A stretch of DNA of 64,000 nt from Podarcis cretensis (lineage: Eukaryota), in NCBI GenBank assembly GCA_951804945.1, contig OX638149.1, positions 90,520,001-90,584,000 on the forward strand. The letters run 5' to 3'. Every line of letters starts with the position of its first letter. Within the stretch, counting starts at the first letter, position 1. Under the pieces are notes generated by a model. That model made no database searches. It was given only the letters and a program-made list of their open reading frames with translations, and was not told where the DNA came from. Shown in pieces: positions 1 to 64,000 of the stretch. The position numbers and the translations under genes are program-made.

Positions 1-1525
1 AAGGTTCTGAATGAATAGGAAAAAAATGTCAGCTTCCCTCTGGTGCCAAATAGCAGCTTTTCTGTGATTATTTGTATGTTTTAAACATACTTTATGTATA
101 TATATATAGTTTTAGTTCTGTTAACATTTGCTTGTTTTTTAATTATTATTTATGTTTTTAGTGATTCTTGTTTTTATTTGTAAGCTGCATTGAGTACCTT
201 CAGGGGGAAAAAAAGCTGGGGTATAAAAAACAAACAACCAAACAACAAGGGCTTTTGTTGATGCTGGTACTGCCCTACATTCCCAACTGTGGTCATACCA
301 TAAGTGGCTACCCAGTCCTTCTTCTCCCTCTCCCTCTCCTCTACATGTAAAAAGGGGCACAATTCCCACTCCACAAATGGATCTCTGTGGATAATTTTTT
401 GCTTGATTGCCCAGGTCTCTGTATTTACTTCTGCTAGTATAAGTATAAAATAGCCCAGTATATGTTCATTGTTCATCAAGCCAGTTGCTTACACTTAGGC
501 TGCTATAAGCAGCAGCCTATTTCCACAACCGTGGAATTATAGTTGGGGCAACTAGAGCACCAAAGAAAGCTGATCCGGTGCAGCTAAAGAGCCTTCTGTA
601 TTCAAGCTGGTATCCCAGGAAGGATGGAAATGGCTTCTGGGCATCCACTGCAAAATGGACCGATTGTTTGCTGTGTTCCTGTGAAGACAGGCAGCTGTCT
701 TTGATTTGCCCTGGGCTGAGAGTCTCTTTTTGTTACAGTCCATGCAGGCACATGGTGTGCTGCGAAAGTGGAAGAGATATAAACTTAGCTGTCTCTCTCA
801 TTGCACAGCGCTGTCATCTTTTTCTTTTTCCTGAATGGGGAGGGAAGGGGGGGGGATCTTGTTCTAAATACCTTGTATGTCCATTCAGAGAACGACAAGT
901 GTGCTTCCTTTTTACTCTGCGAATGGCACGAGATCTCCCTCCCTCTTTGCTTAGAGGCTGACTTTGCTACGTGACACACAAGCCGAACATGACTTGTTTT
1001 TGGCAGCGGTGCTAACATTCCGGTGGTCTCAGGCCCCTCTGGAGTTTGACGAGCAGCACAACTGGGGATGTCATGAGGAGGAGGATTCTGCCTCCTAGGA
1101 TGATCTGCATTCAGTTACTGTCCTTTGCACTACTTCCATCAGAATAAGCTGCTGTACAAAAACCTGCAGATAGCTGCATGCTTCCTCTCGCCATTAGAAC
1201 CTCCCCCCTGGAGCAAAAGGTGTATAAATACATTTTATTAAGACCCAGCTGAAATGTCACAGAGTAGTGAGCAAGCTTCTGAGCCTCCCAGAACTTGTCT
1301 TCAGAGAAATGATTTCCAGTAAAATGGTAAAAATGGGGGCATGGGAGGAGAAAAGATGTTTCACAGCAGGATTTTTGAAAAAGACCCACGATCAGCAGTG
1401 TAAACAGAGTAGACAGTATATAGACTTCAGAATACTAGATCAAGACTAGGTGCAGAGCAGATTTTGGGTTGTGCCAAGGGCTACAGGGAAAAAGAAGCAA
1501 GAACTGTTTTTCAGAAAACATAATA

Positions 1526-1883
1526 AAGGTAAAGGTAAAGGGACCCCTGACCATTAGGTCCAGTCGTGGCTGACTCTGGGGTTACGGCACTCATTTCACT
1601 TTATTGGCCGAGGGAGCCAGCGTACAGTTTTGGGGTCATGTGGCCAGCATGACTAAGCCGCTTCTGGTGAACTAGAGCAGTGCACAGAAATGCCATTTAC
1701 CTTCCCGCTGGAGCGGTACCTATTTATCTACTTGCACTTTGACATGCTGTCGAACTGCTAGGTTGGCAGGAGCAGGGACAGAGCAATGGGAGCTCACCCT
1801 GTCGTGGGGATTCAAACCACCGACCTTCTGATTGGCAAGTCCTAGGCTCTGTGGTTTAACCCACAGAGCCACCCACGTCCCTT
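1526..1883 (-). mobile_element. Sauria-type SINE, full length
   Basis: Minus strand starts with a tRNA-like head (GGGACGTGGGTGGCTCTGTGGGTTAAACC) and ends in (ACCTTT)n; 13-bp TSD AGAAAACATAATA at 1513-1525 and 1884-1896. Confidence 0.9.
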
Positions 1884-2699
1884 AGAAAACATAATAGCCA
1901 GTAGCTATTTGCATCTACCTGTTGCTCTTTTATAAAATTCTTGATTAATGTTCACCTCTTATATCAGAATTGATGCAATGAAACATGAATAGTTAAGCCA
2001 AAAGAACAGAAAACAAGCTGCTCCAAGTACAAAATATTCCCAAGCTGAAGCTGACAATCCATGGGCAATATTGGCTCCTCCTTATGCATTGTTGGGCGAT
2101 CTAGTTTTCTATGCAACTGTGGCACTGACTCACTTGCAATTGCTTGCTCAGATGTGATAGGCTCTTGATAGCTTACATAGCATTATAGTGGCAAAAAGTA
2201 TCTGCTGTGACGGCCAATTAATACTGTTTGTGTACATGTCTAGAGTTCCTCACATCTATTAGGAACATAGATCGGTATTACTGGTTCACAGTGATATCCC
2301 TGTATTGAAGGGAGATGGGGACACTGCAACTTGAGGCTGAGAGAGTGACTTATAAATTCATTGCTCAAAGGCAAGCTTTGAACCAAGGGCCTTCTGCTTC
2401 ACAATTCATTTTCTTCAGCTACGGCACCAAATTGGCTTTCAGTTCAAAGCTCGCCTTGGGCACAAGCTTAGTAGTCACATGAAAGCTGCTACTACCTCAG
2501 CCCCATTAGCATTATGGTAAAAGTATGTACCTTAAGGAAAACTTGCTCTTCAGCCTCCCCAGATGTTGACCTACTGCATTCCTTCAGGCTTGCATGCAAA
2601 AGATCCCAGGTTTCATTCTGGGATCCAAGAAAGCTATTTTAAGATATATTCAATGTAAGATACCAGCATCTGATATGAATGCAGCTGAAAGAGATGTGG

Positions 2700-3032
2700 A
2701 TTGCCATAACTCAAGTGGTAGAGCATCTGCTTTGAATACAGAAGGTCCCAGGTTCAATCGCCAGCATCTCCAGGCAGGGCTAGGAGATGAACCCTTGTCT
2801 GAATCTTTGAGAGCCACTTCCAGTCAGTGTAGACCAGGGTTTCCCAAACATGGGTCTCCATCTGTTTCTGGACTACAGTCCCCATCATCCCTAGCTAGCA
2901 GGACCATTGGTCAGGGATGATGTGAACTGTAGTCCAGAAACAGCTGGAGACCCAAGTTTGGGAAACCCTGGTGTAAACAATGCTGAGCTAGAGGGACCAA
3001 TGGTCTGACTTTGAATAAAGTAGCTTCCTATG
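2700..3032 (+). mobile_element. tRNA-derived squamate SINE interrupted by a MITE
   Basis: A/B-box-like head (ctcaagtggtagagcat...ggttcaatc) and tail ...tggtctgact...gcttcctatg; related remnants near 19830-19930 (-) and 47950-48080 (+). Confidence 0.7.
2835..2970. mobile_element. hAT MITE nested in SINE
   Basis: TIR CAGGGTTTCCCAAAC / GTTTGGGAAACCCTG, palindromic body, 8-bp TSD GTGTAGAC/GTGTAAAC. Confidence 0.85.
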
Positions 3033-4423
3033 TAGCTCACAGTGTGGGTGGTGACCAGGGGCAAGAATTTTCATCTGTGACACACTGATTGTAGAATTCC
3101 CTCCATCAAACTGGCTTTGTGTCTGCTTTGCTATCTCTTAGGTACCAGACTTGTAACTATTATGTTCTTCATAAATACCAGTAGTTTTATTGCATAGCCT
3201 ACTCTTTCCTTTCAAGAGAGTGTGTGTTTGCATTTACTTTTTGTATTTAAGTTTGCATTCACTTTTTAAATTCTCACTGCAGACTTCTCGGGGGTGTATA
3301 TTATTAAGAGTGGCACATAATGTTTATGTATTATAGTGCTTGCAAATGGATGCTTATCAAGAACTGATCCTGGTTTCATGCATGGCAGCTGCTGACATGA
3401 CGCGCAGTTTTCTCATGCCTCTTTCTGTTACACCTGGAGTTGCTCGAAGGCTCCGCTTGTGCAGGGAAGCAGCCTTGCTCTGCTGGCAGGGAACAGGTGG
3501 GCTGCATATGCAGACATTCCCTGCTTGTGGGAGTGGTTGGCAGGGAAAGCATCAATGCTAAAAATAATTCCCAGCATGTTCTTTTGACTTACAGAGAGAG
3601 TTGTGGTTGAGTACAGAGCACCAGTTAGGGTCTTCTGTGGGAGGGAGGAATGCTAGAAATGATGTTGGGCATGGACTTGTTCTGTTGGTTAGAGAAGTGA
3701 GAATATGGTTACAGCCTACTTTGGTCAAAGCAATAGCTCATCTGCTCTCCATAGGTCAACCTTTCCCAACTTGGTATCTCCAGAGTTTTGGACAACAACT
3801 ACCATCTTTCCTAACCAGTGGCCATGCTGGATGGGGCTGATGTGAGCCATAGTCCAGAATGTTTGGAAGGTACCAGGTTGGGGAAGCCAGTTTCTTTCTC
3901 CACTCCCCCCTTCTAACTTTTTATTTTGTGGTACTCATTTAGCTACAGAGACATTTGGGTGTGTAGGAATAATGAGCCTCTCTTGTGATTGAAGGGTGGA
4001 GGATTCCGAAAATGGAAAAGGGTTCCTTAAAGCAGCAAAGTTACTAGCTGAAAATGTTCGTATCAACTGTCTAAATAGCAAATCTGTTCTCGGGAATCAA
4101 CTGTGAGCTGCTGGGATTGATTAAACAACCTTATCCATCCTGCTCCTTTCCTTTTACTGTAAACACTGGGGTTGGAGCACTAGACTGTTGAAATAAGGGA
4201 ACACTCTCTGATTAATAAAATGACATCATAAAAAGTCCTTAACCTGGCACATAAGTGAAGGCTTTGTTTGGGGATAGTGTTCCATAAATGGAGCATCACC
4301 ACTAAGAAGGCCCTCTCTCTGTTTGCTGCTCCCATGGTGAAAGCATAGTGAAAGGCTGATCCTAGAGATTAGGCAGGTTCACAGGGGAGAAGGCTGTTCT
4401 TCTAAGCATCCTGATCTTTGCAG

Positions 4424-4560
4424 CAGGGTTGGTGAATCTGTGGGCCTTCAGTTGTTGTTGAACTACAAATCCCACAACCCCTGACCGTTGACCATGCTGC
4501 TTGGGGCTGATGGGAGTTGGAGGCTAATAACATCTGGAGGACCACAGGTTCCCCACCCTG
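4424..4560. mobile_element. hAT MITE (gaactaca..cccatca / gatgggagttg family)
   Basis: CAGGG...CCCTG ends and the same internal motifs as 2835-2970; another copy at about 3753-3889. Confidence 0.7.
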
Positions 4561-4685
4561 TCTCGAGAGCATGAAAGATCAACACCAGCACTTTTGATTA
4601 ATTGTGCCTGGAAACAAACTGTTGCCTTTTATTTTATTTTGCTGTTGTGCAGCCTACTTACTGGTTCCATTTACTGTCTTTTCAG

Positions 4686-4740
4686 ACAGAGGGAAGCAAG
4701 CTGCAGAAGGATCTCCGGACATACCTGGCTTCAGTAAAAG
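4686..4740 (+). CDS. BIN1: BIN1 exon 3 (BAR): TEGSKLQKDLRTYLASVK
   Basis: ttttcag|ACAGAG...GTAAAAG|gtaac, 55 nt, phase 0-1. Confidence 0.96.
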
Positions 4741-5959
4741 GTAACACCTGGAAAAATTGCTGTGATGTCATTCTCCCCACAGAAGACAATTCTAGAAATG
4801 CTCTCAGGGCTTGTGTGTGTTTTATTCATGGTGTCAAGAGTGGCCAGCATGGTGGGGCGATGCCACAGAACTGCCCTCCCACAACAGCGGAGTTACTGCT
4901 ACTTACCTGGACAGTTCTGGGATGGGGTAAGGTGGAAGTGAGGTCAGGGCTGTATGGGTGCACCAGAGGGAGCACTGGATTAGGCTATGCCACTGTGCCT
5001 ACATAGTCCCAACCACACCGTGGCATTGACCCCTCCCTACCCTGCTCAGGTAAGCAGCAGTGCTCTGCCCCACCACACTGGCCACTCCAGTATACCAGCC
5101 AAGAGGCACTGTCTGCATTAACTAGAGAAAACTTCACATACAGAACTAAGCAGTTACAGGAACTTTCAGTGGAGGACAGCAAATATCTGTCAGGGGCAGC
5201 TGCTACTTTGTTCTAATGTAGCATGGGAAGTTCTCATCCCCTGGGTGCATGCCACAAAAACACAATGTTCAGACAAGACTCCAGTGGTGTTTATAAATGC
5301 TGGGATCACTTGCTATCAAGGGATTTGCCCTCTGTGGCATTTCATGTGCTCAGTAACCGGTAAGTGGCATCTTCTATAAGATGCACTTATTCCTTTGATA
5401 CAGGATGGAGTTTAGACAAACAATCGAAATGGGAAGCTTATCTTCTCAGTTGGTCCCTCTCTCCCCTTTCTCTTTCTAATATTTTTGTTTATATATAGGA
5501 TCTCTAATATGCTTTCTATGATTATAGAGAGGGGAGAAGGGAGAGAAAAAGAAATCCAGTCCATTTTAAAAATTGACTAAGTAAATACTTAAAATGTAAA
5601 CGCAAACCCTATCCCACCTATCTATCTATGTTCAGATCTAAAAATTGGCCACTTCCAAAAGTATTGGTTTACACATTTTTGAAACAAAAATTTATACTTC
5701 TCTCTTGAATGCCTGCACTAGAGGAATATATGTTATATATATAATGGCTCTTGGTCTGTGTGTGTGTGTGTTGCCTCTGTGTTATATGCCCTGCTTTGCT
5801 TGCCTTGGAAACATTCTCTTAAAGAATTGTCATGGGTTTGGGATAAGGCCTTGGTCAATAAGGAAGATACATTTCCCCTGTTCGCTTTTTGGGTTGGGTA
5901 CTTGATGGGACGCTACTGTGTCATTGAAAATTTGGAGTCTCTTTTTTTCTATCTCCAAG

Positions 5960-6054
5960 CAATGCACGAAGCCTCCAAGAAACTGACAGAGTGTTTGCAA
6001 GAAGTGTATGAGCCAGATTGGCCGGGAAGAGATGATACTAACAAAATATCAGAG
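5960..6054 (+). CDS. BIN1: BIN1 exon 4 (BAR): [32 protein letters not shown]
   Basis: ctccaag|CAATG...TCAGAG|gtgagg, 95 nt. Confidence 0.96.
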
Positions 6055-6229
6055 GTGAGGTTCTGTTCCATTAGCATCACTTATGTATTATGATCTGCAT
6101 TCCCTCATTCATTCATAGGGACTATAGCTGTTGAACTGATTTTGGGGTTATAGCACAGTGACCTGGTTTGGACAACACCACTGTATCTATCAGTGCATGT
6201 ATCCCAGCCAATGCAGCAAAATGTGATAC

Positions 6230-6377
6230 CTGTGGATAGCTCAGTCGGTAGAATAAGTGACAATCTCAGGGTTGTGGGTTTGAGCCCCACATTGGGCAAA
6301 CGATTCCTGTATTATAAGGGGTTGGATTGGATGACGCTTGTGGTCCCTTCCAATTCTACAATTCTATGATTCTATGA
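6230..6377 (+). mobile_element. tRNA-derived SINE with CR1-type 3' tail
   Basis: gatagctcagtcggtaga...ggtttgagcccc head; tail ggtcccttccaa...(attctatg)n. Confidence 0.75.
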
Positions 6378-6664
6378 ATAAATCTGCTGAAGCCTCTGGC
6401 ATGCACACTGCCCCTTACCCCTTCTCCAGTGTGGTCCCAAGGAACTTGTTGGAGGCATCCTGTGTACAGGAGCGGTCAGTGAGGAGGCACTCCTGCCATT
6501 GTGCCTACACAGTATCAACCTCTTCACCACATCTCCCTCTTGATAAGCAGCAGGAACTCTGCTGCTGGGAGGCTAGGTGTGCAGTAGCAGCCCTCGCCAC
6601 TGACTGCTCCCGATCTTGCTTGTCCATGATTTATCATTAAGACTGAAAATGTTTTAGTAAACTA

Positions 6665-6902
6665 CAGTGGAACCTTGGTTCTTGAATGTAATCTGTTCCA
6701 GACGTCCATTCGACTCCCAAAACCGTTCAAAAACCAAGGCGCGGCTTCTGATTGGCTGATCTTCCTGCACTCAAGCGGAAGCTGCATTGGACATTTGGCT
6801 TCTGAAAACCATTTGAAAACTGGAATACTTACTTCTGGGTTTTCGGGATCCAGGAGCCGATTTGTTTGCCAATTAAGCCATTTGAGAACCAAGGTTCCAC
6901 TG
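6665..6902. mobile_element. Tc1/mariner (Tigger-like) MITE
   Basis: TIR CAGTGGAACCTTGGTTCT / AGAACCAAGGTTCCACTG flanked by TA. Confidence 0.85.
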
Positions 6903-7661
6903 TATAGTGAAATTGACCACAGCTTTTCCCTTTCAGCTATAACCAAAAACTGTTGTTAGGTTTAAGTAGGAAGTGGGTGCTTCCTCCTTGTGGCCTCACC
7001 AGAGGAAGTAGGGGGAGAGTGGAGTGGGAGGAACATATGAGCCCATGGCTTAAGCAGGCTTGTTCTTATAATGTCATGTCATTGGAACCAGGCCAATGCA
7101 TTCTGTGCCACACTACACCAGCCATGTGATCTTAAATATTCTGCATTGTAACAAGAAAAGCATAATGTTTCACCTTAAGCTATAATGATGCAGCTGTTGG
7201 TATGCATTGCCTCCCTTCTCTACTGACTGCTTCTGGCCCCCACCTGCAGCATGGCAGACAGAAATTCTGCAGACCCAGCTCTCCTTTGCTGGATGGGAGA
7301 TGTAGTGACAATGAATTCTTTACCTGTTGAATTCCAGGAGGTCTGTGTAGCATTTGAAGTTACAGGAGCTTTGTAAAAGCGAAGAAAAAGAAGAGGTTAG
7401 GCATAGTTTCCATTGTTGTTTTTTTTAAACGCACACCTCTTTAGAAAGTAGATATAAGCATAACAAACATATTTGTGACATGTATGAGACATGTATCTTA
7501 CAGGTACTCCTATCAGTGTATTGAGATCAATGGCAGCTCGTTGCTAAGTCTGGGTTTGCTCTCCAGACAAATGTGTGAAATGAGCCACAAGGAAGCATAG
7601 TGTTGCCATGTTTTTGCACTGTTGCTGCTGATAGATTACATGTTTCCTTATATTCTTCTAG

Positions 7662-7970
<309 letters not shown>

Positions 7971-9119
7971 TAGACCACTGCGCAAGACTTGAAGATGAAT
8001 CTTTACTTGCCAGGATGGCAACAACTGAAACCGAGTTCAATACAATTTGTTTCTCTCCCTTGAGCCCTAGAGAGGACTTCTTGCTCTAAAAACACAGTCT
8101 TCCGTAGCAATGAATAAATCATTAGTTCAGAGCTTGCCTGTCTTCATAAACACATGAAAACAAATACAATATGATTTTAAAACGCACAACCAATAATTAA
8201 CATACTGCTAGCCTTGGTGTGACTAAAAACATAAAAACCACACTAGTAATCTGGGAGCAGTGTTTCTACTAGATGTTGGAGGGTAAAAGCCCTCCAGAAC
8301 AATTCTAGTTTTTCATGAAACTAGTGTGTTGAAATGTGTCCTCCAAATTCTGAAAATATTTCCTTCCCTGAGAAGCAGATTTCCTTTTTCCCCTGCTTCA
8401 TTCTCAGGGCAGAATTCCCTTAGAATTTTCAGTGTGGGTGGGGTTTTGATCTTATCTTATTGTTGTTCAGGGGCTGAGGGTGTCTGTGCAGTTTCTTTCC
8501 AGTAAACATTTCTGTAGGACATGGGCACCCAGGAAGGCTGCAGCATGCAACCACTGGTGAGATGATTTGTAGAATGAAAGAAAGAGCAGTGACAAACACT
8601 GACTGACCACCTCAAAAGGGAAGATAAGCACCACAAAAGCCTTGCACCCCCACCCATGAGCATTTCACTAAAGTTTTCTCTGTCCTTTTTTTTATAAATT
8701 TCAAATTCATTTTCTTTCCTCATTATTTGACAGAGGATGATTAAAAAAGACACATTGGAGAAATCATTGGCACAGCACCAGAGATAGAATTAGGGAGGAG
8801 GGGGCTAGATGAATCTTATTTGCAATAAGAGGTTTGCCAACATTATAGAATGTGTGTTGCATCAGGAAGCACTATTCAGTATGATGAAAAAGATTCCTTG
8901 CTCAATTTCCTGGCAGATGTTAACTTCTGTGTTACACTGCCCCTCCCCATGTAACATGCACAAATACTTTCTTTTATAGTTTCCTCTTTCAGATACATAA
9001 TTTTCTCCCCCTGCATCCAATTCTGATCCATTTATCTGATGGCCTTAAGCATATATAAGATTAGCATGGGAACAAGATCTGTTCAGGGTTTTTTTTGGTC
9101 TCATTTAATTTCTACACTC

Positions 9120-9157
<38 letters not shown>
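9120..9157. repeat. (AAT)n microsatellite
   Basis: direct reading. Confidence 0.95.
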
Positions 9158-9158
<1 letters not shown>

Positions 9159-11768
9159 ATGTATAATGAAGTGGTACCTTTTCTTTACTTTGCCTAAAGC
9201 TCTTTAAAAAATCAAAAGTCCTAAAAGCCAACATCGGACTGTGCATATTTTGTGCAAAAATGCACATTCTGCACATCACTTGCTCTGCATCACAAGAGCT
9301 GAAGCTGTGCATGTAGAATATATTATGTAAACAAAGACTATGTAAATCTTAATTTAATTTATGCAGTTCTGCAATATATATATATAGATGTGAATTAAAG
9401 AAAGTTCATTTGAAAAATTTCAAATAAATAAATAATGCATTTGTGGATGAATTATTCTCTTTTGTAAATATATGAAGATATAGCTATTTTCAGCAGAAGG
9501 GTCCGGCTTCTTATTCTTTCTCTCCTTCCTTTAATACCCCCTCTCCCCTGAAGGAAACATCATAACAAGGAATCCATTATTGCTGGCTATGTACTTTTCA
9601 GGGATGGCTTGCATCTGGCAAAGTTATTTGGGGGGGGGGAGTTTTTTTTTAAAAAAGGCATAGATTTGCTAGGGATAATTCCAGTCCTCTCTTGAGAACT
9701 TTCCCAAATGCTGGATTCTATCCTGTGACTGCTCCTCTTCCAATTCCTGAATGGCTTTGAGAAGGTTGAAAAAAGGAGATGTATTTGCCATATGGCAGTA
9801 CTTGTAACTACGTTCCCACATGGAAAAGGTCAGCTTGGCTTTCTCCCAGTGAAATCAGATACCCCGTTTAACCCCCTTAGCTGAATCCCAAATGGGAGAC
9901 AAAAGCAAGCTGCCTCCCTTCCTCCTTCAATTAATCCATTCTGCAAAAGATACTGTGTTTATGTGTTTTTTCCTCCATTTAGTATCAGGCAGCTACACGG
10001 ATAACCTGTGGCTGTAGTTTTTCTTTAGTTAGTGCCATATGTAAGTTTCTGCCGCCCTGGTTGGCCACTTGCTGGAAACTCTTCAGCAGGAACAGCTTAG
10101 AGCTCAGGAGAGCCTCCTTTTCATAACTCTGTCAACAGTCAGTGGCTGTCAGACTATATATATAGAAATTGAGGGCTCCCCCCTCCTCAGTTTAGAGTTC
10201 ACACTCTAGTTAATTTGCACCCAGAAGACCCCTTCTGCCTGGGGTATGGGAAAGTGTTTTTATGAATGTATCACCCTTGGGTGGTTGCAGGGTATTAAAA
10301 CATCTGTATTTTAATTAAGGAAATGCAGAAGCTACATTAATTCCTTGGTGTTCCAAAGGATCTTGAGATTTCATTGAGCTCCTCTAAATAGTGGGAAGGA
10401 CTTCCACTGTTATTGTTGTTTACTTAGAAGTAATAAGTTCCACTGAATTTTGCATGGTGTTCCAAAGTTCAGTGCGCATAGGATTGTAGCTTTGCAGCAG
10501 CACAGCATAATTCTGTACACACTCCCTGAGACTAAGCCCAATTGAACACATTGGAACTTAGTTTTGAGAAAACATCATATTGCACTGTTAGGGGCCTCCT
10601 CATTTCATGGCATTTCATCTCTCTCTCTCCCCCTCCCTCCCTCCCTCCCTCTCCACCCTCATCTTATTTATCACATGTGCTCAGGAGGGTGTACATGGGG
10701 TTATCCCATTTTTAATCCTCATAGCAACCCTATAGATAGGTCAGGTTGAGACTTTGCCCAAGTTCATCTAATATGGGTCCTGAACCCAGGTCTCTATTGT
10801 CCATGTACAATAGTTTCTCCACTCCATCCCACTCACTTTTCTTACTATTAGTTGAGAATGTTTCAGACAGTAGAGGTGAAATAACCAGCTGTTTTACATG
10901 CATCTTTTCCATAACCACTGAAATGTTAGTAGGTGAATCTTTCTGGTGGCTTTAAAGGCCTTTTTAATTTAAAGTGGCTTCCTTGTTAAGAGCATCTGGA
11001 ATCTGTTCTGGTGTTTTTAATTCCGCTGAGTTCTTGAAAGATGCCCAGTGGCTGCATTCAGTGCTGTACTGGGAATTTAATTAAACCAGAGATGGATGAA
11101 GCATGAATGAACTGCAGCTGGTCTGGCAAGCCCAGGAAAGGGGTGAGAGTGTGCACAATGGACAGACTGAGAAATAGATGCAACAAAAGCCACATGTTCT
11201 TAAAAGAGGACACTGCGTAATTCCTTGAAGTGTTTACATGGTTTGTTGTTAGACTTGGCAAACGTAACACTTCATGCCAGTTGTTCCTGAATTGTCACCT
11301 ACTATTTGAAGAAGTTTAGCAGTTATTGAAGAGGGCGGCTTCTGACTGTGGAATGTGATGTCCAATCTACCTTCAGTGGGTTTTGCCACATTTATTTTAT
11401 TTATTTCATTTGTGTATTGCTTCCCATGAAACACCTTGAATTGATGAATAATAGAATAGAAGCCCAGTGCAGATAGAGTCTGGGATAAGAATCTCCATGT
11501 CAAAAGGCTTGTAGAAAACAGAGGGTCTTCAACAGATGCTGAAAAGGCAGTAGAGACAGTGGCTGTCTGATACAATCATTTGATTTGATGTTTTTAGCAC
11601 CCGTTAAAGAATTACCTCTTCATCATGTCCTTTTGGAGGAAGTTAATCTGGATGAGATTAACTATGAATTGACATCTGCTTTCTCTATTGTACTATGGAT
11701 GCTATTTTAATGTTGGTTTTAAATTGTTTATTAGCGTTTGGAACCACCTTGTGATCATAAGTGGTGTA

Positions 11769-12019
11769 CAGTTGTACCTTGGATCCTGAACGCCCTGGAA
11801 CTCGGACGTTTTGGCTCCTGAATGCTGCAAACCTGGAAGTGATTGTTCTGGTTTGTGAACGTTCTTTTGGAACCCGAACATCCGATGGGGCTTCTGCGGC
11901 TTCTGATTGGTTGCAGTAGCTTCCTTCAGCCAATCAGAAGCCACGATTTGGTTTTTGAACGTTTTGGAAGTAGAACGGACTTCTGGAATGGATTCCATTC
12001 CATTTCCAAGGTATTACTG
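11769..12019. mobile_element. Tc1/mariner (Tigger-like) MITE
   Basis: TA|CAGTTGTACCTTGG...CCAAGGTATTACTG|TA; internal gcggcttctgattgg shared with 6665-6902. Confidence 0.8.
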
Positions 12020-13073
12020 TAATAGGAAACTGAATGTACGAACATGGACCACTTTTGCTGTGGGAAGATGGTTATAGCTTATATAATGTGATGAACTGCT
12101 AATGGGGGTATAATGTTGTTGTTTTATTGTGTTTAGTGTTTTGATGTTTTTGTAATTGACATTTTAAATAGTTAATATTTTCACCAGCCTTTTAGAAGGA
12201 AAGGCCGAGGTACGAATGCTTCATAAAAATAAAACCAATCTGTATGGGCTAGGTTAGGCTGAGTAAGGATTTGTATCCCATGGAGGTTACTGGACCGTGG
12301 AGTCAATCAGACCTTTCCTTCTGGTGCAAAGAGCTGATTCCCCCTCTCTATGTGCCAATGTCCTCAGGGTCTGTGGGGTGACAAGCAGCTGCATTTGGTG
12401 TGAATTTGTGTTCTGAAGATTGTTCCTTGACTTCCAGACACTTTCAGTGTGGGAAAAACTACTGACCCCTGCTAGTGCTCTTTCAATTGCTAACATGAAT
12501 TTAGAATCACAACTCAGTATTACTTGCTCAGTATTACTGAATGGTCAGATTTATTTAATTTCATCCTGAAAAATAAACAAAAACCTTTTTTGACATTTGA
12601 CCATATAAGGGTGGATTTAAAAGAGTTTCTGCTTGGCAGAATGACAAGGAACATTTTTTATGTGGGAAGTTGCCATTGGAGATCATCCTCGATTGTGTAA
12701 TAAAATGGATACTTAAAAGCAATGTTAGCGAGATATTGGCTAATGCCTGTAATTGATCTCAATATTTACAAACAATCTTGTTGAACAACTTACCTCTGTG
12801 CGAATGGTATATACACATGCAATGAATGGTGGGGTCAGGGAAAGGGGAATAGGGGGTTCTTTATCTGTATTTACTATTGTATAATCCGTCTGGTACGTTT
12901 CCACAGCCACCGAATTCCCGTAACGCAGCACCCGCTTGACATTTACTACTGAAAATGCATGAATAAAGACGAAGAAAATTACACAGCATTCTTGCTAAAT
13001 AGTGAAATTTCCTTGCTTATTGCCTGTTAAGGATGCTGCTATACTAATGCTAATTGGAGTCTTTCCATGCTCA

Positions 13074-13241
13074 CAGTGGCGTAGCGTGGGTTGTCAGCAC
13101 CCGGGGTAAGGCAAGTAATTTGCGCCCCCTAACCCGTGGATTTGTGCCCCCTAACCCGTGGATTTGCGCCCCCTAACCCTAACCCCCAGATGTTGCGCCT
13201 GGTGCGGCCGGCCCCCCCTGCACCCCCACGCTACGCCACTG
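13074..13241. mobile_element. Young hAT MITE
   Basis: Perfect TIR CAGTGGCGTAGCGTGGG, perfect 8-bp TSD CATGCTCA (13066-13073, 13242-13249). Confidence 0.9.
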
Positions 13242-13632
13242 CATGCTCAAGATTTATGTAGTTTGTAGCCAAAATCACTCCACTGATACACAAAAGAGAA
13301 GCACTATCAGACTCTGTGTAACCCTGAAGTATTCACACACACACACAACTTTATTTTTCAGGGAAACCCTCCTGAAATTCCCTCTCTAAAAACTCTCCAG
13401 TTCTGTAATAACTCCTGTGTAGGGAAAGGTTGAATGGATGTCTTTTGATTTCTACTGACCACCTTGCCACTTTAGAATGTTTCAGTGTAAACAATTGCAG
13501 AGTGTTGGCATCCTGAGCAGTATGTATGTGAGCTGTAGACGACTGTAAAGATAATTAGTCCACTAATTAGCATGGCTTTGGTGTTCAAATGATATTTTTC
13601 TTCCTTTCTTTCCCCTCTCCACCTTCTTCCAG

Positions 13633-13740
13633 TCTCGCATTGCTAAGCGGGGAAGGAAACTTGTAGATTACGACAGTGCCAGGCACCATTATGAATCTCT
13701 ACAGACTGCAAAGAAAAAAGATGAAGCTAAAATTGCCAAG
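13633..13740 (+). CDS. BIN1: BIN1 exon 6 (BAR): [36 protein letters not shown]
   Basis: cttccag|TCTCGC...GCCAAG|gtaaag, 108 nt. Confidence 0.97.
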
Positions 13741-13776
13741 GTAAAGTGCCTTTGATCAGATATGACATCCTAAATC

Positions 13777-13778
<2 letters not shown>

Positions 13779-13815
<37 letters not shown>
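13779..13815. repeat. (CT)n microsatellite
   Basis: direct reading. Confidence 0.95.
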
Positions 13816-13817
<2 letters not shown>

Positions 13818-14701
13818 TAACTAAGTAATTTAGGATATTGTTGGTGGTTTTGTTTTTTCAAATATGAAACTACTACTATTTATTTTCCCTTAGAAGAAAG
13901 TATAGTATTAATATGTTAATGTCTCTAGCTATGTCCATTTTCAGAGCATTTCATAATAAATAAACTAACTTTCTTTCGTCAGAGAACGTATCCTGTTACA
14001 AGTCAAAAAAGCAAATGGTAGAACATACACAATTCCTGAAAAATGTGATTGAAAAGCAGTGCAGAAGCTGATACTTTACTGCACAGATGGTATGTCAACA
14101 GGTGCCCGTGGCTGTACTGAGATGAAGGAATTATGTAAAGGAAGAAAGGGAAGTCTTCGGAGGATGGAGGCTATTGCAGCCTCAGTAGGGAGAATGACTC
14201 CAGGAGCTACCCTTCCTTGGTGGTCTCCTTTTCTTCTCAATTGTCAAAGCATCTAGGGCTTCTGGCTGAGCCCATGCTCTTCTGATTGGACAAATCATGT
14301 CCTGGCGCCAGGCTGAAGCACCAGCTAGCAGCAGATTGTTCCCAGGCCCTAGATATGCTCTTGGGTACATTGTCCTCCTTGAAATAAGGAGCAGCTCTGT
14401 TTTCCCATAAAAGGCCACTTCAACTGTTATTGATGAAGCAAATTGTGGGTGTTATGTGGGGTGATTTATGAGTATGGCATCAACACCTGCTTAGAAACTG
14501 GGTTTCAGTATCTTCTTGATTCACCTTCTCTTCATAAATGTTCTTTTTGCTCTGAAAGGGATAGACATATAATTACTGGTGGATAATTCTTCTATTCTCA
14601 TACTCATGGCCTTCTTGTATACTTGCTATCAGTAACAATGCAGAACACAATCTTATGCATATTCACATGTAAGTGCCACTGTATTCAGTGAAATGTAAAC
14701 T

Positions 14702-15576
14702 TTTGCATAACTGTACACAGTATTGCAGTGACTGTAGAGAAGAGTATATTGATCGATGCCATATTTCCTTTGGGGAGAAAAGGTGAAACAGATTTGTAGT
14801 GTCACTGTTATGCACCTGCCAAGGTCACCTACCTCCATTAACAAGAGCTCAGGGACTTACACCTCTGTTCCACCATTTCCTGTGCTCACGTCTTGTGAGT
14901 GCGTTTGCATAACTGTACACAGTATTGCAGTGACTGTAGAGAAGAGTACCGTATTTTTCACCCTATAGGACGCACCGTCCCATTAGGCACACCTAGTTTT
15001 TTTGGGGGGGGGAAATAAAGGGAAAAAAATTATTTCCCCCCCAGGCACGGGGCAGGGGCGGGGGAAGCCCGAGCTTCCCCCGACCCCAGCCCCCAAACAG
15101 GCAGCTCTCTGCAAGCTGTGGGAGCCCAGCGCTGGCTCCCGCTGCTTGCGGAGAGGTCTGCAAAGCCTGGACGTGCTGAGCTCAGCGCACGCAGGCTTCA
15201 GCATGCAGGCAACTCTCCGCAAGCAGCGGGAGCCCAGCGCCGGGCTCCCGCTGCTTGCGGAGAGGTGCAGGAAGCCTGGAGAGCGAGAGGGGTCGGTGCG
15301 CACCGACCCCTCTCGCTCTCCAGGCTTCAGCGAAAGCCTGCACTCGCCCCATATGACGCACACACATTTCCCCTTCATTTTTGGAGAGGAAAAAGTGCGT
15401 CCTATAGGGCGAAAAATACGGTATATTGATGCCATTTTTCCTTCGGGGGGAAAAGGTGAATCAGATTTGTAGTGTCACTGTTATGCACCTGCCAAGGTCA
15501 CCCGCCTCCATTAATAAGAGCTCAGGGACTTACACCTCTGTTCCACCATTTCCTGTGCTCACGTCTCGTGAGTGTG
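14702..15576 (+). repeat. About 200-bp tandem duplication; second unit interrupted by the transposon
   Basis: tttgcataactgtacacag...gtgagtg occurs at 14702-14903 and again at 14904-14948 + 15422-15576. Confidence 0.9.
14949..15421. mobile_element. Tc2/pogo-type non-autonomous DNA transposon
   Basis: 27-bp TIR CCGTATTTTTCRCCCTATAGGACGCAC (1 mismatch), TA TSD, GC-rich internal palindromes. Confidence 0.9.
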
Positions 15577-16289
15577 TCTCGTGGCATGCATGAGTGATGT
15601 GAGCACATCATGTGGCGTGCGCTCATGGCAAGTGTATGTCATTGTGGGATATTGAGGGGCTCCAGCCCCCTCCTTGAAAATTTTGCTGGCAGCAAGGCCC
15701 CTTGGCCCTCCTGTCTGGTGCCCATGGTGGCAGTGAAGATCTACTCACAGAGAGAGGAGGGGCATCTCTGTACCAACCTGATGTTTAAAGGCACAAGAAT
15801 CACTCTAAAGAGCAGACTTCTCCAGCTGTGTTTTATAATGTAACATTAAAAATGCTGCAAATTCTGAATAATCCGCATGGCTGTAATAATGATGTCTCCT
15901 AATCCTGTCTTTTCTTAAAAGTTGCTGGTGTCTCACAGAGGGGGATCCATCTTCCTCCAAGCTGGGTTTTGTTGCTGTCTAAATGACTAACAGTTTCTCC
16001 TCTGTTGCTCTCTGCAGCTGGAGTGCTCGTAAACGCTGCTGGCCTTGGTGTTTTCTGACCATGGAGCATTAATTACTGCTAGCCTTGGCATGCCACGTAG
16101 GATTCACCCTTTGACTTATCTCTTAATGCTTCCTTTCTCTCCTGTTTGCCAGGGTTTGTTGTCTCAGCCTGGCCTGATAACCCTCTTACCGTTTGAGATT
16201 TATATATATATATATATTTAAAAAACAAAGTTCTCAAAATCTGTCCCGTTTGTTTTCTTGTCTTTGTTTTGAAAAACGCTCTCACACAG

Positions 16290-16382
16290 CCTGTCTCGTT
16301 GCTTGAGAAAGCTGCGCCTCAGTGGTGCCAAGGGAAGCTGCAAGCACATCTCGTAGCTCAGACTAATCTGCTGCGGAACCAG
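16290..16382 (+). CDS. BIN1: BIN1 exon 7 (neuronal BAR insert): [31 protein letters not shown]
   Basis: cacacag|CCTGTC...AACCAG|gtgaca, 93 nt, symmetric phase 0. Confidence 0.95.
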
Positions 16383-17389
16383 GTGACAGCCGAGCCCACC
16401 TTGCTCTCTAACCCTGCATGCCCTCTCCCTGGCTGAACCCCTCTGCTGTGCTCTTCACCCTCAGGCAGCATTCACTCTGCTAAGCATCCTTGTAAGGCAC
16501 TCCTTTTCTCCAAAGAAGTGACTTAGGTTTCAGTACATTGGAATAAAAATGTAATACAAGGAGACAACACCAAACCAACTTGCATTTTATTCTTAGAGCA
16601 ATGTTTGTTTTTGTTTTTGTTTTTTAAAAAGACTCTGTAATTTCCCAAACTTGTTTTCTTTGTCGGCTATTCCTGCTGTTAAACAAATTTGCCACCAATA
16701 TTATAGTGCAATGCCTTGCACATCAGCCAGATTGTTTATGCGACAACCAGTTAGAGAATAGGTTGAGAGGTGTTGGGTTAGCTCCACCCCTTTCTTGGCC
16801 TCAAGACCCAATGCCCTAAGGATCGTTTCCTCCACACATGGATGCCAACTGGTGGAAGTTAATCAGGAATGATGAGTTGGTTATGGAGCTTCCAGTTGAT
16901 TATATTTGGTATGGTGCTTCTTGTTTCTGAGACAATACATGGATGGATGGGAGATAAGGTTGATGTTTAGGTGACATGCAGATTTCTGCTGCTTATATAG
17001 TTTTCCCTTCTCCTGTCACTCAGGTGTTTTCCTGTCATAAAAATCTTCAGAAAAAACTTCACAGCAATACCTCTCCCCATTTGCTCTCCCATGCTAAAAA
17101 ATGCTCCGGTCTCACTGAAACATCAGCCTTCTTGTCGCTTTGTCCATGGTTCCCATTCCACAGCCATTCTTCTCCTTCCCCATAAACTGGCCATTAATTC
17201 ATGAGAATTTCTCTGCTTGAGCATCCCAGGGATGATAGCACTGATGCTTCTGCTACCTCTCTTCTTGCCTCCCTTCCAGCTCATTTGGTCTAAGCATATG
17301 ACAAGTTGGGGTGAAGAGAGTCTCTTTTCCTTAGTTTCCCTTTCTTAGATTGCCTGCAATATCCTTTGTCAGTTCCTGCTTCCCTTTTA

Positions 17390-17680
17390 TAGATTTTAGA
17401 GTTGCAAAGGCACCCCAGTCATTCTAGGAATTCTACTCCTGCAGCATCTTGGATGGGTGGCAATCCATCTTCTGCTTAAAAATCTCTAATAAAGGAGAAT
17501 TCACCACTTTCCAAGGGAATCTGTTTTATTTTCAAATAGGTCATTAATTTTTTACTTTGTCTTGTGGTTTGGCTCCTACCATCTGGATCAACAAATTAAC
17601 TTCATCTATATGACAAGCTTCCAGATATTTGAAGATGGCTATCATACATCTTATTTTATAATTCAGCTTCCTCTGAAGTC
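17390..17680 (-). mobile_element. Degenerate CR1 LINE 3' fragment
   Basis: Minus strand reads MIAIFKYLEACH (CR1 ORF2 C-terminal motif) and ends in a CR1-like tail. Confidence 0.65.
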
Positions 17681-18197
17681 CAGAGGTTTTGTAACTGGAT
17701 CTGGAGCAAGCTCTAGGAGGGATTGTACATATTTCCACTCCTTCTGCAGTGGATTAGAAACAGGACTGAACTCTGAAGCTTTTTCTAGCTTCTAGTTTTC
17801 CAAAATCATCAGAAGGGGGGGCAGTTGCCAGTTAAAATGAAATCCTGGCGATAATCCTTAAGATTCATGGACTGGTTTGGGGAGGAGTTCTGTAATAAAC
17901 TAATGAAAGTCACTGGACCCCAACTTGTCAAAGGAGAGGGAAACTTCAGCCTCCTTATTGGAAACCCTTCTGGCACAAGGCATTCCTGGGAGTGGGGAGG
18001 GGAAGATAGATGATGCAACTGGTAGATGAGGAACTGAGCAACAGAGGAAAGAAAACAAATACTCTCTTAAAGGGCTGGAGGACAATAGCTCATTAGCTTG
18101 GCTGGAAGGAACCACATTTCTTGTATGTTCACAAGGAGCTGGTTACTGAGTTAATTGCTACTTACAAATTTGGAGTTTTTTCTTTGCCCCTCCCCAA

Positions 18198-18205
<8 letters not shown>

Positions 18206-18250
<45 letters not shown>
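18206..18250. repeat. (CA)n microsatellite
   Basis: direct reading. Confidence 0.95.
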
Positions 18251-18251
<1 letters not shown>

Positions 18252-18849
18252 CTCCCATAGGTTCCCTACTGTGATACCAAGAAGCTTGCAAATCAATGGA
18301 ATTATGTGGCCCTCCAAGCCCCCACTTTGTCCATTTTCCCTCTGACTGGTCCCTTGCTGTGATTCTGTTGTGACAAAAGGTTGTTGTGCCCCCACAACTT
18401 GTCCTTAAAAATAGAAGGGGCACACCCACTCTTCAGTAATGCCTGTTTTGATATTCCGTCCACCTTCAGAGGGCTGACCATGGGTCAGTGCAACCCCCTG
18501 TCTTTAAATGTTTAGCTACCCCTACCACAAAAGCTAGCATTTGGCTACTCAGAACTTTATAGGAGGCTGCTGAAATGTTTGGGGGCAGCTTCTAGAAATA
18601 GCTCTCCATGCATTTGTTGGTTTGGGAATTGGGGATTTTATGTTTTACTAGGTGTGTGAAAAGCTGCAAAATATATCTTTAGGCTTGGCCTAGTGAGAAC
18701 AGTCTGGCTTCAGTGAACTATTAAGACCTCAAAACAGAGACTTCCAAATCTTTAATTGAGTTACCAGCTTCTTGGTTTACTAGAGATCTTCCTCTGATGT
18801 AAAGTTTAAAATCACGATCAAAAGGATTCCATTTGCTTCTTTCTGGGCT

Positions 18850-18850
<1 letters not shown>

Positions 18851-18888
<38 letters not shown>
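18851..18888. repeat. (GT)n microsatellite
   Basis: direct reading. Confidence 0.95.
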
Positions 18889-18892
<4 letters not shown>

Positions 18893-21800
18893 CTGCCCAC
18901 TTTGCTGTATCAGGAGATACTTAGCAGGCTGTTGACAGGATTCAAGATCTGATTTAGTCCTACTTCTTCATGTACAAATTGCCTCAGTTTGTGCAACATC
19001 TTAAGCCTGTCAGCTACTGACCCATGGGTTGGACTACATTCCACAGATCTTTCCTGCTTTCTGCTATCATTTCAGTCTTTTAAATCAGAGTCTTAAAGCG
19101 AATTCTTTGGTGTAGACCGAGGCCCCTTTGCTCCTCAAGCAGTTAAACTTGGAATGTGGACACTTTAAAGATAAATGTGGGAGATGAGCTTTTTGAGAGC
19201 TACGCCAGAACCAAAGTTACTTCTCAAGCAGCATGTTCTCTTCTGGAATGTGTTCAGATTTGAGGGTGATGGGTGGGGTGGCAATGGATAGAGACTGATG
19301 CTGACTGCTTAGGACAGCAAATTCCTGCCCTCCTACAACTCACTTGAAATGCTGCTGACTAAGAAGCAACACAGAAGCTTGCCTCATGAAACAGGCCCAG
19401 AAACAGCACATCTCAAAGTGGATATGGCAAGCAAACTCCTGAAGCTTGCTGGATAGGATATGCTGCCATTTCATCTTGCTGAGTTGGGGGCTCTCTTAAT
19501 AGGGGCAAAATCTAATCAAATCACACTGGAGTCTAAAATTTGACTGAATTCTGAAGCCCAGTGTTAAGAATCTGCAAGCAGGTTATTGGGTTGGAAGGGT
19601 GAAAGTACCTCAGATAGTTAGCAGCAGGCCTTAAAGGATGCTGTTTCTTGACCACAAAGCACTGTGCCTGTATTTTAAAAAAGGCAACACAACAATAAAA
19701 AGCAACTAGAAGAATTAATCTCCTAAAGATTAGTTGGACACAGGAGAACCAAGAAAAGCAGATGACTGACACAACTGCTTTTATGTGCTGTCGTATACAT
19801 CATAATTTGGGCATTTAAGTGTTTCAGGCAAGGGTCTCTTTCAGCCTTACTTGGAAATGCCAGGGATTGAACGTGGGACCTTCTTGTATGCAGAGCAGGT
19901 GATCTCCCACTGAGCCAAAGTCCTTCCCTGTGGATAGGTGTGCCTCAAATTCCATTATGTATCAGTTTGCTTTGAGCTTTCCAAAGTGGCAAATTATTGC
20001 AAATATAAATATTTGGTTGGGCAATGTCATCTGGCTGCTTCTGTGCTACCCACATGATCCTCCTCATGGGAAAACCCTAGAATCTTGGCTGGACCCCCAA
20101 CTCTCTTCTTGCTTCTTTCTAGAGTGAATGTTGCCTAGGGTGCTTCTTTGTTAGTGCATATTGGGATGTCATAATAAGTACACACTTGTATCAATTGCTT
20201 TTTTTGATTCTCTGAGCTGTCGAGCACAAATGGTTCTACCTGGCAAGAGTATAGAAGCAGTTTAGTACAGTACTAAGAGACAAAACTATTTAGCAGACTG
20301 CTAAAGTTAGCAGACTTTTACACCATAATCCTACTTCTGAATTTTGGCCTATGATCAATTTAGTAACCCCTAAACAGAATTTAATTTAGTTTTCTCAACA
20401 TAAAGATAGATCTGTTTTTGGCTTCTGTCTGTCTGCCCAGAGCAAGAGTAAATTAATTAAATCATTGATTCAGGCTAGCTTTATAGTAAACACCTTGTGT
20501 AAGAAATACTACTACTACTATTACTAATATAATCTATGTTTTAGCAACTAAAAGTTTATTTTTTATATTAGCATCCTAGACCACTGCAATCTCCCTTATA
20601 TTTGTTGGCAAGGACAGGAAGTCCAGAATACAAGCCTCCTTTGACAATACAAATATCCAGAGGTTCAGTCCATGACAATGATGCTTTCTATAAGTGATCT
20701 ATAGAGGCTTGTGGCATTGTGACATTTTTGCTCTTGTGGTGGAGTATGAGTAAGTTGCTTGCATTTTTTTTCTGTTAACACAAGCTGCTGAATAGATAAG
20801 ACTCGAGATTCATTGTTCATCCCAGCTGTGCTAGGCTTTTTGGTGCACCAAATTACATTTATGAAACAGATGCATTATAACTGTGCCAGTGATAGCTCTG
20901 CCTAATAATTTCAGATTCACACTCGGACAATTATTGCAGTATCCACCACTTTCCTAGAGTACCACTTTCCTAGAATCTGCAGCTACACATTGGCATTCTC
21001 ATCACTACTGGGGAGGAGTGAAAGGCCATGCAGAAAATTAATAAGTATTGTGATCAAAATAATAAAGAGAAACAACGGACTGTGAGATTAGAGTTAATTT
21101 AGATTCAGGATCCTAACTGGAAAATGATTGGAGAAGGTGACCAAGACTCTACAATGGAAGTCATCAAGAGTCAGGGAAATTAATTACAAATTCCTGCAAA
21201 GATAAACTGAACTTGCAGGGGGTGGGGAGTGGAAGTGTCATAGGGCTCCTGGAAAACACTGGGAAATTTCTAATAATACCCTTCAGTCTGAATTAGCACC
21301 CTGCTAATATCTTTGATGTTACTTCATAACACAATTGTTTTCTGTGGGGAGCAGGTTTTGAGCTTAGAATATTTAGCCTGGGAGCTATTTTCGTGTGTGT
21401 GAAGTTCTACAATGTAGGGAAGCAGGATTTTGGAATGCTACCATTGAATTGCTTGTGAAAACTCACAAATTGCTACGATCACACTGCTTAGATTATATGG
21501 ATGGGTACCATAAGTCTAAGGCATAGAGTGGCTTTGGAAGTAACACAAAGTAACACGATGCAGACATTGAGGAACAGGAAGTGCATGGGACAGAAACTCT
21601 GCTTCCTCAGCATCCACATCACATCTAAAGCCAGTCTCAGAGGTCACTGCCAGTTTCTTCCACTCTGATCATTAGGGCTTCCCTATGCCAGCTCCGGGCT
21701 GCAGATGAGACTCCTACACACACTCTTTACAGAGGTGGATTGTAGGGTGGATGGGAAGAGGCTCCTGGGCAGAAGATCTATAGAAACCCAGTTCTTGGAA

Positions 21801-21911
21801 TGCCCTAGTCTTGACCCGCTTACGGAGCATGCAGCAGCAAGCTCATGTAAGCCTTCCCCTGAATTGTACCCCAGAGGCTGTGCATATCATTGCCCCATCC
21901 TTCCTCTCTAG

Positions 21912-21997
21912 GCTGAAGAAGAATTAGTAAAAGCCCAGAAAGTGTTTGAGGAGATGAACATTGATCTTCAGGAAGAACTGCCTTCACTATGGAATAG
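21912..21997 (+). CDS. BIN1: BIN1 exon 8 (BAR): [29 protein letters not shown]
   Basis: ctctag|GCTGAA...AATAG|gtaagc, 86 nt. Confidence 0.97.
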
Positions 21998-22230
21998 GTA
22001 AGCACATGCAGTAGTTAACAAATTGTGTTCATGGGGGATGTGGTTAGAGGGGAGGGGTAAAGATATCTTGACTGATTCCGGCCATGATGTCTTGGTCCAC
22101 TCAGTTCCTTTTGCTAAGTGGAAACTCGTAAGCTTCAGTTCCACTGAGCATTATGGCTCTGCGAGTGAATAATTGGAAGAAAAGCAGCTGCCCATGTCTT
22201 CAGTAACTTATATTATGTTTTATTTTCTAG

Positions 22231-22306
22231 TCGTGTTGGTTTCTACGTCAACACATTCCAGAGTATCGCAGGTTTAGAAGAGAACTTCCATAAGGAAATG
22301 AGCAAG
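22231..22306 (+). CDS. BIN1: BIN1 exon 9 (BAR): [25 protein letters not shown]
   Basis: tttctag|TCGTGTT...AGCAAG|gtaaca, 76 nt. Confidence 0.97.
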
Positions 22307-24371
22307 GTAACAATGGGTGACATTCTTCCTCTTCCCCCTTTGGGGACCATTGATGCTAATCTGGCTTCTCCCCCATGCCTTTCCTCATCCACTGTAAGAG
22401 AGGTGTAGCTATGTTAGCTGTTGGTGCTCAGGGATAATGGTACCACCTCCCATTGTTATTAGGGCATTTTTCCTCACTGGCATATCCCTTCATGATGTTA
22501 TAGAACAGAAGTGACATGCTGGGTGGGGCCACAACATCAGCTCCATGGCTCACTATTTCTTACCAGAAGGGGAGGCTGTGGGGCAATGAGGAGGCTGGCA
22601 TGGTGGAAATGTCCCTCTGGAGCCAATCAGGTGCTCCTAGTAGTGTGCCAGCCTCCCCACTGCTTTGTCCATCCCTCCTCTTTCCAGTAAACACCAACAA
22701 CCCACTTGCCGGCAAGCTAGCATGGCAGCTCTGCCCTTACCTGACCAGTTGCTTCAGTTCCAGAGCATGACCAGAAGCTCACAGTTCAGCAGCCTTGCTG
22801 AAACATAGCAGCTCTGCATGGGAGCACCATGTCTATTTCATTGAGTTTCCCTGGGGAAGAATAGTGGGACATAAAATGCAATTAAATAAATCATCATTTC
22901 ATTTGGCCCTGGTCCCTCATCCTGTCCCCACTGCATTTGTCTTTAGCTATACCTAGTGAGTTCTTTCAGCCAGCTCGTATTTTTTCTGCTTTGGAAGAAT
23001 GAAGCTATTTCCATTTTACTTGTGTGAGCCCACCTGTGAGTAAGAAGCCTTGATTTATACTATTATGGCATAGTTTGTTCTGTCAAGCTGTTGAATTGGT
23101 ACCAATCCATAAAAGGTTTCGTTTAATGTCCAATACATATAGTTACATAGGCCGTGCAGTTGCTTCAGAAAATTTAAATGCCTGCATGTGGAATGATGAC
23201 TTTATATCTTCTCTTCCCCTGAATTCTGCACAAATCCCAAAATAGGGAACCAACAAGTTTAAGGTTCAAAGCAGCGAATGCAGAATAAGACAGGGCCAGA
23301 CAAACTAGTAAAATGTTGCTTAGCAGTGATGCATTCATCCAACACATTTGGACAGCCTGTTACTACTTGGTAACAAGATTTTGTATCCCAATTTTCCCTC
23401 TTTTGGCAAAAGATTATTTCTGTGAAAGGTCTCTTTCCTTTGCAGTTATCTACATTTATTAGAGCCTGGGGGAGGTCGGTTGAATTGCTGCTGTGGAAAA
23501 CACATGGCTGCCGTCACCCCCTTCCCGCCCCATGGCATGAACGCTAAGTTTGGCCTAGCATCTTGTTTAGTGACAAACTGTGATTGCATAGCAACCAAGG
23601 CTGCTGCAGTTCCAAGCAAGGCTCCTGGCTACGGATGGGAAGAGAGAGCAGAAGGAAGGCATTAAGTCGCAATGAGGAACAAAGACCCTGTGTTGACACA
23701 AGGGCCCATAGTAGTGGAAGTATGTGATAGAAGGGGCAAAGGGGGAGAAAAGGCAGGAAACAGTAGAAACACGAGCTGAATTTGTTTCCCTAATGAGACA
23801 CAGGCTTCGCTTATGCGGCACCTGTTTCTGGAAGTCAAATGATGCTCACAGGACTTGGTGCTTTCAGTTTCTGTGACCATGAATCAGTGGGAATGAATGG
23901 AAGACCATTTCCCGTAGCCTAGTTTCTGGGTTGTAATGTTATGGGTGGGGAACTTTCAACCTGTGGGCTTAATTAGGTCTACTGGAAACTTCTGTAGCAC
24001 AGCTGGTCCCATCCTATAACACCAAACAGCTGATTGGTGCTTATAGGAAACCCACTGACACCTGTACTTATAGCAAGCACCAAAGTGGGACTTGTCAGAA
24101 GAGAAAGTTGCATTGCCAGCTTGAACTGAAGCCAGTGATGCAAAATACCTCTCTCTGCTGGTTTAAGCTGTGTCTGCAAATAGGTTCTGTTTTGTTTTGG
24201 GTCACCTGACATCAATATGACACCAGCCAATTGACAGGTGGGAGGCCCCACCACCTGTCAAAATGGCCTTTAGGGTATGTTTGTTGGGGGAGGGTAGAAT
24301 TTGACCCACTGGCCAGATCCTGTTCCCAACCCATCCTCTAGGTTTTCATGCATTTTTTATAAGCTCTTGTA

Positions 24372-24613
24372 CAGTGGTACCTCGGGTTACAAACTCCTCA
24401 GGTTACAAACACTTCGGGTTACAGACTCCGCTAACCCGGAAGAAGTAACTCAGGTTAAGAACTTTACCTCAGGACGAGAATAGAAATCGCGTGCTGGTGG
24501 CGCAGCGGCAGCAGGAGGCCCCATTAGCTAAAGTGGTACCTCAGGTTAAGAATGGTTTCAGGTTAAGAACGGTCCTCCGGAACAAATTAAGTACGTAACC
24601 AGAGGTGCCACTG
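24372..24613. mobile_element. Tc1/mariner (Tigger-like) MITE
   Basis: TA|CAGTGGTACCTCGGGTTAC...GTAACCAGAGGTGCCACTG|TA. Confidence 0.88.
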
Positions 24614-24684
24614 TATAAAAATTGTGAGCTTAATTCTTTCCTTTGTTGATCTTCTATTTATTCATTTTAAATTTTTTGTTTCAG

Positions 24685-24767
24685 CTGAACCAAAACTTGA
24701 ATGATGTCCTTGTGAATCTAGACAAAGCGCAAGCAACAAGCACCTATCCTGTTAAAGCTCAGCCAAG
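24685..24767 (+). CDS. BIN1: BIN1 exon 10 (end of BAR): LNQNLNDVLVNLDKAQATSTYPVKAQP
   Basis: gtttcag|CTGAAC...CCAAG|gttagt, 83 nt. Confidence 0.95.
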
Positions 24768-26269
24768 GTTAGTCATTACTATATCTAGCATTGTGGGAAG
24801 GTCGGGGCAGGTCGGTGATACACTGGTTGTTAATCTTCTACCCCGCCAGCCCAAGAATTGGCCCACTGAATGCTTTTCTTTGTGTGTGCTGTTGCAGATA
24901 CGGCAGCCACTGTGAGGGTGCCATCTCCCATTGCACACCAAACATCACATGGTTCTTAACATTTGTTGACTATGGTGATTTTGTGCACTTTTTAAAAAAT
25001 AGTGTGTTTTGTTCAAAAGCAACATTTTGGAAAACAGTAGTGACTGAAGGGCAGAGAGGGGTGGGGAGCATAGGAGTGGTGAGAAGCAACAAACATCTCT
25101 CATGCTTTTTATGAATGGAGTTCTCAGTTATGGTTGAAACCTCCTTTTTCTCTGCCCCTGCTCCTGTGTTTTTAACAGCTGACTGACACACAGAAATTAA
25201 CCATTGAAGCTTTTCCTGGTATGTCATGCAGTGGTAGGAACAGGAAATTTCTCTGTGTCAGACTGCTGTTTTAAAGGCACCAGAGCAAGTCCACTTAAAA
25301 AGGAGCCAACCTTTGGCACAATACCCTTGTCCTTGTGTCCTGTTCATACTCAGCCTGTAGCTAAACCTAAGTATGTGTACCTGAACTAATCACATATTCT
25401 TTCCCTGTTTCACCCCTGCCCTTCCCCCCCTTTCCTCCCCTTCCTATGTTTTTCCTCCCTGTGTCACATTTTAGATTGTAAGCTCCTTGGGGGCAGACAC
25501 TTGTTCTCTTGTACTCTGTAAAATGCCTTGCACATTGATGGTGCTATATAAATAATAATAATAATAATAAAAATTAATAATAATAAACCTTATTCTCAGC
25601 TCTGGGGCTAAAGGCTGGCCCTTTGGGCTCCTTGACTCTGTTCCTTGCAGTCCATATTATTAAAAGCTGAGGGTCCCTGTGAAACACATGTTAACACACT
25701 TGTATGTTCAGTAAAAATGGATGGGGTTCAGGAAAAAAAATTGAGTTCTACAGCCTTAAGGGATTAATATAGTTAAACTAATTGTCAGTCATTAAGATGA
25801 GAGCTGCGTAGCTAAACATACAAATCACAGGTTTTTTGCTCTTTTTCCATTCTGCATGCAGCTGTGGCATCTAACCACACAGTGATTGCATTTAGACAAT
25901 CACTATCTCATCTTAATAAGCCCACAATATTTATGAGCCTTTTTGCACATCCATCCCCTTCACACCTCCCTTTGAAGTCAATTTTCAGCAAGTTGTCTGA
26001 AATGGGAAACTGTGATTACCAGTTTTGGAACAAGGCAGGATATTAAACCAACTTTCAGCTTTGCCCCTTCTTCTCAATCTTGTCGCTGCTCTCATTGACA
26101 TGGTATCTTGTTGACCCAGCCCAGCATGTTGGGTATCAGTGGCATTGTTTTGCAGTGGTTCCAATCCTGTGTGCACATTCAGAGGGAGTAGCATTTGGGG
26201 TGGGCAGAAACTATACTTACCATCATTTGGAGTGCTGCAGGGTACAATTTTGTCTGTTCAACATCTATA

Positions 26270-26690
26270 TAAAGCCAGTGGAAACGGAGATTTTGAGCAT
26301 GGTGTCCTCATTTCTCCATAACATCTGTATCAGGTGTGACTGTGCGAGCCCTGGGGTAGTGTCTGGATGCAGCAGTAGGCTGTATGTAGGTCAGCAAACT
26401 GAGCTTGAATCCTAGCAAGATGGAGACTCTGTGGCTGAGTGGCCTCCCAGCTCCAAGAGATAGGTCAGTTGCCTGTTCTGGATGGGGTTGCGCTCTCTTT
26501 GAAGGATCAGGTTGCAGTCTAGGGATGCTCTTTGGTCCATCTTTGTTGCTTGAGGCTCAGATGGCCTCAGTGACTTGCAGAGTCTTTTATCAACTTTGAC
26601 TGATGTGACAGCAGAGGCTGCTCATGGACTGAGATAGCTTATCCACTGCGGTCCAGGAACTGATAAACTCATGACTGGATTGCTGTAGAA
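26270..26690 (+). mobile_element. Degenerate L2-like LINE ORF2 fragment
   Basis: LNPSKMETL (cf. LNPxKTE), SLLLEAQMASV...FYQL and ctggattgctgta (cf. RLDYC). Confidence 0.55.
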
Positions 26691-27499
26691 GTAGGAAAAC
26701 CTTTGGGTTCCTGGAGGAAAAACAATCAAGGCCACCTAGCAGTTTCTGTTTTTGCCCTAACACTTTAAGGACTCGTTCAATGACTCACTTCCCCTTTTCA
26801 TTTGTAAAAGAAATCCATTGTATCTTAGAGTTTTGTTTTGAATAAACCCAGCACAGCTTATGGGCACAAATAGGAATAAGGAGGAACTGGCTAGGGTTGT
26901 GTAAATACGCACACTTCTCTTTCCTCACCCTCTGCTCTTAAGGAGAAGGTAGGCCTCACTCCTTGGATGAGATGGCCTCTGGCTCTCACCCAAATGCATG
27001 AGTGATGAAGCAATTTGGGAACTTGGACTCCCAGCTGCTTTGAGTCCCACATGCTGTGTTAGCAGTAATGAGTTGAATGTGCCAAGACTGCATTAGGCAG
27101 AAGGAGAACTGTGGCTTGACTCCACCCTGCTTTGGCAAAATCAAATGGAGGTCAGTATGATATTTTAAACCCAACTGCTTTACGCTCACTCTTTTGTAGG
27201 TGCATTGAATTAAATTAAATGTAGAAGCTAAGGCAAAATGTTTAGCAGACACCAGGGAGCTCGTGGCTCTCATACTTTCAGCAATGAGCTGAGCACTTTG
27301 TGTAACCCCCAAGATGTAGAGTGCTTTCGTATCGACCATGCATGAACACAACTCTGTACAATGCTAAGTAAGAGCAATACATAAGACAAATGAGAGGGAG
27401 AGGCTGAACACGGATACAGTTTTATCAGTATGCTTTGTTTATGCAAACAAGTACCACTCTAGATGTATCGTGCCATGAGGAAAAAGAAAGAAGATGCTA

Positions 27500-27806
27500 G
27501 GGCTAGCTTTTGGTCTCCAGATGTTGTTGAACTCCATCTCCCATCATGCCTGACTGCTGCCCATGCTGGGTGAGGCTGATGGAGGTTGGAGTAGTGGTGG
27601 ACCTTGGGGTTTCAAATTTCAGTGGCACCCTGTGCAATGCCAAAATTTGGTGCCTCCCCTTGTTCCATTCTAAATCATAGCTGCAGCATCCACAGTGGCA
27701 TCCCCAAGGCTCAGCGTCCAGTGCAGTCAAACTGGTCATGCTGCCCTAAATCTGCCTGTGGTTGGAGTCCTTTAAAATCTGGAGGGACACAGGTTAGCCA
27801 GCTCTG
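27500..27806. mobile_element. hAT MITE carrying a nested insertion at 27593-27760
   Basis: Outer MITE motifs resume after an 8-bp direct repeat GTTGGAGT (27585-27592, 27761-27768). Confidence 0.65.
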
Positions 27807-29527
27807 ATTTAAATGTATAGGAACCCTGGAGAGAGCAATTTAGATGGACGCCTTCCATTTTAAGGTTCATTTCTTCCTCATCCTTAGGTTCATAGTGACT
27901 TCAACTCAGATGTCATTTCAACACTACAGTTTTCTCTCTGGGGACATTTTGGAAGGAGTGCTCTCATAATTGAAACAATCTTTTTATTTTGTCCTGTTGC
28001 TCTTTGCATGAGGTCTGCCAGAATGACACCAGTTTATACTTGATAATAAGTTTGAAGCTTGGGAGAAAATGGCGAGATGGTAAAAAGAGCAGGCGGTCCC
28101 TATACAATATTGTACCAACACTATGCACAATGATATGCGCAAGAATTTATTTTTAAAGTTAAAACACCCTGATATATAGTGTAACACCCCCACCCCCAAG
28201 ATATGCAGATAACAGGAGATGAAAAAATTATCAGAGCAGCCAGTAGACTAGGGGCAGCTAGCCTATGGAGCGTATATGCACACCCCACACTGCAAGAGGT
28301 TTGTTTTTGTGCCTGTAAAATTTATTTTTTCAATAATGATAGAAGTTTTCTTTTACTGCTTCTGTGGCTCCCTGCCTTAGGGGTTGGGGAACCCCCAGAA
28401 CAGGTTTAGCGGGCACATGCATGAGTCATTTTGTGCACATATATCCTTCTTAGCATTCCTCTGAATTCCACCCATACATTTTACTTTACTTTTTTATTTT
28501 TTTTGAAAAAACAAACCCACTCCTGAGGGTTCCTGGCTGTGATTTTATGACATCAAAAGGTTTTTGTGATGCTTTCTGGACCACTCAAATATCCTTTTTA
28601 TTTAATTTTAAAATGCCACATTCACTTATACACTTTGACATGTGGCCCTTGGAATGCTGGCCATGGGCCAATGGGGCCCTCAGCCTGAAGAAGGTCAGCC
28701 ATCCCTGCAGTAGACTGTGCAAAAGGCAGGAAAGTCCACCCTAAGAAACTTGTGATGGGATATGAAGGACATGAAAGTAAATACTTCTCAGGAGCTTCTG
28801 ATTTCACCCAAAAACTCCCCCCCAGTGGTTGTTCAGCCCCTATTGGTTTGTGGGGGTAAGTTCTCAACCATCTTACGGTACAACATCATTGGTGGAATGA
28901 TCGCTTCAGACCTTAAGAAAATATTGCTGCATTGTTAAGGCCATGGGTGAAGATACTTTGGAAAGGACTTGCACATTTGGCGGGATGGTGGGTGGGTGCA
29001 CATGGTAGGATCAATATGCCATAGGGTGATACCCTCAGGAGGTAACTCCCATGAAGTTAGAGCAAGGTTTAAAGAAGACACAAACTTATCTTTTGTAGCC
29101 TCACACTATTGATATGTTGATTGATAGCCAGTGGTCCTTGGCTCACTCAGCCACCTGCTGGATTGCTTAGCTTTCTAGTTTTCAACCTCTACCTTTGCCC
29201 TCCATATAACTTTGAGGTAACTTGGTAGATCAATGGTGGCAAGTAGCTTCCAAATGGAAAGCAATGAGCCATTGATCTCTCCTCTTCCTACCTCCTGAAC
29301 ATTCACACAGCACTTAAAAGGATATTTTTCTACTGAAAATGTCCGGCAGACTCCCTCTCTGCCAAGCTAATCAGATGCACACTGAGGGATGGCCCCATAG
29401 GTCCTCTTTGAATAAGTCTCTTCATGGTAACTATGTACATTAGCTCATGCACGGAATCTTCACCTTTCTTTCACATTGGTTGAGCCGTGTTGTAATGGAC
29501 ATCACTTTCGTGTGCCGTCCTCAACAG

Positions 29528-29572
29528 AAAGAAAACTAAACTGTTCTCCAGGCTGAGGAAAAAGATGAGCAG
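29528..29572 (+). CDS. BIN1: BIN1 exon 11 (muscle-specific polybasic PI motif): RKKTKLFSRLRKKMS
   Basis: tcaacag|AAAGAAAACT...GAGCAG|gtacca, 45 nt, symmetric phase 2; homologous to human RKKSKLFSRLRRKKN. Confidence 0.93.
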
Positions 29573-31634
29573 GTACCAGCAAGCTCCATTCCCTTCCCGC
29601 TCTGATTTGGATGTAAAAGCCAAAAGCCAGGCTGTATTCTAACAGCATTTAGTGCATTGTTAGCTTGGTGACTGAAATGGAGTTTCTGCATGATCCAAAT
29701 TGCTTTGTTTTGGAATTACGGATTGCATTGATGTTTCTGAATAATCCTAATAGCGTTTTATAAATGTTTATAACCACTTCCACCCTCCTTTGAAAGTTGG
29801 CAACAGAAGATATATGGACCTTTGTATTTCCCAAAGAATAAATGAGTATCTTGTGGTCTACTCATGTACTGCAGACCTAACTACTGGAAGTTGCTTAAGA
29901 GAGAAAATTGCAGCTGTGTGCCAAGGCCACATTTCCTTTCAAGTGCAGGGAACTTCAGGAAAACTTGTAGTGGATCAGGACAGACATAGGTTGGGTGGGA
30001 GGAGAGATGGAAAAAATGGGAGCAGTCTTCTTCTCTCCCTCAAACCTTGTTGAAGATGATTTTTTAGGTCTCCTGTTCTTCCTTCTTGAAAGTCTAAAGA
30101 AAAATAATCTCATATCCTTTTTTTCTTCTATATTCTGTGGCAGCTTAGAATTGTGTTTTTATTCCTCTTTCAACTGAAATTTGTCCTTTTCAGGACAGGA
30201 GCCAGTCAGTCTTTTAACCTGTTCCCTTATACTTCCTAAAAATAGTGTAGATGTTGGATGATAATGTAAGTTGGGTGGATGCTTAGGGGACATGGTGCTT
30301 GGTTGTATTGTGTTTATATACTAACTAGCTTGCTGAATTGCATGGTGGCTGGTATTACTGTGTAACTCTGAGTTTACAGAGAGAACTCTCAATTGCTTCC
30401 TTCCCGCTGTGTATGTCCTTGGATAAGATCTGAGAGCTAAAAGACCTTCAACCTCCTTGCTGAAACAAGAGTCCCTGTGAGGATACATGCAAGGCAGGAG
30501 AATGGTTGAGGTGTGAGTTGGTGACCCACCTTTCATTACTTGCTTTCTGCAATTCCCATATGAGGCTCCCATAAACAAACAGGTTAGGGTCCCCTCTTAA
30601 AACCATGCTTCAAATATGTTTATCTAGAAGTAAGTCCTACCGGATTCAGTGGGATTTACTTCCTAGTATGAATGCTCAGCCATAGACAGGCCCTGAGCAT
30701 GTGTTTCCTGTTCTGTTGCTAGAGACAGTTTTCAAACATTCTCAACGATTTCTAAATACTGAGATGACACAATGTGGTGTGGAAATCCAGCTCTTGTGAT
30801 TGCTTTCCAAGAACAATGTATTTCAAAACAGCTTGTCTGCTCCAAACTTGAGCTTTATACTCATATGTTGTTTCAATATGGTCTGTTGCCCCCTATCTTG
30901 TTATGTGCCTGTAGCTATCACAGCTAACCAGTGGCTTTGGTGATTGAAATAATTATTGCGTAATATAGAGGATGGTGTGGGAGGGTGAAAGACATTGGTG
31001 GGGTTAAAGGTTGTATGCTTGATCTATTAGGGGCCCTGTTTAATTTAGTAAATATCACATTTACTAAAAGTCAGATTCTTTCTTGTTGAATTCTTAGGGG
31101 ATAACAGCTTACTGTATGCAAGGGCCAAACTACACGTGGCATTAAACATACAGTTTGGTATTACATTATCAGGATCAAGACCACAGAATGCAAGGAGAAT
31201 GAACTCTTCTTCCCCTCCCACATCACAGACCTGATGAAATCTATTCCCCATGCAGCTGTTGTTTGACATAGGAAGAAAGTTCCCATGGACATCTTCCTGT
31301 GAGAGGCAGCAGCTTACGGAGCGAGTGAATTTTTCTTGGCAATTGTGGTGTGGGAGGCAAGAGTTAAATGAATATACCCTATGTGTACTGTGCCCACCCA
31401 AAAACGCAGCTGCTGTTTGTTTTTGAAGATAACTTCTGCACCAAACTACATGATTATTGTCACACATTTTCTTGCATTAAAAGTTTGTGCTATTACAGTA
31501 ATGGGGCCAGGCATCTGTTGCAAAATAATAATTTAAGAGGGTACTTTCCCTCATCCCTTAAAAGCTCATTCAAATGCTGATATTCTCTCTCTCTCTCTCT
31601 CTCTTTCCGTCTGTCTGTCTCTCTCTCTCTGCAG

Positions 31635-31785
31635 TGACAGTACCCCAGCAAAAGCAAACAAAACCCCCTCATCTCCGCCTGATGGGACTCCCATCACCAG
31701 CCCTGAGACCAAGGCTATCAACCATGAGCCAGAGCCATCCACTTTGGAAACACCTGGGGGAGGCATCCCTAAGTCTCCATCTCAG
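31635..31785 (+). CDS. BIN1: BIN1 exon 12 (Pro/Ser-rich): [50 protein letters not shown]
   Basis: (ct)n-gcag|TGACAGT...TCTCAG|gtagtg, 151 nt. Confidence 0.93.
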
Positions 31786-34123
31786 GTAGTGAGGATTGCT
31801 GCTGCTGCTGCTGCTGTTTTTTCCTTGAGGACATACATGACAATGTCATTCATGGTTGGGTTTCCTTGGCTGCTACTCTATGGAGAGTAATGGACTTTTC
31901 TCCATTTATGTTCACCAACAGTTCTAGGCAACGTGTATCAACTAGTCTCTCCATTTCCATCTAATGTTGTTCTTGCCTAATCCAGTTTCTTTATCTACAA
32001 ACGACAGTACTTCCTCTTCAGTAGGGATTCTATGTAGGCCAAGCTGGTCTTGCTGTGTAACAGGTATGGTACATAACTGTTCTTAAGGACAAGCAGAGGC
32101 TATAGATAAACTAAGAAAACCTGTATTTGCATGGACAGCTTCTGGATCAACTGGTGGCACAGGATATCAGTTGAATCAGGAAGTAGAATATGGAAGTTAA
32201 TTAGAATTTTTTTAAAAGGCAAATGGTTTTGCTAGTTAAGAAAGGTGCATTATGAACTCTTCCATCCTCAATGGACAAGAAACAGGTAAGTGAATTGGAC
32301 CAGATATAAGATAATGATACTAAGAATGGCATTTTGGATATTGTTTTCTTCTTCTTCAGCATGAGATGCACTATTGCACAAAACCTGATCTTGACTTTTA
32401 AAGTGTAATGACAGCATTTTTGGGTTGTCAGCTTTGCAGCCATAATGGCCAGTTGAAACCCACAACAATCATGCAAAGAGAACAGCCTGTACATTGGCAG
32501 TTAGACAGTTGTAGGCTTTATGCGAAACAGACTACCTGAAAAGTCTTTGGTATGTCCCATGGTTGCCCAAGCAACTGCTGAGGATTACTGTACATGAATT
32601 GCTGAACAGCAAAGATGGCGGTTCTCTCCTAGCAAAAAAGTTACAGCAGGAAAATGTCAAATGTCAAAATATTTATATTATGTTCCAAACATTAACTTTT
32701 TACTATTGCTGGAGTTATTTTGATTTTTCTCAGATGTACATACAGTGTGAGTGGCTTTTATTTGGCCTTTTCTGTGCCCATCCTCCCCCCCCCCCCGAGA
32801 ATGGTAGGTTTGTCCTAGCAGTTAAAGCACCAAACACTAAGTTGAGAATATTGTGCTTGTTAGAATGTTAACCCATGGGTGCTGAATTCTGGCTGTGGTA
32901 TATCAAATGTAGGGCGTGTTTCATAATATTTACTGTAACTGTAGATTTATGTAAGGGCTGCCTGTGAGAAGGAATTACAGTATAACCCTCTACATACTTT
33001 CACTGTATTCAGCGGGGCTTGGTCCCAGGTAAGTGTGTCTTGGATGGTAACCTTAGTGTCCAAACAGAACCTAGCCAGAACCATTGAAAGTGTTCTTTGT
33101 ATATAGCAGTATTTTTAAATAACCACATCCTGTCTTTTGAATAGGGCCCTAAATAATATGCCCCAAAGAAGAGGTGGAAATTCTAATTGGAAATATCGTA
33201 TGTTCTGAGAGTAACCTCTATCTCATCTCAGATATGTTAGGTCCAAGAAGGAGGTGGTTTGGAAAACAGTTAAAACTTGGATATATGGAAACTTGAGGTT
33301 TCAGTGTAGGTGTTCTGCTGTAAAAAGGAATTTACAGATGGCCTCTTGAGGTGCTCCCTGATGTGCATCCTGCTCCAAACAGCTGATAGGTGGGATTTTA
33401 GGGTTTTTTTAAAAAAGGGGTAAGTAAGTAAAGCCTCAACTTTTACATCAGGGAGATGAATTCTACTTGCAGCACCTTCTTTCTGTGAGTGATTTCCATA
33501 TCCAGTTAGGTATATGGATGTGAACCTCTGCTGGTGTATGTATGTGATTCCAGGCATTTTGGGGGCAAGGAATTGAAGCACTGCTGACCCACAATCTATA
33601 TGTTTGGGATACCAGTTGTTTCTAATTCAGACAAGAAATTCTAAGCCCCCCTCCCTGCCCCCCTCACAGGGTGTGCCTCTCCTTTCAGGTACCTCTACCT
33701 GGGCTTTTCACTAACCCAGTCCTAACTCCTGACTCACTATGACACACCAGCAACCACTGCTACTTGCTCTCTTTCTCTAGCTGATACGGGGTTGGGCCTC
33801 TCAGGAAAGGCAACCCTTCTTCCTCATTGCTGCTAGTTGTTTCTTCCTTGGAGCAAACCACAGCCTCACCCTCTCAGTGCCACCTGTGTGGCTGAAAACG
33901 ACTTACAACAACAAACAAAGCATGCATTAAAACCAGCCAAGACATAGTAAAATTTAAAACTCATTCATATTTTAAAAAGGAGGGTTAAAAACATTCTATC
34001 CCACAAAGGATTAAAATATCGCCTTCAGGTTTCTGGGGGGAAAAAAAACTCCACTTCTCTCTATCCCCGCTACCCCTTCCCAAAGAAATACAAAAGAAAC
34101 ATGGTTTACTATAGTATCTAGAG

Positions 34124-34251
34124 CTGACTTTCTCAGCCTTGGGTCCCCAGATGTTCTTGAACTACAGTGTGCATCATCTCTGACCACTGGCCTTGCTGGC
34201 TAGGGATGATGGGAGTTGTAGTCCCTGGGGAGCCAAAGTTGAGAAAGGCTG
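34124..34251. mobile_element. hAT MITE
   Basis: Degenerate TIR, family-internal motifs, TSD ATCTAGAG/ATCTAGGG. Confidence 0.75.
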
Positions 34252-37192
34252 ATCTAGGGAACTTGCCAAGGTAGTGCATTAACAGAAAATACACATGGCG
34301 AATGCTGCCATCAGCTGGTGGTTCTTTTTCAATGCATAGTTCAGCTAATCATTGCAGGTTGGTTGTTTCATTTATTATGCTCATACATCAGAGACAGATC
34401 CTAATGGGCATAAAACAGTATTTTTAAACCAGCAGATGGGCACATTAATTTTCCCAGAATATTTTTAAAATGAAATATAAGCATGCAGTAGTAAAGGCAT
34501 TTCAGCAGGAAATCTATAATTCACTAAGAAGCATTCCTGACAAACCCTCTTCCACAGTTCAGTGGTTTATACTTGCAGATAAATGACTAAGTTGGGTGTG
34601 TTGAGGAAGAAGTGACATCTGGAACTTTAATGTGAGTTTTTGAAAGAAGATTTGACAATGTTGACACACTGGAGTTTAGCTAAGCACTAATCAGCTCAGC
34701 AATGAGTTGCTCTTAACCCCACCTCCTCATGCAAACAGCACCAAATATTTTTAAAATGCAATCAGCTTCCTGCTCTATACCTAAGAGTTCTTTTGTGCAT
34801 TATTGTGTAATGAGAGATACAGTATTTTTCTCCTAAAATCAGCATTCTTGTCTGTTGCTAGCTCTCTCGCCTGCCCATGAAATCTTGAGTTGTGCAGGTG
34901 GAAATAAGTTTATATAGAAAGTTATAGGAAGGATCCACCATTAAAACATAAAGCAACATTAGATTTTTTTTTAGAGGCACATAAAAGTAGACGGTGGATG
35001 CGAATAAATGAAAAATACAACCTATTGCCTAACAAAATCAAATTTTAAAAGTTAAAGTGCAAGCCAAAGTACAGACCACAGGGGGGAAGAAATAAGCTAT
35101 GTCCAGATGGTGTGGCAGAATGTAGGGGAAGGTGGAAAATCCACTTCCGTAAAGGGAAACTTCTTGAACTCTAAAGGAACGAGTTGACAGCACTGTCTCA
35201 AAGTTAGATAATCTGCCTGTCACTGCAATAGTGTATGAATAAGAATTGATCACTTGCATGCTGAAGGTGTGTTCTTGTTGGAAATCTAGAATGACTTCAC
35301 TGAACACAGTGCAAAAATATTTTCTTAAGTTCTCCAAATGAATGTAGCAGCATTTGAAGAGGGCATGTGAGGAAACTTAAGCCTATTGGTCTTCTTCTAG
35401 ATGACATGCCCCCTTCTCCAGAACTGTGGAAGACATTGCTCAGCTGCAGCCAAAAGACTGCCCTATTGAGAAGACATGGTTTCCATTTGATTTTTAGATC
35501 CCAGTAGGTGCTGAAAAAGTGCTTGTTAGGTAGTGCGGAGAAAGGCGTAACACTACTTTCCAGAGTTTTAAAAAGCATGAGTAGGGTGTGTGAGAGGGAA
35601 GATTGCAGTGCAGATAAACACCCATGTTGCCTCATGAAATCAGGCAGTGGTCTTTCCCAAGAGTGCTGGGCCCTGGGCATGCCAGTTCTTTCTATACTGA
35701 AAGCCAAAATGTAGGTTGTGTCTGTTGTTGTTAATAATGGATGTGTCCATTTCTAAAAACCCACTAAAAACTTTCTCCCACATCCCCAACCCCCAATTTC
35801 AGAAGCCTAATTTAGATTCCCTTCCACCAGTTATATTTAGTGTGTTGCTATTGTTAAAGCAATTAGGAGCATTACATTAGTCTTGACATTCTGCTGCCAT
35901 TTGCTTGGAGATCTTCTAGTTGATCTGAAATTACCTTCTGCATGTGCTGGAATTTCTGCAGCTTTTGATTATCAGCCAGCTGATAAACATATGTATGAAA
36001 TGGCAGCACCATCTTGTGCATTAAATGTAGGTCTGCAGTTAAAAGAGTTACACCCAGAGATAAGCCACTGTGTTACAAGAAACACTAAAAAGCAAAGTGT
36101 GTGAATCACGTTATTTTTGTGAATCTGTTATTTTTGGCACTTTTGTGACCTGTGAAACTAGCCAGATTGACTGTTGAAGACCCCAGTATGTAGTTTAGCT
36201 TGCTCATGCTTAATTGTCTTCAACAGTTTGGAAAACTAGATCTTTTCTGCTAGGCAGGGGCAGCATGACAAGTGTTTTGCACAATATTTTCACTGGGAAG
36301 CATTTTTTGAATGTTCAAGTAGCACAACACAATTGAAAACCAACCTACTGCTCTGATATTGCACCTAGAAATGAGACGCATTTCAGCTAATTTAGGTTTC
36401 TTAGTATGTTTGGTTGAAAGCATGACACCAAGTGAGCATCTGAGAAAGGAGAAGGAAGAGAAGAAAATCTTGACGTAACCAATCCAGATGGTACGGCCCC
36501 CAAGTGTGGCCTATGATGTTAAAGAAAAATAAGAGCCGCAATGTAACTTGTCGTAGGAGAATATGGATTCCCAGACCAGCATAATTTTTACTCTTGTGAC
36601 ATTTGTGGTTATTTCACAGGAATGCTGTGACTCCAAAAAGAATTGGACCCTGATTTCTTTTGGTTTGTATCTCAGCCATATTTAGGATGCCTTTGTGACG
36701 CTGAACCAAGGTCACTTATAAAGAATGGGTTTAATATATTGGGAAGCCTGTTTTTAGGAATCAGTAAAGCTGGCTTGGGTATCTTCTTTCTCTGTAGGCA
36801 GACAGGTACTGCTGCCACGAGTAATGCTGCTGTCTCTCCTGGCTCCTCAGCGCTCTTTTTTCGTAGTATGTAAACTCCCTCCTTGTCCTCCAGAAGGTTG
36901 CACAGACTCTAATTATGTATGCATGACCTATCTTATGCATATTAATTGTGTTACGCTTCTCCTCTGCAGAAGGGAGACCTGCCCACGACTGAAGTGTAAC
37001 TAATGATGCGAAGCCTTCTTTTGGAAGTGTGTGATTGTTTCTCCTTCCTCCCATGTGTGGACAACCCCCCTAGACCTCCTTCCTCTCTAGTTGTGTGTGT
37101 GTTTTGTATTTAGTTTTTGCTAACCTGGTTCCTGTCTCTGGTTTTTTGGGTGTTGCTGTCTGTGCCGTCGCCATGTGTTCGCTTGCATGCAG

Positions 37193-37321
37193 TTGCGGAA
37201 AGGTCCTCCCGTGCCGCCACCTCCAAAACTCACTCCATCCAAGGAGATGAAGCAGGAGAACATCATCAACCTGTTTGATGACAATTTTGTCCCAGAGATC
37301 AGTGTGACAACCCCCTCACAG
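37193..37321 (+). CDS. BIN1: BIN1 exon 13 (CLAP): [43 protein letters not shown]
   Basis: gcatgcag|TTGCGG...TCACAG|gttagc, 129 nt; carries the class I SH3 ligand and an FxDxF AP-2 motif. Confidence 0.96.
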
Positions 37322-38595
37322 GTTAGCTTCTCCTTCTTCCCTGCCCTCCCTTGTCCCTTCCTCTATCCGCTTCACCTTCACCTAATTTTTTTTTTTTTTT
37401 TGGTCCTTTCCTTATTAGAGGTGTCAGGCCATGAAAACTGCTCAGTGCATGAATGTATGGGGGGCCCAATGTGATTTGAACTGGGCAAAAGGGCCAGTGA
37501 GTTTTCCCACCACATATTATTGGCTCAGAAACTGTGTCTGAGGTAGATGGAGGCAGAATACGTGGAGAGGTTCCATTATTTTCCAATGTCTTTCATCAAG
37601 GCCATGGAGATCAAACCTATTTCTCCCCAGCTAAATAGGAGAGTGAGGCAGGAAGGCATTATTGTTTCAGGACATTGTGTACACACACCCCCATCCCCAC
37701 CCACACACCCTCATGTGAAGTGGTCCCAGTTCTGCAGCCAAGTGGAGGAAATGAGGTTTGGATCAAGGGCATCCATCCCCACCCTTTAGAACAAGCTTTT
37801 CTCCTGAGGCCCACATTCCTTTCTGGGGAGCTTTTTTGGGGGGGGCCTGGGCAAAAGTGGATGGCGCACAGAATCTAGGGTAAAGTTTAGAAGCTCTGCC
37901 CACATAATTTTTCTTAGAGTGAGGAGGAATTGTCTGGATGGGGCCCCCTTCATAACTGGGTGCTAGCATGGTCACCCTGGCTCGTACCTTACATCCCCTC
38001 ACATGGTTGGGGGATTAAGAATTGTGAGATTCTTAAATATATGAATGTGGGCTATGCCTCACAGTGGTAACTTGAAACACCTGTGTGGTTTTAGCTGCCT
38101 CCAAGAAAGAAGTGCTTTCTTTTCTTATTGATAAGAGTCTGAGAGACAGATGGGTTTTGTGTTAGTGACTTTGGATGCTTTCATGCATCAACCCTAGACA
38201 GGTCATTCTTGGCCCTGGGCCTGCCCTTAATATTTTTTAAAGTCACTAGCATCTGCCACCTCTTCAGAGTCTCATGGCCTCTCAAGCTACTATTGTAAAG
38301 CTTGAGAAACTGATTGAAAACAAAGTATTCTATTGTAGCTAATTGCCTGAGGTAGTGACTAGGCAAATGGATGATATCCACCACATTGTCCCTTCCCGGG
38401 GATGATTTAATTCTAGCCCTTGTGATGGAAGAAGGAAGAAACAACAGCCTGACCAGTTTTCTGGCTACATTCTCACAACTTGCATCATCATCATCAACAA
38501 CAACATTGTGATGTATAATTTTTTTCCATTATTCATAAAAAATGACACCTCTAGCAGTTCTGTTTCCTGATTCCGCTCTTCCTTCCCTACCTCAG

Positions 38596-38676
38596 TGCGG
38601 TGGCCTGCGGCTTTTACCTCTTCCTCCTGTTCGACGGCCGAAACATTGCGTGAGGGGCCTGGAGTTGGGAGAAAAG
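38596..38676 (+). CDS. Candidate extra in-frame cassette exon of BIN1 (CGGLRLLPLPPVRRPKHCVRGLELGEK)
   Basis: Long pyrimidine tract + cag acceptor, AAG|gcaagt GC donor, 81 nt phase 0-0, no stop; no transcript evidence. Confidence 0.4.
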
Positions 38677-41664
38677 GCAAGTGTAGGCCACAAGTTACAA
38701 GGGTTGTGGGATTACCTCACAGTTGTGGGGATACAGGTCATAGTTCTACAACAGATTAGGATTCCTTATTGAGGGTGGGGAGCAAAGGAAGATATTAAGA
38801 TGCCACTTAGCTAGCTTTAAACCTGATTTTTTAAAAAAAATAAATTAAAAAAAAGTAGGTCTTTGTCATTACCAGAAACATTTATTGGAATGTTCTGAAA
38901 CAAATTAACACAGAAATGAGCACCAAGTGTGGATTTCTGTCTGGCCATTTAGTAGCAACCATGGGCCAGTTATGGGCCAGTTCTAGCAGAACAGGGTGTG
39001 GAGCTCTTTGGAAATGATGGGAGTTGGAGTCCAAAACATCTGGAGGACTTCTGGTTCCTCACCCCTGCAAGGGTGGAAACAAAAATCAACAGATCACAAT
39101 ATCTCTCCATCAGGACTTGATTTTAATAGGTAAGGGGGATGTTTATGTGTGGAAACCTCTTGAGAGATGACCAAAGGGAAGGTTCAGAAGTAAAGGAACT
39201 ACAAAGGAAAAAAGAGGACCCTGTAGGGGGAATAAAAGGCTTGTAGTACAAAATAAAAGAGGTTGTTGGGAGTAGTGTGTGGGAGCAGTGATTTGTTTAC
39301 ATTTGAGAGAGAGAAGTAAATGAGCCTGTCTAGGATATCTTAGACTAAGGGACTTTTGGAAGAATGCCTGTGGGAAAACACCTGTAGAAAAATGTTATGT
39401 GGAAATGCAAAATCAATGATGAGCACAAGGTAGAATTAGTCTCACCATGAGGTACTGCAAGATTATTGTTTCATGTGGCAGGTTCTGAACAGCATTAGAG
39501 GCTATCCAAATTATTCTTAATTTAGTATAATTTTAATGAGGTGGGAGAATGGAATTTGAAGCAGAAAAATCTTAAATGCGCTGCTAGCCATGCAAAAAGG
39601 ATCTCACCACCTGTTAGTGGCACTTTTCTTTCTTTCTCAAAATCCTGATATGTAGGCGGTGTGGTTTTAAAGAGGTTAATCGTCGGTAACATGCAATAGG
39701 CCGAATTTATAGCTTCAGTGAAACGTACCAACAAGCATTGCCTTTTCTTTTTGATTTTTCTTCCTAAAGACAAGAGCTCAGAGATAGCAGTGGATACCAT
39801 GGGGAGCTAAGAAGGGAGAGCAGAGGCTTTGCATTAATGGGAAAGCAGAGACTAAAAGTGAGAAGAGTTGCACTTTGTAGAGTCTTTTGGTCAAGGGAAC
39901 CAAGGGGCTGCCTTCAGTGTAGGAATTCTGCCTGTATATCCCCCGTTCATTTTGTTATCTGAGAAAGCCGTGGGCCACTGAGCAACCTCCCATCCTTGTC
40001 CACACCTATCTTTTCCTTGTAGCATGCCTCAACAACTCTTACACCATGTTTTATATCATACGTTTCTGTGTAAAAACACTTGCCTAAACAGAGCATTCAG
40101 CTTGGGACGCATCCAGTGTGGAGGACACCTGGCATGTACAGGTTTCAAATGGATGGGTTTGAGTCCTAGATCAGAAACCATAGGGAAAAACCTATGATCA
40201 ATGTATTTCATGTACTATATGTGATTTTTTTCTGTGTGTGTGTTGGGCTAATTATTTGGGAGGAGAGGGATGGCAAACTAACAAGAAAGAGGAACCCTCG
40301 GCACATGGTGCAGGTAACTCTGGGGTGTCAGGTAAGCTTCTAGCATGGCTGTACCCTTTTGACCTGAATTGTTTTTTAGTCAAGCACAGAAAATGAATAC
40401 CTAGAAGGTCTTGCTTCAGTGGTAACCTACATAAGAAATACTTAGGTGATCTGCTGTGAGTATTGTGTAACCTTTTAAAATCTAAATCTATTGGAGTTGA
40501 GATTATGAGGCAGAAAACCGCCTTCATTGAAAGCTTGTTCTGATATTGGTAGGAACTAGTGAATGACACAAAAAAAGTTAAAGTTGAAATATAAACTGCT
40601 GCTGCTTGGAAACTGTGTGGAAAAGAATGTGCTGGAAGTTTCTCTCTTGAAAGTATGTGGATATATCAAACTGATAAAGGGTTTTGCTTGGAAACAGCAG
40701 CAATTTAGTTTTCCTCAGTTGGTGCATTTACGTTAGTTTTCACCAGATATTCTAATAATTCAGAAATGTTTACTGCTGTGCCTTGGTTTGGTTCAGAAAG
40801 GTTATATTGCATTACTTTGCCTTAGGACCAGAAGAACTATCAAAGAAGTTGCTGAAATATCTGGACAGAGCTCCTTTCAGAAACAGCAAGTTGGGAAAAA
40901 AGGGGTGCCTTGTAAATCATCTTTTTAGGAATATGGACATTAGTCAAAATTTGAATGCTGCCACTGATGTTCTAATTTGCAACCCCAATAGAATTGCTTC
41001 TAGTTAATAAGATAACCTCCTGACTAAAAAGGGACCTTTTGGCTAGATATATAACTTGAAATGTATATAATAATAGAGAACTGGAATAATTTATTAATAT
41101 TGGAAATAACGTCCGAATATGGAAAGCATTAGAATATGGGCAGGGGAAACAGATTGCAAAAGCTAAGATCTTAAACAAGGAATCTACTGTGTTTCTGACT
41201 ATGATGATACAGATTTGCTGCTGTGAGGCTCATAGAGAGGCTTCCACTGAAAATGCTTTGCACATCATACATAGTTTCCTTCTTTTAAGAAGTGCCTAAA
41301 GTAGTGGCCTAGCTGTGCTGAAAGTTGCATGTGCAAGTATCTTGGGTAGGATTTAGGGACCCTGTCTGGAAAGATCACAGGTGATGGTGACCTCAAGAAG
41401 ATCCCTGATAAATAAGATGCATGGTAACACGAAAACTGCTCAGGCTCTGTGGAATACTGATGCTTTGTTTTCACGGCTGCGTTTCTGCAAAAGTGTTGAG
41501 CGTATTGTGGCCACTGGACACATGTGAGCATTCATTGCTTGTACCATAGAGTTGTATGCATCTTTTTTTGCACCTTCAGCTCCTGGGTAACATCTTCTGC
41601 ATACCAGCCTGCACCCTATACCTGACTAATACGCAATACTGCTTTTCTTCCTTAATGCTGCAAG

Positions 41665-41775
41665 TTTGATGCCCCTGGGCCCTTCCAGGAGGGAGCCAGC
41701 CTGTTGGATTTTGATTTTGATCCCATTAAACCTGATAACAGCCCTGTAGGGAAGTCGCCTACGCCTGCTGCCCAG
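41665..41775 (+). CDS. BIN1: BIN1 exon 14 (CLAP): [37 protein letters not shown]
   Basis: gctgcaag|TTTGAT...GCCCAG|gttggt, 111 nt; clathrin box LLDFD. Confidence 0.93.
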
Positions 41776-43079
41776 GTTGGTTTACTGCTGCCATTCTTTC
41801 ATGAAATGTTAGACAATATAGACCTCATCAGTCATGATGAGGATGGGTGTGTATGTATGTATTCATAGCAACAGAAGTACATGTGGAGATTTACAAAATG
41901 TATCTACAGAGTCTCACATGACTCTTCCTGATGGTTTGCATTAATAACCGTAGCTTATGCTTTTTAGGTGTTTCATATACACTAACTTGGTAATTCTTAG
42001 AATAATCTTGTAGAGCAGCCCAGTGTTGTTTATACTACACTGCTGATCAGGGAGCTGAGACTTGAAGAGATTGACTTGCCTAAGACCATCTAGGAGTCCA
42101 TGACTGAGTTGAGATTTGAACCACAGATTTCCTGCAATCAGTTATGAGTCAACCTTGGTAGGCTTCTCGTTGCCTTGTAGCCATTATTATTATTATTTCG
42201 ACTGGGAAAGTAATCTGTGGATTCTGTACACATAATACATAATATCCAGTAGGTAACTGCATTCTGCAGCTGAGTTTCTCCTTCAGGTACCTAGCATATC
42301 AGAAGTCTGCTCCACAGAACTTTCAGTGTGGCTGCTCCTCTTCTACTTTCTAAAAAAACAACTGAATACATTTTTTGTTTTGATGAATTTTTCCAGCTGG
42401 ATGTAAAAAGGTCTCCTTTCGTATTGTTTTTAAACCAATCTGCACCTGGAGTTTTGTAGTGTTCTAAAACTAATTTTTAGCTGTTTTATGGTATATTTGT
42501 AAATTGCCTTGAGTTGCATGCAAAAGGTAATTAATTAATTTAATCAATGGCTCTCCTACAGCACATTATCTGCTGAGCCTGTTTAGCTTCACAGGAATCC
42601 ACCCTCATCTGGCAGATGCAGAAATTGTGACGTAGTGAGATGAAAATTGGCCATCTCGTGCAGTGTAAATTAGTAGCAGCTAGATTAAAGAACATGAGGG
42701 ATGAAATGGATAATTCAAAATATCACACAATAAGCTTGCATTAATGTCAATGAATGGTATATTATTAAATGTGGTATCCAGTGCTGGACCTGAGCGGGAG
42801 GCAGTTTATGGTGTGTTACTCTCCTCTTCGAATCCCTTCCAGAGTAGGGATTTTTGTGTGTTTCAGCATGTGTGTATGTTACTGATAGTATAGGAGGCTC
42901 CTACAGGGAGAGCAAGGGTAATTGAAAATTGCCTCCCTCTCTCTTCCACTGATGGATATCTTTGTTGGAGGAATCCTCTGAGTGGTACAAGGAGACTTTG
43001 TATGTTTGCACTTTCTGTGTTGGCTGAATTAATGATGTCTCAATGTGTTTTTATTCCTGTTGCTCTTTGCTATGCTTAG

Positions 43080-43103
43080 TCTTTGCCTTGGGATTTATGG
43101 GAG
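43080..43103 (+). CDS. BIN1: BIN1 exon 15 microexon (clathrin W-box): SLPWDLWE
   Basis: tgcttag|TCTTTGCCTTGGGATTTATGGGAG|gtaaga, 24 nt. Confidence 0.93.
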
Positions 43104-45412
43104 GTAAGATTTCTATTGATATAGCTTTCAGTGCAATAAATTCTACCATGTGGTGCTTGGCATGTGTGAGTACTTCCTTCTGTCATTGTCATGCAAAGAT
43201 GATTATTCTTGTCTTGACCTTCTGTTCTCATCCTCTTCAGTGCTATGAACTAAAGTGGTGTGGTACAGTTGCAACCTCTTCTGCCCTTTGTCTGTCATGC
43301 TGAGAAGAAGTCTCCAGCCCCTGTGCTTTGATATTGCCTATTATTGATGGCATTGACTGAAGCACAAACCTTCTTGCTGCAATAATTGTAGACCTTGCTG
43401 CTACTTTTTACCTTGTCAAACCCCTGCATGCCATTTCCTACCTCTCGATTGTGTAGTATGCATACTTCTCAACTACCACCAAACAATTCCTTATTCTATA
43501 CATATATTTAGTATAATGCTGTGCTTGCTGATTTGCTGCCGTGGTTCACTAATAACATAGATTGGAGATCTCTGCAGTACTGCTGGAGAAATGAACCTTT
43601 CCTTCTTTCTTATTATGCTGCCAGATATTACGCTGTAATAAATCAGTTTAAAAAGCCAATGGCTTGTAGTTTCCAGACTTTCTTCATAACATTTTGGGCA
43701 TGTTGAGATATATAGCTTTGCTTGAGTCCACCTGCTAGCAAGTAACCTTTATTCTTTGCTTTTGTGCATTTCCTGATGTCTTTATTAATTCTATATCTTC
43801 ACAGGAGGATACTTCTTACTTTCTAAGTTAAAATTTAAGTTTACTCATTTGGCTTACTTTATCTGCCATCAGATGTCTTTTGAGGTGTGATTGGCCTTTA
43901 AAAAGAATTGGCCTACACTGGTTTCCCATTGTAAATTCATCAAATTGTCTCAAGAAGTTGACTCCCTTGTCTTTCCTGACCCAAGAACCTTCACTATTAC
44001 TTCTTCCTAAGCATTTTCTCTGCTGTTTTCCCTCCCTTTCCTCCTCATGTAAAGGTTTAGTGAATAGATTGTGTCCTCAGGATAGGTAGCCGTTAGATTT
44101 AGATCAACCACCCCAGAAAAATGGTGCGCTGGGGAAACAAGCACCATATTTATTCAAACAAATGTGTATGAATCTCCCCACCTTCCATTATTTTCCATTA
44201 TTTTCCATTATTTTCCTTCAATGAATATATATATTCATTGAAAATATAAATTATCACACAGCAGGGTTTAACTGCACCAAAACATATAGCAGTCCAGTGA
44301 GTAAAGAATTGCTAGCTCAACCACCAAATTATCTGATTTAAATCTAAACATCATTGAGTACTGTATTACCAAAACTTCAGTGCAAGGGAAGTGCAAGTTG
44401 ACTCATTTCATTCTGTATGAAAGCAACACAGAGAAGCTAGACAGCCCCCCAAATAAAGAAGTATGACAAGTCTCACCTTAGTTAAAATTACTCAACAGAA
44501 GTTCTGGCTGCTGATTCAGTAGCTTGCCACCCTAGTTAAAAAGCTTATGAAGCCCGACAGAAGGCATTGTTGTTCAAAATGTATTGTCAGTAAAGCCAAC
44601 CATTAAAGGCAGGAAGTGAGAAAAAGCATTGTAAGCTACTTGTGTGGGGTACTGTGGCCTGGCACCTTTCTGTGCAGTTGAGAGCAGCCCGATCAGATGA
44701 GAGGTTGCAGTGGACTACCCGTGTAGCTGTGCCTGAGCAACTGTGGTTGTTGAATGGAAAGCCAGTGTGCTGTGGCCTCTCTTGCCCAGTCATAGTGTAT
44801 GTACAACTACTCCAGAAAAATGGTGCAATTTGGAAACAAGCACCATATTTCTTCAAACAAATGTGATCTATATTTTCCTAGCTTTACTTGTGGTATAGGA
44901 TGTTAAATGCCTACCCTAAAGTAGATAGAGATTACGAACCACCAATGTATTGCTTCTCTCTGAACTGCAACCTTTAACCGAAGACATCTTCTGCTGTTAT
45001 TTGCTCTGCTTGCTTTTGTAATATTCTTATGTCATGCTGACGGCGTGCTTCTGTAGTTATTGCTGAAACCATTATTGGCTGAACAATTCATTAATTTCAG
45101 ATTCAAAATATAGACGTTTTTAAGTGGAACGGTTTTCCATGAAAGGTCATGTAATCCATGCTGATATTATCACTGTATGTAGTTTGCTTCTTGTCTATCT
45201 AGCAGTGTTTTGTTGCTAGTTAAGCATTTACCTAAAAACAAATACATTTAGTGGTCGTTCCTTCTTTAAACCCCTGCTCCCACCCTCTGCCAGCAATGGT
45301 TATTCTTTAATATATTTTTTTAAGGACTTAATCACCTTCCCCCCAGGATCCATCCAAAATTATGGCACATTTGACTCTTACCTGTTCAACAGTTCTATTT
45401 ACCCTGGGATTA

Positions 45413-45633
45413 CTGTATTTTTCGCTCTATAAGACGCACCCAACCACAAGACGCACCTAGTCTTTGGAGGAGGAAAACAAGAAAAAAAATTCTGTGCAGT
45501 GAAAGCAGCAATCCTTCTTGCTGTTCTTGCTTCTGTGATAGCTGCACAGCCTGCATTCACTCCGTAAGACGCACACACATTTCCCCTTACTTTTTAGGAG
45601 GGAAAAGTGAGTCTTATAGAGCAAAAAATATGG
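45413..45633. mobile_element. Tc2/pogo-type MITE related to 14949-15421
   Basis: TA|CTGTATTTTTCGCTCTATAAGACGCAC...GTGAGTCTTATAGAGCAAAAAATATGG|TA; the empty site is visible in the paralogous copy near 48995. Confidence 0.88.
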
Positions 45634-45765
45634 TATTTCATTGTCGACTCTGTCTTACTTCTCACTGCACTCTTCTCATTTTTGTATCTTCATGTAACCA
45701 TGCCTACGACTATCTCCTCCCATCTCTGTTTCTCTCTCCTCCCTCCTACAAATTCCACCCATCAG

Positions 45766-45885
45766 CCGGAAAAGACTCCATCTAGCAGCGTTCAATCTAT
45801 GGATCAGTTTCCGGCCGATAATCCTAGCAATAGTGCGTTCGAGGTGGACTGGCCTGACCAGCCCACTGAGACTAAGATCAGCCAA
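45766..45885 (+). CDS. BIN1: BIN1 exon 16, copy A: PEKTPSSSVQSMDQFPADNPSNSAFEVDWPDQPTETKISQ
   Basis: ccatcag|CCGGAA...AGCCAA|gtaagt, 120 nt, phase 0-0; AFEVDWPDQ aligns with human TFAVSWPSQ. Confidence 0.8.
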
Positions 45886-46399
45886 GTAAGTGAAAGTATT
45901 TGAAGTGATCATACATTTGAAATTGTCTTGTTCTGGCTGGTGTGCTCTAGCACAAGCCTGATTCATTTGTTATTCTTTGGAATGCATTAGGCCGGGGCAA
46001 ATTTATGGCCTCTTGCACCCAGCACTCTTCCAAAGGAATTAGAATTTACCCATTCCCTAGGCACAATAGTAAAGCACATCTCCTTAACCGTTTATCTGGA
46101 CTGGGGGGAAACTGATGTGGTCTAGTGACTAAAAGTAATAGCTTGGCACGGAAATTCTAGAATTATTTTATCACTGTTTTTAGGGATTGGTGAGCAGCCG
46201 TGTACCCATAATAGAGATGCATTGCATCCCTTGAGTTTTTGAAGCTGAATGTTCAGAAAACATTGGAGGAGGGTTCTCTGAGTGTTCAACTTAATATTTG
46301 AAGGGTTTGATGCCAGCCCACCTCTGCCCGTTTCCTTCTCTCCCAAGGAAAAGGACTAACTGTGGGGAAGTCCGAATGGGTATCAGGTGGTGAGAGAGT

Positions 46400-47528
46400 G
46401 CTGTAGAGAAACACTCTTTTATTTTCTTTTGGAATATTTACTGCTAAACTGCCTAATAAAAATGCTTCCAGTTTCTTTACAAATGTATGTTTTAGCATTT
46501 TTTTGAGTTCCTCGTAAATCATGTCCCAATTTTTTTTAATTTGGTGACAAGTCTGCCACTTGTGGAAAAAGGTTCCTACGGTTTGTTTACACCTCCAACA
46601 CTTGTTACTATTGTTTTTATTAATTTTAGCTAATTTGGATGGGGTCAGGTACCATCTGTAGGTCATTTTCATAAAGTATTCTTTAATCAGATAGCACACT
46701 ATAAATTTTAAATCTTTTTTTTCATAATTCTTCCCATTTTTCCATTTCAATTGGGTAGCCGAAATGAGCCCACTTCACCATCACTTCCTTTACTTTTCCA
46801 TCTTACAAATAATAATCTATATGTTTTTGATAATGTCTTCCTATTTTTTAATATTAATTCTTTTTCTAGGTCTTACATCTTTGTATGAAATCCATTTGTT
46901 TTTTAATCTAATTTAAAGATTTCATTTAGGTGGTACTATTGTAGCCAGTTCATCCCTGTCTGTTTAAGTTCTTCATATCCTTTAAGTTTTAATTGGTTAT
47001 TTTCTTCTTCTAATATTTCTTTATAGGTGAGCCAATTAATTTCCATGTTTTTCTTTTTCACTGCTATTGCCTCTACTGGAGACAACCATCAAGGGTTTTT
47101 TGGGTTCCAATAGTTTATTTCTCCCCCATACTGTAAAAAGTGATCTCCTTATTATATGGTTAAAGAATCCTCTGTGCATTTTGACTTTGTCATATCCAAG
47201 ATAACCATGCCAGCCGAACCTATTGTCCCGGCCTTCAATGTCTAATATATTGGCATTTTTAGTAGTATCCATTCTTTGAGCCATACTAAGCATGCAGCCT
47301 CTTAATATAATTTAAGGTCTGGCAGTGTGAACCCTCCTCTGTCTTTTACTCCCATTAACAGTTTAAACATAATCCTTGGCTTTTTGCCCTGCCATATAAA
47401 TCTAGCCAGGTCTAGGGGCAACTTCGCCTTCTGTTGCATCCCTTTCTCTTTCGTCTTGCTGCTCGTCTGTCTCAAGATGGCAGCAGCACAAACTACGACC
47501 CGACACTGAGCGTGCTAGTCTGGAAGTC
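46400..47528 (-). mobile_element. L1/Tx1-clade LINE remnant (decayed ORF2 C-terminal part plus probable 5' end)
   Basis: Minus strand LARFIWQGKKPRI...RGGFTLPDLKLY*EAACLVWLKEW and YRWYLTPSKL...CWRCKQTVGTFFHKWQTC (zinc-binding region); stops and frameshifts present. Confidence 0.85.
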
Positions 47529-49126
47529 TTTCTAGCAGTGTTTTGTTGTTAGTTAAGCATTTGCCTTTGTTAAATATTCTCAAAGCCATTGAGAGAGGGT
47601 ATTCTGTAGATCCAGCTCTATGTTTTGCACAACAGCAAAACAAGCTACCTTGGATGGGATTGTGTAACCCACCCACACCAAAAGACAATTCAATGAGACC
47701 TTGATGCGCATGGTGCTGAGGGTGTGTATAGGGAATGAATATTCAAATGCACACCTGCACCAGTTGTTCACACAGATGTTTACTCTACAAGTTGATTTCC
47801 CATGCTATTTCCTCCTGAAGAGAGCCGGGGTTGTGGATTGTGATACATATTGTAACATCAAAGACCCATATACTGGTGGGATGGGAAAGCTATTTTAGAA
47901 TCAAACAGCCTGATATAAATGTAACTGATGCAGATATGGGCTGCCATAAATCAGAGAATCAGCTTTGCATGCAGCAGGTCTCAGTTTTCAATTCCCAGCA
48001 TCTCCAGCTAGAGCAGGAAGAGACTGCTGTCTGAAACCCAGTCAGGGTAGACAATGGTGAGCTAGATGGCTTCCTATATTCTGATATTTCCCCCAGAAGG
48101 TGTTTGATCCAAAGACACAAAGAAGAGATAGGGGTTTTAATATTTATAATACAACTTTTGCAACAAAATAAGCTATACAGTTAGAGTCCAAATAAAAGGA
48201 AATGAATATTTTATGACATAAAATAAATTACCCCAAATGTTATAAAATAAGATAAACCAAAATATCAGATAAGCTTGTTAAGTCCATACTCAAATTCACC
48301 TCACAGTTTCAGGCTTTAATTTAGCTCACTATAGATCATATATCTATATCTATATACAGTATCTACATATCTGTCTGTAGCTTAAAAACAAATACATTTA
48401 GTGGTCTTTCCTTCTTTAAACCCTTGCTCCCACCCTCTGCCAGCAATGGTTATTCCTTTTATATATATTTTTAAAGGACATAATCACTTCCTTCTGTGTT
48501 ATGGAATTAAATCTACTGAGATGCTAAATTCAGTGACAAAATTCAAAATGTGGCCCCATTCCAATCTTCTGCAGCAGAGAAGGTGTCACTGAGACAGCTC
48601 AGCACTGCCTTTATGGATTTGGCAGTGCATAGAAGAAGTGAGGGAGAAAGCAAGAGGTACTTAATGATGTAGGAGGGATTTTTTAGAAATATCCAGGGAT
48701 GCCTTGACAAGGCTAAACCAGGACAGCATCCTCTGAGAACGGTGCTGCCTGATGCTTGACACTGGCAGTCTTCCAGGGCAGTTCTACTTGCACTGCCTGT
48801 ATCCATGGAAGCTCCATCTGCACCCTAACAATCCACTGCATCCCAAGGTGAACTACCCTGGCCAATAAATGGAGGCACTTTTGTCAGACCATTGGCTGCA
48901 GGGGTAATGTTTACCCCACCTTCCCCCCAGGATCCATCCAAAATTATGGCGCATTTGACTCTTACCTGTTCAACAGTTCTATTTACTCTGGGATTATTTC
49001 GTTGTCTACTCTGTCTTACTTCTCACTGCACTCTTCTCATTTTTGTATCTTCATGTAACCATGCCTACGACTATCTCCTCCCATCTCTGTTTCTCTCTCC
49101 TCCCTCCTTCAAATTCCGCCCATCAG

Positions 49127-49246
49127 CCAGAAAAGACTCCATCTAGCAGCGGTCAATATATGGATCAGTTTCCGGCCGATAATCCTAGCAATAGTGCGTT
49201 CGAGGTGGACTGGCCTGACCAGCCCACTGAGACTAAGATCAGCCAA
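49127..49246 (+). CDS. BIN1: BIN1 exon 16, copy B: PEKTPSSSGQYMDQFPADNPSNSAFEVDWPDQPTETKISQ
   Basis: ccatcag|CCAGAA...AGCCAA|gtaagt, 120 nt; 3 substitutions versus copy A. Confidence 0.8.
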
Positions 49247-50099
49247 GTAAGTGAAAGTATTTGAAGTGATCATACATTTGAAATTGTCTTGTTCTGGCTG
49301 GTGTGCTCTAGCACAAGCCTGACTCAGTTGTTATTCTTTGGAATGCATTAGGCCGGGGCAAATTTATGACCTCTTGCACCCAGCACTCTTCCAAAGGAAT
49401 TAGAATTTACCCATTCCCTATGCACGATAGTAAAGCAGGGTATAAATAATAAATAATAAATAATAAATTATTATTATTATTATTAATGAGAAGGGGCAGG
49501 CAGGCAGAGACTACAACCTCCCTTCCATCCAAACAAACAAAGGCTTACCCACTGCCTACCTACCACTCTGATAATTGTCTTTTCTTTGTGTTTTCAATGT
49601 AGGGAAGTTTTTTTAATATTTGATGCTTTGATGTGTTTTAATAGTCTGTTGGGAGCTGCCTAGTCAGATGGGCAGCATATAAATAATAGAATTATTATTA
49701 AGTTCATCAATTCCTAATTTGTTCAAGGGAGATTTTGCTGTTAGAAGTGTCAAATAAAGCAAGGGTTGCTATGTCCTGCTGCATGTGGGATGGGAGTGAG
49801 GGGGAGAATTTTACCTAGGCATTGTTTATCCTGCATTGCTTAGTTTCCCTGTTGTCAGAATGCATACTGGTTCCTTGTGTGTGGCTTTGTTTCAGTGGAG
49901 TGTGGCCCACAATTATTTATACCAAGTGTGGAATATGTGTGTATTCTTTGGTATGATTCTCCTGAAGTCATTGGAATAAGCTGGTGTGCTTTTAGTGAGA
50001 TTTCGTTTTCTGCACACTGACAATAATGTTTTTGCAAAATTGGAGCATTTATCACTTAGCAAGTTTCATTCCTCCCCTACAAGGAAAAAAGACTGCATT

Positions 50100-50535
50100 T
50101 TCTGGGGCTTGGTAGTCTAGAAAAAAGAAAATTAATGGGGAACATTTTGCAAGGTGTGGAGAAGCAGGATAGAGAGTACTGTGTGTACTCCCTCATCATA
50201 CTTGTGAGTACTCCCTCATCATACTTGGGATCACTTGACAATGTTGATGGGCAGAAGCCTTGGGACAGGTGGAGAATTATTAATACAAATTATTATTATT
50301 AAATACTTATTCATACAATACACCATTAATTTGAGAAACCAATCAAGACTAGTCCTTGATTGTTATATGAAACCTCCAGGTTTAAAGATAGGATATCTCT
50401 GAATATTAGCTACTGGGGAGCAACATTGGGAGGGGGCTAGGACCTGAATATACCGGTAGGTTTCCCATATTGGCTAATGGGAAACAGGATGCCTGACATG
50501 ATGGACTACTGGTCAGATCCAGCAAGGGTCTTCAT
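50100..50535 (+). mobile_element. Degenerate CR1-like LINE 3' fragment
   Basis: gggcttggtagtctagaaaaaagaa (LGLxSLEKR motif) and a retroposon-like tail. Confidence 0.5.
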
Positions 50536-51744
50536 ATGGAAGCTAAACAAAAATAGTTGCAGTTTCAATGTAAAATAATAGTGATTGCTAAAAGGGTTTT
50601 GGAATTCCCTTTTAATAGACTCTCTCAGTCTTGTGCATCAGAGCATATCTATCCTGCATCATGTTGCCTTTAGGTAGCATGTGGCTTTGTAAGAGCACTT
50701 ACACAGTGCCTGTATCTTCTTTGCTCCTATATATTCTAGTTCAATATATAGGCAGTTCAGTTAGCTTTGTGCCACTTCCATTGTAGTGTTTCAACAAGAA
50801 GACTCTATAATGACTTCTCTGAAGAGGCCTATTAGGAATAGTGCCATCTTGGACAATGGCTAGTCAAGTTGTTTAGTGCAGAGATCCGTACTGGAAACCT
50901 TTTGAGAGCAACACTTGGATGTGATTTTACTTATCCTATATTGGCAATATGTAAGTTTCAATCAATGGTGGCAAGTGGCATATGCTCTTAAAGCCCTTGT
51001 AGACTAAAAGGAAATGTGACGTGTGTTCATTCATACACTGGGAGGCAGAATGGGCAGCTTTAATGATGTGCATAATATTCCTTTCTACCTGTGCCACTGC
51101 CATTTCCCTCATACTCCACTATGTAGATAAATAATATACATTTGGGTCAGCATGAAAATGACAAGCCCAGAAGAAAGCCTTATCTATTTCATTAATGGGC
51201 AGTGGTATTGTTATTATTATTATTACTATTATTATTATTATTATTCTGCTAAAAAAGAATAATCATTATTGTTTATACCCCCATCGATTTGCATATTTTA
51301 TTCTTCTGAAGAAAAGAAATGTTGGTAGCATCAACAAAGATTTCCCTGATCTTATCAGTTTCCCCAGAGATGTGGGGAAGGGGGCAGCCATGGTGTGGCT
51401 GCCCAAAGTCATGGGGAAAAAGGAGGAAGGAAAAAATGTACTTCAGTTGCAAAGCTTCTGTTCATAGATGAAAGGGGGGGAAAGGCAGGAAGACAGAAAT
51501 ATGATCTGTATATCCACCATCCTTCAAGGCAATCGTTTTTTGAAACTTCATGTAAATGCATTGAAAACTGCACTTCTATCTTTAACAAATGAATGCAAAT
51601 GGTAGGAGAGAAGCCAAAAATCACTTTAAATAGCATTTTGGAACTGTTCACCTCAGTAGGTGAACCTTTCAGCATGTCAGGTCCTCTGTTCCATAGGCTC
51701 CATTATCAATCTTTTTTTGTTTTAATCTCTGATAAATGTTTCTT

Positions 51745-52058
51745 AGCTTGCATTCACACGGCAGTTTATTTTGTTTTCCTGACATTTCCCTAACATAAAT
51801 TTCTGCCTTATATTCCAGCTTTCACACAACGTTAAAGACACTTCCAGAAACAGAGTGGAATGTAGCTTGAGTTTAGTGCTCATTTCTGCGTTATTTGCAA
51901 ATGGTTTTCTTCTTCTTCTAGAAATGAGTGCTAAACTTGTGTTATAGTCTGCTTTATTTCTGGAAACGGTTTTAATGTCACCTGAAAGTTAAAATATATG
52001 GCAGAAATCAACTAGGAAACACAGGGAAAATATAATAAACTGCTGTGTGAATGCAGCC
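51745..52058. mobile_element. Old fold-back MITE, PIF/Harbinger-like
   Basis: tgcattcacacggcagtttatt / taaactgctgtgtgaatgca and agtttagtgctcatttct / agaaatgagtgctaaact arms; TTA-like flanks. Confidence 0.65.
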
Positions 52059-52802
52059 TTACTGTAAGATTGAGATGCATGTAATCCTATTGATTAACTG
52101 CTGAGAGGTAGGAAATTGGATGGGTTCTTACTAGTCTCTTCTTCAGTGGCCAGGTGGTGGCAGTCTTTGATAACATTGATTCTCACTATATGCTGCTAAC
52201 TCTGCACAGCCTTATGTGGTATAACTGATCGGCAGGGTGTATGCCATCTTCATATCTGATCTGATGGTCTATTATTTTAACTGCTGCTGACTTAGAACGG
52301 TGAACTTGGTGACCAGTTGACCCTGGTCCAAAAGGCAGCTTCTGTTGTTCTGTTGTCATAAGGGTCTGCTGTTATTAGGAAGCGCACTGCCAGATTTCAT
52401 CAGACTTTCCTTTCCAAGTCCTGCAACCAGGAATTTTCTCAGCCACGTTCAAACGTTTTACTCAAGGTGAAGTGCGTCAGTTTTTGAAGCTATGCAACTG
52501 TATGAAGAGATACAGCAGTTTTTCGCAGCCATAAAAGAAACAGTAGAAACTATGCAATTATGCGGAAGCTAGAACCTTCTGGGCACACTGTTGGCTTATT
52601 TGGCAAAAGACAGGGTCAGCACTGGAAAACTTGAGAACATGAGGTTGTTTTCAAATGTGAGGTTTTTAAATAGGTCTTGCTTCAAGCTGCTTTGTAATGC
52701 AAATTCAAAACCTTTATTAGCTGGATCATTTTCATAACCCAAGCTGCGCTTCAAAACCCCCAAACATACACCCCCAAATGAAGATATACAGGATTTTAGT
52801 TT

Positions 52803-53620
52803 AAGTTATTGGCAAAATTTAGGCCACAACTTTATTAAATACAGAATGTGAGTGGTACTGGCTTAGGCATTGGATTCACCCGACTATATCAGACTCCCAT
52901 CTGCTTCACAGGGAATCTGATAAAAGGGTGAAACACGGCCAGAGGGAGCCCCGCCAGTGAGGACCGACTTGAGCTCCCCCGGTGTCTCCGTGGGGTCCTG
53001 GTATGGCCCTAGCTCCTACCACGGGGTTTCGAACAAGACCCAGGCCAACCACTGATTCCTTTAATGGGATACCCTTAACCTTGGAGGGGCAGGTGATGGC
53101 CACCCCCCTCCCCACATATTACTGATCCAATGCCTAACTGCCAGACTTTACAAAGTTGTGACAATTGCTACGTGGTAGGCAAAAACCAAATGGCCATGCC
53201 AATCTGCCAAATGGAAAAATTCCTACCAGGCCCCTGTTGCAAAACAGGTGACCAACAAAGTCCACAGCAAGGCCAAGTGCACCAAGATAAAGGGCAGCGG
53301 GTGGGCATTCCTCTGCGCGAAGGCAATGAGGACCAGCAAACAACACGCAGGGCATAAATAAAGTTTTGCAACCACCCCCTAAGCCAAGCCATTGGCTTTA
53401 GGGTCCAGGAAACATGCAAAACGACCATAGCCCTGCCCACCCCAGCAGATGGGAGATGCTCGGAGGCCCGATCGCAATGCGTACCCTCCATGAAGAGGAT
53501 CTGATTTAACGCAAATAGTGCAGGAAACCCCTCAAAGGTGCGCCTCCTTTAAATTTGACTCATGAAAAATATCTGAGATGGGTGAGACTGACCCACATAG
53601 CGCAACCACAAAGACTTAAT
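52803..53620 (-). mobile_element. GC-rich interspersed repeat, possibly the terminal part of a DIRS/Ngaro-like or LTR element
   Basis: Abrupt GC/CpG rise; minus-strand AATAAAGTTGTGGCC near the end; family assignment is from memory only. Confidence 0.4.
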
Positions 53621-53909
53621 AAGCAGCCAACTCTATGAGCTCCAGGCTACGTTCCAGCCCAGGGTCATTTACTCTTCCTCAAAGTGGTGCAGCTTGGATC
53701 TGTGCCAGCACATGGACTTGGGATACCCAACTGGTGCCGATACCTGACTGTTTTAAGAGTGTGGGTGCTGCAGTCCAGCTCAGGACTCAGACTCCGCTCA
53801 GCACTGAGCTGCAGATGCTCATAATTCTGGCAAGGCCTAAAGATGTGGCAGGTCATGCTCTCCTGGGCATGCTGGGGTTCCAGGAGTTTAACTGGCTTTT
53901 GTGTTGCAG

Positions 53910-54011
53910 CCCACAGAAGCCGCTCCTGCTGGTGCTGAGGCAGCTGGCAAAGAAGCAGCAGCAGCTGGAGCTGAAGCAGCTAAAACCGAAACTGACTCAG
54001 GATCTGCCTCA
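53910..54011 (+). CDS. BIN1: BIN1 exon 17 (Ala-rich, Myc-binding region): PTEAAPAGAEAAGKEAAAAGAEAAKTETDSGSAS
   Basis: gttgcag|CCCACA...GCCTCA|gtaaga, 102 nt, phase 0-0; position and composition fit. Confidence 0.85.
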
Positions 54012-55022
54012 GTAAGACCATAGGCAAGGGAGAGGGGTGGTGGTGGTGGGATCTCTTTCTCCCATGTTGCTGGCACACAATATATAATCACTGTTTCACT
54101 TAACTCAGTCAGATGGGAGCCCGTCAAAGCGACACTGTTGTAGCTTCTGTTCTTCAAGTAGTACAGAATCCTTGATGGAGGGGCCCAATTTGCTGGGTTG
54201 TGACTGTTGAACAAAGCCCTTTAATTATCTGCAGGTGGTCTTCCAGAAGAAAAATGTCCCCTTTGATGCAAACAGCTAAGCATGTAGCAGCAGCAGTTGC
54301 AAGTGGTCTGAGTCAGAAAGAATATCTCCACTGTTCTCCCCAGTCCCAGTTAATCACCACCCTGGCTCTTTCATGTCATCCAACAGCCTTTGTTGCTCTG
54401 ACAGATCCCTCCAGGCAAACCATGAAGGCTAAAAGCACAGAACCCTTTCTCATTTCCCCTCCCTAAGTTTTGATTCCACTTTCTCACCATGTCTGCCTCT
54501 GCTAAGAAATTTGGCCAGAGGCATCAAATTTGTTGCTCTTACAAGGTCACTGAGTTGTTAGTTCTTGTGCATGAAAATGATGCTGAGGACGTAGAGGTCA
54601 GAGGCCACCAAGAAGAAGACAGGTAGCAATTTCAGATCAAGGAAAGGAAAAAAAAAAAGATTTAGAAGAACTTCTGCCTCTTACTATGAACCTATATCTC
54701 CTCTCACCCTTGTGACAGACACCTGCTGTGTGTTCCATAATCTTTATACCACCCTAATTTTCCCTCTAATATTTGCCACCGTCTGTGATTCCCTTTTTAA
54801 AATTCCCATCTTGTCATGAGTCATTCTCTTCACCTTAATGGCTACTCTGGGCCATAAATTGTAACATCCACGTGGTGGAGGAAAAACACACAATGCATTG
54901 GCGATGAATTTTTGAATAATGGGGTGAACCAGTTTAGTGCAGTGGGGTCTCATTTTGCCAAGTGTCTTGTTTCAAGTGTTCCTTCTTGTGTTTTCTTTGC
55001 CTCCCTTCACTGCTATGCTTAG

Positions 55023-55133
55023 AGCTCTCTGCCTGCTGTAGTTGTGGAGACCTTCCCAGCCACAGTCAATGGAACAGTTGAAAGTGGAGCCGCTTCTGAA
55101 AGGGCTGACATGCCACCAGGTTTCCTTTTTAAG
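55023..55133 (+). CDS. BIN1: BIN1 exon 18: [37 protein letters not shown]
   Basis: tgcttag|AGCTCT...TTTAAG|gtgagt, 111 nt. Confidence 0.96.
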
Positions 55134-55817
55134 GTGAGTGTGAGGAAGAACATTTACCTCAGCTGAGCACACATTCCACACCATTGTCCATTAAAATGAA
55201 TTTGTGTTTCCTTGTCAGTTAAGTGAAGAGTAAGGGCAAGCCAAAGGGGGAAGAGACAGGATCAAGCATCATTTAGTGCATCGAGAAACCTTGTGCACCA
55301 TAGTATGGGTGGCTTCCAACAAGTTAGGATCTGTTGTTTCCTCAATAGCCTTCATAGTAGCATAGAGAACTGTCACAAAAGATACATGAGCTGGACCATT
55401 TCTGCCCCCTTATAATTCAAGCACTGTCCCAGGCATCTCTTTTTCTAACTTATTTGGTGAAATAGCCAAAAGAAAACAACCAGTTGTGTCTCCCCTCCTT
55501 TACACCCTTCGGAGAGAATCATCCTACCATAGAGCTTCCCTGGTTCAAATTTATTTTATTTTTATTTATTAAATGTCTATAATGTCATTTGTTTTAAGGA
55601 TCACAGTGGGGCTTACAATATAAAAACACAGAAATACAAAACATATTAGCAAACAAAACAGTAACTTTGCAGGACAAGAGGAGGTGGGATAGCGGATAGA
55701 TAATCATGTTTTCACTTGTTGGTTTGGGTAAAAGTGGACAGGAGCTGTATGCATCACCCCTTCTTCATGAAATGGAGCAAGCTCTCTCCCTTCACTGGAG
55801 TCATTATTTCTTTGCAG

Positions 55818-55919
55818 GCACAAGCCATGCATGACTATGCAGCCACTGACAGTGATGAGCTACAACTGAAGGCTGGAGATGTTGTCCTGGTGATTCCATT
55901 TGACAACCCAGAGGAGCAG
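55818..55919 (+). CDS. BIN1: BIN1 exon 19 (SH3): [34 protein letters not shown]
   Basis: tttgcag|GCACAA...GAGCAG|gtaagg, 102 nt. Confidence 0.97.
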
Positions 55920-57527
55920 GTAAGGAGAGCATGTGGGATTTATCATCTTTTTTTGCTTCACACACCAGTGTCATATAGTATGTAGAACACTGGATCTGAA
56001 CCAGAAAGACTTTGTTTGAAAATCCCGTTTTCCTGTGTGTGTGACCTTAAAGCTGCCAGCAGATGAATGGAGATGATGTCTTGCAAAACCAGAATCTCTG
56101 AAGTAACTGTCTGCTTGATTCTTTGAAATGATTAGTATAGAGCAGGGGTGGCCAACCTGCTGCCCACAAGCCAGCTGAAGCCTACAAAGCTGTGTGAAAG
56201 GCCCTGCTAGCTCCTTACAAAGGCACCTCTTCCTTACTTTTCAAACCTCTCCTCTGGTAGGCTCCAATCAGCACAAAGGGTGAGAAGAGTTATTCTCAGG
56301 GGCTAAATTATGTTGTGATTGGGTGGTTCCTGGGTGCTGGAGAGTGGGACTCTGCCACAAAAATAGTAGTGGGTCTTCAATCCCTCACAACCCTATGTGC
56401 CTCTTGTGTGTCACCATCACTAGCAGATCAGATCACTCTAGAAACTGGAAGCATTCAGTCCTGTTTCCTGAGTGCCTTATGCAAACAATTGACATTTTCT
56501 TATGCAAGGCCTCAATAGCCTTTAGATACTCTTGATGCAAGAGCCACTTTGTACCTCATGAGCGGAAATGACCAAGATGTAATCATATTCAGTTTTTCAC
56601 AATAACAGCTTCCTAGGAGATGCCATAGTGTTGAGAGAGAGAGAGAGTTTTATTTTGTTCATAGACAAGCTCTCTTCCTAAAGTGATAACGTATTAGGAA
56701 TATCTCTTCTTAGCAAATAGCACCTTTAAAAATGTCTTCTCTTCTCTATTGTAGTTAGCTCCTAAGTGACTTTAGAGCAGGAGTGGGGAACTAGATTTAG
56801 GCAGCAGGCTGGATCCCTAATTCCCCCATCCTCTGTGGGTCAACGTTGACAGGTGGGCAGGACCTTACATGTGCAGCTAACTACCTTCATCTTCAGATAA
56901 GGCTTGAATTTGTCAAATGCAAATTTCAAGACAGGCAAAAAACCAAAATCAATGGAGCTTAGGAAAGATAATAGGCCATATTAAGCTCTGCTGTTCTGCT
57001 CACGCAACAGACTTCTGCTTGAACACTCTTTGTACATCATTGAATCTACTCCAGAGAATTGTGGGAACCTCCAGAGCAGATTTTGGGTGCTCCTAGAGGG
57101 AAGAGGAAGTCCTATTGCATAAACGGAACTCTGCTTGCACAGCATTGGATACAACCCAGTGTATCCAGAAACAATAACAGAATCTTACAGCGCCCTAAAG
57201 ACTAGCAAATGTACTGTGCTGTTACCTCTCATGACCTAGAGTTCACTTCTTCAGAAGCATGGAGTGTTGTCCTCAGCTGACAGGTATATATACCCATGAG
57301 GAGGAAAATGTGCAAAGTTCAATGAAAGCTCAAGTGTATGCAAAAGCAGCACAGTGATTCTTCAAAACCACAATAATAGATGATAACAAACTTATCACCA
57401 ATAAATAACTGATTGCCTTATTTGCACAAGGTTGTGATCAGTGACCTAAGAATCCTAGGCTGCCCTCCTGCTTGTTTTTCACTCTGTACAAACCTTTTGT
57501 CTGCCTTTCCCTTTCTCTCCCTGGCAG

Positions 57528-57635
57528 GATGAAGGATGGCTGATGGGTGTGAAAGAATCCGATTGGCTTCAGCACAAAGAACTTGACCAATGCCGAGGAG
57601 TTTTCCCAGAGAATTTCACGGAGCGGGTGCAGTGA
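57528..57635 (+). CDS. BIN1: BIN1 exon 20 coding part (SH3): [35 protein letters not shown]
   Basis: ctggcag|GATGAA...CAGTGA, stop TGA at 57633-57635. Confidence 0.97.
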
Positions 57636-58480
57636 GGTCCTGAGGCTTCTAGGTGGCTTCTCTGCATTGAGAAAGCAGAGGTGTTTCCTCTCTCCCTCTT
57701 GCCCTGGGGAAAGTCTAAAAGTAATAGAGAGAATTTTAAAGGGAAGAGAAGCCTAAAGTTTGGATTCTTCACAGAAAACAAGCTTTTAGAAGTACATTGA
57801 ATTCAAAGTGTTGTTATCAAATATATAGGTAATAAAGAAAGACAGGTTGAAAAACAACAACAACTTTCCCCCCCTTTTAATTTGAACAGTGTTGGTGTTC
57901 AGGAGGTTTGCCACCAAAGTGGCTGCGTCGTTTTGTGTGAGTTGGACTTAGGGTAACTCCAGCATCATAAGCCTCAAAATACTAACTGCTCCATTACTCT
58001 GAAATGACATACTCTTAAGTTTACCTTGTGGGAAGGTGCAGTCAACCTGTCTTGTGTCTGAGGCTGCTTATATGGCATCCCCTACATTTCAGACCCTGCA
58101 CATTATTCACACCTGCTGCCATAAGCCCAATGCCTGTCATGCTGTTGAAAAGAAATATTTAGTGTACAGTGTTCACAAATTATGATTATATATATGTGTG
58201 TGTGTGCGCGTGTGTGTGCGTGTGTGTTTGTTCATCCTTGGGGGGGATGCAACAAGAACTGTGATCTTCTACATATAATGCAAACAAAATTACCTGCAGA
58301 TGCACATCAGAAAGAAAAAGGAGGAAGTGACGCCTGATCCAAAGCTCCTTTCATATATGTGTTTTGATATAGTATATTGGCACTTCCTTTTCTTTGAAAA
58401 AAGATACTGTAAAAGTATAAATATGACTTCATTTGATTTTTTAATTATTATTAAATAACCCACTCTGTTGCTGTTTTGTT
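57636..58480 (+). other. BIN1: Probable BIN1 3' UTR (end uncertain)
   Basis: AATAAA at 57831; ATTAAA at 58450 followed by a GT-rich tract; further AATAAA at 59495, 59957, 61139 and 61163. Confidence 0.5.
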
Positions 58481-59142
58481 AAACTGAGTTTGGAATGGGC
58501 ATCTAAAATCATTTTACTGCATTTGAAAGGCTAGGGTGGAGAGAGAGGGCGCTGTAAAATACTAACATAGGGAAAGACATTTACAGTTTTTGTTTCTTCC
58601 ATATTTTGGAGAACTCTGCAGGCAACCGCACATCCCTCACCCCCCCATTCATTTGTTTTATCTCACCTGCAGTTTGTGAACAGCCTGAACAGCTTGAACT
58701 TAGAAGTTTTGAGCGGCTGCAGCTGTGTGTAGTAACTTGCACTGATGTCTGCCCTACGCTTGGCAAATCCAAGCAGCTGTGTCACCTACCAGTTGCTGCT
58801 CCATAATAAGAAGTTAATACCAGTCCATACAGTTTTACTAGTGTGGCTGGCTCTGGAGAACGGAGGCCTTCTGGGCAGCCACAAAGATAAAGAAGATCCA
58901 GTGCTACACCTGCCATGTCTCTGATACCTGTGCTGTGCACTAGCAATCTTGACACTGGAGGCAAGTAACACGCCCTTTTGCTGTTGCAGCCTCCTACCAC
59001 TTCTTGCAGAATCATTGTTTGTGGAAAGCAAACTGCTGGCACAGCAGTTATTGCACTCCACCCATCCTAAACATGTATTTCCCAGTGCAATGGCTCATAG
59101 GATTATGGTGGGAAAAGAAAATATATTAATGCATGATTTTTT

Positions 59143-59145
<3 letters not shown>

Positions 59146-59183
<38 letters not shown>
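59146..59183. repeat. (CA)n microsatellite
   Basis: direct reading. Confidence 0.95.
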
Positions 59184-59185
<2 letters not shown>

Positions 59186-60141
59186 GATTGAACTTTCTTA
59201 TTTTTAAACCTTTGCAACATAACCTGCCAGCATGGTACTTTTTCAATTTTTATTTTAGGAAACCCTGTTCCTCAGAAGGCTGCCATGAGTTTTTCAGGGG
59301 GAAGGCCTATAACAAGAGGGCCAATGTCAGCTTGCCCACAATTAGAGTGCGGAGCTGGGTGTTGTCTAGGGTGCACTCTCAGTTCATGCCAGGCCAAGTG
59401 CACTGTTGAATTGGATGTGCACCCTAGAACGTGCCCTGGACCCCCCTTTTTTGCAAGGCCATGGGCTTACAGAGCATATATGCAGGGGTAGCCGAATAAA
59501 AGGTAGAAAAAGTTTCTGCATGGTAGACAGTTGGAAAACCACTCCTGCCGTTTATACAGTTGACCTCATATTGCCTCCATTGCTCCTGTTTTGTTTTGTT
59601 ATGTGTATTGCTAAGTTGCTAGGCAGTTTTTATTGTTAACAGTCCTCTACATATTAGTGGCAACAAGTTGGTTTTCTCCCGATACAACTGAATCCTGCAG
59701 TGTTACTTGAATAGCTGACACAGCTACTGAGCTCTTCACATCCTTTTATGACTGGGTTCATTTACTTCCAAGTTCTACTTTGGATTTTTTTTCTATTTTT
59801 TTTTCTTATTTGCCTTGAAGGGATTGCTTTAGAACAGGCTACCTCCTCCTGCACTGGAATACATTGGAATCTGTTGTATTGACTAATCTTATAAAAGATA
59901 AACTGCTTTTAGCAAAGCATGGTATGCTAAGTTACACTACTTTATATATATATAAAAATAAAAGTAAAAAAATCAGACCAGCTTAGCTTATATAATCAGA
60001 GGGTGTGTGACAGAATTCAGGTGCAAAGCTTTCTTTCACCCAGTAAAAAGTGAATGGTCCAATTTTGCATTGTGGATATAAATCATTATCCAGAATTGCT
60101 GCACAGCCAAGAGTGCACACAAAAACCCCCAAGGATATGGG

Positions 60142-60143
<2 letters not shown>

Positions 60144-60183
<40 letters not shown>
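60144..60183. repeat. (GT)n microsatellite
   Basis: direct reading. Confidence 0.95.
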
Positions 60184-60184
<1 letters not shown>

Positions 60185-63100
60185 GTAGATTAGTCACAAC
60201 TGCATATGCAGTTACAACCACTTTATCTGTGTCTCATGGAATTATTCTTCATAACAGTGTTTTGAATCTTTTTTTTTTTAATGGCTCAGTGGGTCTTAAC
60301 CCTCCACCCCAACACATTCTAGATTTTGTGATGCTCCCTTCCTTCAGCCAAAGTTGCATTGTTTAAATTCCTCTGTATTCCAGAGCTGCTGTCTGTTAAA
60401 ACTAGTCCACCACAAGGTTGTACGTTGCTGTGTTGTTGATGGTTGCAGTAGCATATCCCAATTCTTGCATCATTTACAGCCTCTCCTAAAAAACTCTATA
60501 TATTTTTATGCATTTGTAAAACAAGTTGTCCTCCTTTGAAGGGCAATATTGGAAGGCATATCTAAAGGAATATCAATTTTAAAAATACGTTTATCCTGTA
60601 AGGAAGGTCTCATTGTAAAATCTATTTTTATGAAGAAACAAGGGGGGGAACCCCAACCCTGTGGATTTTATTTTAAAAAGATAATTGCCAGATTCATGGT
60701 GTAACATTTAGGCTGTGATCCTGTACTCACTTACCTGGAAGTACGCCTCATTGAATTCAATGGAACCTACTTTTAAGTAAACGTGTAGGATTATACTGCT
60801 AAACTGCTTCTGTAGCTGCTAGTGCATAGGTATTTGTGTAGACTTCTAATCATTGTCTCTTTTTGTTTGGTCTTTGTGTTTTGATTTTTCAGGCAAGTAT
60901 TGCAAAAACGTTTCTGATCAGCTTTTCATTTTGTTGTGGAAAAACAGCCATCCAGTACTGTATTATGTCTTTAATGATGCTTTATTCTGAAGCTGTACAA
61001 AATGGTATAGCTCTTAGCCTTTAAAAGAACGGTTGATAAGCTTGTAGTTTTCAGGTCTTATTAAATATTCTTCAGTTGCTGCAACAGGGAAAGGGGTCTG
61101 TCTCACTGATCACTATTTGCTCCTGAAGAAATCTGCTCAATAAAGGGGGAGTTATTCAACTAAATAAAAACCATATGGCCTGGATCTTCTACAAGATATA
61201 CTGTACACACAATGCTCAGCAATGTTACTAAATGGTTGTGGACAGCAGGTACCCTGAAAGAAAAGGCAGATAGATTTGCCCAGTGTAAACAGGCAACTAG
61301 TGAATGACCCATTTGTTTTAAAGATTGGGGAAAACTAGACAAATCCTGACTGTTCAAAAATATCTGCAGATAGGGTATATCCAAAATATGTATTGGATTG
61401 CATCCAATAAAATTGTCCATTGGTGCAAGGGTTGCTGCTTGAGCAGTGGAACATCTCCTCCCTCTCTTTCAGCACAACTTCAGATCTGCTCCAGAGGGTT
61501 GAGGGGAAACCCCAGAACAGGTTTGTTGGGGTTTTTTTGGCAGAGGGGGAAGGAAGTCCCATTGTTCTTCTGAGACTCTTTATACTAACTGGGCAACTTC
61601 ATTGGAGATAACCCATAGGTGTCATATCAGTTAAATTGTTACAGCCTGCCCAAACCATCCAAAATACATAATTTCTTGAGGATGCTGCAAATTCTGTCTG
61701 AGAGATTCCCAGTGCCCTCCCTCCAGAACTACGGGTCCTACAATTCCCTAGAGAGAAGGAATTCCTATTAAACTGGTCTAAGGGACTCTGTAGTGTAAAT
61801 ATGCCCTAGGAAGAGGACAGTTCATGGGCTACTTCCAAATGTGATGCAACTCCAGAAAAGAAAATGTTTTATGTGCCTTATCATAATCCCTAGAAGAGGG
61901 GGTAGCCACTCTGGTGCCCTCCAGATGTTGCAGCCAGAGAAGATGCCAAGTGGAGTCCAAAAGCATATTGAGGGCACCACAATGGAAAAATATACCATGC
62001 ATTTGTTTTAAGAAGAATTCTTAAAGGTATCAGCAGCCTTCCACCAAAGCAGGTGGGGGGAGGAAGATGAAGTCTTGTTGTGCAGGTGCAAGTCATTGCA
62101 AGAATGGTACCAATCCATTGGCTACAACCCAATGCTTTGAATCAATTACAAACATTCCCTGCCCCTGCTATCAACATTTTCCTCCCACCTTGGTTAAAAG
62201 TTGGATGTGCAGCTTGCTCTTACTTATAAGGTTGCTTTACACACGGTACTTTTCCTAGATATGATATCCTTTTGATGGATGAAATTACATGGAGGAAACA
62301 TACATCTTTTTGGCTATTTGTGTAAATTCTGGGAGGCCACAATTTGTATCCGATTAGCATGAAGTAATAGACACATCTGCTTCAAAAATGATGGTGTGAA
62401 CGGGTAGTTTCTAACACAGAAATGATGCCAATATAAGAAGCTTGGTTTGTTATGTTTGGTCATGTGTTTCTGTTCAGTTTGGAAGTGTCATCAGAAGGCA
62501 TTGCCATTTATTAAAAAAACAAAACCTTTTTTTTTAATTAAAAAAAGTTTAGCTTTATTTTGGTCTGAGATGCTTAGAGGTAGGCACACACTCAGCAAAT
62601 GATGCTTCTTCCTACGCACGGTGTCTTAGAAACAAAATGCAGTGTGGAAATTTTATCTGGGCTTAGGCAAAGAAGCAGGAATTGTGTTTTCATTATTTTA
62701 AGCATCCCAGCATGAAATATATCCTTGCTTGCCTCACCTACCAAAAGGTGATGCACACAGCACTGATGGGCAGTACTGAACTGTTTCCTGTTCCATAGCA
62801 GGATAATTTATTTACTGTAAATCAGTAAGGGGTGGGCATGAGGAGAAGAGTTTAGCAGTTACTACCTATGGTAGAGGATGGTGAGAAGCTCCCTTATGGA
62901 CCCCACTATTCATTCACATCCCAGAAGTGATTATTGGCAGGATTTAGCTTTTAGAATGCATGGACTGCTATGTTCACAACATGCCCTATTCAGATGTGCT
63001 GAAATGAGAAAAGAAAAATGAGAGAGGCAATATACTTTCAGTTTGCTAGTCTCTGGGCTCATTCTTAATTTGCAAGCAACTCACTATGGCTCCTTTGTAC

Positions 63101-64000
63101 TGAATGTTTGTGACCTGTTAAGTCTCTCTTGTAGTATTGATGAGCTTTCATGTCCCGCTGAAGAAATAATGGTACAAAGGAAATTTGATATCACATAGTG
63201 ATGGATATCAAGACTAGTGTTATAATGGAGGGCGTATGTATGAGGGATGCAGTGCTTAATTGAACAGCTAGAGCAATCAATTAAAATACTTTTAATTGAC
63301 TAAAAATTGTGCCCCCAATCAATCATGCAACAGATTATATTATATATTGCAGATGCCAAGCACCATCTCAAAAGAAGCATTCTGTTTTTTTTTTATTTAA
63401 GTAGGTTTTTTTTAACCTTGGCTTTTAGGGTGTCTACTCTCCAAGGTGGATTACACGCAATATTAAGACACTACAACATTAACATTTCAAATATAGCCAT
63501 AAGTGACAGAACAAAAATAGCAGCAAGAGATGAAACAAACAGCTCTTATGTAAAGGAACCATAGAAACACCCAAATGTAGACCTGCTTTCGTAAAGGCCA
63601 AGAGAGATGAGGCCACATGTATGTCCATGAGGAGGCTATTCCAAGGATACAGGACCACAACAGAAAAGTGTTTATCCTGTCCTGGGTACCCAGAAACCTA
63701 ACAACTTTTGCCATGTATTGGAGAACAGGACTTCACATGCTGATCTTAAAGCTCAGGCAAGGACACATGGATGCAGGTAGTCCTTGAGATAGCCTGGTCC
63801 CAAACCGTTCAGGCATTTAAAAGGTTAATAGCATAGCAGAACCGTAAATTCACCCCAGAAGTGAACAGTTAATCTAAAGGCCAAACTCTGGTGCTTGGAC
63901 CTTTAGGTAGAGTGCAATGCCATCCACTACCAGCTGTGTACCACCATCCAGATTTGCAGATTTCACAGTCCACAGCATGTCCATTTTGTCCGGATTAAGT

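Follow-up and report, generated by a model that had tools for sequence, protein, structure and literature searches.

A GC-AG cassette exon of squamate BIN1 carries a predicted SH3 ligand

The BIN1 locus and a further exon in intron 13

The window analyzed here comprises 64,000 nucleotides of the Podarcis cretensis genome (contig OX638149.1, positions 90,520,001 to 90,584,000) and contains BIN1 on the plus strand from exon 4 through the stop codon. All features described below lie on this strand, and their coordinates refer to the window. The exons are numbered according to the human scheme, and the peptides they encode are identical or nearly identical to those of Lacerta, Podarcis and Zootoca records. 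Exon 13 (37193-37321), which bears the known proline-rich motif, is followed by exon 14 (41665-41775), exon 15 (43080-43103), two copies of exon 16 (45766-45885 and 49127-49246) and exon 17 (53910-54011), and the boundaries of exons 13, 14, 15, 17 and both copies of exon 16 are in phase 0. Exons 19 (55818-55919) and 20 (57528-57635) together encode most of the SH3 domain, which is the proposed target of the peptide discussed here.

Intron 13 contains a further exon at 38596-38676, here called exon X, which is 81 nt long, in phase 0, and encodes 27 residues without a stop codon, CGGLRLLPLPPVRRPKHCVRGLELGEK. A pyrimidine tract begins at 38560, and the polypyrimidine tract with the CAG acceptor occupies 38571-38595, the AG itself being 38594-38595. 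The pattern CTGATT (38567-38572) marks a candidate branch point, whose A at 38570 would lie 26 nt upstream of the exon. On a home-made splice-site score the acceptor reaches 7.9, among the best values of the window; on an equally simple home-made sum of acceptor and donor, exon X with 16.6 comes out on top of the window's 36 listed candidates, and the true constitutive exons score below it. A sequence-only reading of this DNA had pointed out the pyrimidine tract, the stop-free 81-nt frame, the donor AAG/GCAAGT and the match in phase with exons 13 and 14, and all of these are confirmed. It had also noted several CpGs in an AT-rich intron, of which the first part holds, as exon X contains six CpGs and this number is reached by 2 of 611 intronic 81-nt windows, whereas intron 13 with 42% GC is only mildly AT-rich.

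The stretch of exon X has a single match in the 1.5-Gb genome, both as DNA and as protein. An origin from a repeat or a duplicated exon was rejected on account of this one genomic match and the lack of any other in the window, although an old, decayed element would still be compatible with it. Also an antisense gene across exon X was rejected, as the minus-strand frames are interrupted by nearby stops. The stretch is further contained in 18 runs from 6 studies, with no RNA run among those listed.

The 5' splice site of exon X (AAG/GCAAGT, intronic part 38677-38682) is of the GC type. Human ATM exon 50 has an identical 9-mer (AAGgcaagt) as its donor, a documented case of the GC type with an MES of 3.24 that is weak as GC and otherwise ideal (PMC11545216); differing from that case, the GC donor of exon X belongs to a coding cassette restricted to one lineage. 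The Gekko kuhli model P0008 extends through the donor of exon X into the intron, and this read-through starts with Ala-Ser, whereas a GT donor would give Val. Judged from this protein, the GC donor seems to be conserved in the gecko, which implies that it is old. As 9 of the first 15 read-through residues of P0008 are identical to the intron frame of the window, the intron flank downstream of exon X appears to be conserved as well. The Phrynosoma model P0023 was considered as a second read-through of this kind and rejected, because its extra residues are just as compatible with the end of the intron preceding exon 14. The expectation that predictors restricted to GT donors would miss the exon is thus borne out by P0008, but many RefSeq isoforms already contain exon X.

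The intron directly behind the donor (38683-38782) is rich in UGG and G, and TTGTGGG occurs there at 38704-38710 and 38723-38729. This flank contains 8 UGG-type 5-mers per 100 nt, which is reached by 2 of 526 windows, in a test devised after the sequence had been seen; the flank of exon 17 scores above it with 11 such words. The UGG/G-rich flank likely enhances splicing at the weak GC donor, and both together would make the inclusion of exon X tunable. Control by ESRP-type proteins through this flank is a lead only, and hnRNP F/H or other factors fit the flank equally. ESRP proteins work via UGG-rich motifs in a position-dependent manner (PMC5282733), and our literature search found no paper supporting an ESRP regulation of BIN1.

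Distribution in squamates and isoform context

Of 50 candidates for the peptide together with its flanks, 25 were returned by the search, and all 25 are squamate BIN1 proteins with exon X directly after the end of exon 13. Among all fetched records with an exon-13 end, 67 of 159 BIN1 records have exon X right after exon 13, a fraction that is not an inclusion rate, since the record set is enriched for exon X by the manner of its collection. These records stem from 33 named squamate species and represent 18 distinct versions of the peptide. They include geckos, lacertids, an amphisbaenian, a cordylid, anguimorphs, iguanians, a boa and advanced snakes. The length of 27 codons and the frame are constant in 67 of 67 records, and the lacertid peptide is 81-93% identical to those of snake, gecko, iguanian, varanid and cordylid, a range comparable with the alternative exons 10, 12, 16 and 17. 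We are nearly certain that exon X is a real GC-AG cassette exon of BIN1, above all because these 67 of 159 records have its peptide joined precisely to the end of exon 13.

Most of the records with exon X are automated RefSeq models, whose isoform counts do not represent expression levels, and exon X is in this sense already part of public automated annotation and not undiscovered sequence. The combination 13+X+17 is also present in three full-length snake UniRef entries (P0116, P0119, P0120). Going by its taxon label, the Hypsiglena entry with exon X likely derives from a venom-gland transcriptome, in which reference-guided contigs had to be covered 5x by reads across the coding sequence (PMC4289226). 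No paper describing exon X was found in a literature search with incomplete coverage of subscription literature, and PMC10770608 deals with other BIN1 exons. The exon was absent from the representatives seen of Tiliqua, Euleptes, Salvator, Erythrolamprus, Liasis, Sphaerodactylus and Lerista.

When the tail of exon 13 joined to exon X was scored against proteins of nearly the same length, 46 of 1383 candidates passed at an E value of 1e-3, all of them squamate; the taxa are given for these 46, and exon 13 alone matches 2484 proteins. The passing candidates reach 72-85 bits with none intermediate, compared with about 23 bits for the exon-13 tail alone. With regard to the detection limit, a simulated exon X behind a mammal-like tail passes at 60% identity, and in 76 of 100 cases at 50%, while behind an identical tail it passes at 40% identity (97 of 100). 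In this search of annotated proteins, exon X had no match in any record from birds, turtles, crocodilians, amphibians or mammals. Among 149 further BIN1 or amphiphysin representatives, 17 have a recognizable exon-13 end and none of the 17 continues into exon X. The sequence after exon 13 in a sturgeon (P0026) was considered as a homologue and rejected as unrelated. The conservation that the sequence-only reading had proposed to look for holds for other squamates and not for the remaining tetrapod groups searched, and the predicted absence from the mammalian exon model was borne out in that exon X was not seen in annotated non-squamate BIN1. It is accordingly no member of the pan-vertebrate BIN1 exon set, with no homologue found in annotated bird, turtle, mammal, amphibian or fish proteins. 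Exon X looks squamate-specific among annotated proteins, and this is the extent of the statement.

The sequence-only reading had placed the cassette between exons 13 and 14, and it does follow exon 13, but in the 67 records it usually joins exon 17 (53), and only 6 continue with exon 14, another 6 with exon 16, and 2 are mis-joined models. In the 92 records without exon X, exon 13 is followed by exon 14 in 41 cases, by exon 17 in 28, by exon 16 in 13 and by exon 18 in 10. As exon 17 lies downstream in 53 of 67 records and exon 14 in 6 of 67, exon X belongs mainly to the 13+17 backbone and not to the neuronal clathrin/AP-2 exons 14-16. Lacertid RNA from four runs, taken over positions 36900-55300, provides the joint of exon 13 to exon 17 (run X21 with 4 raw reads, and run X6) and of 17 to 18, and run X1 provides the joints 13 to 14, 14 to 15, 15 to 16 and from the second copy of exon 16 to 17. 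Skipping of exon X is hence seen in RNA, by the joints of exon 13 to exons 17 and 14, as well as in the 92 of 159 protein records. No joint into or out of exon X is present among the 15 listed of 40 joints in this interval, and in the raw RNA of run X21, of which about 12% was read, the depth over exon X is zero, compared with the 4 reads joining exons 13 and 17.

The commonest context of exon X (53 of 67 records) shares its backbone with mammalian BIN1+13+17, the cardiac T-tubule form. This form is without exon X and is the main cardiac form in mice (PMC9527923). One tissue in which exon X is included is likely the venom gland. T-tubules have not been found in the hearts of snakes and monitor lizards, according to work cited in PMC9527923.

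A proline-rich core and its possible targets

The proline-rich core of exon X, LRLLPLPPVRR (38605-38637), contains the class II motif PLPPVR overlapping with the class I motif RLLPLPP. Over the 18 versions of the peptide, 16 of 27 columns are invariant, and 10 of these fall into the 11-residue core LRLxPLPPVRR, compared with 6 of 16 positions outside the core. PLPPVR, an instance of PxxPx[RK], is invariant in 18 of 18 versions, as is the second arginine behind it, and lysine or arginine occupies position 16 in 17 of 18, so that the predicted PxxPxR motif with subsequent basic residues is indeed there. In a motif scan PLPPVR is the sole class II match of the BIN1 linker. The assignment to class II is correct as far as it goes, but the same core also matches class I, which makes other SH3 domains candidates too. 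The class I register is created by the invariant N-terminal LRL, while an invariant C-terminal GLxLGEK is not explained by the SH3 model. On inspection, the peptide has no clathrin box, W-box or DPF/FxDxF motif, and exon X is not a member of the clathrin/AP-2-binding (CLAP) class of exons 14-15.

The human BIN1 SH3 domain was described as binding "nearly uniquely" class 2 motifs, defined as PxxPx[RK] (PMC11245310). A class II match is no assurance of binding, however, as no more than 176 of the 448 peptides with such motifs were binders in that study. The PxxPVRR motif of exon X is letter-identical to that of three measured binders, human 15-mers with pKd values for the wild-type BIN1 SH3 of 5.06 (PRR12), 4.59 (APBB1IP) and 3.75 (TBC1D10B), or about 9-180 uM, as given in those rows of Supplementary file 2 of PMC11245310 that matched the searched motifs. 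A CASKIN2 peptide with PLPLPPAR, in which the second arginine is missing, bound none of the three SH3 variants shown there (PMC11245310). Tau PTPPTR with downstream basic residues binds the BIN1 SH3 as well (PMC6246682), and exon X resembles the class II ligands Tau, p140Cap (PPPPPRR), APBB1IP and PRR12 in having PxxPxR followed by more basic residues; these ligands act in trans, whereas exon X is encoded inside BIN1. By eye we counted about 11 differences in 77 positions between the lizard and human SH3 domains, which corresponds to about 86% identity, and the acidic stretch PEEQDEGW is kept. From these comparisons we consider it rather probable that the exon X peptide binds the BIN1 SH3.

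An established system in which such binding occurs in cis is the closed state of neuronal BIN1, SH3-CLAP, with the SH3 domain on its own linker (PMC6246682, PMC12510028). The motif of exon 13 (12A) and exon X are alike as spliced, basic proline-rich motifs that are poised in the same linker for the own SH3 domain, and exon X would insert precisely at the junction of exons 13 and 17 in the construct of PDB 1MV3. The two differ in that exon 13, in the protein of the window, has class I matches only and occurs across vertebrates (PMC9527923), whereas exon X, found only in squamates, adds the class II match, has a GC donor, and is predicted to bind SH3. We infer that exon X works like the exon-13 latch, yet outside the vertebrate-wide exon set.

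We assign a rough probability of 0.5 to cis autoinhibition of the BIN1 SH3 as the main role of exon X. The exon would equip the flexible linker behind exon 13 with a proline-rich, basic motif that plugs the own SH3 domain. Beside the latch of exon 13, the class II motif would form a second and probably stronger one in the 13+X+17 isoform, and it may lower the access of dynamin-2 and other partners to the SH3. BIN1 with exon X would then shift from the recruitment of scission factors to plain tubulation until a partner displaces the latch. A monomer model built from 126 sequences, with good BAR and SH3 domains, places exon X in a coil or unstructured linker between these confident parts (pLDDT mostly below 50), about 77 residues ahead of the SH3, and contains no confident docking of exon X on the SH3, the block of exon X having a mean pLDDT of 45. 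An earlier fold from 27 near-identical sequences had a mean pLDDT of 40 and was discarded.

As the core can be read both ways, as RLLPLPP and as PLPPVR, exon X could also dock the SH3 domains of other proteins in trans, such as a Src-family kinase in the class I register, RxLPxxP being the Src-type consensus, or an endocytic adaptor in the class II register. BIN1 with exons 13 and X would in that case be a new scaffold and not a more closed protein. The arginine and leucine that define the class I register do not vary in any of the 18 versions, and the human PPVRR peptides named above likewise bind the AMPH and ARHGEF7 SH3 domains (PMC11245310, Supplementary file 2). Any such partner would have to compete with a class II-preferring SH3 that is tethered about 77 residues away and present at high local concentration, and we regard this alternative as possible and tentative at best.

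A more elaborate form of the cis latch holds that early squamates gained exon X as a high-affinity plug of the preferred class that ESRP-type proteins turn on in epithelia via the conserved UGG-rich flank of the GC donor. We consider this doubtful. If true, it would provide a natural, tissue-switched "SH3-off" BIN1 in which membrane tubulation is uncoupled from dynamin-2 fission, and also a ready competitor peptide for the interactions of BIN1 with dynamin-2 and with Tau.

Could exon X instead be mainly a membrane-targeting element and not an SH3 ligand, with a basic patch and a conserved, possibly palmitoylated cysteine? Its net charge is +4 in 27 residues, and Cys18 is found in 17 of 18 versions with basic residues on its sides, as is the case for palmitoylated cysteines. 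The model for such a function would be exon 11, the phosphoinositide-binding cassette of muscle, which like exon X is short, basic and situated in the linker. It differs from exon X in its much higher charge density (+8 in 15 residues), its lack of prolines and its unlike sequence. Furthermore, the basic residues after the motif (positions 15-20) vary while the proline core is invariant, and one gecko has tyrosine in place of Cys18, so that we find this possibility improbable. Exon 11 has itself been reported to bind SH3 in cis (PMC12510028).

It is likewise improbable, and slightly more so, that exon X is included at a low level and conserved mainly for splicing elements in the RNA, the peptide being a spacer that is tolerated and has no function of its own. 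The missing inclusion joint among the 15 of 40 listed would agree with this, as would the conserved downstream intron (the 9 of 15 gecko residues), which indicates a constraint on the DNA beyond the coding part. A mere spacer does not account for the constant length and frame in 67 of 67 records, nor for an invariance that is focused on the SH3-type core (10 of 11 versus 6 of 16 positions elsewhere), and full-length snake UniRef entries carry the exon. A pseudo-exon with chance splice signals, which the three MAGGCAAGT sites in the 64-kb window might suggest, as the donor alone is not rare, is nearly refuted by the records of 33 species in which the exon is joined exactly and in frame with exon 13 on one side and exon 14, 16 or 17 on the other.

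Meaning for BIN1 in squamates

The mammalian BIN1 model is unchanged by exon X, and the prior automated annotation limits the surprise. The functions of BIN1 in endocytosis and T-tubule formation, as well as its association with centronuclear myopathy and Alzheimer risk, depend on the availability of the SH3 domain, which is set by splicing. In this respect, the pair of isoforms 13+17 and 13+X+17 offers a simple test of the effect of a cis latch on tubulation and on the recruitment of dynamin. If the preferred reading of exon X as a cis latch is correct, a lineage-restricted exon whose class II ligand has persisted throughout the radiation of squamates would represent an established autoinhibition that was rewired by a new exon.

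Tandem duplication of exon 16

Exon 16 of BIN1 lies within a 443-nt unit that is duplicated in tandem (window 45634-46076 and 48995-49437), and the two units are 97% identical. Within the exon, the copies differ at three bases, two of which alter residues. Both copies are present in the Lacerta, Podarcis and Zootoca models, and among the records seen the duplication is found in lacertids only. The joints from exon 15 to 16 and from the second copy, 16b, to exon 17 are contained in X1, one of the four RNA runs aligned to this region.

All four runs also show very deep coverage of a high-copy repeat at about 45400-45640, copies related to which occur elsewhere in the window (14700-15580), and which is likely a short interspersed element. 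In the intron upstream of exon 17, a single contig of RNA run X18 carries six A>G differences across 51799-51860, which could reflect A-to-I editing or an allele.

Further candidate splice choices

After exon 17, the intron (54018-54117) contains 11 UGG words per 100 nt. As the flank downstream of exon X, the 81-nt cassette exon between exons 13 and 14, is likewise UGG-rich, both exons might, judged from these word counts, have a common regulator. The donor of exon X, AAG|GCAAGT, recurs about 520 nt upstream of the SRIAK exon, at the end of a candidate exon (13077-13110) whose acceptor is weak and whose 34 nt would shift the frame; this is probably a chance occurrence, and a poison exon is possible. 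Exon 11 begins ten residues further upstream in a Hemicordylus model, and as these residues resemble the intron end in the window (29490-29530), an alternative acceptor is possible.

Possible extension of exon 19

In the Zootoca, Elgaria and Rhineura models, exon 19 is longer by three residues (VRR or VGR), which fall between PEEQ and DEGW and so within the acidic loop through which the SH3 domain binds its ligands. In the window (55920-55934), the 9 nt of this extension read GTAAGGAGA, and the GCATGT that comes next makes a poor GC donor. If real, this extension would constitute a second splicing switch acting on SH3 binding.

What the first reader, a model, noticed from the sequence alone, without database searches (positions are those of the whole stretch)
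45766..49246. Tandem duplication of BIN1 CLAP exon 16: two intact, in-frame copies
Seen: two 120-nt exons 3.36 kb apart with identical splice sites (ccatcag / CAA|gtaagt), both open and phase 0-0. They differ at only 3 nt: one synonymous (CCG/CCA), plus V/G and S/Y. Flanks differ at about 4/130 nt upstream and 5/190 nt downstream. Known: mammalian BIN1 has a single exon 16 within the alternatively spliced clathrin/AP-2-binding (CLAP) block. Inference: this is a recent lineage-specific exon duplication. It could give isoforms with A, B or A+B (a 40-aa longer BAR-SH3 linker with a doubled FEVDW motif), i.e. a nascent mutually exclusive or additive exon pair.
Basis: partly seen in the sequence, partly recalled or inferred. 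Interest (0 to 1): 0.85.

Follow-up and report, generated by a model that had tools for sequence, protein, structure and literature searches.

The report
Young duplication of BIN1 exon 16
A lizard BIN1 gene carries two nearly identical, intact copies of one brain-type coding exon 3.4 kb apart; the duplication looks real and young, but nothing yet shows that both copies are used, so it is an ordinary early-stage exon duplication.

Summary
Two 120-nt, phase 0-0 exons (45766-45885 and 49127-49246, + strand) differ at 3 nt. One change is synonymous; the others are V/G and S/Y. Their splice sites are identical.

The gene is BIN1: SH3 and BAR exons match solved BIN1 structures. The exons lie between the PWDLW exon 15 and exon 17.

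The repeat is larger than reported. An ancestral block of about 0.66 kb (A 45193-46076, B 47526-49437) is 97.3% identical around the exon. The copies have since diverged:
- A gained a 221-nt MITE with a TA target duplication; B keeps the empty site.
- B has two extra stretches of 816 and 425 nt.
- A 1.45-kb unique spacer with an L1 ORF2 fragment separates the copies.

The window has no N, the flanks outside the block are not homologous, and divergence is 2.8%. These argue against a haplotype artefact.

Exon and intron divergence are equal, so selection is not detectable. The 2.8% divergence is about the neutral distance between sister Lacerta species, so the event is recent.

No mechanism for mutual exclusion is visible. 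Independent, additive inclusion is the default prediction.

The parts
45193..46076 (+). Duplicated block, copy A (884 nt; about 663 nt without the MITE)
   Evidence: Self-BLAST and alignment; borders shown
47526..49437 (+). Duplicated block, copy B (1912 nt including two B-only stretches)
45766..45885 (+). BIN1 exon 16A: 120 nt, phase 0-0, 40 codons, acceptor cag, donor CAA|gtaagt
49127..49246 (+). BIN1 exon 16B: 120 nt, phase 0-0, 3 nt different from 16A (1 synonymous, V9G, S11Y)
45413..45633 (.). Copy-A-only MITE: 29-nt terminal inverted repeats and a TA target-site duplication (45411-45412 and 45634-45635). Copy B keeps the empty site with a single TA at 48995-48996
   Evidence: a related fragment lies at 15335-15418
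47567..48382 (.). Copy-B-only stretch 1 (816 nt), between homology blocks S0 and S1. It holds a short repeat also seen at 2720-2773
48492..48916 (.). Copy-B-only stretch 2 (425 nt), bounded by a short direct repeat (CACTTCC / CACCTTCC). It is either an insertion in B or a microhomology deletion in A
46077..47525 (.). Unique spacer between the copies, with no counterpart before A or after B
46289..46750 (-). L1 ORF2 C-terminal fragment inside the spacer
   Evidence: phmmer against PDB L1 ORF2p residues 1097-1162, E 3e-9
49441..49487 (.). AT-rich microsatellite, (AATAAAT)n(ATT)n, directly after the right border of copy B
43080..43103 (+). BIN1 exon 15 (24 nt, SLPWDLWE), the upstream splice partner
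53910..54011 (+). BIN1 exon 17 (102 nt, Ala/Glu-rich, phase 0-0), the downstream splice partner

Best explanation
This is a genuine, evolutionarily young duplication inside the BIN1 gene of a lacertid lizard. An intron-exon-intron block of about 0.66 kb, holding CLAP exon 16 with all its splice signals, was copied about 2.3 kb downstream in the same orientation. Since then the copies have drifted apart neutrally. They show 2.8% substitutions, many at CpG sites. Copy A gained a MITE, and two larger length changes lie on the B side. Both exons keep identical acceptors, identical strong donors, the same phase (0-0) and the same length. They lie in ordinary long introns (2.7, 3.2 and 4.7 kb). The most likely behaviour (inferred, not shown) is that the splicing machinery treats them as two independent cassette exons under the same regulation as the ancestral exon 16. 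That would give transcripts with none, either or both copies. Double inclusion would add 40 residues to the linker between the BAR and SH3 domains. Nothing in the sequence enforces mutual exclusion, and nothing yet shows a selected function for the second copy.
For: Gene identity: exons 19 and 20 match BIN1/amphiphysin 2 SH3 structures (E 1e-14 and 1e-18). A BAR exon matches the BIN1 BAR structure 2fic at 9e-15, against 1e-7 for amphiphysin. Position: the exons lie between the PWDLW exon at 43080-43103 and exon 17 at 53910-54011. Duplication: 443 nt at 97.3% plus three further collinear blocks. Independent histories: the MITE with TA duplication is in A only and B has the empty site; there are two B-only stretches. 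Against an artefact: no N in the window, and the flanks outside the block share no homology. Neutrality: 3 of 120 exon differences against 9 of 323 intron differences, Fisher p = 1. Age: JC distance 0.0276 against median Ks 0.021 between Lacerta viridis and L. bilineata (PMC6381762). Splice competence: equal site scores, comparable to the neighbouring BIN1 exons; exons 15 to 19 are all phase 0-0. No inverted repeats that could act as competing RNA structures.
Against: No read depth or spanning-read check of the assembly was possible. No related genome or annotated lizard BIN1 protein could be reached. Two of the three exon changes are non-synonymous and the exon is no better conserved than the intron, so one copy may already be drifting towards a pseudoexon. 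Context differs between the copies: a MITE lies 133 nt upstream of 16A, and there is an A/T difference at -18, in the usual branch-point zone. Either could bias usage. The 164-nt run without differences (exon +33 to intron +76, post hoc p about 0.05) could equally mean gene conversion, which would make the event older than estimated.
Confidence: 0.5

Rival explanations
1. The duplication is real, but only one copy functions as exon 16. The other is a silent or rarely used pseudoexon that is decaying neutrally.
For: Exon divergence equals intron divergence, and 2 of 3 exon changes are non-synonymous. Context differs between the copies, with a MITE 133 nt upstream of 16A and a -18 A/T difference. 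Most young duplicates are lost (general knowledge).
Against: Both frames are open. Splice sites are identical from -8 to +76 and score as well as neighbouring BIN1 exons. With only 3 exon differences, the test for selection has almost no power.
Confidence: 0.3
2. This is an assembly artefact: two haplotypes or a mis-join placed in tandem, so the animal has one exon 16.
For: Not excluded by reads, since depth and spanning molecules could not be checked.
Against: The window has no N or gap. Sequence outside the block is not homologous on either side; a 1.45-kb unique spacer with an L1 fragment lies between the copies. Divergence of 2.8% plus three indels of 221 to 816 nt within about 1 kb is far above allelic differences. 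It is comparable to the distance between sister lacertid species.
Confidence: 0.08
3. The two exons already form a regulated, mutually exclusive pair, giving two alternative versions of the linker that differ at V/G and S/Y.
For: They are homologous, of equal length and adjacent, which is the starting material of known mutually exclusive exon pairs (PMC9741552, PMC9013439).
Against: The intron between them is 3241 nt, so there is no steric block. Including both keeps the reading frame, so there is no NMD filter. No inverted repeats suited to docking/selector pairing were found. The two residue differences lie outside the conserved FEVDW-P-x-Q part.
Confidence: 0.07
4. Copy B (or A) was moved by a mobile element, through LINE transduction, retrocopying of pre-mRNA, or capture by a DNA transposon, rather than by replication or recombination error.
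For: An AT-rich microsatellite abuts the right border of B. An L1 fragment lies in the spacer.
Against: No target-site duplication, terminal inverted repeat, poly-A or poly-T was found at the borders of either copy. The L1 orientation and position do not fit 3' transduction.
Confidence: 0.1

Closest known systems
Mammalian BIN1 CLAP exon 16 (alternatively spliced, brain isoforms)
   Same: It has the same gene, the same position after the PWDLW exon and before the Myc-binding-domain exons, and the same role as an in-frame cassette in the BAR-SH3 linker (PMC7389646).
   Different: It is present twice here. The sequence is only loosely similar to the mammalian exon; the shared F-x-V-x-W-P-x-Q core is recalled from memory and was not tested.
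Tandem exon duplications giving homologous alternative exons (Martinez-Gomez et al. 2022, PMC9741552; Ivanov and Pervouchine 2022, PMC9013439)
   Same: Two homologous exons of equal length and phase lie next to each other in one gene, a gene with nervous-system-specific splicing.
   Different: The known functional cases are mostly ancient, diverged and mutually exclusive. This pair is 97.5% identical, lies in a disordered linker, has no visible exclusion mechanism and has no expression evidence.
Small intragenic segmental duplications (neutral structural variants)
   Same: It is a sub-kilobase to kilobase copy within an intron, with neutral divergence and later TE insertions in the copies.
   Different: By chance it contains a complete, symmetric, alternatively spliced coding exon, so the copy can enter the mRNA without breaking the frame.

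Membership tests
BIN1 (amphiphysin 2) gene | N-BAR and C-terminal SH3 exons closest to BIN1 rather than AMPH or BIN2 | tested here: met
   SH3 exons hit 1bb9, 5i22, 1muz and 1mv3. The BAR exon hits 2fic at 9e-15, against amphiphysin at 1e-7 and BIN2 at 3e-4.
BIN1 CLAP exon 16 | Last exon of the CLAP block: directly after the PWDLW micro-exon and before the first Myc-binding-domain exon, in frame | tested here: met
   Exon 15 at 43080-43103, exon 17 at 53910-54011, all phase 0-0. Exon numbering follows PMC7389646.
BIN1 CLAP exon 16 | Sequence homology to exon 16 of other vertebrates | not testable with these tools
   The 40-residue query found nothing in the representative library, the word-indexed library, PDB or the ESM Atlas. 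Full-length BIN1 proteins were out of reach because of the length filter.
Tandem exon duplication | Two homologous exons, same strand, adjacent in one gene, same length and phase, both with intact splice sites | tested here: met
Tandem exon duplication | Both copies present in mature mRNA | not testable with these tools
Mutually exclusive exon pair | A mechanism that prevents double inclusion: an intron too short to splice, frame disruption with NMD, or competing RNA structures | tested here: not met
   The intron is 3241 nt. 120 + 120 nt keeps the frame. No suitable inverted repeats lie in 44000-50500.
False (haplotypic) assembly duplication | Copies adjoin a gap, flanks are collinear and homologous, divergence is at allelic level | tested here: not met
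   No N in the window. Flanks are unrelated. Divergence is 2.8% plus three large indels. Read depth was not testable.
TE-mediated transduplication or retrocopy | Target-site duplication with terminal repeats or a poly-A tail at the borders of the copy | tested here: inconclusive
   None was found at either copy. Only an AT-rich microsatellite lies at the right border of B.

The most novel reading that the evidence does not exclude
Both copies are spliced into brain BIN1 mRNA. This lizard lineage would then make neuronal BIN1 isoforms with one or two copies of the exon 16 module, a 40-residue longer BAR-SH3 linker with the conserved FEVDW-P-x-Q segment doubled. It would be an exon duplication caught at the stage before the copies diverge or become mutually exclusive.
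Probability: 0.35. Interest if true: 0.45.

Novelty: new member of a known kind. Interest (0 to 1): 0.3.

Why it matters
Most well-studied duplicated alternative exons are hundreds of millions of years old, so the first steps are inferred rather than observed. Those steps are how a fresh copy is treated by the splicing machinery and whether double inclusion is tolerated. A 97%-identical pair in a gene with rich, tissue-specific splicing (BIN1, the Alzheimer-risk and centronuclear-myopathy gene) would be a small natural experiment on that step. It also matters for annotating lizard genomes, because gene models may merge, skip or double this exon. Without expression data it remains a neutral-looking structural variant of modest interest.

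Tried and rejected
I did not try again. Read laying therefore could not be used, so there is no RNA junction, depth or spanning-read evidence.
2. The search of protein representatives with the 40-residue exon gave 0 hits.
3. The search for homologous proteins with the stop-free stretch 45607-45900, scoring only the exon part, gave no candidates. Its length filter excludes full-length BIN1.
4. The ESM Atlas gave no usable hit, and PDB gave no hit with the exon.
5. Rfam on 44500-50500 gave only a chance-level hit.
6. Pfam on ORFs of the spacer and inserts gave nothing above threshold. The L1 identity came from the PDB search instead.
7. Searches for target-site duplications, microhomology or terminal repeats at the duplication borders found none. 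Searches for homology of the spacer to sequence before A or after B also found none. The mechanism of duplication stays open.
8. NAHR between flanking repeats is rejected, because there is no shared repeat before A, between the copies and after B.
9. A selection test between the copies has no power: 3 exon differences, Fisher p = 1.

Full report
**Observation**

The sequence shows two 120-nt segments at 45766-45885 and 49127-49246 on the + strand.
- They lie inside a 443-nt direct repeat, 45634-46076 against 48995-49437. It has 12 mismatches, no gaps and 97.3% identity.
- Each segment translates to 40 codons without a stop.
- The three exon differences are at positions 3 (synonymous), 26 (V/G) and 32 (S/Y).
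- The acceptor and donor are identical, and the donor matches the U1 consensus at 8 of 9 positions in both copies.
- The window has no third copy and no N.

**Gene and exon identity**
- The last two coding exons (55818-55919 and 57528-57632) match solved BIN1/amphiphysin 2 SH3 structures at E 1e-14 and 1e-18.
- A BAR-domain exon at about 5962-6054 matches the BIN1 BAR structure 2fic at 9e-15. That is much better than amphiphysin (1e-7) or BIN2 (3e-4).
- On the + strand I located these exons:
  - exon 13, with the PPVPPPPK and FxDxF-type segment, in the stop-free piece 37124-37471;
  - exon 14, at about 41665-41775, with an LLDFD clathrin-box-like segment;
  - exon 15, at 43080-43103, encoding SLPWDLWE;
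  - the two exon 16 copies;
  - exon 17, at 53910-54011;
  - exon 18, at 55023-55133.
- Exons 15 to 19 are all phase 0-0, so any combination stays in frame.
- The CLAP block is encoded by exons 13-16 and the Myc-binding domain by exons 17-18 (PMC7389646). The duplicated exon is therefore the exon 16 equivalent.
- Earlier notes of this scan describe the genome as a lacertid lizard. I did not verify the species.

**Extent and history of the duplication**

Homology continues upstream of the 443-nt block in three further collinear pieces:

| Copy A | Copy B | Identity |
|---|---|---|
| 45193-45233 | 47526-47566 | 93% |
| 45233-45340 | 48383-48491 | 93% |
| 45333-45412 | 48917-48996 | 97.5% |

- The ancestral unit was about 0.66 kb.
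- Copy A carries a 221-nt element (45413-45633). It has 29-nt terminal inverted repeats and a TA target-site duplication. Copy B has the uninterrupted site with a single TA. This is a Tc1/mariner-type MITE that entered copy A after the duplication.
- Copy B has two extra stretches, of 816 and 425 nt. The second is bounded by a 7-8-nt direct repeat, so it is either an insertion in B or a microhomology deletion in A.
- A 1449-nt unique spacer lies between the copies. It contains a minus-strand L1 ORF2 C-terminal fragment (E 3e-9 against human ORF2p).
- Sequence before A, between the copies and after B shares no homology.
- I found no target-site duplication, terminal repeat or poly-A tail at the borders. 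An AT-rich microsatellite abuts the right border of B. The mechanism is unresolved.

**Real or artefact**

A haplotypic false duplication should have a gap nearby, homologous flanks and allelic-level divergence. None of these is seen.
- The window has no N, and the flanks are unrelated.
- The copies differ by 2.8% plus three indels.
- Four of the 12 substitutions are CpG/CpA-type changes. That is the usual germ-line pattern, and the derived states are spread over both copies.

I rate a real duplication at close to 0.9. I did not probe further.

**Age and selection**
- The Jukes-Cantor distance is 0.0276.
- The median synonymous distance between the sister species Lacerta viridis and L. bilineata is 0.021 (PMC6381762).
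- If gene conversion has not acted, the duplication is only slightly older than a split between sister lacertid species.
- The upstream blocks are somewhat more diverged: 8 of 151 mismatches against 14 of 523, Fisher p = 0.12.
- There is a 164-nt stretch without differences, from exon position 33 to intron +76 (post hoc p about 0.05).
- These two points leave room for some gene conversion or for constraint on the conserved half of the exon and its donor. Neither is significant.
- Exon divergence (3 of 120) and intron divergence (9 of 323) are the same (p = 1), so selection on either copy is not detectable.

**How it most likely works**
- Shown: both copies have everything an exon needs, and their signals are equal in strength to those of neighbouring BIN1 exons.
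- Inferred: both are recognised wherever exon 16 is normally included. They would behave as independent cassettes, giving mRNAs with zero, one or two copies.
- Mutual exclusion has no visible basis. The intron is 3241 nt, double inclusion preserves the frame, and there are no inverted repeats for competing RNA structures.
- Small context differences could bias the choice: the MITE 133 nt upstream of 16A, and an A/T difference at -18.

**Comparison with what is known**

Tandem exon duplication is a well-described route to alternative exons. The functional human cases are mostly ancient, tissue-specific and mutually exclusive (PMC9741552). Many unannotated duplicated exons also exist (PMC9013439). 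This case is a young member of that kind. I found no paper describing a BIN1 exon duplication.

**What failed**

Protein searches with the exon gave nothing. Full-length lizard BIN1 proteins were unreachable because of the length filter. Cross-species dating and annotation checks therefore remain open.

**Verdict**
The duplication is real, recent and intact. Its use in mRNA and its lineage specificity are untested, and mutual exclusion is unlikely.
- Interest is modest until RNA evidence exists.

Noticed in passing
window 45411-45635, with a related fragment at 15335-15418: A 221-nt MITE with 29-nt terminal inverted repeats and a TA target duplication (Tc1/mariner-like). Its empty site is preserved in the paralogous copy at 48990-49000, so the two give a clean before-and-after pair for this element family.
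   Followed up: partly
window 46289-46750 (-), probably extending to about 47300: A decayed L1 ORF2 C-terminal fragment (CWRC..H..C zinc-knuckle region) lies in the spacer between the two exon copies. It matches human L1 ORF2p residues 1097-1162 at E 3e-9.
   Followed up: partly
window 6007-6054 compared with 45835-45885: The conserved half of exon 16 (FEVDWPDQPTETKISQ) resembles a segment of the BIN1 BAR-domain exon ([16 protein letters not shown]): 7 of 16 identical, tblastn E 0.08 within the window. This is probably chance. If it is not, the linker exon mimics a BAR surface segment.
   Followed up: no
window 49441-49487: A compound AT-rich microsatellite, (AATAAAT)4(ATT)6, starts exactly where the homology of copy B ends. 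It may be a scar of the duplication or insertion event.
   Followed up: partly
window 55131-55133 and 55818-55829: The exon 18/19 junction reads ..FLFK|AQAMHDY. From my memory of the mammalian sequence, the lizard lacks the valine that follows FK there and has an extra AM.
   Followed up: no
window 38560-38682: Another first-stage note (s1-835144) proposes an extra cassette exon with a GC-AG intron between exons 13 and 14. I did not examine it.
   Followed up: no
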